NCBI GenBank assembly: GCA_963996245.1 | Contig: CAXEIY010000248.1 | Coordinates: forward strand, 44,701 to 108,700 | Length of the DNA stretch: 64,000 nucleotides | Source of the DNA: an uncultured Planctomycetia bacterium | Lineage (GTDB): Bacteria > Planctomycetota > Planctomycetia > CAXEIY01 | Direction: 5' to 3' | Part shown: positions 1-64,000 of the stretch, piece after piece | Numbering within the stretch: the stretch's first letter is position 1 | How the letters are laid out: every line of letters begins with the position of its first letter | The notes under the pieces: generated by a model | Database searches by the model: none | The model's input: the letters and a program-made list of their open reading frames with translations, nothing else | Told to the model about the DNA's origin: nothing | Translations under genes and position numbers: made by a program

Positions 1-1
1 T

Positions 2-517
2 CTTAAAGAGTCCGATCTGGAACGCCTTCATACTTCCTTACAGCGAGAGGCTATTGAAGAAAAGCACCCCCTCAGCCTCCTCCGTTACGCTAATCGAGTT
101 CCTTTACTGTACCAGCAAAGTTCCGGTGCTGTACAACAAGCCGTATCATCCGTCAATTGGCGTGCCTACGGCCTTCCCCAATCTCGTGGGTCACTTCCAA
201 CCGGCCCCATCACTCTGGTTGTACACATAGCAAGTGTCTGGGTTCCTTTTACCTCGGAATCGAAAGAAGCCATAGCCAGTTACCCCGAAATCATCCAGGA
301 AGTAAAACTCGCTGTCCGGAAAGTCGGTCTAGCCCTTAAATCCTATCTCGCCCTACAAAGGCGTTCTGCAGAATTGAAACGCAAAAACCAATACATTGAA
401 AAATACATACCTCATATTGGAATTGGTCTACGTGAACTGCTCGACTTAACCGATCTCGAGGTTCAGGCACTTACCACAACGCTCCGTGACACCCTAGAAC
501 GAAGTCGAAAACTCTAA
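2..517 (+). CDS. top6B: DNA topoisomerase VI subunit B, C-terminal fragment (5' end outside window)
   Basis: Frame-2 translation from position 2 is open to the TAA at 515-517. It gives ...LQREAIEEKHPLSLLRYANRVPLLYQQSSGAVQQAVSSVNWRAYGL...ITLVVHIASVWVPFTSESKEAIASYPEIIQEVKLAVRKVGLALKSY, which resembles the Top6B transducer/C-terminal region. It lies immediately upstream of a Top6A/Spo11-like gene. It is not in the ORF track because there is no Met in the window. Confidence 0.6.
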   Translation, partial: LKESDLERLHTSLQREAIEEKHPLSLLRYANRVPLLYQQSSGAVQQAVSSVNWRAYGLPQSRGSLPTGPITLVVHIASVWVPFTSESKEAIASYPEIIQEVKLAVRKVGLALKSYLALQRRSAELKRKNQYIEKYIPHIGIGLRELLDLTDLEVQALTTTLRDTLERSRKL

Positions 518-578
518 ATGGGGAGTTCTGAGCACATCCATTGGTATTTCCGTAAAGCGTACCAGCATCTCTGAGGAG

Positions 579-1748
579 TTGAAGTTCGTGACTCGCAAGA
601 AAACTAAAAAATCGACAACACCCGTTAATACGCCATCTGACTCAACCGTCGACAAGCATGTCCTGTCCAAACTTGACCAGGAAGCACAAAACATACACGA
701 GACCATTCTCAAGGGAAACAAACCGCGAATGCGTTTTCCAATTCGCTCCTTGTCCAACGTACGTTATGTGAAACGAAATAAGAACGAAGGTTATTTCGAG
801 ATTAAAGGTCGTAAGTCTGAACGCACTTTGACGGTAAACACGGCTAAAACATTTGCCCAATCGATACGCACCATGTCCATGCTGAAAGAAGTAGTGGAAA
901 CCGGCGACATCATTGGTAAACGTGAGGTTTATTACAACTCCAAACCATGGAAAGAATGTCGCTTCGACGAACAACCTGAAGCGGACAACGTGCTGGATGA
1001 TCTCGAGGCCATGTTTGGAGTTAACCGTGAACAGTTCAAACTTGTACCTGAAGAGCGTGGCGGCGACGTAGTCGGAGAGTTGGTCGTCATTGACCGCGAC
1101 CGAGCTACCGGTGAACGACTTCGTATCGATTGCACCAAGTTCGGGTCCGGTGCCTATTCTATCCCCAGCCAAGTTGAGGAACTGGATTTCGAAACCAAAG
1201 CCAAGTTCATTCTCGTCGTTGAAACGGGCCAATTGTTTAACAGGCTGAACCACCACGCTTACTGGAAAACAGCCAACTGTATTGTCATCAGCATGGGTGG
1301 GGTGCCAACCCGTTCCTGCAGGAGATTTATTCGATGTCTGTCAGACTCACGCAAACTCCCGGTCTATGTGTTCACCGACGGAGATCCATACGGCTATGGA
1401 AATATTTACCGGACGCTTAAAGTCGGTAGCGGCAACGCTGCCCATCTCAACGAATATTTCTGCGTCCCCCAAGCAAGATTCTTAGGGGTAACTCCATGGG
1501 ATATAGAAGACTTTGATCTCAAGGAAGCGGCTCACCCCCTAGCCCCAGTCGATATCAAGCGAGCTCAAGACGCTCTAAAAAATGACCCCTTCATCAAGAA
1601 TCACCCTCAGTGGCAAAAAGCACTCAACATGATGCTGGAAATGGGTGTACGTATTGAGCAGCAGGCATTCGCGAAACATGGTTTGAATTATGTAATTAAT
1701 ACCTACCTACCCAAAAAACTAAGCAAACCTGCCAGCTTTCTCCCTTGA
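579..1748 (+). CDS. top6A: DNA topoisomerase VI subunit A (Spo11/Top6A family, type IIB topoisomerase catalytic subunit)
   Basis: 389 aa. The N-terminal winged-helix region has REVYYNS (catalytic Tyr context). A TOPRIM domain carries the acidic motif VFTDGDPYGYGNIYRTL. The C-terminus (KNHPQWQKALNMMLEMGVRIEQQAF) is typical of Top6A. Confidence 0.7.
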   Translation: MKFVTRKKTKKSTTPVNTPSDSTVDKHVLSKLDQEAQNIHETILKGNKPRMRFPIRSLSNVRYVKRNKNEGYFEIKGRKSERTLTVNTAKTFAQSIRTMSMLKEVVETGDIIGKREVYYNSKPWKECRFDEQPEADNVLDDLEAMFGVNREQFKLVPEERGGDVVGELVVIDRDRATGERLRIDCTKFGSGAYSIPSQVEELDFETKAKFILVVETGQLFNRLNHHAYWKTANCIVISMGGVPTRSCRRFIRCLSDSRKLPVYVFTDGDPYGYGNIYRTLKVGSGNAAHLNEYFCVPQARFLGVTPWDIEDFDLKEAAHPLAPVDIKRAQDALKNDPFIKNHPQWQKALNMMLEMGVRIEQQAFAKHGLNYVINTYLPKKLSKPASFLP

Positions 1749-1934
1749 AAAATCGTCTTCTCTCCGGGCTTTAGTAACGCAATGCACCATCGGACATGAA
1801 ATCAGCAGCCTTTCCAATACGGTCCCTTCGAATATTCATTCAACAGACCTCATCCACTAAAGTTGGATGAACTGTTTATTATCCGGAGGTGAACAGCCCC
1901 AAGGGTCGTTTCGAGAATCAAAAAGCCGTCTTTC

Positions 1935-2831
1935 TTAGTGATCATTAACATGAGAAAACAAATCAAATCCACGGCAGTTACGAATTTGCTTTCTTATCAT
2001 GCGAACCCATACCGCAAATCTGTTATCGATCACGGATCCATAAAGTTCAACAAAACGAGAATACGTCAGTGATTCAGGGATCCCCTCAATAGAAGGGATA
2101 AAATCATTTCCAGAGAAACGCTGCGCCAATTGAGTTATCGCATGATGTGCTATTTCAGGATCTGCATTGGACAAACGTTCCGCAAATTCAATCCCACTGT
2201 AGTCCGCAGTTAAATCTACAAAACTAAATCCGGTCCCTTCTCCTCGCTCCTTCTCCTTTGCATCAGAGAGTTCTTTTTGAATGCCCACTGCCTCTGACAC
2301 TGACTTGCCGAGAATGGCTACGAGACTCGCAGAAACAGAAAAATGGAGCAGCAGGTCCTTACGTCCTCTCAAAGTAGGTTTTCCAAGAAAAAGGCGACGT
2401 TCTGTTCGTTCCCGTTCCGTCTCCACCTTGGGCAACAACAAGCGGACCACAGGATGACGTGCGACACGACTCTTAGGATCAAGCGCGAAACCCAAGGAAA
2501 CCAGAAATGCTTTTACCGGATCAACTGGGTTATTTTCTAACGCAGCCAATGCAGCAACACGAATATAATAGTCACCTAACGCATCACCATCTAAACGCTT
2601 TTGATCCTCTGAGGAAGATTCCACTGGGCGAAGCGCATTTTCTTGAGCAGCTAGCCGAACCACTCTGACAATGTGCGCGACCTGATCCCTTAACCCATCA
2701 TCGAGTGTCGCCTCCCTGTCTGTGATCGAAGCACTACTCTCCGCCCCGGACCTAACTGTTGGAATATCCGTCCAATAGTAATAGCCCGCTATGAATCCAA
2801 TAATCAGACAAATTCCCATCATAGTTCGCAA
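1935..2831 (-). CDS. hypothetical membrane-anchored protein (N-terminal TM/signal anchor)
   Basis: 298-aa ORF with a hydrophobic N-terminus (MMGICLIIGFIAGYYYW) and no recognisable catalytic motifs. It is convergent with top6A. Confidence 0.45.
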   Translation of the reverse strand: MRTMMGICLIIGFIAGYYYWTDIPTVRSGAESSASITDREATLDDGLRDQVAHIVRVVRLAAQENALRPVESSSEDQKRLDGDALGDYYIRVAALAALENNPVDPVKAFLVSLGFALDPKSRVARHPVVRLLLPKVETERERTERRLFLGKPTLRGRKDLLLHFSVSASLVAILGKSVSEAVGIQKELSDAKEKERGEGTGFSFVDLTADYSGIEFAERLSNADPEIAHHAITQLAQRFSGNDFIPSIEGIPESLTYSRFVELYGSVIDNRFAVWVRMIRKQIRNCRGFDLFSHVNDH

Positions 2832-3022
2832 AGCAGTTCTCCTGATTCTCCTTTATCGTGAATCGCAATTCGAAAACAGGACTCAACCCTATATACTATG
2901 CTGAACCTTCACAATTACTGACCAAATACCAATCGTTTACCTATTACCCGATCCGTCTATTTTTCGCTATCCCGTTTTACCGTTTCGTGTTCAACTTCAA
3001 AGAAGACCTGAAGGATTACCTC

Positions 3023-3775
3023 ATGCATAATCATTTGAAAAGAAAACTTCAAGCCGGAGATACCGCCCTCGGATGTTCCATTAGCCTCACTTCACTAGAT
3101 GCAGTGGAAGTTGCCAGCCAACTGGGTTTTGACTGGCTTTGGTTCGATACCGAACACGCCCCCCTAGACATTGGCGCGCTACAACCCCTGATGCAGGCCA
3201 ATCGTCGCGAAAACGTCACTCCCATCATCCGCGTTGAATGGAATGACCCCGTCCGGATCAAAAAAGCACTCGATATCGGTGCTCACGGCTTAATCATCCC
3301 CTGGGTGAACAATGTTGAACAAGCTGAATCCGCAGTTCAGGCCGCAAAGTACCCTCCTCGCGGTTTACGGGGATTCGGACCAAGACGTGCGTCGAATTAT
3401 GGCATGGACACCGATTACGTCTCCACAGCCAACGACGAAGTGATGGTTATTACCCAGATTGAAACACAAGAAGCCGTCAAGAATTTTGAAGACATCCTCG
3501 CGGTGGAAGGTGTCGACGCTTATTTAATTGGTCCAAATGACCTTGCTGCATCCTACGGACACTTGGGGAATCCCGGTCATCCCGAAGTGGAAGAAGTGAT
3601 TGCTGATCTTGTTGAACGCGGCAAAAAGGTCGGGGTTCCTGCTGGCATCGTATCCTTTACGGCGGAAAACGCTCAGCACCGTATCGACCAGGGTATTCAA
3701 CTGGTAAATATTGGAAGCGACATCCTGTTTCTCAAACAGGGTGCTGAAACCATGCTTAATGCCTTGAAGCGATAA
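3023..3775 (+). CDS. HpcH/HpaI-family 2-keto-3-deoxy-sugar acid aldolase
   Basis: Class II aldolase/citrate-lyase-like TIM-barrel motifs: GCSISLTSLDAVEVASQLGFDWLWFDTEHAP, AHGLIIPWVNNVEQAE, YPPRGLRGFGP, IETQEAVKNFEDILAVEGVDAYLIGPNDL. The track ORF opens at 2858, but the likely start is the ATG at 3023 (MHNHLKRKLQ), which has a GAAGGA Shine-Dalgarno sequence 8 nt upstream. Confidence 0.75.
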   Translation: MHNHLKRKLQAGDTALGCSISLTSLDAVEVASQLGFDWLWFDTEHAPLDIGALQPLMQANRRENVTPIIRVEWNDPVRIKKALDIGAHGLIIPWVNNVEQAESAVQAAKYPPRGLRGFGPRRASNYGMDTDYVSTANDEVMVITQIETQEAVKNFEDILAVEGVDAYLIGPNDLAASYGHLGNPGHPEVEEVIADLVERGKKVGVPAGIVSFTAENAQHRIDQGIQLVNIGSDILFLKQGAETMLNALKR

Positions 3776-3999
3776 TGCTTACAGATCTTCTGGAAATCAT
3801 GGTCTATGACCAACAGGCTACATGCTATCTAAACGGTGTGCAAAACCCTCTATCAACAACACCCGTGTTTGGATCGTATCTGCACATTACTCCTGCAGAA
3901 GCACGTTCCAGGCCGTAACTTAGTTTGATCGGTCAATCGCGACGTGAAAGGTTCACAGTCTATTTGTAAGATACTCTGTGTCTACATGTTATTCGTTAA

Positions 4000-4018
4000 A
4001 GCGGTCATCCGTACCGCT
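4000..4018. terminator. candidate bidirectional stem-loop (AGCGGT-N7-ACCGCT) between convergent aldolase and protease genes
   Basis: Six-bp perfect inverted repeat with a 7-nt loop in the 345-nt convergent intergenic region. It has only a weak U-tract, so it is at best a weak intrinsic terminator. Confidence 0.2.
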
Positions 4019-4120
4019 GAGGCCAGCACACTAAAGTGGGTAGAACTGTGACCTTGAGAACAGCATTGACTCTACCTGCTTTAAAGAGATACAGAAGGTG
4101 AAGAACTGTGAATTTTTCTA

Positions 4121-6145
4121 TCAGTCAGACAGTCGAATGTAGTCTTGCGTGATGAGAAGCACTTCATCTGAATAAAAATCTCGTTCAAATACAGGACGTT
4201 CGGAAGATACCTCCTCTTGTTCACCTTCACTCATATCTTCTGATTTGTCCTGCTTGAGTTCTTCGCGCAACTTCACCTTCTGAAGTGGTACAAAGGAGCG
4301 ACCTTTACGGCCAAGAAATTCCGCAATTTCATCCTCGACTTCGACAAATTCACCATCCTTGGACCGTCGTTCCGTAGACAGATCCTTTAATTGCTTGATG
4401 ATAGACTCGTTCACCAATTCCAACGGTTGGAACTCAGCCGTTACAACACGATCAAATGCCAAAGCACGATCCAGATGCTCTTCCCCGACATCCAATTGAT
4501 CAAGCAATGAGGGCAATACAATATCTGATCTAACCCCACGGGTTTGAGTACTGTCTCCATTGATTCGGTAAAACTTCTGCATCGTCAGTTTCAGTGCACC
4601 TAACGTAGAAGGCGGCAACCGCATCGCCTCAGCCAAATCCAATAAGTTCTGAACGGTTCCTTTACCGTGTGTCGTACTGTCACCGACTACGATGCCACGA
4701 TTGTAATCCTGTATAGCAGCGGCAAAAATCTCAGCCGCACTGGCGGAAAGTCGACTCGTGAGTACAACCAGAGGTCCACTGTACGTCACTCCGGAATCAC
4801 GATCATAGTACGGGGTCACTTTGCCTTCAAAGTCCTTCACCTGAACAACTGGACCGCGATCAATGAACAATCCTGTCAGACTGATAGCCTCCAATAAGAA
4901 ACCTCCTCCGTTACGTCGCAAATCAACCAATACGCCATCCACTTTTTCGCTTTTGAAATCTTCGAGAATGCGGCGAACATCCCGTGTGGTACTCGCATAA
5001 TCCTTTTTACGATTCGCCGCAGCTTTGCTATCGACATAAAAGGAATCCAGTCTGACAACACCTACTTTGTAGGGAGCACCTCCCTCTTTCATACCTTGCT
5101 CAATAACTACACCACGGGCACCGTGGTCTTCAATCTTTATCGTGCGACGAACCAAATTGTAAATTTTTCGTTCTTGAGATTCACCCGTCAGTACTTCAAT
5201 TCGTACAGTCGTGCCCGGCTTTCCTCGGATTTTACGAACAACATTACGAATCCGCATTCCAACGACATCTGAAATTTCTCCGTGCTCCCCTTGCCCAACA
5301 CCAATAATCTTGTCGCCTTTCTTCAAACGTCCGTCTGCAAATGCCGCACCGCCAGGCAAAATGCGTACAACCTCTGTGTATTCATCGCTTTGACGCAATT
5401 CTGCCCCAATCCCATTCAATTGAAGCCGCATCTGAATATTGAACTCTTCCAACGTACTTTTGGACATATAGTCCGTATGGGGATCAAATGAGCGAGCCAA
5501 AGATCCTAGAAAATTCTCCAGAATTTCATGTGAGTCAATCTGTCGCCACAGTCGAGCATTATTCTGATATCGTCGAGATACTCGTTCGACAGCTTCCTCG
5601 TACTCGGTACCGTTGATTTCTAAAACCAGAAGTTCGTATTTAACTCGTTTCCTCCAACGCTCCCTGATTTCCTGATCGTCAACACAGTACTCAATCTTGT
5701 CTGGATCCGTAACCAACACTTCATCAATATCGAAATCGAACTGGCCTTTCAATAATTGCTTGACCAGCTCCGTACGTTCACCAAGACGCTGTAAAAAACG
5801 CCCCACAATCTTATACGCAGCTTTTAACTGCCCCTGATGGACATGATCATCCAGGAGCGTCTCAAATTCAGCGAATTCCTGGTAGTCATCTTTGGTAAAG
5901 TACAGTTTATTTGGATCAAAACGCTTCACAAATCCTTCCAGCAAGGTTTTTGACATGTCATCATCAATCTGACGACGTGTCAGGTGGGCACCCTCAAGAT
6001 ACCCTCCCACGATCATCGCAATACGGCTGTCGTACTCTCCCTGTTCAGGAAGTTCAATCTGTGCCAGAAGCAAAGAACTGCAACTGATCAGCAGCAGCAT
6101 GGCTAATAGGTTTACAAACCAATAATTGCGCAGTGAATTCATCAA
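4121..6145 (-). CDS. S41-family carboxyl-terminal processing (tail-specific) protease, lipoprotein-like signal
   Basis: 674 aa. The N-terminal signal peptide ends in LLISCSS. There is a PDZ region (GDKIIGVGQGEHGEISDVVGMRIRNVVRKIRGKPGTTVRIEV). The S41 catalytic region is VVLTSRLSASAAEIFAAAIQDYNRGIVVGDSTTHGKGTVQ. Confidence 0.8.
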   Translation of the reverse strand: MMNSLRNYWFVNLLAMLLLISCSSLLLAQIELPEQGEYDSRIAMIVGGYLEGAHLTRRQIDDDMSKTLLEGFVKRFDPNKLYFTKDDYQEFAEFETLLDDHVHQGQLKAAYKIVGRFLQRLGERTELVKQLLKGQFDFDIDEVLVTDPDKIEYCVDDQEIRERWRKRVKYELLVLEINGTEYEEAVERVSRRYQNNARLWRQIDSHEILENFLGSLARSFDPHTDYMSKSTLEEFNIQMRLQLNGIGAELRQSDEYTEVVRILPGGAAFADGRLKKGDKIIGVGQGEHGEISDVVGMRIRNVVRKIRGKPGTTVRIEVLTGESQERKIYNLVRRTIKIEDHGARGVVIEQGMKEGGAPYKVGVVRLDSFYVDSKAAANRKKDYASTTRDVRRILEDFKSEKVDGVLVDLRRNGGGFLLEAISLTGLFIDRGPVVQVKDFEGKVTPYYDRDSGVTYSGPLVVLTSRLSASAAEIFAAAIQDYNRGIVVGDSTTHGKGTVQNLLDLAEAMRLPPSTLGALKLTMQKFYRINGDSTQTRGVRSDIVLPSLLDQLDVGEEHLDRALAFDRVVTAEFQPLELVNESIIKQLKDLSTERRSKDGEFVEVEDEIAEFLGRKGRSFVPLQKVKLREELKQDKSEDMSEGEQEEVSSERPVFERDFYSDEVLLITQDYIRLSD

Positions 6146-6315
6146 TAAAACCTGTATTTACAAGAATAGAATATTCAATTCTTAGAACCACCAAGAGCTC
6201 ACCTGTTGACTTGAACCTATGGGGAATAGTCAGAGGAGCCTCAACTCAACACACGTCATCATCATACTTGACTATTTCAACCATACACAGGCCCTAGCCA
6301 GTCACACCGGTACAA

Positions 6316-7635
6316 CTAAATCAACTGGCTGATCGCTTTTCCTGTCTGGTTTACCTGAATTGGACGACCATCAGATGTGTAATACTCGGCATCTAAACGG
6401 ACCCCCAAGGCGCTGAAGACCGTTGCCGCTACGTCTTCGATTTGCACGGGATTGTCCTCAGGATACTCTGCGTACTTGCTCGTACGACCCACAATTTCAC
6501 CTGTTTTGACGCCGCCTCCACCCATATTTATTAAACTGGCCGCACCCCAGTGATCACGACCGGCAGAGGGATTCACCTTGGGTGTTCGGCCAAAGTCGCC
6601 CGTCCAAACTACCAGTGTCTTTTCCAGCATTCCACGTTGGGCCAGATCTACCATCAAAGCCGAGTAGGCTTGGTCTAATCGAGGAAGTAACCGATTTTTC
6701 AGGCTGTTGAAATTATTCTGATGTGTGTCCCAACTGGGATCGGTCACAGTAATAAAGCGAACACCGGATTCGACCAGTCGACGCGCCAAAAGCAATGATT
6801 GCCCCAGTCGATGGTCACCATATGCCTTGCGTGTGGTCTCTGTTTCCTGAGATAAGTCAAATGCTTTCTTCGCGGTTGGAGAAGTAACCAAACCGAAAGC
6901 TTTTTCGTAGAAACTGTCTGTTGAGGACACCAGCTCTGGCGACTCTTCCACATCCTGCTGGAACCGGTCAAAGGCTCGTAAATATTTCTTGCGACGATCG
7001 ATCCTTGCTAAATCAATTCCTGCTGGTGGCGTAACATCACGCACCCGAAAATCGTTTTTGGAAGGATCACTGTCAATTTCAAACGGATTGTACACTGCCC
7101 CCATAAATCCAGCCGTCCCGCCTCCAAAACGACGATCCACATCCGTTCCAATCTGGATGTAGGGAGGCATGTTGTTTCTCCATCCTTTTTGACGCGCAAC
7201 AACTGACCCATATGCAGGATAAGTTAATGACGGCGTCCACTTGTAACCACTCATCAGATAGTGATCCGAAACACCGTGGCTGTTGCTGTACTGGGTACCC
7301 GATCGTACAACAGAGAACTTATCCAGCTGCTGCGCCAGTTTAGGCAGGTACTCACTGAACTGAACTCCGGGAAGCCCCGTTGAAATAGCGTCAAATTCCC
7401 CACGTATCTCAACCGGCGCCTCCGGCTTGGGGTCGAATGTGTCAATATGGCTTGGACCACCATTCATCCACATAAAAATGCAGCTGATATCGTCACTGGG
7501 TTTCTCAGATTGAGCCTGCAGACGCAACACATCTGGAAGACTGACTCCCAGACCTGCCAATGCACCTAACTGAATAAACTCACGTCGATTATGACCTTCG
7601 CAGTGGGGAGACGGTTCAAACATCAGTTTCAGCAT
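6316..7635 (-). CDS. DUF1501-family protein (sulfatase-like fold), TAT-secreted
   Basis: Twin-arginine signal NRREFIQLGALAGLGV. The overall composition and length are typical of planctomycete DUF1501 proteins. No DUF1549/DUF1553 partner gene is adjacent. Confidence 0.65.
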   Translation of the reverse strand: MLKLMFEPSPHCEGHNRREFIQLGALAGLGVSLPDVLRLQAQSEKPSDDISCIFMWMNGGPSHIDTFDPKPEAPVEIRGEFDAISTGLPGVQFSEYLPKLAQQLDKFSVVRSGTQYSNSHGVSDHYLMSGYKWTPSLTYPAYGSVVARQKGWRNNMPPYIQIGTDVDRRFGGGTAGFMGAVYNPFEIDSDPSKNDFRVRDVTPPAGIDLARIDRRKKYLRAFDRFQQDVEESPELVSSTDSFYEKAFGLVTSPTAKKAFDLSQETETTRKAYGDHRLGQSLLLARRLVESGVRFITVTDPSWDTHQNNFNSLKNRLLPRLDQAYSALMVDLAQRGMLEKTLVVWTGDFGRTPKVNPSAGRDHWGAASLINMGGGGVKTGEIVGRTSKYAEYPEDNPVQIEDVAATVFSALGVRLDAEYYTSDGRPIQVNQTGKAISQLI

Positions 7636-7925
7636 TGCAAAATCCCTCCATTACTCGTCGTCCGGATTCAGCGTTTTCAAGGAGCACGTTTAACGTAACC
7701 ACATTGTGAACTTATTGAAACTTCACCTCTCCACATAACCATACTCAATGTAACGCCGGTATAACTGGCAGGCAAGAGCTACCAAATAACTGTCCTAGCA
7801 CCTTCTTGAATCGCACTCTCCGATCCGTGGATCCTTTGATTACTTTCACGAAAGTGATCGTATAAAGCAAGGACTTCATCCCAATTCAGTCTTGGTGCAA
7901 CTTCCAGCATTCCAACACTTGATTG

Positions 7926-8192
7926 CTAAGAGGTCGCTTCGACTTCTTCGGTGCCTTCCGCTTCCGGATCACCTTCATCATCTTTAACGTCTTTCTTTTT
8001 CTTGCCGGCCCGCACTTTCAATACACGCACAAGAGGAAGTCCGAATGGACTGTCCCCTTCCTGCCATCGACCCTCTTCTTCCAGTTTTGCAATCCGTTCT
8101 TCCCGCTTCAAAACATTTCGGGATCGGGCTAATCGCCCACTGCTCTTCAAACTCTTATCCAGTGACATAATCTGTTTCCTCAACACTCCCAA
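7926..8192 (-). CDS. hypothetical small highly charged protein
   Basis: 88-aa ORF ([24 protein letters not shown] ... [25 protein letters not shown]). It has no homology anchor and is coding only by ORF length and context. Confidence 0.3.
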
Positions 8193-8203
8193 TTTATCAT
8201 CAT

Positions 8204-8536
8204 TTATTTCAATTCGCCCTGATCCACTTCCAGAACATCATATGAAACAACACGTTCAGGCAGGATGGTTTCCGTGAACAAACCATCCTGATTCCTCACA
8301 GGTGGGTTGTTCGGAACCGAATCCTCAATTGCCAAAGTTCCGGGTACCTGGTAAATCTGAATGCCATCTTGAATATTTGGGTGATCCCGCTTACGGAATT
8401 CACTCAAAACCCAACCACCAAAACAACAGAAAAAGGCCGTCATCAAAACGATTGCCCAACGGGAAATCCTCATCACAGATGACGATCCGCACCGTCCACC
8501 AAACAGCTCATAAAGCTCCAATCGAAGCTTGGACAT
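8204..8536 (-). CDS. hypothetical small membrane protein
   Basis: 110-aa ORF with one clear TM helix ([18 protein letters not shown]). It sits 12 nt upstream of the 88-aa ORF on the same strand. Confidence 0.3.
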
Positions 8537-8833
8537 GTGTCGGCTTCCCTGCCACGAACAGTAACATGCTCAGTATATCCGATGATCAGACCAACTGGGA
8601 ATCCATCTTACCTATTTTCATGGTGTTCAGTCTAGTGACAGAGCACGAGAAGTACGCCATCTCCTTACCTCATGCGCTATATACATGCAGGTTACATGGC
8701 AAAAAGATTCTCAACCCCGGCAACTGTCTTTTTCCTGTCGATTAACATTTCCGATTCCCTGGTCTTCACTCAATCGGCTGAAAAACAGACCTCAAAGACA
8801 GTTAGTTCAGAGAAAAGGGAGACTGATGGCCAG

Positions 8834-10123
8834 CTATCGGGACGATGGAGTTTCCGAATTCTCCCCCTCATATGTCTTATTTAATTCTAAACATCGTATC
8901 GCCTCTGATGCCCAAGCACTGCGAGAGTCGTGTTCCAAATAGATCTGCCAATGGGGAACCGCTTCTTCATGCCGCCCCAACTGCTCAAAAGTATCTGCCA
9001 GGTTGTAATGTGCATCCGCGTACTGTGGATGGATACGTAAGGCCGTCTCAAATGCTTCAATCGCATCCTCGTGTTGACCTCGCTCGGCCAGAACGCTACC
9101 GAGATTATTCCATGCCTCAACGTAGTCGGGATCAATTTCAACCGCTCCACGAAACCGCTCTGTCGCACTAGCAATATCATTCATTCGATAAAAGGCATGA
9201 CCCAGATGGAAATTAATTTCCGCATGAGGACCACCCAGAATTAATGCAAGATGAAAAGCCTTCACTGCTTCGGGGATCTGGTTGTCATCCTCCAAACGAC
9301 GTCCTTCCTCAAAACACTGCTGTACTGTTACTCGATCCGGTTCATCGGTCTGGCCTATCTTCAAAATCGCGCTATTTATAGAAGAGTGATGGACCTCCTC
9401 ATCCGATCCACCGGTTTGTTCAAAATGGTCGGTGTCCATCGAGTAATTAAAATCTAAAAGCTGCTGTCCAGAGGCCTCAACCAGAGTATTCCCGTGTCGT
9501 ACTAACATCTGCTTATCTTGGGCCAATAAAGCTAATTGCGTCAACGGGCGTTGCACATGAGGCAACCATCGTCGTAATGATGACAGCGCGCGTTCAATTT
9601 TCTTTTCCGAAATACCTTCTGAAACCAACCTGGCAATCACTTTTGCGCCGGAAGCTTCCTGAAAATCAAAATACTGAATTCGGAATACCGTCTTTACCGG
9701 CCGAATCAATCCTCGCCGAACCCAAGCGTGCACTGTCGCCACAGAAACTTCCAAAATGCGGCTTAGCATAGCCGGAGTACAATGACGATGCATCTGCTGA
9801 TGGTGATCGATTATCTCAAAACGCGTGAGAAAATCCGCTTCGGAAACAATTTCCAATGATTCACCTTCGTCGCGTAAGCGCATTGCAAGCTGTAATTGGC
9901 GTGGAAGTTCGCCGTTACGCTCCAGTGGCCAGCCCTCTTCTCCAACTACAACCAGGTCCACTGTTGTTCCTACGTTTTCTACTGCATGTCCCCCCTGACC
10001 CAAAAGCCATTCCGATGCCTCACGATGGGTCATGGAGGCTAACTTCCCAATAAAAGCAACGCGCAACCCGACTAACTTTGATTCCTGATGCCCTACTCTA
10101 TCCTTGGCTAACCTGCCTGCCAT
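8834..10123 (-). CDS. multidomain protein: N-terminal BRCT domain, MerR-type HTH, C-terminal TPR repeats
   Basis: BRCT-like region: LVGLRVAFIGKLASMTHREASEWLLGQGGHAVENVGTTVDLVVVGEEGWPLE...EIVSEADFL, which follows the LigA-BRCT pattern. MerR HTH: MLSRILEVSVATVHAWVRRGLIRPVKTVFRIQYFDFQEASGAKVIARLVSEGIS. TPR repeats: AEINFHLGHAFYRMNDIASATERFRGAVEIDPDYVEAWNNLGSVLAERGQHEDAIEAFETALRIHPQYADAHYNLADTFEQLGRHEEA. Confidence 0.6.
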   Translation of the reverse strand: MAGRLAKDRVGHQESKLVGLRVAFIGKLASMTHREASEWLLGQGGHAVENVGTTVDLVVVGEEGWPLERNGELPRQLQLAMRLRDEGESLEIVSEADFLTRFEIIDHHQQMHRHCTPAMLSRILEVSVATVHAWVRRGLIRPVKTVFRIQYFDFQEASGAKVIARLVSEGISEKKIERALSSLRRWLPHVQRPLTQLALLAQDKQMLVRHGNTLVEASGQQLLDFNYSMDTDHFEQTGGSDEEVHHSSINSAILKIGQTDEPDRVTVQQCFEEGRRLEDDNQIPEAVKAFHLALILGGPHAEINFHLGHAFYRMNDIASATERFRGAVEIDPDYVEAWNNLGSVLAERGQHEDAIEAFETALRIHPQYADAHYNLADTFEQLGRHEEAVPHWQIYLEHDSRSAWASEAIRCLELNKTYEGENSETPSSR

Positions 10124-10304
10124 CTGCCCCTCAATCCCTCATCTGTAACGCAACAGACCTAGTTTTTGTTTCACGGCAACAGACTGTTGTAGCAGATCCA
10201 TTCCATTTTGATCGGCTAGCAACCTGTAACTTCCCTGTTTTCAATGAAAACGCCTTTTCGATACCTTCACATATTAGCGGCTAATCAGCGATCACTTTTC
10301 TCTT

Positions 10305-10814
10305 TCAGACTTCCTCGCAGGTCATCCTCACCGCTGAAGCCGTACCGAGTGTCTGATAAATGACACAATAACGTTCCGTCAATTTCAACAGAGATTCCAA
10401 TTGTTCCGCATTTGCATCACAGTCCAGTTCAAAATGCAAACGAATCGAAGTCAACCCGACAGGCACCTGTTTGTCAACAGCAAGCGTACCTCTAAAATCT
10501 AAATCTCCCTCTGCGGTGATCCTCGACTCTCGCACAGGAATTTCCAAAGCAGTCGCAACCGCACGCAGAGTAACACCGGCACAGGCAACTAACGCATCGA
10601 GAAGCATGTTTCCGGAACACGCCGAATGGCCATCACCTCCCGTTGCCGGATGCAAACCGGCCTCTACAAGCGCTGCCCCCGTTTGCACGGTACAACTGAT
10701 TGCTGAGGAATGCAGTGTTCCTTCTGACTTGAGTGTCACCTTTGCATCACTTGGAAAATCTCGATATTGTTGTTTTAAAGGTTCTTGCAAATTCCTCAAT
10801 TCATGTGCATCCAT
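10305..10814 (-). CDS. OsmC/Ohr-family peroxiredoxin-like protein
   Basis: 169 aa with the two conserved Cys contexts of OsmC (GHSACSGNMLLDAL and LTERYCVIYQTL). It is directly upstream of, and on the same strand as, the BRCT-MerR-TPR gene. Confidence 0.7.
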   Translation of the reverse strand: MDAHELRNLQEPLKQQYRDFPSDAKVTLKSEGTLHSSAISCTVQTGAALVEAGLHPATGGDGHSACSGNMLLDALVACAGVTLRAVATALEIPVRESRITAEGDLDFRGTLAVDKQVPVGLTSIRLHFELDCDANAEQLESLLKLTERYCVIYQTLGTASAVRMTCEEV

Positions 10815-11040
10815 TGTCGTTTCAATCCTCCCGCAAAATACAAACTCAGAACTACGTTAACCGGATCTAGAAATCCAATTTATACACGATACTGCAGACC
10901 ATCCCTATTCCTCATGAACAACAGAGCATCCATACAAAACCTGTACAGACAAACATCCCTTCTGCTCCCAGGGATCATAACCTGCCACCTTCTCTTGGGC
11001 ATCTCGATCAGACAACTGGCTGATTCCTGACTTCACAATC

Positions 11041-11769
11041 ATGCGATATCTATTACTGCAAATTCGTGACTCCAATGACCCGATGCTACTCAATGAACAA
11101 CTCGCTTTTGCACACACGATTGGTTGCCCACCAAAGGCCATCAAATCACATAGCGTGTTTAACTCTTCTCTTACCGATCAAACTATTCAAGAATCCGATT
11201 TAATTATAATCGGTGGCAGTGGTAACTATTCTGCTTGTGATTCTGACCCCTGGATCCTTCAGACCCTAAATGATCTAAAACGAATCTACGACTCAAAAAA
11301 ACCTCTATTTGCATCCTGTTGGGGTTTTCAAGCCTTGGCACGTGCACTTGGAGGTGAACTCATCCATGATCCTCATCGATGTGAACTGGGAACCCTCGAA
11401 ATCCAGCTGACAGAGGCAGGTCGGCAGGATCGGTTGTTTAGTCTACTCCAAAGCCCTTTCCTCGCTCAATCCGGTCATGAAGATCATGTAGTAAAACTTC
11501 CCCCAAAAGCAATTTTGCTCGCCTCCACAGAACGCGTCCCTCACCAAGCCTACACTTTCCATGACCGACCGATCTACGCAACCCAATTTCATCCGGAATT
11601 GTCGATGAAGGACCTGCTTGCACGGGTTCGTCAGTATCCAGCTTACTTGGAAAAAATGACGGGGATGCGTTACGAGGATTTTTGCAAACAAACCCAAGAG
11701 ACGCCAGAGGTTGCCCAACTGATACCCGAGTTTATCCGTCAGACAAATGGAAACGCAGACTTGGAATAA
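11041..11769 (+). CDS. class-I glutamine amidotransferase-like protein
   Basis: GATase1 motifs: LIIIGGSGNYS, the nucleophile elbow PLFASCWGFQALARALGG, and HEDHVVKLPP...ATQFHPE (catalytic His/Glu context). Confidence 0.7.
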   Translation: MRYLLLQIRDSNDPMLLNEQLAFAHTIGCPPKAIKSHSVFNSSLTDQTIQESDLIIIGGSGNYSACDSDPWILQTLNDLKRIYDSKKPLFASCWGFQALARALGGELIHDPHRCELGTLEIQLTEAGRQDRLFSLLQSPFLAQSGHEDHVVKLPPKAILLASTERVPHQAYTFHDRPIYATQFHPELSMKDLLARVRQYPAYLEKMTGMRYEDFCKQTQETPEVAQLIPEFIRQTNGNADLE

Positions 11770-11825
11770 CGGTTATCTTTAATAAGGCATCCCTGCACTC
11801 TGGCATACCGGTATCCAGAATGATT

Positions 11826-14141
11826 TCACCCTTTCTGACGTAATAAATTTAAAGCACTTCCTGCTCTAAACCAATCAATCTGCTCGGTAGTCAGACTATG
11901 GTTCAGTAGTATGTCTTCTGTCGTCCCGTCGGCATGTCTCACCGTCATTTGAATTGCTTTATCAGGGATGATGTGCTCCAAACCAACGATGTCAAGACGA
12001 TCGTCAGCACGTATATTCTCGTAATCAGCCGGATCAGAAAACGTAAGCGGCAAGACTCCCTGCTTTTTAAGGTTGGTCTCATGAATCCTCGCAAAACTTC
12101 TCGTAATTACAGCAGCTGCACCAAGAAACCTAGGCTCCATGGCAGCATGTTCACGACTGGATCCCTCGCCATAATTCGTATCGCCAACTGAAATCCACGG
12201 AACTCCAGCCTGTTGGTAACGCCTTGCCAGTTCAGAGAAAGCCACACCTTGATCACCCGTTAAAACATCCTGACCTTTACCGGACTCATTCGTAAAGGCA
12301 TTGATTGCTCCAGAAAACATGTTGTCGCTAATTCGGTCAAGATGACCGCGAAAACGCAACCAAGGTCCCGCAGGACTGATATGGTCGGTTGTGCACTTTC
12401 CTTTCGCCTTCACAAGCACTACCGCATTGGAAATATCCTGTCCGTTCCATTTCGGAAACGGTTCCAATAGCTGAAGACGTTCACTCTCAGGAGAAACTTC
12501 GATCGCCACCTCAGCACCATCTTCCACTGCAGCAATGAAGCCCTTGTTGTCAGAAACAAAACCTTTTGCAGGAAGTTCAGGAGCTTCTGGTGGTGATAAC
12601 CTGAACTCATTTCCTTCCGAATCTCGGAGAGTGTCCGTCAGCGGATTGAAATCCAGTCGTCCTGCTAAACCTAACGCAGTCACAATTTCAGGGCTTCCGA
12701 TAAAGGCCAAGGTACTAGGACGCCCGTCATTGCGCTTGGGAAAATTACGATTGAAAGAGGTAACAATGGTGTTCGGATCTTCTCCCTTGGTATCTTCCCG
12801 CCTCCACATCCCAATACACGGACCACAGGCATTCGCCAAAACCTGCCCCCCGACCTGCCCCAGAACTTCGAGCTGGCCATCCCTGGAAATTGTTTCATAA
12901 ATCTGCTCTGAACCGGGTGTGATCATGAACTGCGACTGTGAAGTAACACCTCGTTCGACAGCCTGTTGTGCAACATGTGCTGCGCGTCCTATATCTTCAT
13001 AAGAGGAATTGGTACAACTTCCAATGAGCGCTACTTTTATTTCCGTTGGATATCCATTTTCCTTGGCGTCATCTGCCAAACGTGAAATGGGATGGGCAAC
13101 ATCTGGAGAATGAGGACCGACAACATAGGGTTCTAAGGTATCCAGATCAATTTCAATTATCTGATCGTAATACCTTGCCGGGTCTTCCATCACTTCTACA
13201 TCTGCCTGTAGAAAATCCTGATATGACTCAGCCAGTTCCGCAATCCGATCACGACCGGTTGCTCTCAGATAAGTGCTCGTCCGACTGTCAAATGGAAAAA
13301 CACTGGTAGTGGCCCCCAGTTCCGCCCCCATATTGGTGATAGTTGCCTTACCGGTTGCACTGATAGCATTGGTCCCAGAACCAAAATATTCGACGATCTT
13401 GTCTGTTCCACCTTTGGTAGTCAGCATTTCACAGACACGTAAAATAACATCTTTGGGAGATGTCCAACCACTTAAGCTCCCTTTAAGATGAACGCCAATA
13501 ATCTCTGGGAATTTCACCTCCCATGGCATCCCAACCATCACGTCTACCGCATCGGCACCACCAACGCCAATTGCCAGCATTCCCATTCCACCGGCATTGG
13601 GAGTATGGGAATCGGTACCAATCATCAGGCCACCAGGAAATGCGTAATTTTCAAGTACCACTTGATGGATAATTCCTGACCCTGGCTTCCAAAAGCCGAT
13701 CCCATAACGTTGACTAACGGTTCGAAGAAAGGAATAAACCTCCTGATTTTCAGAAACGGCTCGCTCCGTGTCAGCTGAAGCACCTGCATAAGCCTGAATA
13801 AGATGATCACAGTGTACGGTGGTTGGAAGTGCCACACGCTGCCGACCGGCCGTAATGAACTGCAAAAGTGCCATTTGAGCTGTGGCGTCCTGCATAGCCA
13901 ATCGATCCGGGTGAAGCGCAAGGTAACTCTGGCCGCGTTCAAGGCCAGACTCCATTGCCTGTGTCTCGTCAAGATGAGCAAAAAGAATCTTCTCCGCCAG
14001 AGACAAAGGGCGTCCGAACCGTTTTCTAAACCCTTCTGTCACATCGGCAAAATGCTTGTAAAGTCGATCTACACTGTCTGTTTTTGTCTCAATGGTTGTC
14101 ATCGCTTGTCCAAACATTTCGAAATGCGGATTAGAAGTCAT
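11826..14141 (-). CDS. acnA: aconitate hydratase (mitochondrial-type aconitase A)
   Basis: 771 aa. Contains LSLAEKILFAHLDE and HQVVLENYAFPGGLMIGTDSHTPNAGG. The Fe-S ligand cysteines occur in IGSCTNSSYED and ANACGPCIG. The swivel domain has VGDTNYGEGSSREHAA. Confidence 0.85.
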   Translation of the reverse strand: MTSNPHFEMFGQAMTTIETKTDSVDRLYKHFADVTEGFRKRFGRPLSLAEKILFAHLDETQAMESGLERGQSYLALHPDRLAMQDATAQMALLQFITAGRQRVALPTTVHCDHLIQAYAGASADTERAVSENQEVYSFLRTVSQRYGIGFWKPGSGIIHQVVLENYAFPGGLMIGTDSHTPNAGGMGMLAIGVGGADAVDVMVGMPWEVKFPEIIGVHLKGSLSGWTSPKDVILRVCEMLTTKGGTDKIVEYFGSGTNAISATGKATITNMGAELGATTSVFPFDSRTSTYLRATGRDRIAELAESYQDFLQADVEVMEDPARYYDQIIEIDLDTLEPYVVGPHSPDVAHPISRLADDAKENGYPTEIKVALIGSCTNSSYEDIGRAAHVAQQAVERGVTSQSQFMITPGSEQIYETISRDGQLEVLGQVGGQVLANACGPCIGMWRREDTKGEDPNTIVTSFNRNFPKRNDGRPSTLAFIGSPEIVTALGLAGRLDFNPLTDTLRDSEGNEFRLSPPEAPELPAKGFVSDNKGFIAAVEDGAEVAIEVSPESERLQLLEPFPKWNGQDISNAVVLVKAKGKCTTDHISPAGPWLRFRGHLDRISDNMFSGAINAFTNESGKGQDVLTGDQGVAFSELARRYQQAGVPWISVGDTNYGEGSSREHAAMEPRFLGAAAVITRSFARIHETNLKKQGVLPLTFSDPADYENIRADDRLDIVGLEHIIPDKAIQMTVRHADGTTEDILLNHSLTTEQIDWFRAGSALNLLRQKG

Positions 14142-14311
14142 CGCTTATCACAGCAACAACACGTCATGGGAAGACGCAACACTTCATCATCCATGAAACT
14201 CGATCGCCAACCTAGAAAGTCCTTTTTCGTGTCCGGTGGCGTCAATGCTCACATACGCATATCCAGCCAAGATAGACACCGGCTATCAAAATGGCATACA
14301 CCAAAACGCGT

Positions 14312-14587
14312 TTACGAGTTTTGGGTACTTAACTGGTTAATTCGGCGTGCCATCCGACTCTTCATACGAGCTGCCGTATTTTTGTGAATGATGTTTTTCG
14401 ACGCAGCCTGGTCTATTTTCTTACCCGCCAATCGGAACTCGGCGTCGATTTTCTCTTTGTCAGACGCTTCCATCGCCTCGCTGACTTTCCGGATTTGATT
14501 ACGCATCGCAGACTTGATGGTGCGATTGTGAGCGCGTCGCTTCACATTTTGGCGTAGACGTTTTTTTGCGCTGTTACTATTCGGCAT
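14312..14587 (-). CDS. rpsT: 30S ribosomal protein S20
   Basis: MPNSNSAKKRLRQNVKRRAHNRTIKSAMRNQIRK... is the canonical S20 N-terminus. The track ORF extends 10 codons further upstream to 14617, but the ATG at 14587 matches the S20 start. Confidence 0.85.
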   Translation of the reverse strand: MPNSNSAKKRLRQNVKRRAHNRTIKSAMRNQIRKVSEAMEASDKEKIDAEFRLAGKKIDQAASKNIIHKNTAARMKSRMARRINQLSTQNS

Positions 14588-15045
14588 ATTATTGAAGTAC
14601 TCTCGTCTGGATCCCAAGACTTAAATCACGCTAACCTAAGTCAAGTATTTTATGATTCTTACCGCTTCTTGACAAGATTGTAGACCTAATTTTGTATTAA
14701 GCTTTCTGTTAGATCCGTTTCAGCAATCGAGCCCGGTTGCTGCTTCGCTTACCCATCTCACCGGTTTCATGATTCTCATTTCCAACGCATAATTCCCCAT
14801 TCTTCCCTAACCGGTTGACCCATAGATTCAGTAGACCTGTTTTTTCCTGTCATAACAGTATTCCAAAATTCATAACATAGGGAGGGCTTTCAAAACACCA
14901 TTTCATCAGACTCAGCCTGCTTTTGCCCCCGAAAACAGCAACCGCCACACATTGTAATAAAGGGGGATGAAATGTCTTTTCGAATCAATTTCATTCCAGG
15001 AATAGAACACTTCGACTTTATTTGACTATTTGACAGATCTATAAT

Positions 15046-18000
15046 GTGTCCGTCAGCTTGAATTTCACGGAGCAACCTGTCGTGCCCCTGCCCAGCACTC
15101 ACACCCTGCTGTTCTCAAGGATCTCTGGCACTTCAGGGTTTCGCGATAAATCGATCCTTGACCACCCAACACGCTACCCGGGGTTACTCTGCATCAGTAT
15201 TGTGACATTGCAGTTCCTGTTCGTCTTTGCACAGACTTTGCCAGCACAATCCCAAAGGATCACCCGTGAGTTACCGGCCACCTACCTCGACATTGATTCC
15301 TCAGTAAAGGTCCACTTTAGCCGAGTCGATGCAAGTCTGGAAGGTGGGCACTGGGAAGAAGCCGTCGACATCCTGCAACAGATATGCACTCGTTTTGGTG
15401 ACCAGTTAATTCAAGTGGACACCAACCACTACGTGAATGTCCGAACTTTTTGCCACCTGAAAATTTCGCGTCTTCCACCACCATTTCTCAAAGTTTATCG
15501 CAACCGTGTTGATCCGCTTGCAGAAGAGTGGTTTCAGCAGTCTATTCAACAATCTTCGCGCCAACCGCTGGAACGAATCCTTGAAGAAGCCTTTTGTAGT
15601 TCTTGGGGAGACAATGCTCTGTGGTTGCTGGGTGAACTCTGTTTTGAACAAGGGAATCCCCGGAAATCAGAAAACTACTGGAAACAATTGAAAGGTCTGA
15701 CCTCGTCAGATTTCGATCAAAAACATGGGTTAGTCTATCCGGATACCTCCTTTTCCCCAGCTGCCCTAGAAGCACGCCTCATTCTCTGTCTCATTGCAAC
15801 CGACAGGTCACAGGAAGCACTGACAAGGTTGAACTCCTTTCGGTCAGAATTCTCCCATGCCGAAGGGTTCCTGGCAGGAACAAATGGGCCATTCGTCGAC
15901 ACCCTTTCCGCCCTTCTCAAAAACACCGTGAAGTGGCTACCAGAACAGACCGACAATGACTGGCCAACGTTTGCAGGGAATTTTCAACGCAACAAAGCAC
16001 TTCCTTTTCCGATTGAAATTGGCGCGCTTTCCGGAAAAATAAAACTGAGTAATCCCATTGTTTCAGGAACTCAGAATGGTGGATTTCGCCGTGTGCGGTC
16101 AACCTTATCAGAACCCCAGAACAAGCCTCTCGCTTGGTTTCCCGCGCTTTCGGGTGAACAACTCGTCATCAATAATCGTGGGACCATTCAAAGCTTTGAT
16201 CTCTCTACATGCCAAGAACTCTGGACCAGTACCCTTTCGGAACAGAAGACCAAAAGCACTCCCACCAGTCGTAGACGAAGAAGCACCAACCGCTGGGCTC
16301 GATTCCCATCCCGTCCAAGTTCTCCTAGCTATACTCTTACTGTACACAAGGGGCGCATTTACACGAGTACGACGCCGGTCGTTCAACCACGTAACACCAA
16401 CCGTTTTCGCACCCACCAAACCGTCTCTTCAATCGAATGCCGAGATCTCCGGACGGAAGGCAAACTGTTGTGGTCTATCTCACCTCCGGAATCAGATCTG
16501 ATCTTTGTGGGCAGTCCTGTCATACACGAGAATAAGCTTTTCATAGCTTTACGTCGCAACGGGCCCAACGCACAGATTTTAGTGGCCTGTTATGATGAAC
16601 CTGACCGTGATCTTCAATGGCTACGATTCGTTTGCCAGGCTTCTGATTCCGGTTTTCGTCCTCACACCCGACAAACCCTGCTCACCTATTCATCCGGACA
16701 CATTTTTGTCAGTACAAATCTCGGTTCGGTCGCTTCGATTAATGCCACAAACGGGACTCTTGACTGGGTGTTCACCTATGACCGAAGCGTCGTAAGCAAA
16801 AAAGGGAACTTCTCCTCTCTCGCCGACGACACTCGTGATCCGACGCCGTGTCTAATCGAACAGAACATGGTCATTGCAGCCCCGTCTGACACCTCTTTTC
16901 TTTTCGCGATCCATGCAGGAACCGGTGCTACAGTCTGGCGAACGGATCTCTTATCAGATGTCGAGCACTTGCTTGGTGTGGTGCAAAACCAACTCATTGT
17001 GAGTGGACGTCGACTCTACTCCATTAACATCAACACGGGAAAGTTATCCTGGCATTTTCCTGATTCCAATGACCCTTCTTCGAGAGGCCATGGACGTGGA
17101 ATCATATCCAATGGCCTCATCTACTGGCCTCTACGCGAAGAGATTCGCGTTTTTCATCCTGTATCAGGAAGACAGCCTCTGCGACTACCTTTGAAAATTC
17201 ACGGAGAAACGGGCGGCCATCTGATGGTAGCTGACGGTTTTCTCGTGATTGTACAATCCGATGAAATCGTGGTGTTCTCACACTATGGTCGACTCTTTGA
17301 ACGCTATCAGAAAGATCGCAACGATAGCCCAGGCGATCCGATGCGGCACTACCGACTCGGACGTGCTGCCGAAGCTACCAATCAATGGGAACTGGCCCTT
17401 TCCTCTTACCACCAAACGCTGAGTCTCGCTGATGACAAGACGGCTACCGAAAGCCTCCCCATTGCCACACTTGCCAGACAGAGAAGTTTCCACTTACTGA
17501 CCCGTAAAGCGAACGAATTCAGCGAGACTGACCAACTCCAGCAAGCGGCTGAATTTTACCGTAGGGCTGCAGAGGTTGTGCAGGAACCTCAGCAAAAGAT
17601 CCATGCTTTTCTCAAAGAAGCAGACGTCCGACATCAGTTACAGCACTATCCCGAGATGCTTGCCATCTACCAGAACATTCTAACCACCCCAAGGCTGTCC
17701 GTAGTCCCGATAGCTACAGACTCCAATCTTGCATTTCCAGCACACACAATCGTATCCCAAAAATTGACCGAAGTAATCAACCAGCATGGATTTGATTTCT
17801 ATACACCATTTGAACAACTAGCCTCTGAATTATATAGGAAAGCAGAACATCCCAAAGACATGGAATCGGTAACCCGTCAGTATCCCTGTTCCCAAACAAC
17901 CCTAATCATTCTGAAACACCTTTTAGAACAAAACAGCGAACAACCCACAGAGTTTCTACGCATTGCGCAGAAACTATTGAGCGTGACGACCAACCCTAAA

Positions 18001-19458
18001 CAACGTCTCGATCTTCAGAAAAAACTAGCTACCACTTACCGTAAAGCGGGTTTTACATCGGCGGACCTTTTCGCAGAGATTGACGGACATAATCCTGTCA
18101 CTCCTCCAGCTCCCCTCTTTTCAAAGGATCATTCGAAGCAACTTACGAATAACTTACTTTCGGATCAACAACTGCCGTCTGAATTACTCCTACCCTTTTT
18201 CCGTGGATGGGATAAAGTTCTCTCCCCTGATACTCAAGTGCTGCTTCCGCAGGGAATTCGTCCCAGCTATAATCCTCAGTGGCTCTACCTTAGTGACCAC
18301 AAAAACCACACTCTCTCCTGTGTCAAAACGGACTCTGGCGAAACGGTTTGGACAACGACCGTCCACACCCGCATACAGGAAATCGCTTATGGAGCACATC
18401 GCCTGATCGTACATACCGACAAGAATCTACGCGCCATTAATAATTTGGACGGTTCTTTAATCTGGATTCGTCATTTACGCAAGTCCCGTCAACCTGATCA
18501 CTCCTCTCCTCCAGATTCTCCCAATAGCAGGCTCGTTCCCACGTTTCCTCCTGTACTGATCGATCAACGCCGTGCTTATTGTCACCATGGAGCGGATCTG
18601 ATTGCCATTGATCTATTTACTGGAAAAACACTATGGAACTACCTGGGGAACGGAACCGAACAGTTTTCCGGCCAAACGATGACCGGATTACTGATAGTAC
18701 TCGATGCCAAGGACAACGTAGCACTCGCTATCGATTCCATCGCTGGAACAGTCGCGCATCGTGTCCCCATCCCACACCCGATTACCAAGCATCCCCCGAA
18801 ATGGATATCTGAAAGTCAAATCGGAACCTTTACCGGTCAAAGAACTGTAGAGCTCTTTGATGTTCGTTCAAAGGAAAGACTGTGGCGATACCAAGGTGAT
18901 TTGTCCGGTCGTTGGCCTCAGTTGCTGGGAGACGGGAAACCTCTCTTACTGGCCATTTTCGGAGGCCGACAACTTGTCCGAATCCATTCTGAACAAGGCC
19001 ATGCCATCTGGGAAAAAACCCTCGGAAGCTGGATCGGAACCAATCGTTATCCGATCGAAGATCTCGTACTGATCGATCAAGATTATTTCTATTACAATAC
19101 CAACGGGGTCCTCCATGCCCTCCAACTATCGGATGGAAAGGAACTTTGGAAACAGTTCCTTGGAGGTTCACATGGAATCTGGCGTATCCAACAGGCGGGA
19201 GCCCACCTTATTACATATCCGCTAGAACTCAGAAAAAGTCCACGCTCCCCAAATCCCGGAATGAATGACCCTCCGGACTGGGCCGTCGTGGTATGTGACA
19301 AGAAAACCGGACAACGCGTACAGCAATGGCACTTTTCTGGAAGACAAGGCGTCGCTTCTCTCCTAATGGGCCCCCAACGAGCAGTGGTGATGACTCCTGG
19401 ACATCTCTGGAGTTTCCACCATCGTTCTTTATCACCGATTTCTCTGGCACCTCAATAA
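15046..19458 (+). CDS. large secreted protein with TPR-like segments and two blocks of PQQ-type beta-propeller repeats
   Basis: 1470 aa with a GTG start and a hydrophobic signal-like segment (LLCISIVTLQFLFVFAQTLPAQS). It has recurrent G-x-L/V-W-x PQQ-repeat signatures (ELWTSTL, GKLLWSISP, GTLDWVFTYD, GATVWRTDL, GKLSWHFPD; later GETVWTT, GSLIWIRH, GKTLWNYLG, ERLWRYQG, GHAIWEKTLG, GKELWKQFLG). A TPR-like middle section (RLGRAAEATNQWELALSSYHQTL) separates the two propeller blocks. Confidence 0.6.
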   Translation: MSVSLNFTEQPVVPLPSTHTLLFSRISGTSGFRDKSILDHPTRYPGLLCISIVTLQFLFVFAQTLPAQSQRITRELPATYLDIDSSVKVHFSRVDASLEGGHWEEAVDILQQICTRFGDQLIQVDTNHYVNVRTFCHLKISRLPPPFLKVYRNRVDPLAEEWFQQSIQQSSRQPLERILEEAFCSSWGDNALWLLGELCFEQGNPRKSENYWKQLKGLTSSDFDQKHGLVYPDTSFSPAALEARLILCLIATDRSQEALTRLNSFRSEFSHAEGFLAGTNGPFVDTLSALLKNTVKWLPEQTDNDWPTFAGNFQRNKALPFPIEIGALSGKIKLSNPIVSGTQNGGFRRVRSTLSEPQNKPLAWFPALSGEQLVINNRGTIQSFDLSTCQELWTSTLSEQKTKSTPTSRRRRSTNRWARFPSRPSSPSYTLTVHKGRIYTSTTPVVQPRNTNRFRTHQTVSSIECRDLRTEGKLLWSISPPESDLIFVGSPVIHENKLFIALRRNGPNAQILVACYDEPDRDLQWLRFVCQASDSGFRPHTRQTLLTYSSGHIFVSTNLGSVASINATNGTLDWVFTYDRSVVSKKGNFSSLADDTRDPTPCLIEQNMVIAAPSDTSFLFAIHAGTGATVWRTDLLSDVEHLLGVVQNQLIVSGRRLYSININTGKLSWHFPDSNDPSSRGHGRGIISNGLIYWPLREEIRVFHPVSGRQPLRLPLKIHGETGGHLMVADGFLVIVQSDEIVVFSHYGRLFERYQKDRNDSPGDPMRHYRLGRAAEATNQWELALSSYHQTLSLADDKTATESLPIATLARQRSFHLLTRKANEFSETDQLQQAAEFYRRAAEVVQEPQQKIHAFLKEADVRHQLQHYPEMLAIYQNILTTPRLSVVPIATDSNLAFPAHTIVSQKLTEVINQHGFDFYTPFEQLASELYRKAEHPKDMESVTRQYPCSQTTLIILKHLLEQNSEQPTEFLRIAQKLLSVTTNPKQRLDLQKKLATTYRKAGFTSADLFAEIDGHNPVTPPAPLFSKDHSKQLTNNLLSDQQLPSELLLPFFRGWDKVLSPDTQVLLPQGIRPSYNPQWLYLSDHKNHTLSCVKTDSGETVWTTTVHTRIQEIAYGAHRLIVHTDKNLRAINNLDGSLIWIRHLRKSRQPDHSSPPDSPNSRLVPTFPPVLIDQRRAYCHHGADLIAIDLFTGKTLWNYLGNGTEQFSGQTMTGLLIVLDAKDNVALAIDSIAGTVAHRVPIPHPITKHPPKWISESQIGTFTGQRTVELFDVRSKERLWRYQGDLSGRWPQLLGDGKPLLLAIFGGRQLVRIHSEQGHAIWEKTLGSWIGTNRYPIEDLVLIDQDYFYYNTNGVLHALQLSDGKELWKQFLGGSHGIWRIQQAGAHLITYPLELRKSPRSPNPGMNDPPDWAVVVCDKKTGQRVQQWHFSGRQGVASLLMGPQRAVVMTPGHLWSFHHRSLSPISLAPQ

Positions 19459-19491
19459 TACAACCTACTTTCCAAAGGAGTCTTCGTACTC

Positions 19492-20547
19492 GTGCACAGC
19501 ATAGAAGAACAAGACATGAAAGCTGTCGAACAGCTCAACACGGCATTTCAAAATATCCTCCAAGAACTCGAAAAAGTGATTGTCGGGCAAAAGCCGGTCA
19601 TAGAAGAAATTCTGATTTCCGTATTCGCACAGGGTCACAGCCTTTTAGTTGGGGTACCAGGACTCGCCAAAACACTCTTAATAAACACCCTTGCAGATGC
19701 CTTGTCACTTAGCTTCAACCGCATTCAGTTCACCCCTGACCTAATGCCCTCAGACATCACAGGTACAGATGTCATTCAGGAAAACAAGGAAACGGGAGAC
19801 CGGGAATTCAAATTCCTCAAAGGTCCCCTCTTTGCCAACGTACTTTTAGCTGACGAAATTAATCGCACTCCTCCCAAAACCCAGGCTGCTCTGCTTGAAG
19901 CGATGCAGGAACAACAGGTAACCATAGGGGGGAAAAGGCATCTTCTTGGTCATCCTTTCTTCGTACTAGCAACCCAGAATCCCATTGAACAGGAAGGTAC
20001 TTACCCTCTTCCAGAAGCCCAGCTCGACCGTTTTATGTTCAACATTCTCGTCGACTATCCAACTGAAGATGAAGAACTCCGTATTGTTCAACAAACAACG
20101 ACAGCCAATCGTCCACAAATTAAGGAAGTTCTAACGGGGCCTCAAATCATCGAACTCCAGGAAATTGTCAGAAAAATTCCGATCGCGGATCATGTCATCC
20201 GCTACGCCATGCAATTCACTCGTTTGACTCGCCAGGAAAAGGGCCCTGTACCAGATTTCGTTAAAGAATACGTAAGTTGGGGGGCTGGTCCCCGAGCTAG
20301 CCAATATCTTGTTCTTGGCGCTAAAGCCCACGCTGTTCTACACGGCAGGCATTTCGCAACAACGGAAGATATCCTTCGTGTAGCTGCTCCCGTTTTACGA
20401 CATCGCATTATCACCAATTTTAATGCAGAGGCCGAGGGGATCAAACCAGACGATATTGTTGTTCAACTTTCAGAAGTTATATCCAGAGACTTCGCGACAC
20501 AGCACCACACTCCTGAAACAGAGCCTCTGTCAAGAAATCGCCCCTGA
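19492..20547 (+). CDS. MoxR-family AAA+ ATPase
   Basis: Walker [12 protein letters not shown], Walker [24 protein letters not shown], and a sensor region. Its length and layout are typical of MoxR/RavA-like chaperones that partner with vWA proteins. Confidence 0.9.
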
Positions 20548-20674
20548 CAACCACGCTTACCCTGAATGCCATTGGGTAATAGAGAGGGTTCCCAATCAAA
20601 TCGTCACAGCTACATCCACTCCCTGCCGCACGCGCCTTTATAACTGACCTTTTCCTAATCTGAACGGCATCTCT

Positions 20675-21580
20675 GTGAACGCGGAAACTGATTCATCTTA
20701 CCTTGACCCCGAAGTACTATCCAGAATCAAAGGGCTCGACCTGCGAGCTCGGCTTATCGTTGAAGGATACGTCTCAGGAATGCATCGCAGTCCTTATCAC
20801 GGGGTTTCCGTCGAATTTGCCGAACACCGTGAATACGTTCCGGGAGATGACCTTCGCCATGTTGACTGGAAGGTGTGGGGACGCAGTGACAAGTATTACC
20901 TCAAACAGTATGAAGAGGAAACCAATCTACTCGTCCATATGGCTGTCGATACCAGCGAATCCATGAGATATCGATCCAAACACGTTTCCATGAGTAAGCT
21001 TCAATATGCTGAATGTGTAGCCGCTTCTCTGTCCTACCTTACACTGCAACAACAAGACAGTGTGGGATTGACTACGTTTGACGAAGAAATCCGAAAACAC
21101 GTTCGCGCCTCCAGTAATGCCTCTCATCTCAATCAACTAATCCATGCTCTGGAGCAATCGGTACCAGAACAAAAATCGACTATTGGTCCCATATTGCACA
21201 CTCTGGCTGAAAGGCTTGCTCACCGAGAACTGGTGATCATACTCAGTGACCTATTCGATAACCCTGCTTCTTTGATTTCGGGAATGCAGCACCTTCGACA
21301 TCGCAAACATGATGTCATTGTATTCCATGTACTGGATCCTGCAGAAATAGAATTTCCCTTTCAGGAACATACACTCTTTCGAGGAATGGAAGGCCATCCT
21401 GACCTGCTTGCTAATCCGGCAACACTGCGAGCAGCTTACCAAACGGAACTCGATCAGTTTCTAAAGGAGGTTAGGAAGGGTTGCCAGTTGAATAAGATCG
21501 ATTATGTCCTTCTGAGAACGGACCAGCCTCTTGACATTGCCCTCACCGGATATTTGACCAGACGACAATTACAAAAATAG
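20675..21580 (+). CDS. DUF58-family protein (vWA-like, MoxR partner)
   Basis: Contains GYVSGMHRSPYHGVSVEFAEHREYVPGDDLRHVDWKVWGRSDKYYLKQYEEE, a DUF58 hallmark. It lies directly downstream of the MoxR ATPase. Confidence 0.85.
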   Translation: MNAETDSSYLDPEVLSRIKGLDLRARLIVEGYVSGMHRSPYHGVSVEFAEHREYVPGDDLRHVDWKVWGRSDKYYLKQYEEETNLLVHMAVDTSESMRYRSKHVSMSKLQYAECVAASLSYLTLQQQDSVGLTTFDEEIRKHVRASSNASHLNQLIHALEQSVPEQKSTIGPILHTLAERLAHRELVIILSDLFDNPASLISGMQHLRHRKHDVIVFHVLDPAEIEFPFQEHTLFRGMEGHPDLLANPATLRAAYQTELDQFLKEVRKGCQLNKIDYVLLRTDQPLDIALTGYLTRRQLQK

Positions 21581-21598
21581 TTATCTCGAGTCACGTCA

Positions 21599-23836
21599 AT
21601 GATCATCAATCTGTTTCTTGCCATTGGATTTGCTGACCCATTTTTCCCATCCCTGGGTCCCTGGTTGGGCACCGCCCTGCTTGGTACTTGCCTTGCAGCG
21701 ATTCCCGTACTCATCCATCTACTGAACAAATCCCGATTCATTCAGCTGGAATGGGCAGCCATGACTTTTCTCATGGCTGCTGTTCGCAAAAATGCACGTC
21801 GGGTACGTCTCCAGCAACTAATTCTTCTTATCATTCGAGTCCTGCTCATCCTTCTGGTAATCAACGCGTTGGCTCAGCCCTACCGCGAACACGAAGGATT
21901 TACTTTTCAGAATAACACACGGAACCACAAGATTATCGTTATTGATTCTTCCCTCAGCATGGGCTTTCAGAGCAACCAAGAAAGCTCTTTTGAACAGGCC
22001 AGAAATCTTGCCATCCGAATACTCAAAGAATCCAACAAAGGAGATCCTGTCAGCATTCTCACCATGGGCTCTCCAGCACGACTGGTGAATGGACCTTCTT
22101 ATGATCACTCGATGGTCCACAATCAACTCAAGATATTGAAAAACAGCTATGAAACCGCCGATCTGGTTTCCACGTTGTCACAAATTGAAGTCACCCTCAA
22201 ACTCCTCGGAGACCAACCGCTTCTGAACGAAGTCTATTTGATAAGCGATCTGCAAAAATCAAACTGGTTGTACGAAAACAGATCACCCAATTATGACAAA
22301 GAGGTCGGCCAACTCGCAGGTCGTATCGATGACCAGGCAGCCATCATTGTGCTCGATGTAGGACAAACAGAAAACGAGAATCTAGGTGTCATCGCCGTAT
22401 CGTCAGACAATCCTCTGGTGACACCTGACACGCCAACCACTCTAACAGGAACCATTGGCAACTTCAGTCGTAAGGTACAGAACCCGTTAGTCGAACTCTG
22501 GGTCAACCAACAGATGACAGCCCGTCAAACTGTTTCGATTGCACCCTATGAAATGGCTAATGTCCGTTTTCATCCCACCTTCCCACGTGAGGGAAACCAC
22601 TCCGTACAAATTCGCATTCCCGTTGATCAACTACCTGCTGACAACCAGAGGTGGATGGCGGTACCGGTTGAGTCACAATTTGAAATTCTTTGTGTGAATG
22701 GAAAGTCCGCCGGACGTTTTTTTCAACGAGCCACATCCTATCTGCAAACCGCACTTGCCCCTCAACCAGCTTCTGCCTTTTCTTCTACTCCCATCCGTCC
22801 GATTATTGTTCCAGAATCCAGATGGGATGAAGCGATCCAAAATTATTCGTGTATTTTCTTCTGCAATGTCGGTCAGTTTACAGAAAATGAATTCGCCCTC
22901 CTGAAACAACATCTTCAAGAAGGAGGAGCGATCATCTGGTTCCTTGGTGATCAGGTAATAAGCGAAAACTACAATCGCATCCTTTACCGTGGTGGCGATG
23001 GTGTTTTCCCTGTTGAACTGGGCAATCGTGTCGGTGACGCAGATGCCATGAACCAAATATTTTTATTTGATCCCAAGGAATATGAACATGACATTATTAA
23101 ACCTTTTCAATCTGAACCCCGCTCAGGACTCGTAACCGCTGGTGTTTATTCCTATATAAAAAGTACTTTACCGCCTAATCAGAAGTCACAACTTGTCTTA
23201 TCTTACAATAACGGCGATCCGGCAATCATCGAACAATCGATTGGCAAAGGCAGAAGCATTGTCGTCACTACCGCTGCTGACAGCACTTGGTCAAACTGGC
23301 CCCAATCAAATCCCAGTTATGTGCCTCTCATTCATCAGCTACTTCACTATTCCATTGAAGACCGTCTTCAAAAACAAACAACACAAGTGGGGAACCCTAT
23401 CCGGCTCCTGTTACCAGATCCCCGCACCCGCCAAGTCGACATTCTAACTCCCACTGGGATATCCGAATCGATTGACCTGTCAACACCTGGTGTTCTTTTC
23501 TATCCAGCACCCTCTCTTCAAACTACAGTCTCTCCTGGAATCTATCGCGTACAAGATGCCGTCTCCAACACCAGTTCATCACCCTCCATCGCATTTGCTG
23601 TCAACCATCCCGAACGCGAAAGTGATCTCACTAAATTAACTCACCAAGAACTAGTGGCTCAGGTTTGGCCGGGTATTGATTTTGTCTATCTCACCGACTG
23701 GATGGACAACGATACAAACCAGAAGGTAAATATCCGTCACCGAGGAATGCTCCACGAATTACTGATTTACATTGTATTGGCACTGATAATGGCAGAGTCT
23801 TTTCTTGCATGGCGATTCGGCCCCTCCTACAGATAA
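21599..23836 (+). CDS. BatA-like protein: aerotolerance-regulator N-terminal TM domain plus vWA domain
   Basis: BatA_N-like N-terminus (LLGTCLAAIPVLIHLLNKSRFIQLEWAAMTFL). vWA MIDAS motif HKIIVIDSSLSMG (DxSxS). A C-terminal TM (LLIYIVLALIMAESFL) and a GATase1/ThuA-like stretch (GGAIIWFLGD). Confidence 0.8.
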   Translation: MIINLFLAIGFADPFFPSLGPWLGTALLGTCLAAIPVLIHLLNKSRFIQLEWAAMTFLMAAVRKNARRVRLQQLILLIIRVLLILLVINALAQPYREHEGFTFQNNTRNHKIIVIDSSLSMGFQSNQESSFEQARNLAIRILKESNKGDPVSILTMGSPARLVNGPSYDHSMVHNQLKILKNSYETADLVSTLSQIEVTLKLLGDQPLLNEVYLISDLQKSNWLYENRSPNYDKEVGQLAGRIDDQAAIIVLDVGQTENENLGVIAVSSDNPLVTPDTPTTLTGTIGNFSRKVQNPLVELWVNQQMTARQTVSIAPYEMANVRFHPTFPREGNHSVQIRIPVDQLPADNQRWMAVPVESQFEILCVNGKSAGRFFQRATSYLQTALAPQPASAFSSTPIRPIIVPESRWDEAIQNYSCIFFCNVGQFTENEFALLKQHLQEGGAIIWFLGDQVISENYNRILYRGGDGVFPVELGNRVGDADAMNQIFLFDPKEYEHDIIKPFQSEPRSGLVTAGVYSYIKSTLPPNQKSQLVLSYNNGDPAIIEQSIGKGRSIVVTTAADSTWSNWPQSNPSYVPLIHQLLHYSIEDRLQKQTTQVGNPIRLLLPDPRTRQVDILTPTGISESIDLSTPGVLFYPAPSLQTTVSPGIYRVQDAVSNTSSSPSIAFAVNHPERESDLTKLTHQELVAQVWPGIDFVYLTDWMDNDTNQKVNIRHRGMLHELLIYIVLALIMAESFLAWRFGPSYR

Positions 23837-23908
23837 TATAACCCACTTACTTTTCCATTTGACGAAAGACACAACGACTTCCCGTCACTACTTTGGAACG
23901 GTTCTGTA

Positions 23909-26302
23909 ATGGATTTTCTTCACAAAATAATTGAACCATGGTTAGGTGTGGAACCCGAGAAGTCGGGTGAACATATCAGCTGGACTATCGAGCACAGTTT
24001 CCCCTGGCCTCCGTGGATCGTGTTACTTTTCCTCTTAGCCACACTCTTTGTAATTGTTTTCTTCTACCGTAAAGAACCCACCAGCATCCCCACTCTTTGG
24101 AAGTGTCTTCTTGCAGGACTTCGCTTTTCATTAATTCTCGTTGTGCTGCTTATGTTAAGCCAATTACAGTTGAACATTGATCGCTCGAAACCTGCCCCCA
24201 TGGCAGTTCTTTGGGACCACTCCGGCAGTATGGCTATCGTCGAACAGCAATACCCGAAAGATTACCATGAACCGCTCCGAAAACTTTTAGGAGATACCCC
24301 TCCGGACACTCATTCCCGCTGGGAAATCGCCAAGCAGTGGCTTTTACAAGATAACGGATCCTTTATCAAATCACTGGTTACAGATACCCCCTTGCAACTT
24401 TATCTGGTTGCCAGTAGTGCGCAGCTGATCCATGATTTTCTGGATGAAACGAGTATCGAAGAATCTCTGGACACATTACACAAACTAAAACCACTGGACC
24501 GTCAAAGTAACAGTCGACTCGGCGACTCTCTAAGACAGGTCTTGAACGATTTTCGTGAAAATCCTCCAGCCGGAGTCCTGTTTCTGACGGATGGAATTAA
24601 TACCGATGGAGAATCACTCCAGAAAGCAGCCGAGTATGCCAAACAACTGCAAGTACCTATCTATCCACTAGCAATAGGAAATCCTAATCCTTTACTGGAT
24701 ATTCAACTTCGTAATATCCTTGCTGACGAGATTGTCTTCGAAGGAGATTTAATCACCTTTGAAGCAACTGTCACCGCCCAGGGCCTAGAAGGACACGAAA
24801 TGGAAGTCGTGCTGTACAAGGCCTCTTCTGAGATCCCTCTCAACAAACAATCCCTTGTTCTTGGCCCGGACTACTCCCCTCTCCCAATACGGATAAGCCA
24901 TCCCGCTGATACTCCGGGAGACCACACTTTCGAACTCCGGATTACTCCCCATGATCAGGAATTGCGGACCGACAACAACGTACTCCGTAAACGAATCTCC
25001 ATTCGTTCAGAAAAACTGAAAGTTCTGCTAACAGAAAACTCACCTCGTTATGAATTTAGATACCTGAAACACTTACTTGAACGGGATTCTTCCATCGCCT
25101 TGAATACGGTTTTGCAACAGGCAGATCCAGACTATATCGAGGAGGATCGAAGTGCGATCCCGTTATTCCCTTCAAATCGTGAGCAACTATTTGAATACGA
25201 CGTGCTTGTCTTCGGAGACCTGGATCCCTCTTTTCTGACTCCACGGGTCCTCCAAAATATCGCAGACTTTGTACAGGAAAAAGGAGGAGGACTCCTTGTC
25301 ATAGCAGGACCACACCATACTCCATCCGCCTACCGAGGAACCCCTTTGGAATCGATTCTTCCCATTGATCTGAATCAGGTCACATTGACAGATTCCAATT
25401 CTATTCCCGAGAGTTACAAACCGCTATTAACAACAGAAGGACGTTTCAGCAACCTTTTCCATTTCGGGAACAGTGGTACAGACAGTAAGCAGATATGGGA
25501 CGCACTACCTGACTTTTTTTGGCTTCTCGAAACGCCGGATCTCAAACCCGGGGCCGTTCCCCTCGTCGTTCATCCTTCCAAGATGGGCAGCCAAGGTCCA
25601 CTTCCCGTTATGGTATGGCAGTTTGCTGGAACCGGCAAAGTTCTCTTTCACGCAACTGACGATATCTGGCGTTGGCGTTTTCGATCTGGTGACGCCTATC
25701 TTAACCACTTCTGGATTCAAGCCATTCGTTTCCTGAGTCGGTCAAAGTTGGTAGGCCGGGATATCAAGGCAGAACTCACAACGTTCCCTATGAGTACATC
25801 CTGGGATGCTCCGTTACACATTCGTGTGCGTTTTTTTGATGAAACCCAGATTCCTCAAACCGATGATCAAGTGGAAGTCTCTGTCAATCGTGACGGGGCC
25901 CCTATGCCTTCACTCCAACTGAAGCAATCTCCAAACAATCGCAATGTTTTCGAAGGACTTGTAACGGACCCGGGGGAAGGACACTACCGCGTTAAGCTCA
26001 CGTCTCCGATTCTTTCCGGGCCTGTACCAACAGATGATTTCGATGTTATTGCACCCCCTGGAGAGATGGAGAACATTCAGACCAACTTACCTCTATTGGA
26101 AAGTATTGCAAAACAAACTGGGGGAAAATTTTTTACGCTACTAAATGCCAGTCAGATTCCGAAACATATTCCTGTTGGGCAACGCATATCTCTTGAAACA
26201 GACCAACCCATCCCCTTGTGGAACCGCTGGCCTGTGCTGTTGCTATTTCTCTCACTACTGATCTGTGAATGGCTTTTGAGAAAGTACAAACGACTGTTAT
26301 AA
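23909..26302 (+). CDS. vWA-domain membrane protein, paralogous in layout to the upstream BatA-like gene
   Basis: N-terminal TM helices and a MIDAS-like motif MAVLWDHSGSM (DxSxS). A ThuA/GATase-like segment (VLVFGDLDPSFLTPRVLQNIADFVQEKGGGLLVIAGP). A C-terminal TM (PVLLLFLSLLICEWLL). Confidence 0.65.
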   Translation: MDFLHKIIEPWLGVEPEKSGEHISWTIEHSFPWPPWIVLLFLLATLFVIVFFYRKEPTSIPTLWKCLLAGLRFSLILVVLLMLSQLQLNIDRSKPAPMAVLWDHSGSMAIVEQQYPKDYHEPLRKLLGDTPPDTHSRWEIAKQWLLQDNGSFIKSLVTDTPLQLYLVASSAQLIHDFLDETSIEESLDTLHKLKPLDRQSNSRLGDSLRQVLNDFRENPPAGVLFLTDGINTDGESLQKAAEYAKQLQVPIYPLAIGNPNPLLDIQLRNILADEIVFEGDLITFEATVTAQGLEGHEMEVVLYKASSEIPLNKQSLVLGPDYSPLPIRISHPADTPGDHTFELRITPHDQELRTDNNVLRKRISIRSEKLKVLLTENSPRYEFRYLKHLLERDSSIALNTVLQQADPDYIEEDRSAIPLFPSNREQLFEYDVLVFGDLDPSFLTPRVLQNIADFVQEKGGGLLVIAGPHHTPSAYRGTPLESILPIDLNQVTLTDSNSIPESYKPLLTTEGRFSNLFHFGNSGTDSKQIWDALPDFFWLLETPDLKPGAVPLVVHPSKMGSQGPLPVMVWQFAGTGKVLFHATDDIWRWRFRSGDAYLNHFWIQAIRFLSRSKLVGRDIKAELTTFPMSTSWDAPLHIRVRFFDETQIPQTDDQVEVSVNRDGAPMPSLQLKQSPNNRNVFEGLVTDPGEGHYRVKLTSPILSGPVPTDDFDVIAPPGEMENIQTNLPLLESIAKQTGGKFFTLLNASQIPKHIPVGQRISLETDQPIPLWNRWPVLLLFLSLLICEWLLRKYKRLL

Positions 26303-26351
26303 ATGAAGTGTAGGAAGTGCTGAAACTTCGGACAGGTACCAGAAGGATGGA

Positions 26352-29300
26352 TTGTATATTACCTGTAGCAAAAGATTTCAGATTGACAGCAGGATTTCGA
26401 GAAAAATGGCCCACCTTTTACAAGAACAAGTTCGTGCTGTCGGACATCGTATCCGTCGGTTGTTGTTTCTGTACGGTGCCTGTTATACCTTTTGTTTTGC
26501 GGTAACACTGCTTCTCGTTATTGGCTTTATTGACTGGGGACTTCACCACCTGCAATTCACTTTCATTGACGATCGTGGCATTCGGATTCTCGTTACCCTG
26601 TTTATTGCCTTGTCTTCCAGTTGGTGTTTCTGGAAATTCGTGGTACGTCCACAATGTATACGTCTCAGCGATATTCATCTGGCACGCTGGGTTGAAACCC
26701 GATATCCACAACTTAGGGACAGTCTGACAAGTGCAATCCATTTTCTGGAAAACGAGGAACGTAATCTTCTCTTCGGTTCTGATTCACTCCGACAAGCCGT
26801 CATTTCAAAGACTACCCATCAACTGGAAAATCTGAATCTCAAAGATGTGCTCGAGACTTTTCAGATCAAGAGAGCTGTGGTGGGAGCCCTCACGGCCATT
26901 TCCGTCAGCGTTGCCATCGCATACTTAAGCCCGATTTATGCCAGTCGCGCTCTGGCCAGAATCACCAACCCATTCTCAACAACTCCCTGGCCAAAGCAGA
27001 CTGAACTAAAGTTGCTGAAAGTCTCTCGACGGGTCGTTAAAGGCGATCCTTTTCATATGGAAGTCCAAGTTAAGCGTGGACTCGTGCCACGACAGTCCTT
27101 CATCGATTACCAACTGCCGGGCCCGACCTCCACCATCACCACAGCCCCCCTGATGCGCAATGGTTCCATTCTGAAAGCAACTCGGAAATCACCACAGTCC
27201 TCGTTCGACGTTCGCATCCGTGCAGGTGATGACTTAATCGACTGGCAGAATATCACCGTTATTGATCCCCCTCGGCTGGAAACCTTACAAGCTCAATTAT
27301 TTTATCCTCCGTACACACGCAAGGAACCGGAAACCTTGGCGGTGAACCGAGGCAATATCAATGCACTTCCGGGAACACGTGTCCTAGTACACGGATCTTC
27401 TAACAAACCGCTCCGTTCTGCGGCACTCACGGTTAATGGGCATACCACCCCGATCGTGCCAAATAAAAAGTCCCGTTCTGTGGCAACGGAGTTCACAGTC
27501 AACAACAATGGTAGCTACAGCCTCAGTCTTACTGATCGAGAGCCTGAAGCCTTCAACAATCATCGAAGTAGGGTCGAATACGAAATCCAAACAATTCCAG
27601 ATCTCATGCCGGAAGTTACTTTTGAAGAGCCGACTTCTCACCAGCAGGTCACTGCTCACGCTCGCGTTCCATTACGAATCATGACTCGTGACGACTGGGG
27701 AATTGCTACCATCACTCTGCGATATCAACAAGAAGACACCGCCACTGACATTCCGTCAAGTATTCTTCTTTACGATCAGGCAGATCGTCCCTTACAAATG
27801 TCCACGGACTTTATCTGGCACCTGGATCAACTTCCGCTAAACCCCGGTTCGACGCTTAACATACATGCTGAAGCAACGGACTACGATGACATCAATGGCC
27901 CCCATACAGGAAAAAGTGAGTTACTCCGGTTGGAGATTGTTTCTGAACAGGCCATTCTGGATCAAGTTTCAGATCGACAGACTTCTCTGAAACACGACCT
28001 TCAGCGACTCTTGCAAATGCAGGAACTAGCACAGGGTCAGATCCGCGATCTGCAACGTCAAATCACTTTTGCCACGCGGCTTACCGCTCCCGACATTGAT
28101 ACGCTTGAGTCAGCTGAAACAGCTCAGCAACATGTATCACGCGGACTGACAAACCACTCCGATGGAGCCCTGGGAAGAATCCAACAATTATCTGATCAAC
28201 TCAAGATCAACCGGATTAATGATCCCGAAACACAAACACGTCTTGAAACGATGTCCAACTTAATTCGTCAGTTACAGGAAACTTCTCTGCCAACAATAGA
28301 GCAGGAGCTAGTGCGAGCACGAAAAGCTTCCATCAACGAACTTTCCAATCCATCCTCTGTAACGCCAACACCCCCAATAGACAACCGTGAACAATCCGAT
28401 TCAAACCCATCTCTGAAACTGCCACAAAATTCACTCCCCTCCGAATCCAGAACACCCACCCTCCAAACCCGATCAACCGTGGCCCCACCCTCACCGAGCA
28501 TCAAGGCATCTTCTTATTCCCAAACAACACAAACGGCCCTCGGCCGGGCAGAAACACATCAACAAGAAGTCATTGCATCCATTGAAACCATGCTTGGAGA
28601 CGTATCGGCGTGGGCTGACAAAAGAGAATTACTCCGTGATATAGACGAGCTCATTGGCAGTCAAAAAAAGTTGCTACAGGAAACTGCCTCATTGACTCAG
28701 CAAGCCTCCGAATCCTTTGAAAAGGGCTCGCAGCAAGAAGCGACGCTTCAACGCCTTGCTGGTCGGCAGATGGAGCTTTCCTCACGCACACAGCGATCAC
28801 TGCGAAAACTTGAAATTCCACCATCATCGACTGCTGACAGCAAAGCGATTGCTCCTGATGCCTTCAAAGAAGCGGCTGATTTTGCCCGCAATAAAGCCCT
28901 TACCGAAACCATGCATCAAGCAGCAGAGCATCTGAGCAATCAACGTATGGGGCAGGCTCTACAAACCGAACAGGAAAGTCTCACTCACCTCGAAGCACTC
29001 AAAGAAGTGCTGAATGATGACAGGGACAAACAATTGTCCCGACTGGCAAAACAGCTTCGTGAAGCAGAGCAACAACTGGAAGGTATCCGTACACAGCAAA
29101 AACTACAACGCGACAAAACACAGCAGACCACTACAATCGGTGAATCCAAAGAGCATAAAAACGCACTGGAATCACTTCGTAAATCACAACAGAATATTCA
29201 GAAGAGTACCAGACAACTAAGCGCAGAGTTACAGCAAATAGACGCGTTTCAAGCTGGGCAATCAACGCAACAGGCTGCCGCCCAGATGACCGAAGCGGAT

Positions 29301-30068
29301 CAATTACTGGAACAAAATAAAACCGAACCATCAATTGAACAGCAGGATAACGCACTACAGTCACTTGAAAGCGCTCAAAAACAGCTTGCTGACGCCAGAC
29401 GCCGTGCGGAATCACAACGCACGCTGGAACAATTTGCCCAGCTCCAGAATCAAATCGCAACCGTACGAAAGCGCCAAAATGCTATTTACAAACAAACCGA
29501 GCAACTGCAACTCGATTATTCAGAACAAGGAAGATGGACACGACGAACCCTGAAAACTCTGCGACAATCAACCCAGGAACAGAATGCCCTCAGGCAACAG
29601 GCTGACACATTAACCGAACAACTGACTGGAGCACCTGTTTTCCATCTGTCATTGTCGGGAGCGACGCGCAAAATGGAGGATGCGGCTCAGCGGCTCAGCG
29701 ACCGTAAAACCGATTCCCTGACACAAAAAACGCAGCAGGAGGTTATCCGCCGGCTGACAGATATCCTTAATGCACTTCAGGCAACAGCCGCAGACAAATC
29801 TGCTAATAATGAAGGGAATGCAAATGAATCGGGAGGTGGTCAAGGAGGTGGATCTCCGGCAAACAACGGCATTCCACCTGTGACACAGTTAAGATTACTC
29901 AAAAGCCTCCAACAAGGTGTCAATAATCGTACTCGTGTGTTAGATCAATCCAAAGGTCAGAATCCCGAAATGGGAATTGAAGATGACCTGCTTTTTGATC
30001 AGCTTAGTGAAGAACAAGGCCAGATCGCAGATCTCCTTATGGAACTACTTCGTCCCGCATCAGATTGA
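26352..30068 (+). CDS. giant membrane-anchored coiled-coil protein (DUF4175-like), terminal large gene of the MoxR/BatA operon
   Basis: 1238 aa with two N-terminal TM helices. The long C-terminal half is rich in Q/E/L/R heptad-like coiled coil (LQRLLQMQELAQGQIRDLQRQITFA...), ending in a G-rich segment (ESGGGQGGGSP). Confidence 0.55.
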   Translation: MYITCSKRFQIDSRISRKMAHLLQEQVRAVGHRIRRLLFLYGACYTFCFAVTLLLVIGFIDWGLHHLQFTFIDDRGIRILVTLFIALSSSWCFWKFVVRPQCIRLSDIHLARWVETRYPQLRDSLTSAIHFLENEERNLLFGSDSLRQAVISKTTHQLENLNLKDVLETFQIKRAVVGALTAISVSVAIAYLSPIYASRALARITNPFSTTPWPKQTELKLLKVSRRVVKGDPFHMEVQVKRGLVPRQSFIDYQLPGPTSTITTAPLMRNGSILKATRKSPQSSFDVRIRAGDDLIDWQNITVIDPPRLETLQAQLFYPPYTRKEPETLAVNRGNINALPGTRVLVHGSSNKPLRSAALTVNGHTTPIVPNKKSRSVATEFTVNNNGSYSLSLTDREPEAFNNHRSRVEYEIQTIPDLMPEVTFEEPTSHQQVTAHARVPLRIMTRDDWGIATITLRYQQEDTATDIPSSILLYDQADRPLQMSTDFIWHLDQLPLNPGSTLNIHAEATDYDDINGPHTGKSELLRLEIVSEQAILDQVSDRQTSLKHDLQRLLQMQELAQGQIRDLQRQITFATRLTAPDIDTLESAETAQQHVSRGLTNHSDGALGRIQQLSDQLKINRINDPETQTRLETMSNLIRQLQETSLPTIEQELVRARKASINELSNPSSVTPTPPIDNREQSDSNPSLKLPQNSLPSESRTPTLQTRSTVAPPSPSIKASSYSQTTQTALGRAETHQQEVIASIETMLGDVSAWADKRELLRDIDELIGSQKKLLQETASLTQQASESFEKGSQQEATLQRLAGRQMELSSRTQRSLRKLEIPPSSTADSKAIAPDAFKEAADFARNKALTETMHQAAEHLSNQRMGQALQTEQESLTHLEALKEVLNDDRDKQLSRLAKQLREAEQQLEGIRTQQKLQRDKTQQTTTIGESKEHKNALESLRKSQQNIQKSTRQLSAELQQIDAFQAGQSTQQAAAQMTEADQLLEQNKTEPSIEQQDNALQSLESAQKQLADARRRAESQRTLEQFAQLQNQIATVRKRQNAIYKQTEQLQLDYSEQGRWTRRTLKTLRQSTQEQNALRQQADTLTEQLTGAPVFHLSLSGATRKMEDAAQRLSDRKTDSLTQKTQQEVIRRLTDILNALQATAADKSANNEGNANESGGGQGGGSPANNGIPPVTQLRLLKSLQQGVNNRTRVLDQSKGQNPEMGIEDDLLFDQLSEEQGQIADLLMELLRPASD

Positions 30069-30865
30069 GAAACCACGTGATTGACTCACTGCTTTTATCA
30101 CATACCCTGGGATTCTGCCTGATTTCAGGATTTAACAGCCCTTGGGATCCATCCCATTCGGAATTAATCCTTCAGACCTCTTCTGAATCCGGTTATGAAC
30201 TCAAAGTTCAAATCGATCGGGAACCTCCTGTTCCAGATGTCACTGACAGTTTAATCCCAGGTATTTTTCAACCAGAGAACACGGCTGCAGTATACGATGA
30301 TCCTGATGGAAATCCTCTCCAAAGAAAGCGGAACCATCTCCTGAAAAATCACGAACCTGATTCGGTATTACCGAAACAAGCGAAGCAGGGTAATCCCTTG
30401 ATCCATATCGGACAACATATGCAGGCTGTGAAAAAGCGGCTTGCAGAGTCTCATAGCGGAAAGGCTACTCAGAAGATGCAGGCGCAAATTGTTGAGGATC
30501 TCAACAATTTGCTGTCAAAACTTGAAAGTTCCGAACAACAACAACCCTCCTCCATGCAACGACAGCCACCTTTACCGTCCCAGAAGCCAGAAAAACCGCA
30601 GAATTCAACAAGCCAGAAAACTCCGTCTCAGACATCGCAATCTGCGAAACAGGCAGGTCAAACAGCTGCGGCCGAACACATTCAGAGAAATTCCAGTCGT
30701 GCTCTGCTTAAAGCAATCTGGGGGCATCTCCCTGATCGTCTGCGTGAACAGCTCGAACAAAGAGCCGATCTCGTTTTCCTGCCACAGTATGAATTACTAA
30801 TTGAAAGTTACTTTGAAGCCCTCCTGGATAAGAACACGTCCTCACCACAACCCCCTTCACGTTAG
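30065..30865 (+). CDS. hypothetical S/Q/P-rich low-complexity protein; start overlaps the stop of the preceding gene (TTG/GTG start uncertain)
   Basis: 266-aa ORF with a hydrophobic N-terminus (LLLSHTLGFCLISGF) and a low-complexity middle (QQQPSSMQRQPPLPSQKPEKPQNSTSQKTPSQTSQS). Its 4-nt overlap with the upstream ORF suggests translational coupling. Confidence 0.4.
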   Translation: MRNHVIDSLLLSHTLGFCLISGFNSPWDPSHSELILQTSSESGYELKVQIDREPPVPDVTDSLIPGIFQPENTAAVYDDPDGNPLQRKRNHLLKNHEPDSVLPKQAKQGNPLIHIGQHMQAVKKRLAESHSGKATQKMQAQIVEDLNNLLSKLESSEQQQPSSMQRQPPLPSQKPEKPQNSTSQKTPSQTSQSAKQAGQTAAAEHIQRNSSRALLKAIWGHLPDRLREQLEQRADLVFLPQYELLIESYFEALLDKNTSSPQPPSR

Positions 30866-31085
30866 CCCTTCTGGCGGCTGTACCGACACGACTCCCCTCG
30901 GGTAAGCAGGTCACACTCAAAACGTGTTCCGTACCCTGCCCATAGGGATGCCGGTTTCGGACAATTGGATCATCTTGCCGCCACGCTCTGGGGAGCGTAT
31001 CATACGAGGCAATTCTTATTTCGATTGTTCATGCCTTACGGCGCAAACGCTATCATTTAGATTACTGACCAAACAGGATGACCTG

Positions 31086-31433
31086 ATGTACATGGTATGG
31101 TTACCTTCAATCTGGCTGGCCCAAGATGGGGGAGATGCAAATCCTCCTTTTACAGAAACAATTTTATTCCCGATGATCCTGATCATGGGCATGTTTTTCT
31201 TCTTCCAGATAATGACACAGAGGAAAAAGGGCAAACAACGGGACGCCATGCTGAGTGGGTTAAAAAAGAACGACCATGTTATCGCAGCCGGTGGCATATA
31301 CGGTGTGATAACCAACGTCAATCCGGATGACCCACATGTCATGATACGGGTAGATGACACCACAAACTGTAAACTACGAATAGCTAAAGCCTGTATTCAG
31401 GAACTCATAAATAACGCTGAAGCCAACGAGTGA
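31086..31433 (+). CDS. yajC: preprotein translocase subunit YajC
   Basis: MILIMGMFFFFQIMTQRKKGKQRDAMLSGLKKNDHVIAAGGIYGVITNV is the YajC signature. The track ORF starts at 30924, but the ATG at about 31086 (MYMVW...) gives the typical roughly 115-aa size. It lies immediately upstream of secDF. Confidence 0.8.
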   Translation: MYMVWLPSIWLAQDGGDANPPFTETILFPMILIMGMFFFFQIMTQRKKGKQRDAMLSGLKKNDHVIAAGGIYGVITNVNPDDPHVMIRVDDTTNCKLRIAKACIQELINNAEANE

Positions 31434-31519
31434 TTCAAATAACCGTCAATTTAAGGTGAATAACAAATGAACGCAACGCAGTCACTTCCCTACACGTAAA
31501 CCACGTTTCTCATACCCAA

Positions 31520-34500
31520 GTGCCCCCGTCTCTGGCGACCCGGAACCCTCCTTCTTTCAGTGAACCTATGCAAACAATCAGCTTTTATTTATGGCTTATC
31601 ACGCTTCTCCTTGGTCCTTTGCTTTTAGCCGGGATTTTATCTCGACTACTGAACATCAGAACCTATCTGATCAAGCTTGCCATCGTTTTCTACGCTCTGG
31701 CATTTCTAGTTGTCGGTCCATTGCTAGTAGAACAGCGGACTCCCCGATTCGGCATTGACCTCAAAGGTGGGACCATTCTGGTCTATGAAATGGATCAGGA
31801 TAAAATTCCTGCAGACATGAGCGGACGTGAGTTGATGGAGAAAATGACGGCTGCGGTCATTCGACGCGTCAATCCTGCAGGCACCGATGATGTTATCGTG
31901 CGTGCAGCAGGCTCTGAGTCTCTTGAGGTGATTGTCCCAGGAACCACTGCCCAGGAGATCAACAACTACAAAAATCGCATAACCAATATTGGAAACCTGG
32001 AGTTTCGAATTCTGGCCAATAGAAAGAATCCCACGTTGCGCCGTTGGATTGAGTTAACAGAATCAAAGAGCGACCAGCCAGCTCGCTACCCATTTCCTAG
32101 CAGTGTTTTACAACCGGTCCGTCTCGAGACAGAAACAGGGGAACCGCAGACTGAAGAACGGGCTGTTGCAAGCTGGTTTAAGGTTAACACCGATGAAGCC
32201 GCACGAAAAAACCTTACGGAAACTATCGATGGTGTTTTCAACTCTCAGAATCTAAGTACACCGGTCGATTCCGATTCTCGTACAGCCTTGTCTGATCTCG
32301 AACTTTCTCCTGCTTTCTGGACCGATCTGGAACAGGCGATCTCCGAACCCCCTCGGGATTTTTTCAGCATTCCTGACGATCATAAAACGCAGATAGAACA
32401 AGGGACTGTTGCTGGATTATATCACTATGTGAAAGGTGCCCGTACTCTTTACCTGGACAGAGACGTTGCCTGGAATATTGACCCGGAACAAGGATTAATG
32501 GTTCTGGTGGTTGAACCCCTTCGCGATTCGGAAGTGCGTAATCAAGTGCGTTACCTACCCGTAACCGGTGAATTCCTAAAACGTGCCTCTCAAAGCGTAG
32601 ACTCTGACGGTACTCCTGCCGTCTCCTTCAACCTGGACAGCCAAGGCGCCACACGTTTCCTACAGCTCACACGTGCCTTCCAACCCGATGCTGATGGCTC
32701 CAAAAGTAGACTTGCCATTCTCCTGAACAATGAAATCCAGTCCGCTCCCAGCTTAAATGAACCCATTTCAAACAATGGTCAGATCTCCGGTAACTTCACG
32801 ATAAAAGAAGCAGAAGATCTCATTGCCGTGTTGAATGCCGGCGCTTTGCCTGCTGCGTTAAATCCCACGCCTGCACATGAGTTTGGAATAGGCCCAACCT
32901 TTGGAAAGGACACTGTTGATAAAGGCAGCAAGGCCATCATCTTCGGAATGGCAGCCGTGTTGCTCTTTATGTTGAGTTATTACTGGTTGGGTGGATTTGT
33001 TGCAGATTTCGCCCTTGTTTTAAACCTCAGTATGACACTCGGACTGATGATCCTTATCGATGCAAGCCTGACCCTTCCAGGACTTGCTGGTCTGGTCCTT
33101 TCTGTTGGCATGTCGGTAGATGCAAACGTTCTTATTTTCGAACGACTGCGCGAAGAACAGGCTCGTGGATCGAGTTTTCGTGTGGCCATTCAGAATGGTT
33201 TTGACCGTGCAAGACGAGCCATCGTGGACGCCAATGTTACTACCCTCCTGACCGCATTGATCCTCTACTCGATTGGAACGGACCAAGTGAAAGGCTTTGC
33301 CGTCACTCTCATTATCGGAATCCTAATGAGCATGTACACGGCACTGTTTGTAACTCGACTCGTTTTTGAGGTAGCAGAACAAAAACACTGGGTCACAAAG
33401 TTCAGCGCCGTCAACCTAATCGGTACTCCCTCCCTCGATTTTGTGGGGAAAAATCGTTTTTGCGCTGTCCTTTCTATAATCCTGATTGTGAGTGGATGCG
33501 GTTTATTTTTCTCCGGAGGCGTGGAAAAAAATCTGGATATTGATTTCACGGGTGGAACAGCTGTCGGTATCCGTTTTAATGAAAATTCCCTCTCTACATC
33601 CGCTACTCTGAGAGACCAATTATCTGAGATTCCTGACCTTGCTATCGAAGAGCTTCAATTTGCGAATCGTCCCACAGGAGAACGATTCATCATCCGAACA
33701 TCAGATCAAGACGCCACCAAAGTAAAAGGTATCATCAACAAGTCCTTGGGTGATCAGCTTGTTCGCGTTCATCTCCAAGAGATAGAACCACTGCCGCAGG
33801 ACAACGTAACTTCGGACGACCCGATCGAACTCCAGCGGCAAACATGGCGACTGCGGTTCGATGAGGAAGTATCGGTAACCGCTATCGATGAGATGTTTAC
33901 CGTGATCCTGGCCCAGAGTGCCCTTCCCAATGCCAATCCCCAGTGGCAGACCAGCGACAGTACGGATACGGATTCCGGATTGTCGAAACAACTGACACTT
34001 TCGGTTTCTGCAGATGTTACAGCTACCAATATTGAGCCCCTTCTAGAGCAATTAAAAACACAGCTGGAAGAGGAACCGATCTTTGAACAGACGCTCAACT
34101 TCGGTTCACGGGTTGCATCAGAAATGCAGACACGAGCTTTATTCGCTATCGTCTTGAGCCTCATGGGTATCATTGGTTACCTTACTTTTCGATTCCAGAA
34201 GCTCATTTTTGGACTTGCTGCTGTTATCGCGCTGATTCACGATGTCCTTATATCCTTGGGTATGATTGCAGTCAGTTCCCACTTCGAATCGATGGGATTA
34301 TCCATTGAGCAGTTTAAGATCAACTTACCGATGATTGCTGCATTCCTTACCCTCATCGGCTATTCTCTCAATGACACCATTGTTACTTTCGATCGCCTGC
34401 GTGAAATTCGTGGTAAGAGCCCTGACATCAATTCTGAGATGGTCAATCTAACCATTAATCAAACCTTGTCGAGGACCGTTCTGACGTCCCTTACGACACT

Positions 34501-34672
34501 TATGGTCGTCGTGATAATGTTCATTGCAGGAGGAGAAGGGGTCCGGGGATTTGCCTATTGCCTGCTAGTTGGTGTCGTGACCGGAACCTACAGTTCCATC
34601 TATATTGCAAGCCCCGCTCTCCTATGGATGTCCAAATTCAAGATTTTCGCGGGATCAGAACAACGTTTTTAA
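31520..34672 (+). CDS. secDF: protein translocase SecD-SecF fusion
   Basis: 1050 aa. SecD TM bundle (GLAGLVLSVGMSVDANVLIFERLREE) and SecF module (IALIHDVLISLGMIAVS...TFDRLREIRG), with the large periplasmic domain between them. Confidence 0.9.
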   Translation: MPPSLATRNPPSFSEPMQTISFYLWLITLLLGPLLLAGILSRLLNIRTYLIKLAIVFYALAFLVVGPLLVEQRTPRFGIDLKGGTILVYEMDQDKIPADMSGRELMEKMTAAVIRRVNPAGTDDVIVRAAGSESLEVIVPGTTAQEINNYKNRITNIGNLEFRILANRKNPTLRRWIELTESKSDQPARYPFPSSVLQPVRLETETGEPQTEERAVASWFKVNTDEAARKNLTETIDGVFNSQNLSTPVDSDSRTALSDLELSPAFWTDLEQAISEPPRDFFSIPDDHKTQIEQGTVAGLYHYVKGARTLYLDRDVAWNIDPEQGLMVLVVEPLRDSEVRNQVRYLPVTGEFLKRASQSVDSDGTPAVSFNLDSQGATRFLQLTRAFQPDADGSKSRLAILLNNEIQSAPSLNEPISNNGQISGNFTIKEAEDLIAVLNAGALPAALNPTPAHEFGIGPTFGKDTVDKGSKAIIFGMAAVLLFMLSYYWLGGFVADFALVLNLSMTLGLMILIDASLTLPGLAGLVLSVGMSVDANVLIFERLREEQARGSSFRVAIQNGFDRARRAIVDANVTTLLTALILYSIGTDQVKGFAVTLIIGILMSMYTALFVTRLVFEVAEQKHWVTKFSAVNLIGTPSLDFVGKNRFCAVLSIILIVSGCGLFFSGGVEKNLDIDFTGGTAVGIRFNENSLSTSATLRDQLSEIPDLAIEELQFANRPTGERFIIRTSDQDATKVKGIINKSLGDQLVRVHLQEIEPLPQDNVTSDDPIELQRQTWRLRFDEEVSVTAIDEMFTVILAQSALPNANPQWQTSDSTDTDSGLSKQLTLSVSADVTATNIEPLLEQLKTQLEEEPIFEQTLNFGSRVASEMQTRALFAIVLSLMGIIGYLTFRFQKLIFGLAAVIALIHDVLISLGMIAVSSHFESMGLSIEQFKINLPMIAAFLTLIGYSLNDTIVTFDRLREIRGKSPDINSEMVNLTINQTLSRTVLTSLTTLMVVVIMFIAGGEGVRGFAYCLLVGVVTGTYSSIYIASPALLWMSKFKIFAGSEQRF

Positions 34673-34690
34673 CTGGTTCCAGACCAGATA

Positions 34691-36022
34691 ATGAACGCGA
34701 AACTCACTGACCGGGATCTTCTCTATATGACTGACTGGAAAGCTTTGCAAGACACATTGTCTCCCTGGATACAAGATGCTCCCCGTCATGCCAATGTTGA
34801 ACTACCGTTGAAAGCAACGGTTAAGCCGGAATCAGACGATGACTTACAACACGTCTTGGCTATTGCAGAGAACCACCAGAGTGTTCTCTACCCTATTGGT
34901 GGTGGCACTTCCCTCGATTATGGCTGTCCTGCACAGTCCGATGGCCTGGGAATCCTAATGACAGACTTGGATGAAATCGTCGATTACCCCGCTAAAGATA
35001 TGACGATTACCGTGGGTGCCGGTATTACCATGTCCAAACTCTCCAAGATCCTTCTTAACGAACAACAGCAATTACCAATCGACGTGCCATCCCCTGAATA
35101 TGCAACCCTGGGGGGTGTGCTCGTAACTAATACAAGTGGTCCTGGACGATATGGATACGGAACGATCCGGGATTATGTTATTGGTTTGACCGCCATGGAT
35201 GCCTCTGGCAACGCCTTTCAATCTGGTGGCCGTGTAGTGAAAAACGTAGCAGGTTATGATCTCTGTAAATTACTGATCGGTTCACTCGGAACACTCGGCA
35301 TTGTTTCCCGAGTGACACTGAAAGTACGTCCTCTCGTCGATACCGCTGTTCTAGTTTGTCTTTCTCTGGGAGACCAGCTGCATCGATTTGACAGCGTGAT
35401 CGATCAACTCACCCATACGGTAACACGGCCTGTAGCAATCGAATTGCTTAACTCTCAAGCAACACAGCTCCTCTCCCAAGAATCGGAATGCCTTCTCCCA
35501 GCAGAAGGGTATTCCCTGCTACTTGGATTTGAAGGGACAGAAGAAACCGTCGCCTGGCAGCAGGATCAGTTGCAAAGTGAACTCCAGATTCTTCCTGCAC
35601 AGATTACGAGTTTTACCGGCGAGGATCGCAACCGGCTATGGCAATCCTTGTCCGAGTTCATGTCTCTTGACGCCCCTTTAACTCTGAAAGCCAATGTACC
35701 CAGCAGTAAAGTGTGCTCCCTGATAGAGCCACTCACTCATCATGGTTTTTCCATTCAATCCCACGTAGGAAACGGTATTGTAATAGGAAAGCATACGGAC
35801 TTTGATAATGCCCAATCTGCAGAAGCCATCATCCAACCCATCCGTAGGAGCGCAGTTGAAATGGGAGGAAACCTAATTATCCTCCGGTGTCCAACAAACT
35901 GGAAGCAATCCATTCCTGTCTGGGGCCAACCGCGTCAAGATGAAGACATCATGCGCCTGATCAAAAGTAAATTCGACCCTCGAAACGTTCTCAATCCTGA
36001 CCGTTTCATTGGCACCATTTAA
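34691..36022 (+). CDS. FAD-binding PCMH-type oxidoreductase (glycolate oxidase GlcE-like subunit)
   Basis: FAD_binding_4 motifs: VLYPIGGGTSLDYG, VGAGITMSKLSKIL, LGGVLVTNTSGPGRYGYGTIRDYVIGLTAMDASGNAFQSGGRVVKNVAGYDL. Confidence 0.75.
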   Translation: MNAKLTDRDLLYMTDWKALQDTLSPWIQDAPRHANVELPLKATVKPESDDDLQHVLAIAENHQSVLYPIGGGTSLDYGCPAQSDGLGILMTDLDEIVDYPAKDMTITVGAGITMSKLSKILLNEQQQLPIDVPSPEYATLGGVLVTNTSGPGRYGYGTIRDYVIGLTAMDASGNAFQSGGRVVKNVAGYDLCKLLIGSLGTLGIVSRVTLKVRPLVDTAVLVCLSLGDQLHRFDSVIDQLTHTVTRPVAIELLNSQATQLLSQESECLLPAEGYSLLLGFEGTEETVAWQQDQLQSELQILPAQITSFTGEDRNRLWQSLSEFMSLDAPLTLKANVPSSKVCSLIEPLTHHGFSIQSHVGNGIVIGKHTDFDNAQSAEAIIQPIRRSAVEMGGNLIILRCPTNWKQSIPVWGQPRQDEDIMRLIKSKFDPRNVLNPDRFIGTI

Positions 36023-36057
36023 CCCTCCTTCATCCTGAATTCGCGTGAACAACACCC

Positions 36058-37407
36058 ATGGCTTCTTCTACCTCAACTCCTATTGCCAGTTCAACACAGC
36101 CGGGTAGTAATATTGATTACGAGCGATTTCTGGATTGCGTTCATTGTGGACTTTGCACCGCTTCGTGCCCGACCTATTTGGAAACAGGTAATGAGAATGA
36201 CAGTCCAAGAGGTCGAATCTATTTAATGCGTGCAGTCGTGGATCAGCGCATTGAACTGACTAGCAAAGTCGAAAAACACCTGGACCTTTGTCTAGACTGT
36301 CGTGCTTGCGAAACAGCCTGTCCATCTGGCGTAAACTATGGTCGACTGATTGAACCATTCCGGACATCCATACGGGATAAAGGAGACTGGTTTGAGCGGT
36401 GGATCCTTCACTGGCTGCTTCCGAATCCGAAACGAATGCGGCTCGCTCTAGCACCCGTACGTTTTATGCAGTTTATAGGACTGGACGGATTGATTCGGAG
36501 TCGATTGCTGACTAGTTTGCTCCCTGGGAAAAAACTGAAACAATTACATGCGATGTTACCACCGCCTCAGAAAAACATAGCTCCCCTACGTAGTTATTAC
36601 CCTGCTAAAGGTAAAAAAAGAGCCACGGTAGCACTGTTTGAGGGTTGTGTGTCCGACATTTTCTTCCGACATACCAATCGGGCAACCACGCGTGTTTTAC
36701 AGGAAAATGGTTGCGACGTTCACATTCCCACTGACCAAGGTTGTTGTGGAGCCATTCACTACCATTCCGGATCCGATCAACCCGCGATCAATTTTGCGAA
36801 AAGCAACTGCGTTTCTTTTAATCCCGATCAATACGATGCCATTATTGTGAATGTAGCCGGTTGTGGTTCTATGTTAAAGGACTATCCACATCTGGCAGCA
36901 GAAAATGCTGCTCTTTCAAAATCAGCTGATTTCTCTTCAGAAATGGCAAACCGTTTCTCCTCCAAAGTAAAAGATATCTCCGAATTTCTTTTAGAACTCG
37001 GACCTCGTCCCCCCGAAGGAGCCATCCCTCTCACCGCTACCTATCATGATGCCTGCCATTTAGCTCATGCCCAGCAGATTCGTGAAGCTCCTCGGAAACT
37101 ATTGGAAATGATCCCAGAGTTGAATCTGGTTCCACTCGAAGAATCTGAGATTTGTTGCGGTGCTGCGGGTACTTACAACCTAACCGAACCTGAAATGTCT
37201 GATCGTCTGGCAAAACGAAAACTGGACAGAATCGGTAACACCAAGGCACAGGCCGTGTTCACCTCGAACGCTGGATGCCTGTTACAAATCGCTAAACAAT
37301 CTCGTCTCAATCGGAATCCTCTATGGGTGGCCCATCCCATTGACATCTTGGATATGAGCTACCGAGGACTTCAGCCATCCCACCTGACAAGCACCACGGA
37401 TAGGTAA
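36058..37407 (+). CDS. Fe-S/CCG-domain oxidoreductase (glycolate oxidase GlcF-like subunit)
   Basis: Two ferredoxin-type 4Fe-4S motifs (CVHCGLCTASCP and CLDCRACETACP) plus paired Cys-rich CCG domains (GCCGAIH, CCGAAGTYN). Confidence 0.75.
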   Translation: MASSTSTPIASSTQPGSNIDYERFLDCVHCGLCTASCPTYLETGNENDSPRGRIYLMRAVVDQRIELTSKVEKHLDLCLDCRACETACPSGVNYGRLIEPFRTSIRDKGDWFERWILHWLLPNPKRMRLALAPVRFMQFIGLDGLIRSRLLTSLLPGKKLKQLHAMLPPPQKNIAPLRSYYPAKGKKRATVALFEGCVSDIFFRHTNRATTRVLQENGCDVHIPTDQGCCGAIHYHSGSDQPAINFAKSNCVSFNPDQYDAIIVNVAGCGSMLKDYPHLAAENAALSKSADFSSEMANRFSSKVKDISEFLLELGPRPPEGAIPLTATYHDACHLAHAQQIREAPRKLLEMIPELNLVPLEESEICCGAAGTYNLTEPEMSDRLAKRKLDRIGNTKAQAVFTSNAGCLLQIAKQSRLNRNPLWVAHPIDILDMSYRGLQPSHLTSTTDR

Positions 37408-37423
37408 TGGTACCCACCACAAG

Positions 37424-40400
37424 TCAGCTCCCCCAGTTCAGTGCGCTTTTCCAGCATTCTTTCAGCGTCTGAATACTTTCCTCAATCAGTACCGTCGCCA
37501 TGGGATCATCGGGTTGATTGGAACCATCCGTAACCTTCAACTTCGGTTCTTCCAATACTCGACCAACGAATTCCACTTCCCTGTTCCGTCTACTTCCATC
37601 TGCCGTATGTTCCATAACGGCAATAAACTCGTTTTGAACATCTGGCGAAACTTCAACGAGAAACCGCGAATTACTTTCCGAAAAAAGCAACACACGCTGC
37701 AATGCCATCCCCTCTGATGGACCTTCCAAGCCTTGGTCTATTAAATGACTCTTTTCTTTTGAATGCAAATCGATCCAGGCGCCGCACCCTCCCGAAAAAG
37801 CCATCTCCGCCAGGCTTACAGCTAATCCACCCTCACTCAAGTCATGACAACTGCGTACCAATCTTTGCTTGATAGCAAGATGAAGGCGACGATAGGATTT
37901 CAGTGCTGCATCAGTGTTCAACATGGGAACAAATCCGCCAGTACAGTCGTGAATGTACTCGTAATGGGATCCACCCAGTTCATTGGAGGTCTTGCCTACC
38001 AGAAAAATCAAGTTTCCGGGTTCCTTGAAATCCATAGTGACGCACTCGTGCACATCGGCTACCTGCCCCAGTGCACTGATCAACAATGACGGCGGAATGT
38101 TAATCGTTTTATGAACCCCCTTTTTCAATTCATAGCGGAATTCATTATTGAGACTATCCTTACCACTGATAAAAGGCGTTCCATACCGACTGGCAACATC
38201 TGAACAGGCAAGCGCCGCACGCACCAGGCTTCCCAGTGTCTCGGGGTAATCGGTATTCCCCCAACAAAAGTTGTCCAGTAATGCAATGCGGTCAGGATCG
38301 GCGCCCACTGCAATACAGTTGCGGACCGCTTCATCAATCGCACTTGCAGCCATCCAGTAGGGATCCAGTTCTCCATAACGCGGATTCATTCCACAGGCGA
38401 TCGCCAGTCCTCTCGAGGATCCGAATACAGGACGAATGACAGAAGCATCAGACGGTCCATCATTATGAACTCCCACTAAAGGCTTTACGACTGTTCCGGC
38501 TCGAACCTCATGATCATATTGCCGAATAACCCATTCCTTCGAACAGATATTCAAGGACGCAAGAAGTCTTAGAAGATCCTCTCGAAAATCACTGTGCTCT
38601 GGATAACCGGAGGACAAAGAGTTTGTCTGTGCCATTCTCGAGTGGGCATCGGGTTGCTGGTCTATGAACGTTCGCTCTTCTTCATTGATTTCTTTACATG
38701 ACACCATACGAGTTTGAGCTGATAACTGATGCTGAGCTTCACGTACCACTCGGGGACACCCCTGGTGCAAAAAGTGCATATCAAGATCGCCTACTACGGT
38801 ATCCTGGTATTTCAAAACCAGACGACCGGTAGGTTGAAATTCACCAATCACACTTACCTCAACATCTTCGCTCTCACAAAGCTCTCGCAATTCTTCCCAA
38901 TGATGAGGTGGAACAGAAAGTACCATTCTCTCCTGGGCTTCACTGATCCATATCTCTGTGTAAGAAAGCCCTTCATACTTCAACGGAACCCGTTCCAACC
39001 ATATTTCTGCCCCAATTTCAGCACCCATTTCTCCCACAGCAGAACTAAATCCTCCCGCACCACAGTCGGTAATCGCTGTATACAGTCCTCGATCGCGTGC
39101 CACCAGTAAAACGTCCATCAACATTTTTTCAGTAATCGGATTTCCAATCTGAACCGCACCACCTGAAATAGCTTCCGATTCGTGTGTCAGTTCGAGTGAA
39201 GAAAAAGTAGCTCCATGAATACCATCACGGCCGGTTCGACCGCCCATTGCTACCACCCAATCCCCGGCCATGGGTTGTTTCTCGCATCGATGGACAGGTA
39301 TGGTTCCGACTGTTCCACAGTAAACCAGAGGATTCCCTACATAACGTGGGTCAAAAAACACAGCTCCGTTTACCGTAGGTATTCCCATTCGGTTACCATA
39401 GTCCCGAACCCCACTCACAACCCCTCTCATCACCCGCTTAGGATGCAGTACGCCTGGAGGTAATTCGCTAAATTCTGTATCCGGTGGAGCAAAACAAAAC
39501 ACATCGGTATTAGCTACCGGGCGCGCCCCCAGTCCTGTCCCCAGAATGTCACGGATCACACCTCCCAGACCGGTATTCGCACCGCCGTATGGCTCAATCG
39601 CAGATGGATGATTGTGTGTTTCCACCTTAAAACACACATGGTATTGATCATCAAATTGAACAATTCCTGCGTTGTCCTCAAACACACTGACACACCAGTC
39701 CTGATCCGGACCCAGATTCGACCTCACTTGCTGCGTCGCAGAAAATATGGTTTCTTTCAGTAGATTGTCAAAATGGATCTCGGTCCCTTTTTGCCCATCT
39801 GCGGTCATCTCCTGATAATGAATACGCCCTTTCAGTGTCTTGTGGGAACAATGTTCACTCCATGTCTGAGCAATCGTTTCTAATTCAATATCTGTCGGAT
39901 CACCACCTCTGTCCAGAAAATGTGACTGAATCGCTTTCATCTCACTCTCATTGAGGGAAAGCTGCCTTTCTTGACTGATTTCGATCAGTTCCCTTGCCTG
40001 GCTGTTTCGCAGCGGGACCTTAACAAGAGAAAACTCATAACCGACTCCTTGTACTAAGTGCTCTGAATTCAGTTCTCCTATGATCACCTGTTCAATAGAT
40101 TCATTGGCAAGCACTCGGTGAGCTAATAGAGACACCTCTTCATCTGACACAGGACCTTGTATCCAATATTTCTGTAACGTTCTGACTTCCTCAACAGGAT
40201 ATCCACAATCACGGATCGCATTCAGACAACTGTGTGCGACGGGATCCATCACCCCCGGCTTTCTCAAAACCTGGATCATGCTCACGTTCCTAGCATTCTG
40301 ATCCATACGGCTTCCCTGCCACTGATAATCTGACTGTTCCACAGGAAACGCCAAATAATCTTCCAAAACAGGATCTACGAGCAACTCCTGACTAATGGAT

Positions 40401-40600
40401 GCCAGAGCATCCTGGGTAAGAGAACCGTTTATCAGAAAGGCGCGAGCGGTGTGAATCGGTCCTATTTCCGAAAGGCCACTTTGAGTAGCATCCGCCGCCA
40501 CGCGTTGTCCATGTGAATCAATCCTGTCGCGTTTTGGATATACGTCAACTTCCCAGATCATCTCGATTCCGTTTCGCCCTTGTAAGCATCTTGCAAACAC
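37424..40600 (-). CDS. purL: phosphoribosylformylglycinamidine synthase PurL with two N-terminal PurS-like modules (PurS-PurS-PurL fusion)
   Basis: PurL core motifs: IAQTWSEHCSHKT, GGANTGLGGVIRDILGTG. The N-terminal roughly 200 aa contain two PurS-like units (MIWEVDVYPK...LLVDPVLEDYLAFPV and MIQVLRKPGVMDPVAHSCLNAIRDCGYPVEEVRTLQKYWIQG). The 5' end overlaps the tyrA stop by 17-56 nt, depending on which start is used. Confidence 0.85.
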   Translation of the reverse strand: MFARCLQGRNGIEMIWEVDVYPKRDRIDSHGQRVAADATQSGLSEIGPIHTARAFLINGSLTQDALASISQELLVDPVLEDYLAFPVEQSDYQWQGSRMDQNARNVSMIQVLRKPGVMDPVAHSCLNAIRDCGYPVEEVRTLQKYWIQGPVSDEEVSLLAHRVLANESIEQVIIGELNSEHLVQGVGYEFSLVKVPLRNSQARELIEISQERQLSLNESEMKAIQSHFLDRGGDPTDIELETIAQTWSEHCSHKTLKGRIHYQEMTADGQKGTEIHFDNLLKETIFSATQQVRSNLGPDQDWCVSVFEDNAGIVQFDDQYHVCFKVETHNHPSAIEPYGGANTGLGGVIRDILGTGLGARPVANTDVFCFAPPDTEFSELPPGVLHPKRVMRGVVSGVRDYGNRMGIPTVNGAVFFDPRYVGNPLVYCGTVGTIPVHRCEKQPMAGDWVVAMGGRTGRDGIHGATFSSLELTHESEAISGGAVQIGNPITEKMLMDVLLVARDRGLYTAITDCGAGGFSSAVGEMGAEIGAEIWLERVPLKYEGLSYTEIWISEAQERMVLSVPPHHWEELRELCESEDVEVSVIGEFQPTGRLVLKYQDTVVGDLDMHFLHQGCPRVVREAQHQLSAQTRMVSCKEINEEERTFIDQQPDAHSRMAQTNSLSSGYPEHSDFREDLLRLLASLNICSKEWVIRQYDHEVRAGTVVKPLVGVHNDGPSDASVIRPVFGSSRGLAIACGMNPRYGELDPYWMAASAIDEAVRNCIAVGADPDRIALLDNFCWGNTDYPETLGSLVRAALACSDVASRYGTPFISGKDSLNNEFRYELKKGVHKTINIPPSLLISALGQVADVHECVTMDFKEPGNLIFLVGKTSNELGGSHYEYIHDCTGGFVPMLNTDAALKSYRRLHLAIKQRLVRSCHDLSEGGLAVSLAEMAFSGGCGAWIDLHSKEKSHLIDQGLEGPSEGMALQRVLLFSESNSRFLVEVSPDVQNEFIAVMEHTADGSRRNREVEFVGRVLEEPKLKVTDGSNQPDDPMATVLIEESIQTLKECWKSALNWGS

Positions 40601-41483
40601 CTTCCATATCAGACTGACTGAGTAATTCCCGATACGTTTCGAGCTCTTGAATCAGTCGGGCCAGTGCTTCCAGCAGTGCCGTTTGGTTCTGATCAAAAAT
40701 TCCACTCCATAACTCAACATCACCCGAAGCAATACGGGTGGTATCTCGAAATCCACTTGCCGCTAACTCATGATATGAGGGATCCAAAGAGCCTGCCAAT
40801 GCAGAGGCCATCAAATGGGGGAGGTGACTGGTGTGCGCCAACGCCATGTCATGTGCTTCCGGCCCCATCACTCTGACTTTAGCTCTCAATTCTTGCCAGA
40901 ACTGGCTCACTCTCTGGATTGCAGAAGGAGGTGTCGACGCGGTCGGTGTAACAACACAGATCGCTCCATCAAACAGGTCACTTCTGGCATGCTCGACTCC
41001 CTGTTTTTCCGATCCCGCTAACGGATGGCTCCCAATAAAAACAACTTCATTCGGCAAGGGGGCATGGACAGCAGAAACAATCGCCTCTTTGGTGCTACCC
41101 GCATCCGTCACAAGTGCCCCACGAGGTGCGAACGCCGCCACCTGATTCACGAAATCCGGTATCTGCTGTACCGGAGTACAGACGATGATCAGTTCCGCAT
41201 CGGCAACGCCTCGATCCAGCTGAGTAGTCGTGGAGTCGATTGCTCCCAGATCTTGAGCACGGGACAAGCGTGTGCTGTTCCTGCCAATACCCACTACATG
41301 CTGCGCTAACTTATGCTGCCGCAACGCTAGCCCAATTGACCCACCGATCAATCCCACTCCGACAATAGCAATCCTATCCCATTTCATTGCATTTATGGCA
41401 TCACACGTGTACGAATAAATCCCCTCGGTTACCTGTGAACCACCATAAGGGCTTACACGAAAAAGTCCAGACATAACGATCAC
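40545..41483 (-). CDS. tyrA: prephenate/arogenate dehydrogenase
   Basis: Rossmann IAIVGVGLIGGSIGLAL. Conserved IIVCTPVQQIPDFV...FIGSHPLAGSEKQG...FDGAICVVTP blocks. Confidence 0.8.
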   Translation of the reverse strand: MIVMSGLFRVSPYGGSQVTEGIYSYTCDAINAMKWDRIAIVGVGLIGGSIGLALRQHKLAQHVVGIGRNSTRLSRAQDLGAIDSTTTQLDRGVADAELIIVCTPVQQIPDFVNQVAAFAPRGALVTDAGSTKEAIVSAVHAPLPNEVVFIGSHPLAGSEKQGVEHARSDLFDGAICVVTPTASTPPSAIQRVSQFWQELRAKVRVMGPEAHDMALAHTSHLPHLMASALAGSLDPSYHELAASGFRDTTRIASGDVELWSGIFDQNQTALLEALARLIQELETYRELLSQSDMEGVCKMLTRAKRNRDDLGS

Positions 41484-41571
41484 GGTATATCCGACAAATC
41501 AGAACGTAAATAGACAAGGCCTTGGAACACAGAAAAGAGCCTGACTTGATACGGCAGGCAAACAGATCGCT

Positions 41572-44500
41572 TTACTGTCTAACCTCGTCGTCTGTATCAG
41601 GATCCAATTCTCGCCGACTATCTACGTTAGCCTGGGAGGGAGACACAACATTACGGTTCCAATGAGGTGTCTTACGATGCCGGGAAGTAAAATCCTCATC
41701 CAGATCTGTTTCGTTGTTTTCGCCAGTTACCGTTGACTCGGAATCGGGCACTGAAAAATTTCCATCTTCTCGAACATCTTCAAAACGCACAGCCACACGG
41801 GTTGAAACACCTGATTCCTGCATGGTAACACCGTATAAGACTCCAGCATTGGTCATCGTGCGTTTAGAGTGAGTGATGATTACAAACTGCGTATCCTGTC
41901 TGAATTCCTCCAGAACATTCATAAGACGATCGATGTTACTTTCATCCAAAGCAGCATCGACTTCATCAAAAACACAAAATGGACTAGGCCGACTACGAAA
42001 TATTGCCAGTAGAATGGCTAGTGCAGTGAGTGTTTTTTCACCTCCGGAAAGCTGAGAAATACTTCGCGGTTCTTTACCCGGTGGTCTCGCAATAATTTCA
42101 ATACCACTTTCCAAAATATTGTCTTCATCTTCCAATACGATTTCCGCTCTTCCACCGCCAAACAGTTTTCGAAACAAGTCTTGAAAATGCTCTCTGACAG
42201 CATCCAGTGTCGATGCAAACAAACGGCGGCTTTCCGCAGCAATCTTCCTCAGAATTTCTTCCTGACAGGCTTTGGCTTCTGACAAATCCACGTGTTGTTT
42301 TTTCAGGGTTTCCAAACGTTCTTCAAGCGATTCTAACTCTTGTAACGATTCCAGGTTTACAGGACCAAGAGATGACATACTGGCTTGAATTTTATCAATC
42401 TCCTTCTCCATTTCCTGGTACACCTGATCATCTGTCACATCAAAAAGTTTTTCGATATTTCCATGCTCTGTAGAATCGAAATCACCTCTTCCCGTTTCCT
42501 TGTTTTCCGATGTCCATCGCAATAGAACTAACGGGGCATTCTGAACATTCTCTTCTACCTCACTAGCCTGACGCGCTAATCGATTCAGATCGACGCCATA
42601 ATATTCTCCCATTCGGTCATCGAGCGTCTTCATTTGTTGGCTTAATTGCTCAACCAGTAGATCCTTTTTATGGACATTTTCTTCACACGCATGAATGGTT
42701 TCTCGCAAACATGCCAGCTCTGAATACATCCCTTTGCGACGCGAATGCAGTTCGTCATATTCGAATGAACATTCTTCTAACTGTTTTTTCCCTTTTTCCC
42801 ACGCCAAATACACTATGGCCAATTGAGATTCGGACTTCAAAATAGCACGAACGGCGGCAGTTACCCGGTTTTGGCTATCCGTAATTTGCTCCTGCAATCG
42901 CCCCTGACGTTCTCGAAACTGGGTTCGTTGCCCATTCATTCTTGCAATGTCTTGTCTCAAGGTCTCGATTCTTTCACTTTTTTTCGCACGCCGAATTTTG
43001 ACCTGTGTCACATGCCTTTCAAATTGCTGCCGCTGCTGGTCATCTGAAAGAACGCTGGCCTCGAGCTGTTTGATTTTAGCCTGTTGTTTTTCAACATCCC
43101 GCTGTACCTGTTGAAATTCCTCTTTCGTCACTTTCGCATCTTGTTCCAGATCACGAAGACTCTCTTCCATCTGACCCAGTTCCAACAAACTTATGTCATA
43201 CTGCTCTTGTAACTGATCTATTTTATGGTTGGTTTGTTCTTGATCCACTTTCCGAAGTGCCAGATTTTCACGTTCCCGATCCAAATCATTTTGAAGCGTT
43301 CTCTGAGTGGATTCGCATTCCGCTATGTCATTTTGCTGTCGTTGATAAATGATCGATTGTGTTTCAATCTGACTTTCCAGCAAGGTAATACGAGCCCCCA
43401 TCTCTCTCAGCTCACTGTTGCGTACAATGGGTCCCATCCCATTATTTCCCACCCCCACTTGAACATTACCATTGCCATCTATCATTTCTCCATTGTGGGT
43501 AACAAATCGGAAATTATGTGCTTTTGTTTCTTGGTAAAGTCGAATGGCACAGGGCAAGTCAGGAACAATCCATGTTTTTGATAGTAAAACATCTACCAAC
43601 CCTCTAAGTTCAGATGTCACTTGTACATGTTCATCTGCACGTATCATACCTTCAAGACACGGTGGAACCGCGTCCCAAGAATCTGCAGTGTCCTCACTTG
43701 ATGTTTTCAAAAACACAACACGATCTTTTTCCTGCTGCGTCTCAGGTGTGTTGGGAACCTCCTGGTAATACGTGTCGTCGGTGACAATTCCTACCCGGTT
43801 AGTCACATCACTCGCAATGTCCAGTAAGAGCTGTCTTGAATCTTCCATGGAGTCGAAAACAAGAAACGAACTGTACTCTCCGAGCGCTACTTCGATCAAA
43901 GGCGCATATTCCATGTCGACTTCCATTAGGTCTGCAACGATCCCTCGGAAATATCTCCATGGACCAGGATCGGATCTCTGACTAAGTGTAAATGCTTCTT
44001 GAGCACCTTGAGTGATCCCTTCCTGGGCATTTTGCAGGTCACGCAGCACGTTCGCACGTTCGGTGGCTGCTGCACACTGCTGACGTAACTGGCTCAGCTC
44101 TTCCTGAACCTGGTCTCGCTTCTGCATCTGTTCCTTTATACGTTGTCTTCCCTCGTCCCACCGTGATTGCAGTTTGTCTACTTTACCCTCTGATTGCAGC
44201 CGGAAATTTTCTAGCTGACCAGCCTGAGTTTGTAATCCCACCAAACGCTGTTCTGTCTGTTCTTGACGATGTCGTAGTCGATCACACCCCTGATTATAAT
44301 TCGATTGTTTTGCTTCGTACCCAGCTGAATCATTGGAAAGAACGGTACTTTTTCGGATCAAATCCATTAGTTCAATACGTTCTTGTTCTAACAATTCCCG
44401 TTGCTTGCCGACGCGAGACATATGCGTCTCATATTCCGTTTCACACCGTGTGACTTCCTCAGACTGAAGCGACAGCTCTGATTGATTGTTTCGTAATGAT

Positions 44501-45528
44501 TCCTGAGCAATATCTTGTCTATTTTGGAGGTCTTGTATGGATTGAATAGCTTCCAGCCAAAGTGCACGCAATCGTGTCAAATCGTTGTTCCACTCATCCA
44601 CACGTAGCCGAAAGTTTTCACACTTGCTAACGTCCGCGTCCATTTGACGACGCTGTTCACCTAACGTCTTGGTGACCACTGTTCGTTGCTGTTCCAACTG
44701 TGCAAGTGTTTGCTCCACCTCCTGTACCTGTTGTTCCAATTGGACAACCTGATCGTTCTTCCGATGCTGCTCTTGCAGCATGGTTTCCTTTTCTTGACGT
44801 ACAACTGCCAAGTCATGAAACGACTCCAAGTAGTCTTTCAACCCAAGGGAAAGCCGCAAAGAGCGTAAGCGAGTGTTCCATTGCTGATGACGTCTCGCCC
44901 GTGACGATTGTTGTCGCACATTACGCAACTGCCGTTCCACCTCTGACACAACGTCATTGGCACGCAATAAATTCTGTTCAGCCTGATGTAACTTACGTAT
45001 CGACTCATCCCTGCGCATCTTGAAGCGACTGATTCCAGCCGCCTCTTCAAAGACAAGTCTTCGGTCACGATTCGAAGACTGAAGTAAGATATCTACCTTT
45101 CCCTGTTCAATAACACCATACGCCTCGGTCGTGACTCCTGTCCCGGCAAACAGTTCACGAATATCTCTTAACCTGACAATCTGACGATTGATTAAGTACT
45201 CCCCATCGCCTCCCCGATACACTCTCCGTGTAATCGCAACTTCTTCTGACTCAATACCGAGCAAACCGGATTGATTATCAAAAACAAGAGTCACCTCAGC
45301 CATTCCAAGACTGCGACGAGTCTGGGATCCATTAAAAATAACGTCGGCCATTTCCTGGCCACGCAAGCTTTTCGGACTTTGGGCACCGAGAACCCACTTC
45401 AATGCATCGACCACATTCGATTTTCCGGACCCATTGGGGCCGACAACAGCCGAAATGCCTTTGTCAAATTCGAAGCGAGTTTTATCCGCAAAACTCTTAA
45501 AGCCGATCAGTTCAAGCGATTTAAGCAT
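41572..45528 (-). CDS. smc: chromosome partition protein Smc
   Basis: N-terminal Walker A FKSFADKTRFEFDKGISAVVGPNGSGKSNVVDALKWVLG. Long coiled coils and a hinge. C-terminal ABC signature LSGGEKTLTALAILLAIF, Walker B CVFDEVDAALDE and H-loop. The likely start is MLKSLELIGF at 45528 (track ORF 45570). There is an acidic C-terminal tail of about 90 aa. Confidence 0.9.
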   Translation of the reverse strand: MLKSLELIGFKSFADKTRFEFDKGISAVVGPNGSGKSNVVDALKWVLGAQSPKSLRGQEMADVIFNGSQTRRSLGMAEVTLVFDNQSGLLGIESEEVAITRRVYRGGDGEYLINRQIVRLRDIRELFAGTGVTTEAYGVIEQGKVDILLQSSNRDRRLVFEEAAGISRFKMRRDESIRKLHQAEQNLLRANDVVSEVERQLRNVRQQSSRARRHQQWNTRLRSLRLSLGLKDYLESFHDLAVVRQEKETMLQEQHRKNDQVVQLEQQVQEVEQTLAQLEQQRTVVTKTLGEQRRQMDADVSKCENFRLRVDEWNNDLTRLRALWLEAIQSIQDLQNRQDIAQESLRNNQSELSLQSEEVTRCETEYETHMSRVGKQRELLEQERIELMDLIRKSTVLSNDSAGYEAKQSNYNQGCDRLRHRQEQTEQRLVGLQTQAGQLENFRLQSEGKVDKLQSRWDEGRQRIKEQMQKRDQVQEELSQLRQQCAAATERANVLRDLQNAQEGITQGAQEAFTLSQRSDPGPWRYFRGIVADLMEVDMEYAPLIEVALGEYSSFLVFDSMEDSRQLLLDIASDVTNRVGIVTDDTYYQEVPNTPETQQEKDRVVFLKTSSEDTADSWDAVPPCLEGMIRADEHVQVTSELRGLVDVLLSKTWIVPDLPCAIRLYQETKAHNFRFVTHNGEMIDGNGNVQVGVGNNGMGPIVRNSELREMGARITLLESQIETQSIIYQRQQNDIAECESTQRTLQNDLDRERENLALRKVDQEQTNHKIDQLQEQYDISLLELGQMEESLRDLEQDAKVTKEEFQQVQRDVEKQQAKIKQLEASVLSDDQQRQQFERHVTQVKIRRAKKSERIETLRQDIARMNGQRTQFRERQGRLQEQITDSQNRVTAAVRAILKSESQLAIVYLAWEKGKKQLEECSFEYDELHSRRKGMYSELACLRETIHACEENVHKKDLLVEQLSQQMKTLDDRMGEYYGVDLNRLARQASEVEENVQNAPLVLLRWTSENKETGRGDFDSTEHGNIEKLFDVTDDQVYQEMEKEIDKIQASMSSLGPVNLESLQELESLEERLETLKKQHVDLSEAKACQEEILRKIAAESRRLFASTLDAVREHFQDLFRKLFGGGRAEIVLEDEDNILESGIEIIARPPGKEPRSISQLSGGEKTLTALAILLAIFRSRPSPFCVFDEVDAALDESNIDRLMNVLEEFRQDTQFVIITHSKRTMTNAGVLYGVTMQESGVSTRVAVRFEDVREDGNFSVPDSESTVTGENNETDLDEDFTSRHRKTPHWNRNVVSPSQANVDSRRELDPDTDDEVRQ

Positions 45529-45600
45529 ATCCGCACTGAATGGGTATCGCCCCAAAAGAACATCGTCCACATTAACTACCGAGCTCCATTGACTCGATTG

Positions 45601-47463
45601 TCAATCGGTGGAAGACCGGCCAAAAATTTTAGCAAAAAACCCGACACGCGTATCTGATGGATCTTCCTGTTCACGTTCGAGTTTTACCGAATCACTCTCG
45701 GTCGAAAGCTCTGAGGCTTCCACCGTTTCCTTCCGCACACTTTCTGGTATCACATTATTCGAAAACAATCCCGGGAGTTGATCAAACCAATTCCCCGAAT
45801 CAGTCGCTTCTACCTTCTCCAGTCTGCGGCTCAAACGCGCCGACAGACGACCAGCCCGTGGCAGCGTATCGACCGCCACAACTCCGTTAATATTGCCTTG
45901 AGCCTCCGCATGTGCCAACATTCCTACCACATCAGAATAACTGGCCCCAAGCTCTACAGCGATATCAATAACGTCAGAAATACGTGAAGACGTCTTTCGG
46001 GTATCGGGAGTCCTCCCCACTCCAAAACGTTTAATCACAACCCCATCCAGATTTCCATCACTGTGAATCTGGATATTGTTTCCTGCTTTCAGGAACAAGG
46101 GAGTGACAAATTGCTGGTTCATCCCAAACAATACCAACTCGGGTCGAAAGCTACGGGCAACATGGATCAAAGGAGGTCCCAGGGTTGGAACTTCGTGAAC
46201 AAAAAACCGATTGGCCACATTCCGACCATTTAACCGAGGGTGTGATGAATCCAGAACGTATAATGCGCGAAAGGCGCCATATCGTAATTCCGCACTGGAA
46301 CTATCCAGCAAACTCAATAACGCATCAAAAGCAGCTGGCGTACCCAGTGAAGTTAACGCGGTAAGTGCAAAAACACGGAAAGCCGGTTCCTCGCGAGCAG
46401 CAACAGACAATGCCTGCGCACCACTGGACTCCCCGAGATAGGCCAGTGATTCGGCAACAAAAAAACGCACTTCACTGTCTTGACTTTTATTTAATACCTG
46501 AATCAATGTTTTTTTCCCGGTATTTCCCATCCCTTCTAACTGTTGAACGAGAGCAGCCAGTAACTGCTGATTTTCAAAGGTCTCCGATGAAAGCAGTGCT
46601 TTTTCCATTTTTTTAGCGCGTTCGTTGCGCTCTGAATTAGTCTCACTCAAAGTCATATTTCTGACAACCGACAAATAACGCGGCAGATTATGACGATAAT
46701 TACGATCGACCACCAAGTCGATGTACTGAGGCCGTTTGGCAGTAGCGGCGCCTTTTGCACCACGAGTTTCCACAGAACGGAATTGCCGGTTAATGGAATT
46801 TTCAATCTGAACTGCAGTCACAATGTTCTGGTATTTTTTTGCGACCAGTAACTGAAGATCTCGACGACGAGTTAGTTGCACACCACCTAAAACCCGACCT
46901 CGTTGCTGCATCGAGGAATCCGTCATATCGGTGGTATCTGGACTCACCACAACTGGACCTGTAACTTTTGCCCATATCGCACCTTCGCGAATCCTGTTTC
47001 CCAATAAAGCGGTTTGAGAAAGATTGACTTCCAGGAGCAATCCGTGTCGAAGACTTTTGGTAGCGCTATTGGGAGGTACCACTACTTCGGCATCCACTTT
47101 GTCTATCTGAGAAGCACCAGGGGGAATGAATGCGCGAACCAGAACCAGTGCGGTATCTGAACTGGAAAGAAGTCCGCCAGGATCGGAAACGCCTCGTCGT
47201 GTCATTTCTTCGAACATTCGGGTCCGCCAAATAGAAGGCCTCGGATTACTCCCAGTCCCTTTGAGACCAACCACCAGTCCGACATTTTCCACTTGAATCC
47301 AATCGAGACCACCAGTTGCCGTAATGCGTCCAATGGTTTGTGTCGCTAATCCTTCAGGTGTAACCTTTTCCGCCCCAATTGCATCCGGCACCAGACTGAT
47401 CATGCACACTACCGTCAGACCGGCCAAAGTGTTCACCATGGAAAAAGGTAATCGAACGTCCAT
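45601..47463 (-). CDS. flgI: flagellar P-ring protein FlgI homolog with an internal HEAT/PBS-lyase repeat insertion and a C-terminal extension
   Basis: Signal peptide, then ENVGLVVGLKGTGSN (cf. FlgI GYGLVVGL.GTGD), KSLRHGLLLEVNL (cf. KSLRGGTLL), and a late ISDVIDIAVELGASYSDVVGMLAHAEAQGNINGVVAV (cf. FlgI C-terminus [26 protein letters not shown]). Inserted between these is a HEAT-like DSEVRFFVAESLAYLGESSGAQALSVAAREEPAFRVFALTALTSLGTPAAFDALLSLLDSSSAELRYGAFRALYVL. Confidence 0.65.
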   Translation of the reverse strand: MDVRLPFSMVNTLAGLTVVCMISLVPDAIGAEKVTPEGLATQTIGRITATGGLDWIQVENVGLVVGLKGTGSNPRPSIWRTRMFEEMTRRGVSDPGGLLSSSDTALVLVRAFIPPGASQIDKVDAEVVVPPNSATKSLRHGLLLEVNLSQTALLGNRIREGAIWAKVTGPVVVSPDTTDMTDSSMQQRGRVLGGVQLTRRRDLQLLVAKKYQNIVTAVQIENSINRQFRSVETRGAKGAATAKRPQYIDLVVDRNYRHNLPRYLSVVRNMTLSETNSERNERAKKMEKALLSSETFENQQLLAALVQQLEGMGNTGKKTLIQVLNKSQDSEVRFFVAESLAYLGESSGAQALSVAAREEPAFRVFALTALTSLGTPAAFDALLSLLDSSSAELRYGAFRALYVLDSSHPRLNGRNVANRFFVHEVPTLGPPLIHVARSFRPELVLFGMNQQFVTPLFLKAGNNIQIHSDGNLDGVVIKRFGVGRTPDTRKTSSRISDVIDIAVELGASYSDVVGMLAHAEAQGNINGVVAVDTLPRAGRLSARLSRRLEKVEATDSGNWFDQLPGLFSNNVIPESVRKETVEASELSTESDSVKLEREQEDPSDTRVGFFAKIFGRSSTD

Positions 47464-47678
47464 TGAAGTGATCCTTTACATTCCCCAAGTCAGGAAGGAC
47501 TTTTCTGTCACTCGCATGAATCTCAGAAAATCCAAGCGTACTCGAACAAAGCACTTATCAAAATAAAGGTGACAATACACCTCTGTCCAACGATATCGTG
47601 CAGCAACAGATTGACATGAGTGGGGAAAATAGGCTCTAAACCGTATAGGGTCAAGATCAATCAGCGGGCAACCTCGAT

Positions 47679-47999
47679 CTAAGGAGGATCATAACCACCG
47701 GGATGAAACGGATGACAGCGACATATCCGGAAAATGCCTTTTAAAATCCCACGTGCCATTCCATATCGCTGAATGGATTCAATCCAGTAAACACTACAAC
47801 TTGGGTAGAATCGACAACATGGCCCTAAAAACGGACTCAAACACATCTGATAAACACGAATCCCCCCAATTAAACAGCGGGATGGGAAATTCTTGAAATA
47901 GACAAGCCCGTGCCGACACAGATCTGTTAAACGATTCTTCCCTTTACAGCGATACCATCTCACGTCCTCTAACGCGGTGAAGTCAATCAACCGATTCAT
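47679..47999 (-). CDS. yidD: membrane protein insertion efficiency factor YidD
   Basis: [45 protein letters not shown] is the YidD signature. It overlaps the rnpA 3' end by 17 nt. Confidence 0.85.
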
Positions 48000-48378
48000 G
48001 GCGCCTCCCGCTGGATTCTTCCACCCTTTCCACTGCCAATGAACGACTTCTAACCGTACGTCCAGCTTTCGTCGTCAGTTGAATTAATGATTTCGAGCAC
48101 TGGGCCAAGGTGATTGGATTCGCTGTTCGTGGAATCATGATTATATCTATATTCTGCGGCAGTGAATCCCGATTCTTTCGGAAAGCTTCACGATATAAAC
48201 GTTTGATACGATTTCTTCTGACTGCATTACCCCATTTACGCGATACGGACACACCAAGACGTCTTAGACCAAGGTCATTTGGAGCCATATACACCAATAG
48301 ATACCTGTCGGCAAAACAGCAACGTCTACGATATACGCGCTGAAAATCATCCGAAGTCTTTAGCGTAGTATCAGACAT
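47983..48378 (-). CDS. rnpA: ribonuclease P protein component
   Basis: [45 protein letters not shown] is the RnpA signature. The track ORF begins at a GTG at 48390; the ATG at 48378 (MSDTTLK) is the likelier start. Confidence 0.8.
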
Positions 48379-49106
48379 TAACAGAAACACTCACTTAAGG
48401 AACCTCCATGGCTCCTGAAATCCAAGCTACCTTAACCATGGACACGATCTACCGTCTTTGTCTTCTAGGGGGGAGATTTAAATTCCACAATGAATCGGTT
48501 CGTCTTGTGGAGTGGCGACGTTTTATCAGCCAACGCATATGCCGAACACTTAAGCTCACCACTAGAATCATCCCCATACCCAAGAGACATAGGGCTAGCA
48601 AGGCTCCTGAAGCCCGGATGACAAGATCATTCATTCGAGAATCCCTAATCACGACAAAAAAGACCGCGCTGTTTTTGCTCCCAATGGTACCCAACGCTAA
48701 GAACCATGTCGGCATTGAGGAGATACCATTTGCTGACTGCTACCTTAACAGAACGTCCTTTTATTTTAATGTTCTACCTCGAGCATTGCACACATGATCG
48801 TTTCACTGTCTCAAACCGTCGACATCGAATCATCGTCATGTCTGGACAACAGGCAGCAATGTGCCTCTGCCATAGGACTGTCCAAAAAGGAAAACCTGGT
48901 CTGTCGGGTTCCAAGTGTACATGACACAGCCCCAGCTTCTGTATAACCCTGTCCTACACACCCAAAATAAATGCCCCATATCTCGATGTATACCGCAACC
49001 TGTACGTTCGCTGTTTTACAAACCGCATTGGACAATTGAAAATATGGGACTTCGTTCAATCCTATGACTGAACCCGCACACAATGTCTACTCCTGAAATC
49101 CAGAAG

Positions 49107-49562
49107 TCAATCACTCTCTTCGCGAACCAGGACGTCAATCATTTTTTGGCACATTCGTTCACGAGATTCCTCATCCGATGCCATTCGATTGGCGCGAAGA
49201 ATCCGCTGATCGTCGACATATCGTGGAATCAAATGAAAATGCAAATGAGGCACTTCCTGACCTGCTTCTTTCCCACTGTTACATATGAGATTCAGGGCAG
49301 CAGCACCAGTGGCTTCCAATACCACCTGTGACAACCGCGGCAATTCCCCAGCCAGACGGGCCATCGCTTCCGCGGAAATATCCGTTACGGTTGAACAATG
49401 TTCCACAGGTATAACCAATAAATGTCCTGTAGCAATGGGGTTGATATCCAAGAATGCCACAGTTGCTTCGTTCTGTAGAACAATCGACGCTGGAATTTCA
49501 CTCTGAACGATTTTACAAAAAATACAGCTGTCATCGGATCGCATGATGACATCTCCGGACAC
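49107..49562 (-). CDS. HIT-family (histidine triad) nucleotide hydrolase/transferase
   Basis: CIFCKI...VAFLDINPIATGHLLVIPVEH...PHLHFHLIP (HxHxHxx histidine triad). Confidence 0.85.
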   Translation of the reverse strand: MSGDVIMRSDDSCIFCKIVQSEIPASIVLQNEATVAFLDINPIATGHLLVIPVEHCSTVTDISAEAMARLAGELPRLSQVVLEATGAAALNLICNSGKEAGQEVPHLHFHLIPRYVDDQRILRANRMASDEESRERMCQKMIDVLVREESD

Positions 49563-49657
49563 TTCAGCAGGGGATGGACAATATTCAGGCGTTTGCAGAA
49601 AAAGGAACCTAACCTTAGCTGCACAGAAGGCTTTAGGGCCAGAGCCATAAAACGTCT

Positions 49658-50332
49658 TTAATCCTTGTCGTCTTCCGTCTCTTGTCCGGTTTCGCTGTCA
49701 GCTTCAGAGTCCGCCTCTTGCCCGTCGCCGTTGGCTTCTTCAACAGCTGTCTCAACTTCACTGTCAGATTCAGACTCAGCAGACGCTGTTTCAGGCCGTA
49801 CCATGCTTACTTCATCATCACCAACAAACTCAAGAATTGCTGTTGCACCACCATCACCAAGCCGACGTTGGGCACTACGTAAAACGCGTGTATAACCACC
49901 GGCTCTGAATTCAAAACGCGGCGCCAAGGTGCTAAAAAGAACGTCTACAGCCTTCTTGCTGTCAGGATCGCCTCCACCAAGCAAAGCTTGCACCCGTCGC
50001 CTTGCCGCAACTACAGGAGCTCTAGCCGCCGCCCATTCCTGCCATTCTGAGCTACTTTTGTCAGGCGTCTCGTTAGGACCGGATTGAAATTCCTCCGAAG
50101 CACGCTCATGGATCAATGTTCGACGTGCTATTGTGATCAGTCTCTCAACAAATGGCTGGACTTCTTTGGCTTTGGCCATAGTAGTCTTAATTCTTCCAGG
50201 CACGGCTGGCTTCCCTTCAGCATCCTCATCTGCATCTACGGTAATCAGAAGGCTCTTTGCCAAATTCCGCATCAATGCATGTCGATGTGAGTTATTTCTT
50301 CCCAGCTTTCGGCCACGTTTCCTGTGTCGCAT
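49658..50332 (-). CDS. rplQ: 50S ribosomal protein L17 with a long acidic C-terminal extension
   Basis: MRHRKRGRKLGRNNSHRHALMRNLAKSLL...KTTMAKAKEVQPFVERLITIA is the L17 core. The last roughly 60 aa are D/E/S-rich (EVSMVRPETASAESESDSEVETAVEEANGDGQEADSEADSETGQETEDDKD). Start taken as MRHRK at 50332 (track ORF to 50365). Confidence 0.85.
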   Translation of the reverse strand: MRHRKRGRKLGRNNSHRHALMRNLAKSLLITVDADEDAEGKPAVPGRIKTTMAKAKEVQPFVERLITIARRTLIHERASEEFQSGPNETPDKSSSEWQEWAAARAPVVAARRRVQALLGGGDPDSKKAVDVLFSTLAPRFEFRAGGYTRVLRSAQRRLGDGGATAILEFVGDDEVSMVRPETASAESESDSEVETAVEEANGDGQEADSEADSETGQETEDDKD

Positions 50333-50392
50333 AATTCGCTCTTTTACTGAAGTCCCTCTCTTCACAGAGAGAATGAACTAAAATCTCTACCA

Positions 50393-51379
50393 CTAAACAC
50401 CAGTAGCCTGGTGTACCTTCATTCCCAACCTCAAACCAATCTGCTCCAAACGATCGCGAACTTCCGTTAAAGTTGTATCACCAAAATTGCGAACTTGAAG
50501 CAATTCATCTTCACGCCGGCTCACTAAGTCACGAACCGTATTAATATTTTCCATTTCCAGACAATTTGTCGCACGCACAGACAAGTTCAGCTCCGCCAAA
50601 CTCATCCGAAGTTTCTCCTCTAACTCGGTATCCACAAGTGCCGCGTCTTCCATTTCCTCTAAAGCTGCCACTTCAGGACCAGGCTCACTGTAACCCACAA
50701 ACGGCGTCAAATGCTTCCGAAGGATCTTGGAAGATTCAACCAGTGCCATCTCAGGGGTAACGGTACCATTTGTCCAAATTTCAATCGTAAGGCGATCATA
50801 ATTTGTCCGTTGACCGACACGCGTATCTTCAATCTTATATCGAACCCGTTGCACTGGTGAAAAAAGGGCATCTACAGGAATAACTCCCACCTCTTGCTCA
50901 TTTTCACGAATCACCTCGGCCCCTTGATAACCTCGACCATTCTCCAGTGTCATTTCCAGTACAAAAGGGACATCGTCCGTTAAGGTCGCAATGATATGGT
51001 CCGGGTTGAGGATCTCAATTTGATCATCACCGATCACATCGGCAGCGGTCACCACACCTCGCTCATGGCGATCAATACGCAATGTCTTTACACCATCGCC
51101 GTGATTCTTAACCACCAGAGATTTGATGTTCAGAACCAAATCCGTAGCATCTTCCACGACACCTGGCAAGGTCGCAAATTCGTGTTCTGCCCCCTGTATC
51201 TTGACCCGTGTTATTGCGCTGCCTTCCAAACTTGAAAGCATCACTCTGCGCAAACTGTTTCCGACAGTCGCACCAAAGCCCTGCTCAAATGGCTCTGCAA
51301 TAAATCGACCATAAGACGCAGTTGAATGATCACCAACAACCCTATTGGGTAACTCTAATCCACGCCACCTAATTCGCAT
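50393..51379 (-). CDS. rpoA: DNA-directed RNA polymerase subunit alpha
   Basis: N-terminal domain ([38 protein letters not shown]) and C-terminal domain ([47 protein letters not shown]). Confidence 0.9.
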
Positions 51380-51518
51380 ATGCGAACCTCCCGTTTAATC
51401 AAGGTCACCTTTTAACGCAACCCACACCAAGAACCAACAGGCCTCATGCTTTCGTTATGACCCACTGAATCGGTGAGAACCTCCAACCCTTAGCGGGAAC
51501 AACCAGCCCGCTTAATGC

Positions 51519-52145
51519 TTACCTTGAGCACATTTCGATAATCAACTGTGCTTGTACCCCAATCGATACATCACCCGAATCCGGCAAGCGTGATACGCGA
51601 CCCTCTGGTGGATCTGCACCGGTCATCTCGAGGAAATCAGGGACCTGCTGGCTCTCATCATCCAGACAAGTTTTTACCCGGTTAACACTCTTCGGACGAT
51701 TTTTCACACCAATACGATCGTCAGAACATACCAGGTAACTGGGAATATCCACACGACGACCGTTTACCAAGATATGGCCATGCTTGACAAGCTGCCGTGC
51801 TGCAGGACGACTGGGAGCGAAACCGAGGCGATACACCACGTTGTCTATACGACGCTCTAAGAGCGAGAAAAGAACTTCGCCCGTATTTCCAGTAGCACGC
51901 TCGGCAGTACGGAAATAGTTCAAGAACTGACGCTCGAATACACCGTAGTATCGCTTTACCTTCTGCTTTTCCCGCAGATGGTCAGCATAATCACTCTGCT
52001 TACCTCGACGCCATTTATGCATCCCCGGAGGTGATTCACGACGATCCACCGCACACTTCGGGGAATCACACCGCGCCCCCTTTAAAAACAGCTTCGTCCC
52101 TTCTCTGCGGCAAAGCCGACAAACTGCACCCGTTGTCCGTCCCAT
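51519..52145 (-). CDS. rpsD: 30S ribosomal protein S4
   Basis: [23 protein letters not shown] zinc-finger-like N-terminus. S4 domain ...[39 protein letters not shown]. Confidence 0.9.
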   Translation of the reverse strand: [208 protein letters not shown]

Positions 52146-52301
52146 ATTCTTCCCGTAATACCCTGAACTGCGATCTGCTTAAAGAGCCTGTTAAACCTCG
52201 AATCAATCTACCACAAGTAATTCATACGAAATCTACTGTAGCGCCTCTCAAACTTATCTCAGAACGAAAGTGTTCCTTGTATCACTGAATCCCGAAACTA
52301 A

Positions 52302-52682
52302 TTACACGCGACGCTTCTTCGGCGGCCTGCATCCATTATGGGGTAACGGGGTAACATCCTCAATTAAACGAATAGTTAAACCCGAGGAAGACAATCCCGT
52401 AATCGCACTCTCACGCCCCGATCCCGGCCCCTTAACTTTCACCTCGATTTCCTGCAAACCAAATTTTGACGCCTTCTCAGCCACTGACTCCGCTGCACGT
52501 TGAGCGGCAAAGGGCGTACTTTTCCGACTCCCCTTGAATCCTACCATTCCGGCAGAAGTCCAGCACAACACATCACCATTCACATCCGTAATCGTAATAG
52601 TCGTATTATTGAAAGTCGATTTGATGTGAGCGATACCACGAGTAATATTTCGCCTGACTTTTCGCCTCTTCGATTTTGCCAC
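52302..52682 (-). CDS. rpsK: 30S ribosomal protein S11
   Basis: [30 protein letters not shown]...[11 protein letters not shown]...[25 protein letters not shown]. Confidence 0.9.
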
Positions 52683-52755
52683 TGTGTTTACCTTTTATTC
52701 CGATTATCCTTGACCAACTATTCACCATTCTGATTTCAAAAAATCATTCGCTGAT

Positions 52756-53139
52756 TTAACGAATATCTTTGACACCCTTCTTGCCGGCAACGGTTTTCTT
52801 CGGGCCTTTTCTCGACCTCGCATTGGTCCTCGTTCGCTGGCCGCGAACAGGCAAACCACGGCGATGACGCAATCCTCGATAACACCCAATGTCGCGTAAC
52901 CGGGCTATGTTCTGTTGTAACTGTCGTCGCAACTGCCCTTCAATGACATAGTCCTGGTCCAGAAGTGTTGCAATACGCCCGATTTCGTCTTCACTCAAAT
53001 CTCTTGCGCGTCGCTGCGGATCCACTTGAGTCTTGTGGCAAATTTCCCGCGCCAGTGTATTGCCAACCCCGAAAAGCCGGGTGAGCGCAATAGCTGTCGG
53101 TTTGTCATTCGGTACATCCACACCCAAAATTCGCGGCAT
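52756..53139 (-). CDS. rpsM: 30S ribosomal protein S13
   Basis: MPRILGVDVPNDKPTAIALTRLFGVG...CYRGLRHRRGLPVRGQRTRTNARSRKGP. Confidence 0.9.
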   Translation of the reverse strand: MPRILGVDVPNDKPTAIALTRLFGVGNTLAREICHKTQVDPQRRARDLSEDEIGRIATLLDQDYVIEGQLRRQLQQNIARLRDIGCYRGLRHRRGLPVRGQRTRTNARSRKGPKKTVAGKKGVKDIR

Positions 53140-53163
53140 ATTTAAATTCCCCTGCTGTTCCGA

Positions 53164-53277
53164 TTAGCCTTGGCGCTGCTTATGTCTTGGATTAGAACAA
53201 ATGACGAAAACCACTCCCTTGCGGCGCACTACCCTGCAATTCTCGCAAAACCGTTTCACGCTCGAACGCACCTTCAT
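53164..53277 (-). CDS. rpmJ: 50S ribosomal protein L36 (zinc-binding form), missed by the ORF track
   Basis: Hand translation of the minus strand gives [37 protein letters not shown] (37 aa, C-x2-C-x12-C-x4-H). It sits 24 nt upstream of rpsM in the canonical position. Coordinates are +/-2 nt. Confidence 0.8.
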
Positions 53278-53433
53278 TTCACATCTCCAGAACCATTACT
53301 CTTACAGCGGCTTAAACAAGAGAGTATAGATTGGCGAGAGTTCAATACACAAGCCCAAAGTGCAAACCTCTCTTGATTACTCAGAGGCGTTTTTATCTTG
53401 TCCACTCAACTACCATCACAATAGCATTCCCAT

Positions 53434-54213
53434 TTATCCTTGTTCATCCAACTCCGTTAAAATTCTAACACCATCAGGCGTGATTGCCACCGTATGCTCA
53501 CAATGCGCACTTGGCTTCCCATCCTTGGTAACAACCGTCCACCCATCGGAACAGGGATACGTCTCTTTACTCCCCATATTTACCATCGGCTCTACCGCCA
53601 CCACCAAACCCGGTTCCAGTAACACATCATTTCTTCTCAGGGCTGCATTCACAAAATTAGGAATCTGTGGTTCCTCGTGTAAGGCCTGGCCTATCCCGTG
53701 TCCAACATAATTTTCGACCGATGAAAAACCGGCATCGCGAACATAGCACTCCATCTTTTCGGCAACTTGTGACCACCGTTCCTGATTGGCCATTTCGTCA
53801 ATAGCCAACTGCAATACTTCTTCCGTTATCTGAACTAGTCTCCGCACTTCCGGATCAACTTCCCCTACCATTACCGTAATTGCCGAATCGCCACACCAAC
53901 CTGCAATCTTACAACCGGTATCAATGCTTACAATATCTCCTTCACGAATCTGCCGCTGACCAGGAATTCCATGTACGACTTCTTCATTAACAGAGATGCA
54001 AATCACAGAAGGAAATTCCGATTTCGGACCGGGGTACCCTTTGAACAAAGAAAGGGCACTATGCTCCCGAAAAACTTCTTCAACCGCTTGATCGATCTCC
54101 TCGGTTGTAACTCCTGGCACACATTTGCTTCTCGCAACGGAAAGAGCCTGGGCAACGACTCTACCTGATACTCTCATCAACTCAACTTCACGTGGGCTCT
54201 TCAATGTTTTCAT
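53434..54213 (-). CDS. map: type I methionine aminopeptidase
   Basis: Metal ligands in GIPGQRQIREGDIVSIDTG, HGIGQALHEEPQIPNF, and EPMVNMG...CEHTVAIT. Confidence 0.9.
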   Translation of the reverse strand: MKTLKSPREVELMRVSGRVVAQALSVARSKCVPGVTTEEIDQAVEEVFREHSALSLFKGYPGPKSEFPSVICISVNEEVVHGIPGQRQIREGDIVSIDTGCKIAGWCGDSAITVMVGEVDPEVRRLVQITEEVLQLAIDEMANQERWSQVAEKMECYVRDAGFSSVENYVGHGIGQALHEEPQIPNFVNAALRRNDVLLEPGLVVAVEPMVNMGSKETYPCSDGWTVVTKDGKPSAHCEHTVAITPDGVRILTELDEQG

Positions 54214-54265
54214 GATTTATATTCGTAACCGTTTTTTATTTCCCAAAGGGCTCTGACAGCTGAAT

Positions 54266-54919
54266 CTATTTGGTTTCAATCAACGCCAACAGCCTCTGCC
54301 CAACCTGCTCGACTGTCCCGATCCCATCGAACTCTTTTAGTAGTGAGCGTTGTCGATAATACTCGATCAACGGAATGGTCTCTTCATGATATATCCGCAA
54401 CCGATTACGAACCGTTTCCTGATGGTCATCGTCGCGCTGAATTAACCGATTTCCACATCCATCGCATATTCCGTCTCGTTGAGAAGGATCATACTTAATG
54501 TGAAAGACTTTTTGGCAATCAGGTTCCGTACAAACACGCCTGCCGCTTAAGCGATCAACAATCTCACTATCACTCACCAACGGCAACAATACTCCATCCA
54601 ATTGCTTGGATGACTTTTCCAGAAACTGCCCGAGTGCCTCTGCCTGCCCCATCGTTCTTGGAAAACCATCTAGTAAGAATCCTGAATCGCAATCATCCTG
54701 ATCTATCCGATTCACGACAACCGCCGTCACAAGATCATCCGGAACCAGTTCACCTCGTTTCAGATAAGGATCCACCTGTAATCCGACCTCGTTACTCTCT
54801 GCTACAGCTTGACGAAACATGGCGCCGGTTGAAAGATGAAGCACGGATACCGTGTCTACAACACGCTGAGCTTGGGTGCCTTTTCCAGAACCGGGAGGAC
54901 CAAGTAAAATCAGACGCAT
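54266..54919 (-). CDS. adk: adenylate kinase (Cys4 lid-domain form)
   Basis: MRLILLGPPGSGKGTQAQ P-loop. The lid has CTEPDCQKV...CDGCGNRL (Zn-binding type). Start taken at MRLILL at 54919 (track ORF 54940). Confidence 0.9.
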   Translation of the reverse strand: MRLILLGPPGSGKGTQAQRVVDTVSVLHLSTGAMFRQAVAESNEVGLQVDPYLKRGELVPDDLVTAVVVNRIDQDDCDSGFLLDGFPRTMGQAEALGQFLEKSSKQLDGVLLPLVSDSEIVDRLSGRRVCTEPDCQKVFHIKYDPSQRDGICDGCGNRLIQRDDDHQETVRNRLRIYHEETIPLIEYYRQRSLLKEFDGIGTVEQVGQRLLALIETK

Positions 54920-55017
54920 AATGCCACCGCAATTTATCATGGAACGTGTAACCGAAACTGTAGCAGATTGCGGAAACGCACTTTTGCATCCCCATGCAGC
55001 ACAATCCCACCAGCAGG

Positions 55018-56349
55018 CTATTCCATCAATCCGGAATAATTTCGCATGACTAAATGGCTGTCTATTTTCTGTACCAAATCAAGCGCCACACTTACAACAA
55101 TCAGTAAGCCCGTTCCTCCGAAAAAGCTAGCTACCATATAATCCACATTCAACAAACCACTCACCACGGTTGGAATTATCGCTACGACAGCAAGGAATGC
55201 AGCGCCTACATAGGTGATACGCAGCATTACTTTTTCCAAGTAATCAGCCGTACGCTTTCCAGGACGATAACCCGGAATAAAACTGCCTACGTCCTTCAGA
55301 TTACTAGCCATGTCCTTGGGATTAAACGTAATGGATGTCCAGAAGTAACAGAAGAAATATATCATTGCGACATACAATACATTGTATACATATGCCCGAT
55401 CCCCCAAGGTCTGCGTCATGAAGCCCAACGGCTCCCAAGGAAAAGCAGATGCCAAGGCTCGTAAAAGAAAAGACGGGATCATCAGTAAGCTCGATGCAAA
55501 TATAATTGGCATCACACCCGCTTGATTTATTCGCAACGGCAGATATTGACGCTGGCCACCAAAAACACGACGTCCTCGAACGTGTTTTGCACTCTGCGTA
55601 GGAATTCGTCGCTGTGCCTGTGTCATGGTAATCACTCCGGTGATCACCGCTACAAATAAGCCGGCCAAGATAAGAACGGTTGTCAAATCGTAACCACCCG
55701 ACGAACTGCTGCCGAGCGTAAGAGTGGCATTGGAAAACAACTGAAACAACGCAGATGGGGCTCGCGCCAAGATGCCAGCCATAATGAGCAAACTGATACC
55801 ATTGCCAATCCCGTACTCATCGATCTGTTCACCCATCCACATCAGGAAGACGGTTCCCGCTGTCATGGTAAGCACGGCAGACAACTGATATCCAAAACTG
55901 TTATAGCCATCGATTATCAATCCACTGCTATTCAAATACTGGATCCACATGGTGCTCTGAAACAAACAAAGGACTACGGTAGCATAACGCGTATACTCAT
56001 TGATTTTTTTCCGACCGCTCTCACCTTCCTTTTGCAGTTTCTCTAAAGCAGGAACCACACTGGCCATAAGTTGAAAAACGATCGACGCGGATATATAGGG
56101 CATGATACCGAGACCAAATATGGTACTCATGCCTACGCTGCTAGCTGAAAACATCGACATATAATTCAGCACTTGGCCAAATCCACCAGACCCCTGTGTC
56201 TGGCTCGTCCAAGATTCCATCGCACTTTGATCCACAATAGGCAGGGGGACCCACCACCCCACACGATAAAGACAAAGCAGCGCAAGAGTAAGAAATATTT
56301 TGTTTCTTAACTCTGGAATAGTAAATACAATTACAATCTTGTTAATCAC
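55018..56349 (-). CDS. secY: preprotein translocase subunit SecY
   Basis: 443 aa with 10 TM segments. Conserved GIMPYISASIV and GTVFLMWMGEQI motifs. Confidence 0.9.
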   Translation of the reverse strand: MINKIVIVFTIPELRNKIFLTLALLCLYRVGWWVPLPIVDQSAMESWTSQTQGSGGFGQVLNYMSMFSASSVGMSTIFGLGIMPYISASIVFQLMASVVPALEKLQKEGESGRKKINEYTRYATVVLCLFQSTMWIQYLNSSGLIIDGYNSFGYQLSAVLTMTAGTVFLMWMGEQIDEYGIGNGISLLIMAGILARAPSALFQLFSNATLTLGSSSSGGYDLTTVLILAGLFVAVITGVITMTQAQRRIPTQSAKHVRGRRVFGGQRQYLPLRINQAGVMPIIFASSLLMIPSFLLRALASAFPWEPLGFMTQTLGDRAYVYNVLYVAMIYFFCYFWTSITFNPKDMASNLKDVGSFIPGYRPGKRTADYLEKVMLRITYVGAAFLAVVAIIPTVVSGLLNVDYMVASFFGGTGLLIVVSVALDLVQKIDSHLVMRNYSGLME

Positions 56350-56395
56350 GGGAGCCGGCTCCCCGACTGGCTAATGAGATACCACTTCCACGGCC

Positions 56396-56839
56396 CTAAA
56401 CAATTACGACTGTCCCACCCGATTTTTCTATCTTTTCCTGGGCAGTCTTAGAAAAACGATTGGACTCAACCGTTAGTGATTTGGTCAATTCTCCGTTACC
56501 GAGAATCTTCACACCATCAAATCGCCCCTTGACCAAGCCCGCCTCAAGCAACCCCTCTGTGTCAACGGTAGCACCCGCTTCAAAATTTCTTTCCAAAGCA
56601 GCAAGATTGACCACCACAAACGTTTTTCTCCACCGATTATTAAACCCTCTCTTGGGAATTCGACGTGCCAAGGGCATCTGACCACCCTCAAACCCTCGCG
56701 GAGGAAGACTTCCGGCGCGACTTCGCTGCCCCTTATGCCCTCGTCCAGCGGTCTTCCCTTGGCCGCTGCCAGGACCACGTCCAATCCGTTTTTTTGATTT
56801 GCGAGAAGCCACTCCCTGATGTACATCGTGCAGTTGCAT
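56396..56839 (-). CDS. rplO: 50S ribosomal protein L15
   Basis: KKRIGRGPGSGQGKTAGRGHKGQRSRAG...GQMPLARRIPKRGF. Confidence 0.9.
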   Translation of the reverse strand: MQLHDVHQGVASRKSKKRIGRGPGSGQGKTAGRGHKGQRSRAGSLPPRGFEGGQMPLARRIPKRGFNNRWRKTFVVVNLAALERNFEAGATVDTEGLLEAGLVKGRFDGVKILGNGELTKSLTVESNRFSKTAQEKIEKSGGTVVIV

Positions 56840-57318
56840 TACAGCGATACCCCCCTAAGTCTTTCTACTTCACTGCGACTACGAAGGCTGCGAAGACCAT
56901 TGATGGTCGCTTTTACCAGATTGACTGGATTACTAGACCCAAACGATTTGGTTAAAACATCCTGAATCCCAGCGGATTCCACTACAGCTCGCACACTGGC
57001 ACCAGCAATGACACCCGTACCTGGACTTGCAGGCAACAAGATCACTTTTGCCGCGCCAAAACGTCCTACGACGCGATGAGGTATCGTCTTGCCCTCCAAT
57101 GCAACTTCCACCATGTTGCGCGATCCATCTTTCATGGCCTTCTCTACGGCAGGAGGAACCTCCGTTGCCTTCCCATACCCCCAGCCAATTCGCCCCTGGT
57201 GATTTCCCACAACCACGAGCGCATTAAAGCTGAATCGCCGACCACCTTTCACAACCGCCGCGCAACGGCGGATGTGCACCACCCTCTCATCCTGATCTGT
57301 TCGTGTTTCAGTCGCCAC
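56839..57318 (-). CDS. rpsE: 30S ribosomal protein S5
   Basis: VVHIRRCAAVVKGGRRFSFNALVVVGNHQGRIGWGYGKATEVPPAVEKA...SPGTGVIAGASVRAVVESAGI. There is a 1-nt overlap with rplO. No rpmD (L30) lies between them. Confidence 0.9.
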   Translation of the reverse strand: MATETRTDQDERVVHIRRCAAVVKGGRRFSFNALVVVGNHQGRIGWGYGKATEVPPAVEKAMKDGSRNMVEVALEGKTIPHRVVGRFGAAKVILLPASPGTGVIAGASVRAVVESAGIQDVLTKSFGSSNPVNLVKATINGLRSLRSRSEVERLRGVSL

Positions 57319-57342
57319 AGTTCACCGATTCCCTCTAAAAAA

Positions 57343-57711
57343 TCAAAATTGGAGACCACCTTCACGAAGTGCATCCGCGAGGGCCGCCACTCGACCATGA
57401 TACTTGTATTCATGACGGTCAAACGCCACTTTCTGAACGCCCTTATCCTTCACTCGCTGAGCAAGCAGTTTTCCAACTTCGCTGGCCGCCAGCTTACTAG
57501 ATCCTCCGGACTGCTTTTGCTTGAATTCCGGATCAAGCGTACTTGCTGAAGCCAGAGTACAGCCCTCATGGTCATTAATCACTTGCGCGTAAATATGCTT
57601 GGAACTTCTATACACGGAAACCCGCGGGCGATCGGCAGTACCGACAATACGATTTCGCACGCGCCACCTTCGCCTTTGACGCTGTTTCTGTAAAAATTTT
57701 TCTCGGTTCAT
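57343..57711 (-). CDS. rplR: 50S ribosomal protein L18
   Basis: [30 protein letters not shown]...[19 protein letters not shown]. Confidence 0.9.
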
Positions 57712-57767
57712 CGTTTTCTGTCTTATCCGGACAAACTATTGTAATAAGCAACCTCAGGAGCCAATGC

Positions 57768-58319
57768 CTATGCACCACTTGCAAATGCCTTACCTGCCTT
57801 GCGTCTAATTTGCTCACCCTGATATCGAATACCCTTCCCCTTGTATGGCTCCGGTGGACGAATCTTACGCACTACGGCCGCAAATTGGCCAACCGCCTGT
57901 TTGTCCGCTCCTCGCACCACCACATGCGTAGGGTCTGGTGTTTCGACATTCAAACCCGACGGGATCGCAACCAACACCGGCTTGGCAAATCCAACAGAAA
58001 CCTCAAGGCTATCTCCTTTTAAATTCGCCTGATACCCAACCCCCACAATCTCCAGGCGTTTCTCAAAGCCTTTTACCACGCCGGTCACCATATTCTGAAT
58101 TAAACTACGCGTCAATCCATGGAATGCCCGAGCCTGCTTCTCATCTCCCTGTCTTTTCACCTCAATCAGACGTGAAGATTCATCAAACCCTACTTCTATG
58201 CCAGCGGGAAACCCCCACTGCAACTTCCCCATCGCTCCCTCAATGGCAACACTTCGGTTGTCAATCTGAACACTGACCCCCGAAGGAACCTCCACTGGCT
58301 TTCGACCGATTCTTGACAT
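57768..58319 (-). CDS. rplF: 50S ribosomal protein L6
   Basis: MSRIGRKPVEVPSGVSVQIDNRSVAIEG... Start taken at MSRIG (track ORF to 58361). Confidence 0.9.
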   Translation of the reverse strand: MSRIGRKPVEVPSGVSVQIDNRSVAIEGAMGKLQWGFPAGIEVGFDESSRLIEVKRQGDEKQARAFHGLTRSLIQNMVTGVVKGFEKRLEIVGVGYQANLKGDSLEVSVGFAKPVLVAIPSGLNVETPDPTHVVVRGADKQAVGQFAAVVRKIRPPEPYKGKGIRYQGEQIRRKAGKAFASGA

Positions 58320-58364
58320 AAAAGCCTCTCCACTACGACCAACGCTCAACACCCATACCAACTA

Positions 58365-58760
58365 CTACCAAACCATACAAAGAACTTCGCCACCTACTTT
58401 TTCACGGCGGGCTTCACGATCACTTAATATCCCTTTATTGGTACTCAGAATACTGATTCCCAAACCATCTAAAACAGGCTTCAAATTCTCGACACCCTGA
58501 TACACCCGCCTGCCGGGCTTGCTGGTTCTTTGAATATTCTGAATTAACTTCTCCCCATTCGGCCCGTATTTCAAATCCACCTTCAGTTGATTACAGGGAG
58601 TGTCTTCTATCACCGTCCAATCCCAGATATACCCCTCTCTCTTGAGCGAGTCAGCAACACCCTGTTTCATCAAGGAACTAGGCATCTGCACAGAGGCTCG
58701 CTCAATACGGACCGCGTTACGAATTCTGGTCAACATGTCCGCAATTGGATCGGTCATCAT
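58365..58760 (-). CDS. rpsH: 30S ribosomal protein S8
   Basis: MMTDPIADMLTRIRNAVRIERASVQMPSS... Confidence 0.9.
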   Translation of the reverse strand: MMTDPIADMLTRIRNAVRIERASVQMPSSLMKQGVADSLKREGYIWDWTVIEDTPCNQLKVDLKYGPNGEKLIQNIQRTSKPGRRVYQGVENLKPVLDGLGISILSTNKGILSDREARREKVGGEVLCMVW

Positions 58761-58830
58761 GAGCTGGGCTCCCACTTTCCAAACAAAACTACTTCTTACC
58801 GCTTAACACGGGGCGTCTACTTCCTCTTGC

Positions 58831-59016
58831 CTACCAACTGGCCTTCTTTACCCCAGGAATAAGTCCCGCACTGGCCAGATTACGAAAGCATATACGACAA
58901 ATTCCAAACTTTCGATAGACCCCCCTGGGACGCCCACAAAGCTTACATCTGTGTTCCTGACGACTCGAGAACTTAGGGGTCTTCTCCGCTTTTTCTATTT
59001 TGGCTTTCGAGGCCAT
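58831..59016 (-). CDS. rpsZ: 30S ribosomal protein S14 type Z (zinc-binding)
   Basis: [61 protein letters not shown], 61 aa with a CxxC...CxxC motif. Confidence 0.85.
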
Positions 59017-59092
59017 CTCAGTCCCGTCTCTTTTTGAAAAGTACAAAACAATACCAATACTTCAGGATCCCATACACCTGAACTCCAACCTG

Positions 59093-59635
59093 TCAATCCG
59101 TTCGAAATGGCAGGCCCAATTCTTTCAGCAGCAAATGGCCTTCTTCATTTGTTCTGGCGGTCGTAACAATTGTAATATCCATTCCCTGAACATTGGTAAC
59201 TTTATCAGGATTAATTTCAGGGAAAACCACCTGCTCGGTTACACCCAGACTATAATTCCCCTGACCATCAAAAGCCCGAGGATTCAAACCGCGAAAATCA
59301 CGCACCCGCGGCAAAGCCAAAGTGATGAGACGATCGAGGAACTCGTACATGCGACGCCCCCGAAGAGTCACCTTACACCCGACCTTCATTCCCTCCCTCA
59401 AACGGAACCCCGCAACAGAACGACGCGCGATGGTCACCAGGGGCCGTTGGCCGACAATTTGCGACAAATCACTAACGGCCTCATCCAACCGTTTCTGGTC
59501 CTGTATCGCAAGCCCCACACCCATATTGACCACAATTTTATCCAAGCGGGGCAAAGAAAGCCTATTGGCCCTCCCCAGCTGTTCTGAAAGCCTGCCTTCT
59601 ATCTCACTACGGTACTGCTCTAACAACCTTGCCAT
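59093..59635 (-). CDS. rplE: 50S ribosomal protein L5
   Basis: [14 protein letters not shown]...[31 protein letters not shown]... Confidence 0.9.
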
Positions 59636-59692
59636 CGATCTCTCACTCTAGCTCTCTTGAAAAAACACGACTAGTCACTGGGCCGAAACTCA

Positions 59693-60040
59693 TCACTTCT
59701 TCGCGTATCGAGCCCGGGGAGGGGAAACGGGGCCTTGCGACTCACCACACTTCTTGCAAAACCTCTCTTTTACCCCATCTTCCAGATAACGTACCCCCAG
59801 CCTTACTCCCTGGTCGCAGCGAGCGCAATGCAACATGACATTTGAAACATCCACAGGCATCTCCTTTTCCAAACGCCCTCCCTGCGGATTTCGCTGACTA
59901 GGGCGCACGTGCTTCTTAACCATGTTAACTTTCTCAACAACGACCTTTCCCTTGCCAAGTAACACGCGTAAAACACGTTGCTTCTCACCCTTATCGGCGC
60001 CCGTTTTCACCACTACTGTATCATCTGCTCGAATCAACAC
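59693..60040 (-). CDS. rplX: 50S ribosomal protein L24 with an atypical Cys4 (zinc-ribbon-like) C-terminus
   Basis: KOW N-terminus (DDTVVVKTGADKGEKQRVLRVL). The C-terminal HCARCDQGVRLGVRYLEDGVKERFCKKCGE replaces the Cys-free E. coli equivalent ([28 protein letters not shown]). Confidence 0.85.
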   Translation of the reverse strand: MLIRADDTVVVKTGADKGEKQRVLRVLLGKGKVVVEKVNMVKKHVRPSQRNPQGGRLEKEMPVDVSNVMLHCARCDQGVRLGVRYLEDGVKERFCKKCGESQGPVSPPRARYAKK

Positions 60041-60115
60041 CTGATCACCCTCTTTGTACGCAAATCGCCATGCCAGGTTTTCCTAACCAGCAACCATTTA
60101 CAGCACCAAATAAGA

Positions 60116-60484
60116 TTAAACCACTTCACTCGCCAAACTGACAATTCTCATATAGCTTCGATCACGCAATTCACGTGCAACTGCCCCAAAAATGCGCGTC
60201 CCTCGCGGACTCCCATCAGCATCAATCAATACCAGCGCATTCCGATCGAACCTGACATAACTACCATCCACTCTACGCGTCGCTTTCTTACAACGCACAA
60301 CGACACCACGCACCACCTCTCCCTTTTTGACCGCGCTGCCCGGAACCGCCTTCTTCACACTTGCGACAATAATATCACCAAGGCCCGCAGTACGACGCCT
60401 ACTACCACCCAACACTTTTATACACATCACTTCTTTGGCCCCTGTGTTGTCTGCCACATCAAGCCAAGTCTGCATCTGGATCAT
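60116..60484 (-). CDS. rplN: 50S ribosomal protein L14
   Basis: [28 protein letters not shown]... Confidence 0.9.
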
Positions 60485-60535
60485 AATTTCAACCTCAACT
60501 CCAACAATCAGCCGGTCCTTACCGTGACCGGTGAG

Positions 60536-60796
60536 TTACGCCTCACCATCTGCGGTATCCTGCATGACCACACGCAACAATTCCCAGCGTTTAATCTTGG
60601 AACGTGGCCGACACGAAACCAATTCCACCGTATCTCCCAGCTTCGCATCCCCTTGCTCATCGTGTGCATGATACACCGTGCGACGCTTTAAATACTTTCC
60701 ATACAATGGATGCTTCACCGTCCTGGGAACCATTACCTTAATGGTTTTACTGCTAGCAGCACTCGTGACTTCACCTATTACCGTCTTTCGCATCAT
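60536..60796 (-). CDS. rpsQ: 30S ribosomal protein S17
   Basis: RKTVIGEVTSAASSKTIKVMVPRTVKHPLYGKYLKRRTVYHAHDE... Confidence 0.9.
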   Translation of the reverse strand: MMRKTVIGEVTSAASSKTIKVMVPRTVKHPLYGKYLKRRTVYHAHDEQGDAKLGDTVELVSCRPRSKIKRWELLRVVMQDTADGEA

Positions 60797-60804
60797 TTTC
60801 TCTT

Positions 60805-61026
60805 CTACGTCTTTTTCTGATCGCTGTTTAACTCAGATAACTCACGTTCTCTAACCACCGTTTTAAGCCTCGCAACGTCTCTTCTGCTTTTGCGCAACTC
60901 GCTAGGAGCATCGAGCCTTTCGGTCTCCGCCTGAAATCGCAAACGAAACAGATTCTCCTGCATTTCTTTCAATGTCAGCTGTATCTGCTCGTCACTCATC
61001 TCTCGAAACTCATCCGCCTTGGCCAT
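60805..61026 (-). CDS. rpmC: 50S ribosomal protein L29
   Basis: MAKADEFREMSDEQIQLTLKEMQENLFRLRFQAET... Start taken at MAKAD (track ORF to 61137). Confidence 0.85.
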   Translation of the reverse strand: MAKADEFREMSDEQIQLTLKEMQENLFRLRFQAETERLDAPSELRKSRRDVARLKTVVRERELSELNSDQKKT

Positions 61027-61054
61027 ATCTATATTCACCCCAATAACAACCAGC

Positions 61055-61474
61055 CTAAACTCCCAGCTGACGCTCCACCAACCGACACTGGATAGGCATT
61101 TTATAAGCAACCCTCGCCAGGCAATCCCTGGCCACATCTTTCGGCACCCCAGAAACTTCGAACAGAACGGTGCCTGGCTTCACCACGGCTGTCCAGTACT
61201 CCGGCTCCCCCTTCCCCTTCCCCATTCGTGTTTCCAACGGAATAGAGGTAACAGGCTTATGTGGGAAGATACGGATGTACAGCCTTCCCTCACCCCGGAT
61301 CTCTTGCCCGGCCGCTATCCTTCCGGCCTCGATGGTCTGCGCGCTAACGTAGCCCGGCTGCATTGCCTGCAACCCGAACTCGCCAAAAACAACACGATTC
61401 CCACGAGTCGCGTTACCTTTTATCCGACCCCGTTGACTTTTTCGGAACTTGACCCTTTTTGGCATCAGCGCCAT
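61055..61474 (-). CDS. rplP: 50S ribosomal protein L16
   Basis: MALMPKRVKFRKSQRGRIKGNATRGNRVVFGEFGLQA... Start taken at MALMPK. This overlaps the rpsC 3' end by about 60 nt. Confidence 0.9.
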   Translation of the reverse strand: MALMPKRVKFRKSQRGRIKGNATRGNRVVFGEFGLQAMQPGYVSAQTIEAGRIAAGQEIRGEGRLYIRIFPHKPVTSIPLETRMGKGKGEPEYWTAVVKPGTVLFEVSGVPKDVARDCLARVAYKMPIQCRLVERQLGV

Positions 61475-62114
61475 CGCCAATCTCCTGATCCAAATAATCA
61501 CCCTGATTAACCCACACCTTCACACCGATATGGCCCTGCGCCGTCTTCGCTTCTGCACAACCATAACTGATCTTCGCACGCAGTGTCGACAACGGAAGAG
61601 AACCGAGGCTCGCCTTTTCTCGACGCGCCATTTCCGCCCCCCCAAGACGACCGGCAAGCTCTACCTTGCAACCCAGCGCCCCCGCTTCCATGACCTTCTC
61701 CAACGTACGTTTCATCGTACGCCGAAAACTCTGCCTCTTGGAAAGCTGCTCACACACATCCTCAGCCACAAGCTGTGCATCCAAAGCCGGCTTACTCATC
61801 TCGTCAATCTTGATGTTAATCCGTCTCTGAATAAGGCCCTGTAACTCCTCCTGCAACCGCTCTACTTCCTGGCCTTTCCGACCGATGATTACGCCAGGGC
61901 GTGCTGCATGCAGCACAACCTTAACCTCATCCCGGGTACGCTCGATTTCTACTTTCGCGATTCCGGCAAAGGCATACTTAGCTTTAATATGCTTGCGAAG
62001 CTTGTGGTCCTCTACCAACAGACCAGCAAACTCCCGCTTGGAAGCGTACCAACGACTCTTCCAATCCTCCATCACACCCGTTCTAAATCCTATCGGGCTT
62101 ACTTTCTGTCCCAT
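61413..62114 (-). CDS. rpsC: 30S ribosomal protein S3 (with a short Lys/Gly-rich C-terminal extension)
   Basis: MGQKVSPIGFRTGVMEDWKSRWYASKREFAGLLVEDHKLRKHIKAKY..., with the KH and S3-C domains present. Confidence 0.9.
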   Translation of the reverse strand: MGQKVSPIGFRTGVMEDWKSRWYASKREFAGLLVEDHKLRKHIKAKYAFAGIAKVEIERTRDEVKVVLHAARPGVIIGRKGQEVERLQEELQGLIQRRINIKIDEMSKPALDAQLVAEDVCEQLSKRQSFRRTMKRTLEKVMEAGALGCKVELAGRLGGAEMARREKASLGSLPLSTLRAKISYGCAEAKTAQGHIGVKVWVNQGDYLDQEIGDGADAKKGQVPKKSTGSDKR

Positions 62115-62171
62115 TTAGCGCCTGCTTTCCCAGCTCATTAAAATTGCCCGCTCCGCTTTGCCAACTGATGA

Positions 62172-62519
62172 TTAATCGACGATAGCCCCCGGTAAATCCA
62201 CCACTACATGAATATGGGAGAATCGTTTTCGTATCTGAAATGCCATTCCTCGGGCGCGGGGCTGGAGCCGCTTGAACATCGGCCCCGGATCAACACGCGC
62301 TTCGACCACCCGTAATTCCGCAACCTGACGGACACCTCGATCTTCGGCGTTGGCAGCAGCGCTGGCCAAAACCTTTTCCACAAAACGGGCCCCACGATTA
62401 TGAATCCCCTTCAGCGTATGCCGGGCATCCTCCACGTACATTCCCGAAATCAATTGAGTCACCGGACGAACTTTTCTCGGCGAAATACGTGCGTAGCGAT
62501 GTATTGCTCGATAAGACAT
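62172..62519 (-). CDS. rplV: 50S ribosomal protein L22
   Basis: HRYARISPRKVRPVTQLISGMYVEDARHTLK... Confidence 0.9.
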   Translation of the reverse strand: MSYRAIHRYARISPRKVRPVTQLISGMYVEDARHTLKGIHNRGARFVEKVLASAAANAEDRGVRQVAELRVVEARVDPGPMFKRLQPRARGMAFQIRKRFSHIHVVVDLPGAIVD

Positions 62520-62583
62520 AAATCCGAAAACCCTTTATCCCAACCTCAAAAAAACAACCGTTGTATTATTAAAAACTCATCAA

Positions 62584-62655
62584 TGCCGGGGGCGGGATTT
62601 GAACCCGCGACCTCCAGGTTATGAGCCTGGCGAGCTACCACTGCTCCACCCCGGG
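62584..62655 (-). tRNA. tRNA-Met (anticodon CAU), initiator-like, embedded between rpsS and rplV
   Basis: Minus-strand sequence CCCGGGG-UG-GAGC-AGUGGUA-GCUC-G-CCAGG-CUCAUAA-CCUGG-AGGUC-GCGGG-UUCAAAU-CCCGC-CCCCGGC-A folds as a 72-nt cloverleaf with anticodon CAU. It has an A11:U24 pair, an unpaired 1:72 (C:C) and discriminator A73. The D-arm, anticodon loop and T-arm are almost identical to E. coli tRNA-fMet. No CCA is encoded. Confidence 0.8.
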
Positions 62656-62670
62656 GCAATTTCGTCTCAA

Positions 62671-62679
62671 CCCCCCCCC
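62671..62679. repeat. C9/G9 homopolymer tract between rpsS stop and the tRNA
   Basis: ccccccccc read directly in the sequence. It is G9 on the transcribed strand, immediately 5' of the tRNA. Confidence 0.9.
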
Positions 62680-62700
62680 GCAAGCAAAATTCAGCACCAC

Positions 62701-62967
62701 CTACTTACCCCTGCCACTGTGCCCACGAAAAGTCCGTGTTGGAGCAAATTCCCCAAGCTTATGGCCAACCATCTCTTCGGTCACAAACACCTTAATATGG
62801 TTCTTCCCATTGTGAACCATGAACGTCTGCCCCACAAACTCCGGCACCACCGTACACGCGCGCCGCCATGTGCGAATGGGATGCCCATCACCTGACGCCA
62901 CCTGCTTCTCCACCTTACGGAACAGCTTCTCATCCACATAGGGCCCCTTCTTCAGCGACCTTCCCAT
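62701..62967 (-). CDS. rpsS: 30S ribosomal protein S19
   Basis: [21 protein letters not shown]...[38 protein letters not shown]. Confidence 0.9.
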
Positions 62968-63026
62968 CACCTAAACTCCTGTACCAGAAATGCCAGCAAC
63001 TACGAATCCCACTCTTTCCGGTTATA

Positions 63027-63887
63027 TTAGTACGACTTCAAAATACCATGACGCTTCGTACGACGCCGACGAACGATTGCAGCATTGGACGGTTTTCGAC
63101 GCTTCCGGGTAGAGCCGCCCTTGGACAACGTCCCCGTAGGACCACAAGGATGTCGACCGCCAGCACTGCGACCCTCACCCCCACCCAACGGATGAGCCAC
63201 TGGATTCATGGCAACCCCCCTTACATGAGGACGCCTCCCAAGCCATCGCTTCCTACCGGCCTTCCCCAAACGAACCCCCATATGCTCAGGATTACCCACC
63301 TGACCTACAGTAGCTCGGCAAGCAGCAGGAACCCTTCTCACTTCACCAGAAGGCAAAGTTAACTGCGCCCAGTCTTCCTGGCGAGCCGTCAAGACAGCGG
63401 AAGTCCCGGCACTACGACAAAGCTGCCCACCACGGCCAGGCTGCATCTCTATGTTATGAATCGTCGTCCCGGTCGGGATACTGGAAAGCGGTATCGCGTT
63501 ACCCACATTCGGATCTACACCCGCCCCACTCTCTACGGTCATCCCGGCCTCTAAACCGTCAGGCGCCAGGATATACCGCTTCTCACCGTCGGCATAAAAC
63601 AACAGTGCGATTCTTGCTGAACGATTGGGATCATATTCGACAGAAGCCACCTTTGCCGGCACCCCATCCTTTTGTCGCTTCCAGTCAATAACCCGATAAA
63701 GCCGCTTGTGACCACCGCCCCTGTGGCGAGCGGTAATCTTGCCCTGATTATTGCGACCACCGGTCTTCTTTACCTTTCGCGTAAGCGACTTCTCAGGACG
63801 TTTCTTCCGATCCGTGATTTCAGCAAAATCACTAACAGAAGATCGACGTCTTCCCGCACTCGTTGGCTTATACCTACGAATTCCCAA
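63027..63887 (-). CDS. rplB: 50S ribosomal protein L2
   Basis: [14 protein letters not shown]...[26 protein letters not shown]...[16 protein letters not shown]. Confidence 0.9.
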
Positions 63888-63948
63888 CTGAAATCACCTT
63901 TCCAAAAAAACCCAACCTTTATTAACCAGGCCGACCGCCAAGGCCGTC

Positions 63949-64000
63949 TTAAAAGAAATCAATCCTGTCTTCCTCGTGCAAAGTAACAATCGCTTTTTTC
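63949..64000 (-). CDS. rplW: 50S ribosomal protein L23, C-terminal fragment (5' end outside window)
   Basis: The minus-strand frame gives ...KKAIVTLHEEDRIDFF*, the canonical L23 C-terminus (cf. KKAYVTLKEGQNLDF), directly upstream of rplB. Confidence 0.6.
   Translation of the reverse strand, partial: KKAIVTLHEEDRIDFF

Follow-up and report, generated by a model that had tools for sequence, protein, structure and literature searches.

Our analysis of the window, by which we mean the whole stretch of 64,000 nucleotides under study, suggests that positions 15046-30865 probably encode a single inner-membrane, periplasm-facing MoxR–VWA envelope machine. The seven genes of this operon-like cluster are conserved phylum-wide in Planctomycetota, and the cluster is an elaborated form of the widespread bacterial MoxR–DUF58–BatA_N module, whose function is poorly understood, rather than a new kind of system. 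An earlier note on this DNA had drawn attention to the open reading frames, and all of the cluster genes are real, on the + strand and located where it had placed them:

15046..19458, + strand: PQQ-like propeller/TPR protein, 1470 aa (PQQ_2 5.1e-34 plus TPR)
19492..20547, + strand: MoxR-proper AAA+ ATPase, 351 aa (AAA_3 4.8e-63, AAA_lid_2 7e-19)
20675..21580, + strand: DUF58 protein, 301 aa (DUF58 2.2e-42, VWA_2 8e-11)
21599..23836, + strand: BatA-type membrane protein, 745 aa (BatA_N 1.2e-10, TIGR02226 2.4e-16, VWA_2 3e-10)
23909..26302, + strand: distant paralog of the BatA-type protein, 797 aa
26406..30068, + strand: giant DUF4175-like membrane protein, most likely 1220 aa (DUF4175 1.9e-9 at aa 315-483)
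30065..30865, + strand: S/Q/P-rich protein, here P266, of 266 aa or 262 aa (start TTG 30065 or GTG 30077)

The note's reading of a MoxR/DUF58/BatA-type module is borne out by the family matches, with MoxR, DUF58, BatA_N plus VWA, and DUF4175 all passing Pfam thresholds. The order shared across Planctomycetota is PQQ – MoxR – DUF58 – BatA – 797 – giant – P266 (– prenyltransferase-like – NPCBM), and we find it in Singulisphaera acidiphila DSM 18658, Isosphaeraceae, Pirellulales, Planctomycetaceae and Thermoguttaceae. The upstream genes are kept in 28/41 loci, while 3' of the 797-aa gene the giant follows in 37/51 loci and a P266 domain in 35/51, so that the two downstream proteins, the low-complexity P266 included, are linked to the MoxR/vWA module as the note had supposed, and the refutation that it had proposed does not succeed. 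The prenyltransferase-like and NPCBM genes, canonical downstream neighbours in relatives, are missing from this window. The linkage is kept where the arrangement varies: one locus reads DUF4159 – MoxR – DUF58 – BatA – giant-like (L090), another holds the four-gene core MoxR – DUF58 – BatA – 797-like (L087), and a third has PQQ – BatA – 797 – giant N-terminal homolog and lacks MoxR (L006). Since 797–giant–P266 also occurs with no MoxR nearby in several relatives (for example L027, L039 and L064), adjacency of the ATPase is not constant. A promoter scan found 14 promoter-like sites where 19.2 were expected, and a terminator scan was likewise uninformative; a literature search turned up no paper on this planctomycete cluster and no planctomycete experiment on it.

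The propeller/TPR gene lies beyond the coordinates to which the earlier note confined the block, and opens the cluster as a conserved member. The note had described it as a neighbour 33 nt from MoxR; the gap is right (19458 to 19492), but the gene is more than a neighbour, with orthologs immediately 5' of MoxR in L005, L007 and 28/41 loci. Near the N-terminus of its product is a hydrophobic stretch (aa 47-65), either an anchor or a signal, and the protein also has TPR-like helices and two beta-propeller regions of the PQQ_2/BamB-like kind. We considered and rejected a PQQ enzyme, the TIGR03075 score being 23.6 bits where 480 are required; the match to PF01011 spans just ~70 of 595 positions.

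MoxR has the Walker A motif GVPGLAKT and the Walker B motif LLADEINR, both read from the translation; its closest solved structure is 2r44 (4.5e-81), and it is 71% identical to the L005 ortholog. The DUF58 protein is of the soluble VWA-like co-factor type with the MIDAS string DTSES. We favour its GTG start at 20675 over the 266-aa version of the gene callers; residues 4-297 align with 2-295 of the L005 protein at 64% identity, and the N-terminal 35 aa are kept. The MoxR translation contains no transmembrane segment and the DUF58 protein no hydrophobic segment, and both are therefore predicted to be cytoplasmic.

The next two proteins are both predicted to be anchored in the cytoplasmic membrane at each end. 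The 745-aa protein has an N-terminal two-helix hairpin with a strongly basic loop (net charge +7.0), VWA, CARDB-like and GATase1-like domains and a C-terminal transmembrane helix, while the 797-aa protein has a two-helix hairpin, VWA, CARDB/Ig, GATase1/ThuA-like and beta-sandwich domains and again a C-terminal helix. The VWA match of the 797-aa protein itself falls under the Pfam threshold (22.7 versus 23.8 bits), and it is the protein family and the structure prediction that establish the domain. The MIDAS strings DSSLSM and DHSGSM are present as had been claimed; the residues involved are D116/S118/S120/D217 in the shorter protein and D103/S105/S107/D228 in the longer one, and both family alignments keep the D/S/S and the distal D without exception. 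Moreover, neither alignment contains an invariant Cys or His, and for this reason we read the VWA proteins as non-enzymatic; their GATase1/ThuA-like domains are non-catalytic. These domains resemble the GIFT/GATase1-like luminal domains (OST48/Wbp1 of oligosaccharyltransferase, IFT52, ThuA and STM3548) in structure only, at 12-22% identity; they lack a catalytic triad and show no sign of a glycosylation role. That the two genes are tandem paralogs, as first suggested by their layout, becomes visible at the profile level alone: pairwise BLASTP is silent (E 1.3), whereas hhalign aligns the two family profiles end to end over 627 collinear columns (99.9%, E 2.8e-33), so that by sequence profile the proteins are ancient full-length paralogs. 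From the distribution of charge, the VWA(MIDAS)–Ig–GATase1-like bodies of both are predicted to be periplasmic, and in Borrelia the BatA-domain protein BB0173 was found experimentally in the inner membrane with a periplasmic VWFA domain (PMC5700661).

The giant protein had been described as a 1238-aa protein with two transmembrane helices. It is indeed a membrane protein, but its length is probably 1220 aa and its helices number three. The TTG at 26352 would give 1238 aa; the ATG at 26406 is the most likely start by sequence comparison, orthologs aligning from residue 1 of the 1220-aa form, the length that gene callers likewise assign on identical contigs. In the numbering of the 1238-aa frame the helices are TM1 40-66, TM2 75-95 and TM3 174-205, the last weakly hydrophobic (1.68), with a helical segment of ~78 aa, predicted to be cytoplasmic, between TM2 and TM3. 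The view that the extracytoplasmic part is almost all coiled coil does not hold, because ~310 aa (217-529) form three Ig/FN3-like beta domains and the ~700 aa that follow (532-1233), arranged in 19 helices, are broken by disordered linkers at 668-718 and 1149-1172 (same numbering). The AF2 model has a mean pLDDT of 79.2, and its Foldseek matches are SiiE BIg, complement MG and FN3 triples. We predict from the sequence that the N-terminus is cytoplasmic and that the Ig-like domains and helices project into the periplasm. Orthologs occupy the same position at ~30% identity. Proteins of the TIGR02302/DUF4175 type have N-terminal transmembrane helices and then a long, low-complexity, Q/G-rich extracytoplasmic region, and the giant shares this layout of DUF4175 (PF13779), scoring 36.5 bits where the cutoff is 27.3. 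However, it matches only 152 of the 825 positions of the full model, all of them in the Ig-like region, and has no NCBIfam match at E<=0.01, the related TIGR02302 model included.

P266 matches nothing in Pfam or NCBIfam, and its module, separate or fused, lies outside the DUF4175 Pfam model. Its relatives number 1815 representatives at E<=1e-3, or 384 under the stricter E<=1e-10, and keep the motifs PLxRIGRxM...TQxxQxxIVxDL and WGHLPxRxREQ...FLPxYExLIExYF. The overlap of its start with the stop of the giant, reported earlier, exists if translation begins at TTG 30065 and not if it begins at the equally possible GTG 30077. A signal-peptide-like hydrophobic N-terminus occurs in 114 of 138 family members, that of this window falling just under the cut (1.92 versus 2.0), and P266 is probably exported. 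Giant and P266 are fused in P0268, P0269 and 11 related loci, and hhalign matches P266 to the C-terminal module of the giant (87.7%, E 3.4e-6); by profile comparison, P266 is a separately encoded duplicate of that helix, low-complexity linker, helix module.

How could these proteins act together? We propose that MoxR and its DUF58 VWA co-factor would use ATP to assemble or remodel the membrane complex, acting through conserved cytoplasmic loops, namely the basic hairpin loop of the BatA-type protein and the TM2–TM3 segment of the giant. On the periplasmic side the two MIDAS sites would depend on metal to bind acidic ligands of partner proteins, P266 would lengthen the helices of the giant, and the propeller/TPR protein would be the likeliest partner or client; in relatives, the alpha/alpha-toroid and NPCBM carbohydrate-binding proteins may join the complex. 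The predicted topology of the membrane proteins draws on positive-inside family statistics, the signal-like N-termini of P266 and the giant–P266 fusions.

A narrower version of this proposal, and not its opposite, is that MoxR–DUF58 and the two VWA proteins deliver a divalent cation (Ca2+ or Mg2+) to the propeller/TPR protein, or fold and assemble it, in the periplasm in a Mxa-like fashion, which we consider unlikely. The gene content does resemble the Mxa accessory set, with MoxR, DUF58 and two membrane VWA proteins beside a periplasmic PQQ-type propeller; the propeller is adjacent in 28/41 loci and in L006 stays linked to the membrane proteins though MoxR is absent, and the MIDAS residues are invariant. 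MxaR/S/A/C/K/L is a homologous module, alone in having a defined biochemical output, the incorporation of Ca2+ into methanol dehydrogenase, a step that requires every one of the six Mxa accessory proteins (PMC12276312). However, by the TIGR03075 and PF01011 matches given above the cluster propeller is BamB-like with TPR, a non-enzyme and no quinoprotein, and we identified no metal site and no MxaA, MxaK or MxaJ equivalents. Such a model would also leave unexplained the giant, P266 and the alpha/alpha-toroid and NPCBM genes of relatives.

It is improbable that the cluster is a Bat-type aerotolerance/oxidative-stress system, protecting against oxygen or heat. In its favour, MoxR, DUF58 and a BatA_N+VWA protein are common to the cluster and Bat operons, a Riemerella moxR deletion mutant tolerates heat and oxidative stress less well (PMC11834572), and the literature citing the original report describes an aerotolerance phenotype in Bacteroides. 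However, the BatA-type proteins of the cluster have 745-797 aa with GATase1-like bodies, whereas canonical BatA proteins are much shorter (~330 aa), a Leptospira study of Bat proteins reportedly gave a negative result on an oxidative-stress role, and several of the relatives are aerobic heterotrophs. Since BatB, BatC, BatD and BatE were found neither in the cluster nor in the rest of the 64-kb window, that phenotype is not simply transferable, and strict identity with a Bat operon was rejected. Compared with the Bat operons of Bacteroidota and spirochaetes, the VWA proteins here add CARDB, GATase1-like and beta domains and a second membrane anchor, and the cluster adds the giant helical protein.

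The MoxR–vWA–beta-propeller 'ternary' biological-conflict systems of Kaur, Burroughs, Iyer and Aravind (2020) have been reported in planctomycetes (PMC7159879), MoxR also matches PF20030 (bpMoxR, 42 bits) and the upstream TM, TPR and propeller protein resembles their third component; yet such an identity is very improbable and already fails its own defining features, as the vWA-plus-propeller fusion is absent, the P-loop is the classical GVPGLAKT and not GXXXTAKS, AAA_3 scores 211 bits, PADLOC finds no matches, and the gene order is fixed phylum-wide in housekeeping surroundings whereas conflict loci are mobile and variable. There is equally little to be said for an accessory to Sec-dependent export, the secretion link once hinted at from yajC-secDF (identities confirmed by family matches), which here and in identical contigs adjoins the cluster in the same orientation: yajC or secDF is downstream in 0/51 related loci with enough downstream sequence, the usual genes there being prenyltransferase-like and NPCBM, and the lineage-specific adjacency lends no evidence to a reading already contradicted by missing conservation.

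More generally, the envelope machine that we propose may be set beside the 'broadly conserved operon' RL3499–RL3502 of Rhizobium leguminosarum which, compared here by description, has the same core order of MoxR, DUF58, a TIGR02226-type protein and a second membrane protein. A similar core exists as a separate planctomycete locus (L087), its fourth gene belonging to the 797-aa family (E 1.6e-72). To this core the cluster adds the propeller/TPR gene, the DUF4175 giant and P266, and its relatives the alpha/alpha-toroid and NPCBM genes as well. RL3501 is among growth-defect genes (PMC4255674), and an envelope phenotype of a related operon is cited in PMC5700661. The reported role of RL3499–RL3502 in envelope and cell morphology, as far as its description goes, fits the one we propose for the planctomycete cluster, whose physiological role would be a non-catalytic one in the biogenesis or integrity of the cell envelope.

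The seven genes at 15046-30865 (+) belong to the MoxR-proper/DUF58/BatA_N class. Every long ORF from 15046 to 37407 lies on the plus strand in our ORF map of the window, as expected from the same-strand block of about 22 kb described in the earlier note, and profile scans of the window ORFs against Pfam and NCBIfam give the following family identities.

Genes of the cluster and its downstream neighbors, with profile matches
15046-19458 (+): PQQ_2/BamB-like propeller with TPR, 1470 aa (PQQ_2 5.1e-34)
19492-20547 (+): MoxR, 351 aa (AAA_3 4.8e-63, AAA_lid_2 7e-19)
20675-21580 (+): DUF58, 301 aa (DUF58 2.2e-42, VWA_2 8e-11)
21599-23836 (+): BatA-type protein, 745 aa (BatA_N 1.2e-10, TIGR02226 2.4e-16, VWA_2 3e-10)
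23909-26302 (+): 797-aa protein (sub-threshold matches only: VWA 22.7 bits vs 23.8; DUF7408)
26352-30068 or 26406-30068 (+): giant membrane protein, 1238 or 1220 aa (DUF4175 1.9e-9, 36.5 bits vs 27.3)
30065-30865 or 30077-30865 (+): S/Q/P-rich protein P266, 266 or 262 aa (no family match)
30924-31433 (+): YajC, 169 aa
31520-34672 (+): SecDF, 1050 aa

Marine metagenome contigs, TARA Oceans samples among them, are identical or nearly identical to the window, while the closest match to the 797-aa protein beyond the same population has 44% identity and there is no near species-level genome. One contig of the same population (L004, ENA ERZ23495236) is collinear with the window except that the BatA-type gene is called as two (L004:2813-5034; 447 aa and 262 aa), which a frameshift, a premature stop or misassembly of one sample could explain. 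A scan for promoters and terminators in the window yielded no operon boundaries, promoter-like sites being rarer than in shuffled sequence. Three of the starts deserve comment. Gene callers on the identical contigs begin DUF58 at an internal ATG, giving 266 aa; we prefer GTG 20675 because the first 35 residues are conserved in the ortholog at the related locus L005 (aa 4-297 of the 301-aa form align with 2-295 at 64% identity). For the giant, orthologs align from residue 1 of the form starting at ATG 26406, and callers on the identical contigs likewise give 1220 aa. P266 may start at TTG 30065, with a 4-nt overlap with the giant's TGA, or at GTG 30077, 8 nt past that stop, and sequence alone cannot tell the two apart.

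Elsewhere in the window, a 1058-aa ORF at 37424-40600 (-) carries PurS, FGAR-AT linker and AIRS/AIRS_C domains and appears to be a fused PurS–PurL FGAM synthase, and a 620-aa ORF at 45601-47463 (-) joins HEAT repeats (1.4e-11) to a FlgI (flagellar P-ring) domain (4.1e-18), an unusual fusion that adjoins SMC and not flagellar genes. The DUF1501 family is typical of Planctomycetota; a member lies at 6316-7635 (-) (1.7e-105), and at the related locus L087 a DUF1501 gene stands beside a gene with PSCyt1/PSCyt2/PSD1 domains. The sole RNA gene that Rfam and ARAGORN detected in the window is a tRNA-Met (CAT) at 62584-62655 (-). GC skew is below zero in all 2-kb bins regardless of gene strand (-0.05 to -0.35), becoming increasingly negative toward the 3' end, where GC content reaches 0.53.

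The class assignment rests on three proteins. In MoxR the AAA_3 match spans the full model (1-131 of 131), and the translation contains Walker A (GVPGLAKT) and Walker B (LLADEINR) motifs; together with AAA_lid_2 these place it among the MoxR-proper (MRP) ATPases, and its match to PDB 2r44 is strong (4.5e-81). The VWA co-factor gene with which MRP genes are paired, here DUF58/VWA_2, lies directly downstream both in the window and in 28 of 41 related loci. Its product matches PF01882 over model positions 1-209 of 216, with the VWA-like core present, and hydrophobic segments are absent from both MoxR and DUF58. The 745-aa protein scores 59.8 bits with TIGR02226 against a cutoff of 23.05 and 1.2e-10 with PF07584, and its two N-terminal TM helices (23-41 and 74-92) precede a long C-terminal part. 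PDB sequence searches with this protein, DUF58 and the P266 family returned only noise (Fab chains, a Huntingtin polyQ construct). The cluster is nonetheless not a Bat operon in the strict sense, since no Pfam match to BatB, BatC (TPR), BatD (PF13584) or BatE (TPR/SH3) was found among the cluster proteins and ten other large window ORFs. The complete MoxR/vWA (Bat-like) module that had been claimed thus holds for MoxR, DUF58, BatA_N and VWA, and fails for BatB to BatE. Judged by gene order, the cluster resembles the four-gene operon RL3499–RL3502 of Rhizobium: in the window and in L087, as there, MoxR and DUF58 are followed by a TIGR02226 protein and another large membrane protein.

The two large VWA proteins were proposed in the earlier note to be tandem paralogs, and this is decided only by comparing profile with profile. 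BLASTP of the 745-aa against the 797-aa protein is silent (E 1.3), and a profile of the 797-aa family (32 sequences) gives a weak match to the single 745-aa sequence (40.9% probability). However, when that profile is compared with a profile of the 745-aa family (27 sequences), the two align at 99.9% (E 2.8e-33) over 627 collinear columns, from TM2 to the C-terminal TM. By this comparison the two proteins are ancient full-length paralogs, and, being such a pair, they likely form a heterodimer. The MIDAS residues are invariant in both families: D103, S105, S107 and D228 in the 797-aa family and D116, S118, S120 and D217 in the 745-aa family. An AlphaFold2 model of the 797-aa protein (mean pLDDT 86.3) confirms in structure searches the suspected ThuA/GATase1-like fold, and also finds a CARDB-type Ig domain (3idu) and further beta-sandwiches. 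The top Foldseek match overall is OST48/Wbp1 (7oci_G, 2.5e-10), which has the same layout of GATase1-like domain, beta-sandwich and C-terminal TM. A class I glutamine amidotransferase can be ruled out: the Cys-His-Glu triad is missing, and since neither alignment contains an invariant or near-invariant Cys or His, the GATase1-like domain is not an amidotransferase.

The giant protein, previously described as a double-TM protein that is almost entirely coiled coil, was modeled over residues 39-1238 with 18 homologs (mean pLDDT 79.2).

Features of the giant in the model (ORF numbering)
aa 40-66: TM1
aa 75-95: TM2
between TM2 and the third hydrophobic helix: helical segment of about 78 aa
aa 174-205: third hydrophobic helix
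aa 217-529: beta-rich region
aa 532-1233: nineteen helices of 13-69 residues each
aa 668-718: disordered linker, S/P/T-rich
aa 1149-1172: disordered linker, G-rich

With this layout the earlier description is only partly right: the long helical region is there, but so are a third hydrophobic helix, an Ig-like beta region and linkers. The beta region resembles three-domain Ig/FN3/MG-like runs (SiiE at 2e-7, complement C3/C4/C5 MG domains, fibronectin FN3 triples); we judge the resemblance to complement/alpha-2-macroglobulin MG domains to be generic Ig-fold similarity. The DUF4175 match is confined to this region, and while the window giant (36.5 bits) and its Singulisphaera ortholog (28.4) both pass the PF13779 gathering score of 27.3, model coverage is low, at positions 192-343 of 825 only; against NCBIfam, TIGR02302 included, the giant has no match at E<=0.01. 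The DUF4175 label of Acinetobacter AdvA concerns the N-terminal TM region of AdvA, and we discounted it as functional evidence. AT skew peaks at +0.30 in the bin 28001-30000, neighboring 2-kb bins lying mostly within about ±0.1, and this peak falls where the gene encodes helices rich in Q, A, L and E.

The small protein P266 turns out to be closely tied to the giant. When 1.84 billion representatives are searched exhaustively with HMMER, 1815 relatives reach E<=1e-3 and 384 reach E<=1e-10, with conservation at residues ~100-255. A hydrophobic, signal-peptide-like N-terminal segment is present in 114 of 138 family members checked; the window protein scores 1.92, just below the cut of 2.0. In 11 of the fetched loci giant and P266 are fused, as in two proteins from Pirellulales (P0268, MBN1854216.1) and Thermoguttaceae (P0269, MEN6449904.1) where the P266 domain forms the giant's C-terminus. 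Moreover, residues 107-227 of P266 are homologous to the giant's C-terminal module of helix, low-complexity linker and helix (profile comparison 87.7%, E 3.4e-6). From the fusions, the signal-peptide-like N-termini and this homology, we conclude that P266 extends the giant as a duplicate of its module, is fused to it in some loci and is probably exported. What had been called a low-complexity protein is indeed linked to the cluster (35/51 loci), and is better seen as a duplicated C-terminal module of the giant.

On which side of the membrane do these proteins lie? Applying the positive-inside rule to family-wide charge statistics, we find net charges of +7.0 for the hairpin loop and +2.3 for the C-terminal tail of the BatA-type family, +1.2 and +3.5 for those of the 797 family, and +3.3 for the giant's N-terminus, from which the large bodies of all three proteins are predicted to face the periplasm. 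This orientation fits the signal peptides of P266 relatives and the giants that end in a fused P266 domain, and the topology determined experimentally for BB0173, a BatA-domain protein, agrees with a periplasmic body (PMC5700661).

A locus scan with one genome per species identifies at least 571 loci where a protein of the 797 family is encoded; the 80 kept all come from Planctomycetota or unclassified MAGs, and all related genomes with a taxon name are Planctomycetota. Loci were compared by ORF calling and searches with the window proteins and family HMMs. Upstream of the 797 gene, PQQ, MoxR and DUF58 genes occur in 28/41 loci and a BatA-type gene in 32/41. Downstream lie the giant (37/51), the P266 domain (35/51), a prenyltransferase/SQHop-like alpha/alpha-toroid (27/51) and NPCBM (26/51), so that linkage of the two large downstream genes to the MoxR/vWA genes is conserved. 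By the same count yajC or secDF lies downstream in 0/51 loci; the hint of a secretion-linked function that the earlier note drew from yajC-secDF does not survive, and we reject a Sec-linked reading. The complete nine-gene order is found in Singulisphaera acidiphila DSM 18658 (L007; Pfam-confirmed) and in L005, where the cluster ends with the toroid (prenyltransferase/squalene-cyclase-like, ~350-415 aa) and a protein of ~400 aa with the carbohydrate-binding NPCBM domain (L005:14517-16823, L007:16973-19497). The window has only the first seven of the nine, and tblastn finds neither the prenyltransferase-like nor the NPCBM gene anywhere in it. Locus L006 has the order PQQ, toroid, BatA, 797, giant N-terminal homolog and, further on, NPCBM, with MoxR and DUF58 absent beside the membrane genes; after the cluster come three tandem trypsin/PDZ (HtrA-like) protease genes (L006:16392-20472). 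L087 is a bare four-gene core (MoxR, DUF58, BatA, 797-like), L090 reads DUF4159, MoxR, DUF58, BatA, giant-like, and a Puniceicoccales contig has MoxR, DUF58 and BatA.

Of the homologous modules, only MxaRSACKL has, to our knowledge, a defined output. It inserts Ca2+ into a PQQ propeller enzyme in the periplasm (PMC12276312), a precedent that would make action of the present cluster on a periplasmic propeller plausible. The Mxa client is a quinoprotein, whereas the window propeller is BamB-like: its best match is BamB-type PQQ_2, and it scores 23.6 bits with TIGR03075 against 480.05, so a PQQ-dependent alcohol dehydrogenase is not the client here. In general layout (membrane segment, TPR and beta-propeller) the 1470-aa protein may be comparable to the third component of the MoxR–vWA–beta-propeller ternary conflict systems of Kaur et al. 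2020 (PMC7159879). In those systems the vWA component always carries a fused beta-propeller of about four blades at its C-terminus, and MoxR often has the P-loop variant GXXXTAKS (PMC7159879). The 301-aa DUF58 carries no propeller, the post-VWA domains of the 745-aa and 797-aa proteins are CARDB, GATase1-like and beta-sandwich with no propeller, the window MoxR has GVPGLAKT (PF20030 42 bits vs AAA_3 211 bits), and PADLOC matches none of the seven proteins at E<=1e-3; on these grounds we reject a conflict or defense role. The MoxR–vWA–transglutaminase degradation system (PMC3495828) was set aside, no TGL protein being present.

How could such a cluster work? We propose that MoxR would form a hexamer in the cytoplasm and, with DUF58 as its VWA co-factor, would be an ATP-driven assembly or remodeling chaperone for a complex of the cytoplasmic membrane, probably acting by way of the conserved loops that the BatA-type protein and the giant have on the cytoplasmic side. 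At the MIDAS sites in the periplasm, acidic ligands of partner proteins would be bound, and the propeller/TPR protein would be the likeliest client or partner. A more far-reaching reading, which we consider distinctly improbable, is that the products of all seven to nine genes form a trans-periplasmic machine found throughout the phylum and specific to the unusual planctomycetal envelope, a morphogenetic or division-related scaffold in bacteria lacking FtsZ. The MoxR–DUF58 motor would then drive assembly or remodeling, across the cytoplasmic membrane, of a very long DUF4175/P266 helical strut held by the two double-anchored VWA/GIFT-like adaptors. Through this strut the propeller/TPR protein would be placed at the cell wall or outer membrane, along with partners that bind glycans (NPCBM, alpha/alpha toroid).

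Related operons have been connected with stress tolerance and virulence in Riemerella (PMC11834572), with envelope and morphology defects in Rhizobium, as cited in PMC5700661 (PMC4255674 lists RL3501 as a growth-defect gene), and with aerotolerance in Bacteroides, as cited in PMC5700661. A literature search on MoxR, BatA, DUF4175, DUF4159 and TIGR02226 in Planctomycetes, which took in few subscription journals, found no description of the cluster and no paper describing the seven-to-nine-gene form, the two-VWA paralogy or the P266 family.

More generally, MoxR–DUF58–BatA operons occur in many bacterial phyla, and their mutants have envelope, stress or virulence phenotypes; we know of no mechanism for them. 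The planctomycetal version is unusually complete, with a candidate client (propeller/TPR) and, as candidate structural output, a DUF4175 strut that carries P266 as a detachable module. Cultured strains, Singulisphaera acidiphila DSM 18658 among them, have the same cluster, so our proposals are directly testable; if confirmed, they would explain widespread genes of unknown function: DUF58, DUF4175, BatA_N and the P266 family. Unsurprising to a specialist, the finding is useful because it proposes what the client and the structural output of this module, long without explanation, may be, and in which cultured host this can be tested. The trans-periplasmic reading, if true, would for the first time make the MoxR–DUF58–BatA class as a whole mechanistically approachable.

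Follow-up and report, generated by a model that had tools for sequence, protein, structure and literature searches.

What is a protein with the fold of the flagellar P-ring subunit FlgI doing beside smc in a planctomycete, and what does it carry in its middle? The window analysed here, a stretch of 64,000 nucleotides from an uncultured Planctomycetia bacterium, contains such a gene at 45601..47463 on the (-) strand. It encodes 620 aa followed by a stop codon, and we designate it a FlgI-HEAT gene on the basis of Pfam matches to FlgI and HEAT_2 and of an AlphaFold model. In the ORF listing, it starts at an ATG and, as an initial annotation of this DNA had stated, runs without interruption. That annotation described the product as an orphan FlgI homologue with internal HEAT repeats, and offered two readings: a remodelled P-ring protein, or a FlgI fold recruited outside the flagellum. 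Our analysis favours the first over the second and proves neither.

A FlgI fold with a HEAT-repeat insertion

The product matches the FlgI family of Pfam (PF02119) with E = 4.1e-18 (65.8 bits against a gathering cut-off of 25.3), which bears out the homology first proposed, and the strings then quoted from it (GLVVGLKGTGSN, KSLRHGLLL and VIDIAVELGASYSDVVGMLAHAEAQG) are all present in the translation. The match spans only profile positions 5-231 of 343, equivalent to aa 47-278 of the protein, and the NCBIfam cut-offs for FlgI are missed, with 57.2 versus 300 bits for the subfamily model NF003676 and 30.3 versus 557 for the equivalog model NF009430. The AlphaFold model has a pLDDT of 80 overall and of >90 for most of aa 45-545. 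To describe it, we use the domain names upper inner ring (IRU), outer rim (OR) and lower inner ring (IRL), as well as the OR/IRL boundary, of Yamaguchi 2021 (PMC8298488).

The chain begins with a putative signal peptide (aa 1-31, MDVRLPFSMVNTLAGLTVVCMISLVPDAIGA/EK; 47371..47463, (-) strand), which we read by eye as the ordinary cleavable type without a lipobox and whose hydrophobic segment ends in AIGA; the window protein is thus predicted to be exported. It is followed by the equivalents of FlgI-IRU and FlgI-OR (aa 45-272; 46648..47331, (-) strand), as assigned by profile alignment and Pfam. A family profile from which the HEAT block had been deleted is collinear with residues 21-246 of the Salmonella FlgI precursor. 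The next segment (aa 273-408; 46240..46647, (-) strand) consists of HEAT repeats, as was first suggested, and matches PF13646 (HEAT_2) with E = 1.4e-11 (44.9 bits against a gathering cut-off of 27.7). It is somewhat shorter than the 150 aa then assumed, with ∼135 aa, nine helices and about 4-5 repeats. In the AlphaFold model, the nine helices are consecutive (aa 276-404) and form an alpha-solenoid, and the segment also matches alphaRep and other HEAT structures in the PDB. In both sequence and predicted structure, it resembles the PBS-lyase-type HEAT proteins (PF13646, PF03130 and the alphaRep designs). However, these are stand-alone and mostly cytoplasmic proteins, whereas here 4-5 repeats lie inside a putatively periplasmic, beta-rich protein.

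Beyond the solenoid, FlgI sequence resumes. The equivalent of FlgI-IRL (aa 409-535; 45859..46239, (-) strand) comprises beta strands and then a terminal helix pair between strands. The strands and helices modelled at its end (E487-491, H495-504, H509-521 and E528-531) fit the description of the C-terminal FlgI domain by Johnson et al. The C-terminal resemblance noticed at the outset was confirmed by alignment of the post-HEAT segment, in a common register, to the last ∼45 residues of five solved FlgI sequences (E = 0.013-0.05 each), the helix pair aligning to Salmonella FlgI 320-364. In addition, 11 out of 22 family members match PF02119 with the post-HEAT segment alone (best E = 4.7e-5). This domain also has near-invariant residues that are specific to the family (H423, H434, E442 and F446). 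All three FlgI domains are thus retained, the C-terminal helix pair included.

These alignments place the insertion at residue ∼246-250 of the Salmonella FlgI precursor (∼227-231 of the mature protein), so that by sequence comparison the HEAT block lies exactly at the OR/IRL boundary, as an internal insertion. From this position, it follows that the insert would be peripheral to the rod-facing surface. An insert at a defined domain boundary would constitute a natural experiment on what a P-ring can tolerate. A C-terminal fusion of HEAT repeats to a truncated FlgI was also considered, and is ruled out by the C-terminal FlgI match.

We also considered an assembly or annotation artefact, in which a FlgI gene and an independent gene for HEAT repeats have been joined by a frameshift. 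Only the unusual length of the protein points in this direction, together with frameshift-split copies on some related contigs (locus L088 and several short database entries). Against it, hundreds of independent full-length orthologues from different assemblies have one and the same architecture, a 620-aa copy at 93% identity is present on many contigs, and FlgI sequence continues after the HEAT block. Because of the number of full-length orthologues and the return of FlgI sequence behind the insert, we reject a frameshift or fusion artefact, to which we give practically no credence. The insertion is internal, as the initial annotation held.

The protein ends in a disordered charged tail (aa 536-620; 45601..45858, (-) strand), with pLDDT <50 for aa 552-608. 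Its charged character stands (∼19% acidic as family median), its length being ∼85 aa rather than the 100 aa of the first estimate. The tail contains the motif QLPGLF (aa 562-567) and, close to its end, GFFAKIFGR (aa 608-616, nt 45616-45642). Motifs of these two types were found in 70/141 and 86/141 members, respectively, of the Pirellulales-type clade, and are rarer in the Planctomycetaceae-type clade (8/94 and 9/94). In the deeper P0014 model, a PxPDLF segment reaches pLDDT 71-77.

Compared with canonical FlgI (Salmonella; PDB 7BGL, 7CLR and 7CBL; PF02119), the family shares the three-domain fold in the order IRU, OR, IRL, the signature motifs GLVxGLxGTG and SLRGG, predicted periplasmic export and the C-terminal helix pair between strands. 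It differs by the 135-aa insertion and the 85-aa motif-bearing tail, which bring a single chain of ∼345-365 aa to the 620 aa of the window protein, by the near-invariant H423, H434 and E442, and by scores below the NCBIfam cut-offs. Two further differences, lipidation and the loss of conserved lysines, are described in the next section.

Conservation of the family in Planctomycetia

The FlgI-HEAT architecture was found in ∼417 clusters at 50% identity and in at least 596 species genomes. All named sources are Planctomycetota, and Planctomycetia wherever a name is given; a search started from the divergent member P0041 returned only the labels Planctomycetaceae and Planctomycetota. FlgI-HEAT is therefore a large, old and tightly conserved family across Planctomycetia, and for this reason the label 'orphan' in the initial annotation is misleading. 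No close relative without the HEAT block was present among the top 150 matches from 1.84 billion representatives, and every match of 300-450 aa in this search turned out to be either a frameshifted copy or a fragment cut off by a contig end. Constraint on the HEAT block is on a par with that on the FlgI core (mean entropy of 1.37 versus 1.36 bits), with 39 columns at >=90% identity.

A strict lipobox pattern is present in 177 of 207 family members, the exceptions being mostly truncated gene calls or variant xGC boxes. The 90% cluster of the window protein itself and P0002 are without a lipobox. By their N-terminal sequences, the majority of the family are thus predicted lipoproteins, while the marine clade of the window is not. 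Canonical FlgI is not a lipoprotein. In this respect, most members resemble FlgH, the L-ring lipoprotein, a ring subunit that is likewise lipid-anchored and whose lipidated Cys is reached through a long, extended N-terminal linker. FlgH is similar to them neither in sequence nor in fold, however, and the lipobox is here carried by a FlgI fold and is missing from the window protein.

The strong conservation of the HEAT surface raises the possibility that the protein forms no ring at all, and acts as a periplasmic lipoprotein adaptor in which a FlgI fold presents the HEAT module and the tail motifs for binding to envelope proteins. The presence of short linear motifs in the tail fits this idea, as do a lipid anchor on a long linker, which is typical of tethered adaptors, and the confidence of the AlphaFold monomer by itself. 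It is at variance with the three ring domains remaining intact over a deep phylogeny. Moreover, the family has kept the element through which subunits pair their strands in solved P-rings, and this element ranks with the best conserved parts of the protein (entropy of 1.23 bits). We therefore consider a ringless adaptor very unlikely.

The residues facing the rod behave differently. In Salmonella FlgI, Lys63 and Lys95 (mature numbering) are basic rod-facing residues (Johnson et al.; Yamaguchi 2021, PMC8298488). In the FlgI-HEAT family, the aligned columns mostly contain P/G/S/N and T, respectively, and a Lys is found in just 15/242 and 10/242 sequences. The window protein has S102 at the Lys63 position and K136 at the Lys95 position. 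Furthermore, the Arg of SLRGG is replaced by Asn in 89/242 sequences. That the lysines contacting the rod are lost, that most members are lipidated and that the family has diverged widely from canonical FlgI all speak for a periplasmic ring or scaffold which derives from FlgI but is no longer flagellar. We had also expected conservation to be highest in the rod-seal segment, but dropped this argument since the equivalent segment is only average (entropy of 1.43, with 1.42 for the body, and a rank of 235 among 458 windows).

Linkage to smc

The flanking genes are those first named, as confirmed by Pfam matches to SMC, YidD and the RNase P protein. Downstream, the FlgI-HEAT gene adjoins smc (41572..45570, (-) strand), in which SMC_N begins at aa 15 and an SMC_hinge is also found; judging from this, the true start of smc is likely Met15, near 45528. 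The distance from the FlgI-HEAT stop codon to smc is thus 30-72 nt, and no terminator-like match was found within this gap. Directly upstream, and on the same strand, lies a yidD and rnpA block (47679..48390, (-) strand) composed of yidD (47679-47999; Pfam YidD) and rnpA (47983-48390; Pfam Ribonuclease_P). It is separated from the FlgI-HEAT gene by an intergenic region of 215 nt (47464..47678, (-) strand) with weak sigma-70-like matches at chance level. A search for an RNA element near the gene gave no Rfam match across 45000-49200.

The absence of nearby flagellar genes was borne out, since no flagellar Pfam family was detected in 27 other ORFs of the window scanned between 579 and 49562; the ORFs at ∼49658-64000 include rplQ, rpoA and rpsD when read by eye. 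The same was true of 10 of 11 related loci annotated with Pfam. The exception, L084, has a flhF-flhG-fliA-like trio 7-10 kb away, which is absent in the other ten. A sigma-28 promoter, which had been suggested for the intergenic region, did not materialize: 47464..47678 contains no sigma-28 consensus, and among 78 upstream regions sigma-28-like and sigma-54-like sites occurred once each, below background. Canonical FlgI genes, in contrast, adjoin flagellar genes.

The linkage with smc goes much further than the window. smc lies directly downstream on the shared strand in 59 of the 62 judgeable loci, in seven Pfam-annotated loci of the two smc-linked clades (L081-L087) and in L089, and this arrangement spans clades that are only ∼38% identical. 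yidD and rnpA are found upstream in 35/62 and 34/62 loci, respectively. smc is the only conserved neighbour, and the pair is unusual because every other neighbour varied between loci. However, a Pirellulaceae subclade keeps the architecture without an adjacent smc, which implies that the function of the protein is independent of this linkage. The gene tree places this subclade outside the smc-linked forms (NJ bootstrap of 62%), which leaves room for paralogy. The deep smc linkage, the near-universal lipobox, the tail motifs and the loss of rod-contact lysines are all observations that go beyond the initial annotation.

One alternative is a ring that has left the flagellum. It could be co-expressed with SMC and act on the envelope in step with chromosome segregation, for instance in organizing the bud neck or division site of these FtsZ-less budding bacteria. 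Planctomycetes do without most of the canonical genes for division, and how they divide is unknown (PMC12288469), which, like the constancy of smc among changing neighbours, the lack of flagellar neighbours and flagellar-type promoters and the old duplication allowed by the gene tree, fits such a role. On the other hand, the Pirellulaceae subclade retains the protein without smc, the named cultured carriers are described as flagellated, a canonical FlgI able to take over as P-ring protein was not met with at the loci scanned, and no non-flagellar FlgI is described in the literature searched. SMC is moreover a cytoplasmic protein, and direct contact with an exported one is therefore implausible. 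On balance, we regard a non-flagellar ring as unlikely. In a more elaborate version, to which we give a distinctly smaller chance, the smc-linked form would be a lipid-anchored periplasmic ring that derives from FlgI and bears a collar of HEAT repeats; it would be transcribed together with SMC and act at the bud neck or division site, while the Pirellulaceae-type form or an undetected canonical FlgI serves the flagellum. If the bud-neck or division-site reading were true, the protein would be a first candidate structural component of the unknown planctomycete division machinery; even in its general form, the less likely non-flagellar reading would bear on how FtsZ-less bacteria divide.

A candidate P-ring protein with a proposed built-in collar

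The explanation that we prefer, and hold to be somewhat more probable than all others together, is that FlgI-HEAT is the P-ring protein FlgI of planctomycetes, and that its solenoids form a built-in collar at the outer rim of the ring. FlgI homology in sequence and predicted fold favours this reading, as do the FlgI sequence on both sides of the insert, the position of the insert at the OR/IRL boundary, the constraint on the HEAT block and the restriction of the named carriers to Planctomycetia. In the solved ring, C-terminal strands pair between neighbouring subunits (Johnson et al.), and the model keeps the corresponding element, the C-terminal helix pair between strands. In addition, flagella are described for both cultured carriers among our loci (Botrimarina colliarenosi and B. 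hoheduenensis). The unconserved Lys63 and Lys95, the average rod-seal segment and scores far below the NCBIfam cut-offs count against a P-ring protein; so do lipidation, the lack of flagellar neighbours and promoters, and a housekeeping gene, smc, as sole conserved neighbour.

If FlgI-HEAT is a P-ring protein, its subunits would form a FlgI-type ring around the rod through the retained strand-helix-helix-strand domain. As the inserted segment departs from the outer-rim domain, there would be one alpha-solenoid module per subunit, placed at the periphery of the ring or on its underside, and these modules would jointly make up the collar. The latter may present a conserved surface to which, for example, peptidoglycan-associated partners or the periplasmic domains of the stator could bind. 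In most members, the N-terminal lipid anchor, on a linker of ∼30 residues, would tether the ring to a membrane; of the tethered L-ring, Johnson et al. note that it keeps the P-ring at the right height. Since SMC is cytoplasmic and the FlgI-HEAT protein is predicted to be exported, we read the smc linkage as shared transcription, probably timed by the cell cycle, and not as physical interaction. The stable gene pair would then suggest that budding cells couple chromosome segregation and the building of an envelope machine through the cell cycle.

Such a collar would have analogues in other bacteria, whose P-rings are decorated by solenoid proteins supplied as separate polypeptides. Around the P-ring, the T-ring of Vibrio consists of MotX, a Sel1-repeat protein, and MotY, and PflA/PflB of Campylobacter and Helicobacter are TPR scaffolds. 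In all of them, helical-repeat modules lie around or beneath the P-ring as a possible scaffold, a resemblance of mechanism and not of membership: T-ring components and PflA/PflB are separate docking polypeptides with TPR or Sel1 repeats, whereas in FlgI-HEAT a HEAT solenoid is found within the FlgI chain. If the P-ring reading is true, planctomycete motors have an accessory periplasmic collar that is part of the bushing protein itself and not added as separate subunits, an evolutionary route to motor elaboration unlike that of Vibrio and Campylobacter. This reading also predicts an extra ring density that would be visible to cryo-tomography.

The family appears to be undescribed so far. In the full-text literature searched, we found no description of a FlgI-HEAT protein, of the P/L-ring gene content of planctomycetes or of the smc linkage, the sole relevant remark being the comment of Cavalier-Smith 2006 that a planctomycete genome has 'P-ring genes'. 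Public pipelines call many members 'FlgI', and automatic names of this kind, whether plain 'FlgI' or 'HEAT repeat protein', both conceal the architecture.

FlgI sequence on both sides of the HEAT block

The FlgI-HEAT gene (45601-47463, minus strand) is a single uninterrupted ORF with an ATG start, encoding 620 aa, and the strings quoted in the initial annotation all lie within its translation. Pfam recognizes FlgI in the window protein (PF02119, E = 4.1e-18, well over the gathering score), with a match limited to aa 47-278 (profile positions 5-231 of 343), together with HEAT repeats (PF13646, HEAT_2, E = 1.4e-11). The NCBIfam FlgI models reach 57 bits, far short of the naming cut-off of 300. 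Pfam also identifies the neighbours, SMC downstream and YidD and RNase P protein upstream, and detects housekeeping genes but no flagellar family among the 27 other ORFs scanned in the window (579-49562); rplQ, rpoA and rpsD were recognized by eye among the ORFs from about 49658 onward. The initial description of an unbroken ORF with N-terminal FlgI sequence and HEAT repeats, flanked by smc and yidD/rnpA and with no flagellar genes close by, is thus confirmed.

It had also been proposed that FlgI sequence resumes after the repeats. The post-HEAT segment (aa 412-548) was cut from the family alignment and the resulting profile was searched against solved FlgI sequences. It matched the final ∼45 residues of five different sequences (E = 0.013-0.05 each), in a register identical from end to end, and this segment alone matches PF02119 in 11 of 22 family members (best E = 4.7e-5). 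A profile built from family sequences stripped of the HEAT block was then compared with the Salmonella FlgI precursor; its positions 4-235 aligned with residues 21-246, and its positions 310-354 with residues 320-364. The proposal therefore holds, and the HEAT block is an internal insertion, as opposed to a fusion, in a protein collinear with FlgI on both sides.

The AlphaFold model of the window protein has a pLDDT of 80 overall and >90 over most of aa 45-545. Its best four Foldseek matches in the PDB are FlgI chains of solved LP rings (E = 4e-12 to 3e-11), and these alignments span the insert, since they extend for ∼503 columns over ∼305 FlgI residues. In mature FlgI, the upper inner ring domain comprises residues 12-159, the outer rim 1-11 and 160-230, and the lower inner ring 231-346 (Yamaguchi et al., PMC8298488). 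The N-terminal alignment stops at residue 246 of the precursor (227 of the mature protein), so that the insert exits exactly at the boundary between the outer rim and the lower inner ring. This exit point lies on the side of the outer rim, remote from the surface that faces the rod. Downstream of the insert, the model contains beta strands followed by a strand-helix-helix-strand unit (E487-491, H495-504, H509-521, E528-531), which fits the FlgI C-terminal domain that pairs strands between neighbouring ring subunits (Johnson et al.). We infer that FlgI-HEAT would still assemble into a ring, with the HEAT module directed outward; an adaptor that forms no ring is improbable, less likely than either a P-ring protein or a FlgI derivative with a non-flagellar role.

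Family extent, conservation and linkage to smc

The initial annotation called this FlgI an orphan, a label that has to be dropped. A word-indexed search returned 377 relatives, and each of the best 120 is 539-755 aa long and carries PF02119 and PF13646; those with a name are assigned to Pirellulales, Thermoguttaceae or Planctomycetota. Scanning one genome per GTDB species gave at least 596 carriers, and all 80 loci retained from them belong to Planctomycetota, cultured Botrimarina among them. With a profile limited to the N-terminal FlgI part, HMMER was run exhaustively against 1.84 billion representatives and recovered 417 clusters at E ≤ 1e-30. No HEAT-less close relative was found among its top 150 representatives, where the short entries are fragments or frameshifted copies ending within the HEAT block. 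The family is already loosely called FlgI in databases, and the full-text literature searched contains no description of the architecture or of the smc linkage. FlgI-HEAT is a well-supported real feature, and an artefact is extremely improbable, behind both the P-ring and the non-flagellar readings.

Three subclades were distinguished: Pirellulales-type, which contains the deep marine branch of the window, Planctomycetaceae-type (620-755 aa) and the shorter Pirellulaceae-type (520-547 aa), which contains cultured Stieleria varia. The insert is common to all three and is thus older than their divergence. Across 242 aligned sequences, conservation of the HEAT block equals that of the FlgI core (mean entropy 1.37 versus 1.36 bits), with 39 columns of ≥90% identity, a level of constraint that favours a specific role in binding. 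The gene tree places the Pirellulaceae-type clade outside the others (62% NJ bootstrap), which could reflect an old paralogy or merely a long branch.

Of 62 related loci with sufficient downstream DNA, 59 have smc immediately downstream on the same strand (median gap about 150 nt), and yidD lies upstream in 35. Seven Pfam-annotated long-contig loci, drawn from the two smc-linked clades, keep the smc link, as does a 971-aa variant, whereas all other neighbours vary. smc follows after 30-72 nt in the window, and no terminator-like match lies in between. The listed smc ORF starts with GTG, 14 codons ahead of the conserved SMC N-terminus (MLKSLELIGFKSF; 45528-45570, minus strand); the SMC_N match starts at aa 15, and Met15 is probably the real initiation site, giving a gap of about 72 nt. 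The Pirellulaceae-type genes do not adjoin smc (loci L088, L090 and L091).

The sigma-28 promoter suggested initially was not borne out, the consensus being absent in the window; the upstream regions of 78 loci show no enrichment of sigma-28-like or sigma-54-like sites, and no Rfam family matches the region of the gene. Flagellar-looking genes occur within 10 kb in only one of 11 annotated loci, the Planctomycetaceae-type contig L084. There, an SRP54-type GTPase, a ParA/MinD-type ATPase, a 75-aa ORF and a sigma-70 r2/r3/r4 factor (19151-21968, minus strand), 7-10 kb downstream of FlgI-HEAT-smc, are ordered like a flagellar flhF-flhG-fliA cluster; these genes do not recur in the other 10 loci. 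A response regulator of 190 aa, containing an HTH_17 domain, is encoded after smc in L083 (17044-17616, plus strand) and L084 (16654-17226, plus strand), and from these two loci may be a second conserved neighbour inside the Planctomycetaceae-type clade.

In several contigs from ENA metagenome assemblies (L082, L085, L086, L089), gene calling breaks smc into two to four successive ORFs, most likely through assembly frameshift errors and not true gene splitting. A divergent FlgI-HEAT member in L088 (5686-7377, plus strand) falls into two pieces, a FlgI part of 314 aa and a HEAT/C-terminal-domain part of 238 aa, the latter matching the window protein at E = 2e-27; contig coverage is just 4.4x, so the split is probably a frameshift.

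Departures from canonical FlgI and candidate roles

Most members carry a lipobox and a linker of ∼30 residues, with the strict pattern in 177 of 207. Truncated gene calls and variant xGC boxes account for most of the rest; the clade of the window protein is the genuine exception, having an ordinary signal peptide. The Salmonella lysines that touch the rod, Lys63 and Lys95 of the mature protein (K82 and K114 of the precursor; Johnson et al.; Yamaguchi et al., PMC8298488), are replaced mostly by Pro/Gly and Thr. In 89 of 242 sequences, Asn replaces the Arg of the SLRGG motif, and the segment corresponding to the rod seal of Salmonella shows average conservation. H423, H434, E442 and F446 are near-invariant in both smc-linked clades (242 sequences); no counterpart of the first three (nt about 46138-46197) was seen in canonical FlgI, and they may form a metal or structural site, whose histidines are not conserved in the Pirellulaceae-type clade. 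All members end in a disordered, ∼19% acidic tail (median 85 aa). Of 141 Pirellulales-type tails, 70 contain PxPxLF and 86 a terminal GFFxKhhG peptide; the two motifs are rare in Planctomycetaceae-type tails. In the AlphaFold model of P0014, a deeper family member, the PxPDLF segment is a short strand packed on the body (pLDDT 71-77), and the terminal peptide reaches only 53-62.

The loss of rod-contact residues and the lipidation, together with linkage to a housekeeping gene, the missing flagellar neighbours and promoters, and the outside position of the Pirellulaceae-type clade, speak for a non-flagellar FlgI derivative, the main rival, which we nevertheless regard as unlikely. P-ring identity is the most economical reading, given the fully retained FlgI fold, including the element that forms the ring, the strong constraint, an insert placed where the pore would stay unobstructed, the retention of the protein without smc linkage in the Pirellulaceae-type clade and a class with flagellated swarmer cells. 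We thus lean towards a planctomycete P-ring protein in which each subunit would supply one solenoid to a collar around the ring's rim. In other bacteria, separate TPR or Sel1 proteins surround the P-ring, and the proposed collar may be their functional analogue. The lipid anchor would set ring height, a role resembling that credited to the tethered L-ring (Johnson et al.). The two cultured carriers in the locus set, both Botrimarina, are described with flagella (PMC7717034). Planctomycetes lack FtsZ and their division machinery is unknown (PMC12288469); a tie of FlgI-HEAT to this machinery has a low probability, and would be of high value if true.

Other features of the window

Topoisomerase VI subunit A/Spo11 is an archaeal/eukaryotic-type enzyme, uncommon in bacteria; a complete protein of this type is encoded at 579-1748, plus strand (TP6A_N, Topo_VI_alpha, Toprim; E = 5e-57). 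A long same-strand cluster (15046-30068, plus strand) runs from a 1470-aa PQQ beta-propeller/TPR protein through a MoxR AAA+ ATPase, DUF58, BatA/VWA and VWA proteins to a 1238-aa DUF4175 protein, and resembles a Bat/aerotolerance-type MoxR-VWA system. AT skew peaks at 0.298 at 28001-30000, inside the DUF4175 ORF, against ≤0.11 in almost all other intervals, and no tandem repeat accounting for this peak was found there. The PurL ORF (37424-40600, minus strand) encodes a PurS-PurL fusion, since its product has an N-terminal PurS domain (PF02700, aa 109-172). As listed, it shares its first 56 nt with the end of the ORF for prephenate dehydrogenase (40545-41483), and translation therefore probably begins further downstream.

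What the first reader, a model, noticed from the sequence alone, without database searches (positions are those of the whole stretch)
62584..62700. Initiator-like tRNA-Met embedded inside the S10 ribosomal-protein operon between rpsS and rplV, next to a G9 homopolymer
rpsS and rplV are normally adjacent or overlapping. Here a 72-nt tRNA (anticodon CAU, A11:U24, unpaired 1:72, A73, close to E. coli tRNA-fMet) sits in a 180-nt spacer on the same strand as the r-protein genes. It would therefore be co-transcribed and excised from the polycistronic mRNA, which couples initiator-tRNA supply to ribosome synthesis. A G9 run (C9 on the plus strand, 62671-62679) lies directly 5' of the tRNA. It could be an RNase processing or pausing element, or it could be slippage-prone.
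Basis: seen in the sequence. Interest (0 to 1): 0.55.

Follow-up and report, generated by a model that had tools for sequence, protein, structure and literature searches.

The report
Initiator tRNA gene inside S10 operon
A real, functional-looking initiator methionine tRNA gene sits between two ribosomal-protein genes (rpsS and rplV) of a marine planctomycete, and the same layout occurs in many other Planctomycetes, mainly Gemmatales, so it is a lineage trait and not a one-off or an assembly error.

Summary
ARAGORN and Rfam call a 72-nt tRNA-Met(CAU) at 62584-62655 (minus strand). It lies in a 181-nt spacer between rpsS and rplV, with a C9/G9 run at 62671-62679.

The tRNA is of the bacterial initiator type:
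- C1•C72 mismatch, A73 and A11:U24.
- An au/GC/GC anticodon stem.
- 85% identity to E. coli metY, against 65-67% to elongator Met and Ile2.

It is not an artefact. Seven other assemblies of the same species carry the identical tRNA at the same place. Their flanking spacers vary, and the G-run is 5, 8 or 9 long, or interrupted.

It is not unique. These are mostly Gemmatales, plus one other Pirellulales-like lineage. Eighty Planctomycetales and Pirellulales genomes lack the tRNA.

In 20 loci the tRNA starts at most 20 nt after the rpsS stop and ends at most 30 nt before the rplV start. That leaves no room for its own promoter or terminator. Co-transcription with excision by RNase P and a 3' endonuclease is therefore the best model, but it is inferred.

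The G-run is a weakly constrained, slippage-prone tract. It shows no sign of being a conserved processing element. I found no paper describing the arrangement. Interest is moderate.

The parts
63027..63887 (-). rplB (ribosomal protein L2), upstream gene of the S10 cluster
   Evidence: ORF. The same gene is called with Pfam Ribosomal_L2 in the same-species loci L083-L086.
62701..62967 (-). rpsS (ribosomal protein S19). The stop codon is at 62701-62703. The likely start is the ATG at 62967, one codon inside the listed GTG ORF.
   Evidence: ORF. An 88-aa S19 is called in L083-L087.
62656..62700 (-). 45-nt tRNA leader (rpsS stop to tRNA +1), unstructured and fast-evolving
   Evidence: Fold z-score is -0.13. 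8 of 45 columns vary among 8 same-species assemblies.
62671..62679 (-). G9 homopolymer (C9 on the plus strand) inside the leader, ending 15 nt 5' of the tRNA; length-polymorphic
   Evidence: Sequence. Run lengths are 9/8/8/8/G7TG/5/5 in the window and L081, L083-L087.
62584..62655 (-). Initiator-type tRNA-Met (anticodon CAU): C1•C72, C2:G71, C3:G70, A73, A11:U24, A29:U41/G30:C40/G31:C39, no encoded CCA
   Evidence: ARAGORN. Rfam 68.4 bits. Cloverleaf MFE. 84.7% identity to E. coli metY against 66.7% to metT and 65.3% to ileX. 0 of 72 columns vary within the species. Compensatory changes across 16 homologues plus one E. coli initiator.
62520..62583 (-). 64-nt trailer (tRNA 3' end to rplV ATG), which acts as the 5' UTR of rplV after tRNA 3' processing. 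It contains a weak ACAAC/GTTGT inverted repeat followed by a T7 run.
   Evidence: Fold z-score is +0.52 and the terminator scan finds nothing on this strand. The T-run is 7 or 6 among strains. 8 of 65 columns vary.
62172..62519 (-). rplV (ribosomal protein L22), the first cistron after the tRNA
   Evidence: ORF. Pfam PF00237 homologues. The exact protein is found in 105 blocks of public assemblies.
61413..62114 (-). rpsC (ribosomal protein S3), where the cluster continues downstream
   Evidence: ORF; gene calls.

Best explanation
This is a functional initiator tRNA (tRNA-fMet type) gene that is a stable, inherited part of the S10 ribosomal-protein gene cluster in this marine planctomycete. The layout rpsS - tRNA-iMet - rplV is shared with most sampled Gemmatales and with at least one other Pirellulales-like lineage.

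The most likely mechanism has these steps, all inferred:
1. The tRNA is transcribed as part of the polycistronic S10 transcript.
2. RNase P cuts at its 5' end.
3. An endonuclease of the RNase Z type cuts after A73, because no CCA is encoded.
4. CCA is added enzymatically.

Excision therefore splits the operon mRNA into an upstream half (ending with rpsS) and a downstream half (starting with rplV). In many relatives the Shine-Dalgarno-like GAGG of rplV lies immediately 3' of the tRNA. One initiator tRNA is made per operon transcript, which ties its synthesis to ribosomal-protein transcription.

The G9 run is a weakly constrained, slippage-prone homopolymer in the poorly conserved leader. It is not a conserved signal.

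What is shown: the gene, its class, its conservation and its distribution. What is inferred: co-transcription, the processing enzymes and the physiological coupling.
For: tRNA call and class:
- ARAGORN, Rfam 68.4 bits, cloverleaf MFE.
- Best E. coli matches are the four initiator genes. The top hit lies in the three-gene tRNA-Met cluster between mltA and amiC.
- Identity is 84.7% to metY, annotated 'tRNA-initiator Met(CAU)', against 66.7% to metT and 65.3% to ileX.
- The au/GC/GC anticodon stem is a documented natural initiator variant (PMC5389676).

Not an artefact, and under selection:
- The identical 72-nt tRNA sits at the same place in L081, L083-L087 and L134, from different samples.
- Within the species 0 of 72 tRNA columns vary. 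The leader varies at 17.8% of columns, the trailer at 12.3%, and the two coding genes at about 3%.
- Across 16 distinct homologous tRNAs plus one E. coli initiator, 99.7% of cloverleaf cells pair. Five pairs show compensatory changes, and 0 of 500 shuffles reach the observed values.

Distribution:
- The pattern 'S19 GHKLGEF motif + initiator tRNA' returned 80 metagenome loci, which is the cap.
- All 80 carry a tRNA after rpsS; ARAGORN as tRNA-Met(CAT) and L111, which has an 8-nt anticodon loop, as undetermined. rplV follows wherever the contig extends far enough.
- S3 proteins identify them as Gemmataceae or Gemmatales.
- In a sample chosen by S3 similarity alone, 3 of 4 species have the tRNA.

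Co-transcription:
- Same strand.
- No sigma-70-like promoter and no terminator in the window spacer. Leader and trailer are unstructured.
- Across homologues the median rpsS stop-to-tRNA distance is 10 nt (minimum 1-2). The median tRNA-to-rplV distance is 39 nt (minimum 13).
- 20 loci have both flanks at or below 20 and 30 nt, with GAGG directly after the tRNA.
- Only 4 of 74 trailers have a terminator-like hairpin.

Other points:
- No CCA is encoded in any homologue.
- A known precedent for an initiator tRNA co-oriented with translation genes is E. coli metY-rimP-nusA-infB.
Against: - There are no transcript data, so co-transcription and the processing sites are not shown.
- Planctomycete promoters are poorly defined, and the scan covers only sigma-70-type consensus. 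A promoter inside the 3' end of rpsS or in the 45-nt leader cannot be excluded for this organism.
- The window's flanks (45 and 64 nt) are longer than in many Gemmatales.
- The acceptor end departs from the E. coli formylation rule. It has C1•C72 instead of C1•A72, and C2:G71 instead of G2:C71. Formylation by the cognate Fmt is therefore assumed, not tested.
- The anticodon stem has two G:C pairs, not three.
- It is unknown whether this is the organism's only initiator gene.
- The metagenome loci were selected by a pattern that requires the tRNA. They show breadth but not frequency.
- Whether the trait has a single origin or arose by repeated gain is unresolved.
Confidence: 0.7

Rival explanations
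1. The tRNA is an independent transcription unit, or it ends an upstream operon while rplV starts a new one. A promoter would lie in the 3' end of rpsS or in the leader, and a second promoter in the trailer. Under this reading the S10 cluster is physically contiguous but split at the level of transcription.
For: - The window's flanks are fairly long (45 and 64 nt) and poorly conserved.
- The promoter scan covers only the sigma-70 consensus.
- In the deep Gemmatales group L127/L140/L147 and in L132, a strong hairpin plus T-run follows the tRNA, and the trailer is 77-189 nt long. The cluster may therefore be split there in some lineages.
Against: - No promoter-like or terminator-like site lies on the minus strand of the window spacer.
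- The trailer and leader fold no better than shuffles.
- 70 of 74 homologous trailers lack a terminator-like hairpin.
- 20 loci have no room for signals.
Confidence: 0.17
2. The tRNA is an elongator tRNA-Met or a tRNA-Ile2 (lysidine-modified CAU), not an initiator.
For: - ARAGORN and Rfam cannot tell the three CAU classes apart.
- The anticodon stem has two G:C pairs, not three.
- 2:71 is C:G.
Against: - A11:U24, where E. coli metT and ileX have C11:G24.
- 1:72 is unpaired, where metT and ileX have G1:C72.
- G4:C69 and G5:C68, where ileX has C4 and C5.
- 84.7% identity to metY against 66.7% and 65.3%.
- BLAST against 5,426 E. coli genomes hits a median of 4 places per genome. That equals the four initiator genes I recall for K-12 (metZ, metW, metV, metY); only one hit was inspected, and it lies in the three-gene tRNA-Met cluster between mltA and amiC.
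Confidence: 0.03
3. The arrangement is an assembly or binning artefact, or a decaying pseudo-tRNA left by a recent insertion.
For: The contig comes from a metagenome-type organism. The homopolymer next to the tRNA could hint at low-quality sequence.
Against: - The same junctions appear in 8 independent assemblies from different studies.
- The tRNA is invariant while its flanks vary.
- The same layout occurs in dozens of other lineages, with compensatory stem changes.
Confidence: 0.01
4. The tRNA-shaped element acts mainly in cis. It could be an mRNA processing or stability 'punctuation' signal, or a protein-binding mimic that regulates rplV and downstream genes. Supplying initiator tRNA would be secondary.
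For: - The position inside the operon is conserved.
- The rplV ribosome-binding site lies directly after the tRNA in many loci.
- Excision necessarily creates new mRNA ends.
Against: - Every initiator identity feature, the D- and T-loop tertiary nucleotides and the CAU anticodon are kept across 16 sequence variants. A mere cleavage signal would not need this.
- tRNA-less relatives do without it.
Confidence: 0.06

Closest known systems
E. coli metY-rimP-nusA-infB operon (initiator tRNA gene co-transcribed with translation and transcription factor genes)
   Same: An initiator tRNA(CAU) gene lies on the same strand as, and directly adjacent to, genes of the translation apparatus. That metY is released from a tRNA-mRNA co-transcript by processing is established knowledge about metY, not something tested here.
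   Different: metY is the first gene of its operon and has its own promoter upstream. Here the tRNA is internal, between two ribosomal-protein cistrons of the S10 cluster, so excision must cut a polycistronic mRNA in two. E. coli encodes CCA; this gene does not.
tRNA genes at the edges of the conserved r-protein/tuf operon cluster (thrU-tyrU-glyT-thrT-tufB; tRNA-Trp with secE)
   Same: [quoted passage not shown]
   Different: Those tRNAs are elongators and lie at operon starts. That survey of Proteobacteria and Firmicutes reports none inside the S10 operon.
Mitochondrial 'tRNA punctuation' and spacer tRNAs of rRNA operons
   Same: A tRNA inside a long precursor is removed by RNase P and RNase Z, and its removal defines the ends of the neighbouring RNAs. 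This rests on my own knowledge and was not tested here.
   Different: Those systems concern organellar polycistrons or rRNA precursors. They do not concern a bacterial ribosomal-protein mRNA.
Natural au/GC/GC initiator tRNAs of alpha-proteobacteria and some mycoplasmas
   Same: The first of the three anticodon-stem G:C pairs is A29:U41, with G30:C40 and G31:C39 retained (PMC5389676).
   Different: That paper does not list Planctomycetes. This tRNA additionally has C2:G71. In the window lineage it also has a C1•C72 mismatch instead of C1•A72.
Plastid S10-like cluster with trnI-CAU upstream of rpl23 and, in some plants, trnH next to rps19
   Same: tRNA genes are interleaved with the rpl23-rpl2-rps19-rpl22 gene string. 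This is recalled from memory and should be treated only as a lead.
   Different: The tRNAs and positions differ, and in part they result from inverted-repeat boundary shifts. The weak antisense Rfam hit to 'Plastid-ycf2 5'UTR' probably reflects only tRNA-CAU similarity.

Membership tests
Bacterial initiator tRNA (tRNA-fMet) | Anticodon CAU in a canonical cloverleaf | tested here: met
   ARAGORN gives anticodon cat. Rfam tRNA scores 68.4 bits. The MFE fold is the cloverleaf.
Bacterial initiator tRNA (tRNA-fMet) | No Watson-Crick pair at 1:72 | tested here: met
   The window has C1•C72. Homologues in Gemmatales have C1•A72. The mismatch type in the window is non-canonical.
Bacterial initiator tRNA (tRNA-fMet) | A11:U24 in the D stem (elongators have pyrimidine11:purine24) | tested here: met
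   A11:U24 is present in all 16 planctomycete sequences and in one E. coli initiator. E. coli metT and ileX have C11:G24.
Bacterial initiator tRNA (tRNA-fMet) | Three consecutive G:C pairs at 29:41, 30:40 and 31:39, or the documented natural au/GC/GC variant | tested here: met
   The pairs are A29:U41, G30:C40 and G31:C39. Strict 3GC is not met. The au/GC/GC variant is a natural initiator form in alpha-proteobacteria and mycoplasmas (PMC5389676).
Bacterial initiator tRNA (tRNA-fMet) | Formyltransferase determinants of the E. coli type: G2:C71, C3:G70, A73 | tested here: inconclusive
   C3:G70 and A73 are present. 2:71 is C:G in the window and in 15 of 16 planctomycete variants; only the L127 group has G2:C71. 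The specificity of the planctomycete Fmt is unknown.
Bacterial initiator tRNA (tRNA-fMet) | Closer in sequence to known initiators than to elongator Met or Ile2 | tested here: met
   84.7% to metY, 66.7% to metT and 65.3% to ileX. The one E. coli BLAST hit inspected lies in the three-gene tRNA-Met cluster between mltA and amiC.
Bacterial initiator tRNA (tRNA-fMet) | Charged with Met, formylated, and used in the P site for initiation | not testable with these tools
   This needs biochemistry or tRNA sequencing.
tRNA-Ile2 (lysidine, CAU) | Elongator-type architecture (paired 1:72, Y11:R24) with an ileX-like acceptor stem (C4:G69, C5:G68) | tested here: not met
   The window has an unpaired 1:72, A11:U24, G4:C69 and G5:C68. 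ileX differs at all of these.
tRNA-mRNA co-transcription unit (metY-nusA-infB type) | tRNA and flanking protein genes on one strand, with no promoter or terminator between them | tested here: met
   All are on the same strand. The scan finds no sigma-70-like promoter or terminator on that strand. The flanks are unstructured. 20 homologous loci have flanks at or below 20 and 30 nt. The scan does not cover non-sigma-70 promoters.
tRNA-mRNA co-transcription unit (metY-nusA-infB type) | A single precursor transcript that is processed by RNase P and a 3' nuclease | not testable with these tools
   No transcriptome data are available here.
Phase-variable homopolymeric tract (contingency locus) | Tract length varies among strains | tested here: met
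   G9, G8 (three times), G7TG and G5 (twice) in seven sequences.
Phase-variable homopolymeric tract (contingency locus) | The tract lies in a reading frame or a promoter spacer, so that its length switches expression | tested here: not met
   The tract lies in a non-coding leader 15 nt 5' of the tRNA. No promoter-like hexamers flank it. A promoter read across it by eye would start inside the tRNA.

The most novel reading that the evidence does not exclude
In these Planctomycetes the S10-embedded gene is the only initiator tRNA gene. Every initiator tRNA would then be made by cutting the ribosomal-protein mRNA: obligatory bacterial 'tRNA punctuation' inside the most conserved operon of bacteria, setting a fixed transcriptional ratio between initiator tRNA and r-protein mRNA and creating the rplV 5' end. 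The window lineage would in addition use a previously undescribed natural acceptor end (C1•C72 with C2:G71) for formylation and for rejection by EF-Tu.
Probability: 0.3. Interest if true: 0.6.

Novelty: new variant of a known kind. Interest (0 to 1): 0.4.

Why it matters
The S10 cluster is among the most rigidly conserved gene strings in bacteria, and insertions inside it are rare. A conserved initiator tRNA between rpsS and rplV has three consequences:

- It gives a natural system in which tRNA excision must cleave an essential polycistronic mRNA.
- It links initiator-tRNA output to ribosomal-protein transcription.
- It provides a simple synteny marker, by presence or absence, within Planctomycetia.

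It also extends the list of natural initiator variants to another phylum: au/GC/GC, C2:G71 and C1•C72. That is useful for work on Fmt, IF3 and P-site selection rules. None of this changes basic concepts. It is a tidy, testable comparative-genomics observation.

Tried and rejected
- **Second copy of the tRNA elsewhere.** I ran a metagenome scan for the same tRNA core with a trailer that does not begin with T. It returned 0 hits. Power is low, because only one of the 80 capped loci from the later JGI scan (L134) belongs to this species.
- **Two adjacent variable gaps in a pattern.** I replaced it with a D-arm anchor and validated the pattern on the window.
- **tRNA relics in tRNA-less relatives.** An nhmmer search with the tRNA profile found nothing in the rpsS-rplV spacer region of L001-L080; the only hits were weak (E about 1 or higher) and lay elsewhere in the loci. 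ARAGORN also found none.
- **Structure in the leader and trailer of the window.** z-scores are -0.13 and +0.52. I rejected a terminator, an attenuator and a G-run hairpin.
- **Promoter across the G-run.** The scan found none. A TTGCTT/GAAATT pair seen by eye would start transcription inside the tRNA, so I rejected it.
- **Taxon names for the unnamed loci.** An exact protein look-up returned no organism names.
- **Literature.** Five searches found no paper describing a tRNA inside the S10 operon or in Planctomycetes r-protein operons. The library is incomplete, so this is absence of evidence only.
- **A first NJ tree run** timed out. I repeated it with my own distance matrix.

Full report
**1. 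What is in the sequence**

ARAGORN finds exactly one tRNA in the 64-kb window: tRNA-Met, anticodon CAT, at 62584-62655 on the minus strand. Rfam's tRNA model matches it end to end at 68.4 bits (gathering score 29, E=4e-14). Its minimum-free-energy fold is the cloverleaf with nucleotide 1 unpaired.

The minus-strand ORFs around it are rplB (63027-63887), rpsS (62701-62967/70), rplV (62172-62519), rpsC, rplP, rpmC, rpsQ, rplN and so on. The tRNA therefore sits in a 181-nt rpsS-rplV spacer, with a 45-nt leader and a 64-nt trailer, on the strand of the operon. The C9 run is at 62671-62679; on the coding strand it is a G9 run that ends 15 nt upstream of the tRNA. E. coli K-12 has 14 nt between rpsS and rplV.

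**2. Which kind of CAU tRNA**

Read from the sequence, the tRNA has:
- C1•C72 unpaired, C2:G71, C3:G70 and G4-G7:C66-C69.
- A73 as discriminator.
- A11:U24.
- An anticodon stem of C27:G43, C28:G42, A29:U41, G30:C40 and G31:C39.
- A normal T loop, and no encoded CCA.

Aligned with E. coli K-12 genes, it is 84.7% identical to metY, which is annotated 'tRNA-initiator Met(CAU)'. It is 66.7% identical to the elongator metT and 65.3% to ileX. metT and ileX have a paired G1:C72 and C11:G24, and ileX has C4 and C5. BLAST against 5,426 E. coli genomes hits a median of four places per genome, which equals the four initiator genes I recall for K-12; the one hit I inspected lies in the three-gene tRNA-Met cluster between mltA and amiC.

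The A29:U41 'au/GC/GC' stem is a documented natural initiator variant in alpha-proteobacteria and some mycoplasmas (PMC5389676). I therefore file the gene as an initiator-type tRNA. Two deviations from the E. coli formylation rule could not be tested functionally: C:G at 2:71, and C instead of A at position 72.

**3. Not an artefact, and under selection**

- The exact L22 protein of the window occurs in 105 blocks of public assemblies.
- In every same-species contig that I read (L081, L083-L087 and L134, from Tara and other marine studies) the identical 72-nt tRNA lies at the same position.
- Across these eight sequences 0 of 72 tRNA columns vary. The leader varies at 8 of 45 columns, the trailer at 8 of 65, and rpsS and rplV at about 3%.
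- The G-run is 9, 8, 8, 8, 8, G7TG, 5 and 5 long. The T-run after a small inverted repeat in the trailer is 7 or 6.
- Neither flank folds better than shuffled sequence: z is -0.13 for the leader and +0.52 for the trailer. No sigma-70-like promoter or intrinsic terminator is found on this strand.

The G-run is thus a slippage-prone, unconstrained tract. Nothing supports a role as a processing or pausing element. It is also absent from the leaders of the other lineages I inspected (L162/L165 and six Gemmatales loci).

**4. Distribution**

*The organism.* It is a planctomycete. The best named L22 relatives are Thalassoglobus, Maioricimonas and Gimesia at about 62-67%. Nothing lies between 99% and 69% identity in a 5.8-billion-protein database, so this is an isolated lineage.

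*Genomes without the tRNA.* Eighty Planctomycetota species genomes were retrieved through L22 (mostly Planctomycetaceae, some Pirellulales). None has a tRNA between rpsS and rplV. Their spacers are 0-120 nt long and hold no detectable tRNA relic.

- All 80 carry a tRNA after rpsS, and rplV follows wherever the contig allows. ARAGORN of them tRNA-Met(CAT); it calls L111 undetermined because of an extra C in the anticodon loop.
- Only one (L134) belongs to the window's species.
- The tRNAs form 16 distinct 72-nt sequences, all of one type: CCCGGGG...CGCCAGGCUCAUAACCUGG...CCCCGGAA, with C1•A72.
- On these 16 sequences plus one E. coli initiator, the cloverleaf is kept in 99.7% of cells. Five pairs change on both sides, and 0 of 500 shuffles reach the observed values.
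- S3 proteins of the largest cluster are 100% identical to 'Gemmataceae bacterium' MAG proteins. The deepest group (L127/L140/L147) is 88% identical to a 'Gemmatales bacterium' protein.

*Unbiased check.* In a small sample chosen by S3 similarity alone, three species have the tRNA (L169, L170/L171, L172) and one lacks it (L174).

*Placement of the window.* In NJ trees of L2+S19+L22+S3 and of L22+S3, the tRNA-bearing Gemmatales form one clade. The window falls in the other clade, nearest to Pirellulales-like sequences. That clade also contains L162/L165, which carry exactly the same C72 tRNA although their S3 is only 73-74% identical to the window's. The nine other sampled members of that clade lack the tRNA.

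*Reading of the pattern.* The trait is widespread in Gemmatales and patchy elsewhere in Planctomycetia. The same intergenic site, orientation and tRNA type favour one old origin with several losses, but repeated gain is not excluded. All 80 hits have the planctomycete-type anticodon stem, so the scan gives no sign of the arrangement in other phyla.

**5. How it most likely works**

The comparative anatomy is the best available argument for co-transcription.
- The median distance from the rpsS stop to the tRNA is 10 nt (minimum 1-2). The median from the tRNA to the rplV start is 39 nt (minimum 13).
- Twenty loci have both flanks at or below 20 and 30 nt. In those a GAGG-type ribosome-binding site for rplV follows the tRNA 3' end directly, for example L141, L092, L151 and L109.
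- There is no room there for a terminator and a promoter. Only 4 of 74 trailers contain a terminator-like hairpin.
- No homologue encodes CCA, and the base after A73 is usually T or C followed by T.

I infer that the tRNA is transcribed within the S10 polycistron. RNase P would cut at +1, an RNase Z-type endonuclease would cut after A73, and CCA would be added. The cuts separate an upstream mRNA (ending with rpsS) from a downstream one (starting with rplV), and one initiator tRNA is produced per transcript. I rate the gene and its class at about 0.9, co-transcription at about 0.75, and the whole statement at 0.7. In the window itself the flanks are longer (45 and 64 nt), so an internal promoter cannot be excluded.

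**6. Comparison with what is known**

- The closest functional precedent is E. coli metY. It is an initiator tRNA gene directly upstream of, and co-oriented with, rimP-nusA-infB.
- tRNAs at the edges of the conserved r-protein super-cluster (the tufB operon tRNAs; tRNA-Trp with secE) are also known (PMC8046335).
- What differs here is the internal position between two cistrons of the S10 operon. In this respect it works more like mitochondrial tRNA punctuation or the spacer tRNAs of rRNA operons (my own knowledge).
- Five literature searches found no description of a tRNA inside the S10 operon or of this planctomycete trait. The library is incomplete, and the genes are visible in public genome records.

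I therefore rate it a new variant of a known kind.

**7. Verdict**

- The proposed co-transcription is plausible and gains indirect support from relatives.
- The G9 speculation is not supported beyond slippage.
- The arrangement is a clade-level feature, not a curiosity of this genome.
- Interest is moderate (0.40). It gives a clean, testable case of tRNA excision from an essential r-protein mRNA and adds natural initiator variants (C2:G71, au/GC/GC, C1•C72), but it does not overturn any concept.

Noticed in passing
window 61413-61474 (rpsC 3' end / rplP 5' end): rpsC and rplP overlap by about 60 nt, because S3 carries a long charged C-terminal tail. Gene calls in relatives show the same overlap, for example L083 with S3 at 3406-4107 and L16 at 4046-4465, and L169 with about 50 nt.
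   Followed up: no
window 62583-62654, + strand: There is a weak Rfam hit to 'Plastid-ycf2 5'UTR RNA' (24.2 bits, gathering 65.7) antisense to the tRNA. It most likely reflects only tRNA-CAU similarity. It is not a real feature.
   Followed up: no
L001-L080, rpsS-rplV spacers: Many tRNA-less Planctomycetaceae and Pirellulales have unusually long rpsS-rplV spacers of 55-120 nt, against 14 nt in E. coli. nhmmer and ARAGORN find no tRNA remnant in them. What fills these spacers is unknown.
   Followed up: partly
L174 2005-2083: This Gemmataceae-like MAG (GCA_029777335.1) lacks the tRNA. Its 79-nt rpsS-rplV spacer holds a G+C-rich hairpin (AAAGCCCGCC..GGTGGGCTTT) followed by TTCG, which looks like a terminator inside the S10 cluster.
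   Followed up: no
L127, L140, L147 (about 60-100 nt after the tRNA); L132: These deep Gemmatales loci have the canonical G2:C71 acceptor stem and a 160-190-nt trailer. A 12-bp hairpin plus TTTCTT follows the tRNA. In these lineages the cluster may be transcriptionally split after the tRNA.
   Followed up: partly
L082 about 230-596: This 596-nt ENA contig matches the window exactly up to the middle of rplV and then diverges completely. It is probably an assembly chimera. Its 139-aa 'L22' (P0002) is therefore unreliable.
   Followed up: no
L088 1499-1575 (E. coli strain 510016, third gene of the three-gene tRNA-Met cluster between mltA and amiC): This initiator copy reads CGTCAGG where K-12 metY has CGTCGGG. 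That is A29 opposite C41, which breaks the first of the three G:C pairs. It may be a strain variant or a sequencing error.
   Followed up: no
L111 (tRNA near 3612-3685 in operon orientation) and L105: The L111 tRNA has an extra C in the anticodon loop, and ARAGORN calls it 'tRNA-???'. In L105 the S19 reading frame appears to run 21 nt into the tRNA. Either could be a sequencing error or a real oddity.
   Followed up: no
window, L134, L162, L165: Two lineages whose S3 proteins are only 73-74% identical share a 100% identical tRNA with the unusual C72. All Gemmatales copies have A72. The C1•C72 end is therefore stable and presumably functional.
   Followed up: partly
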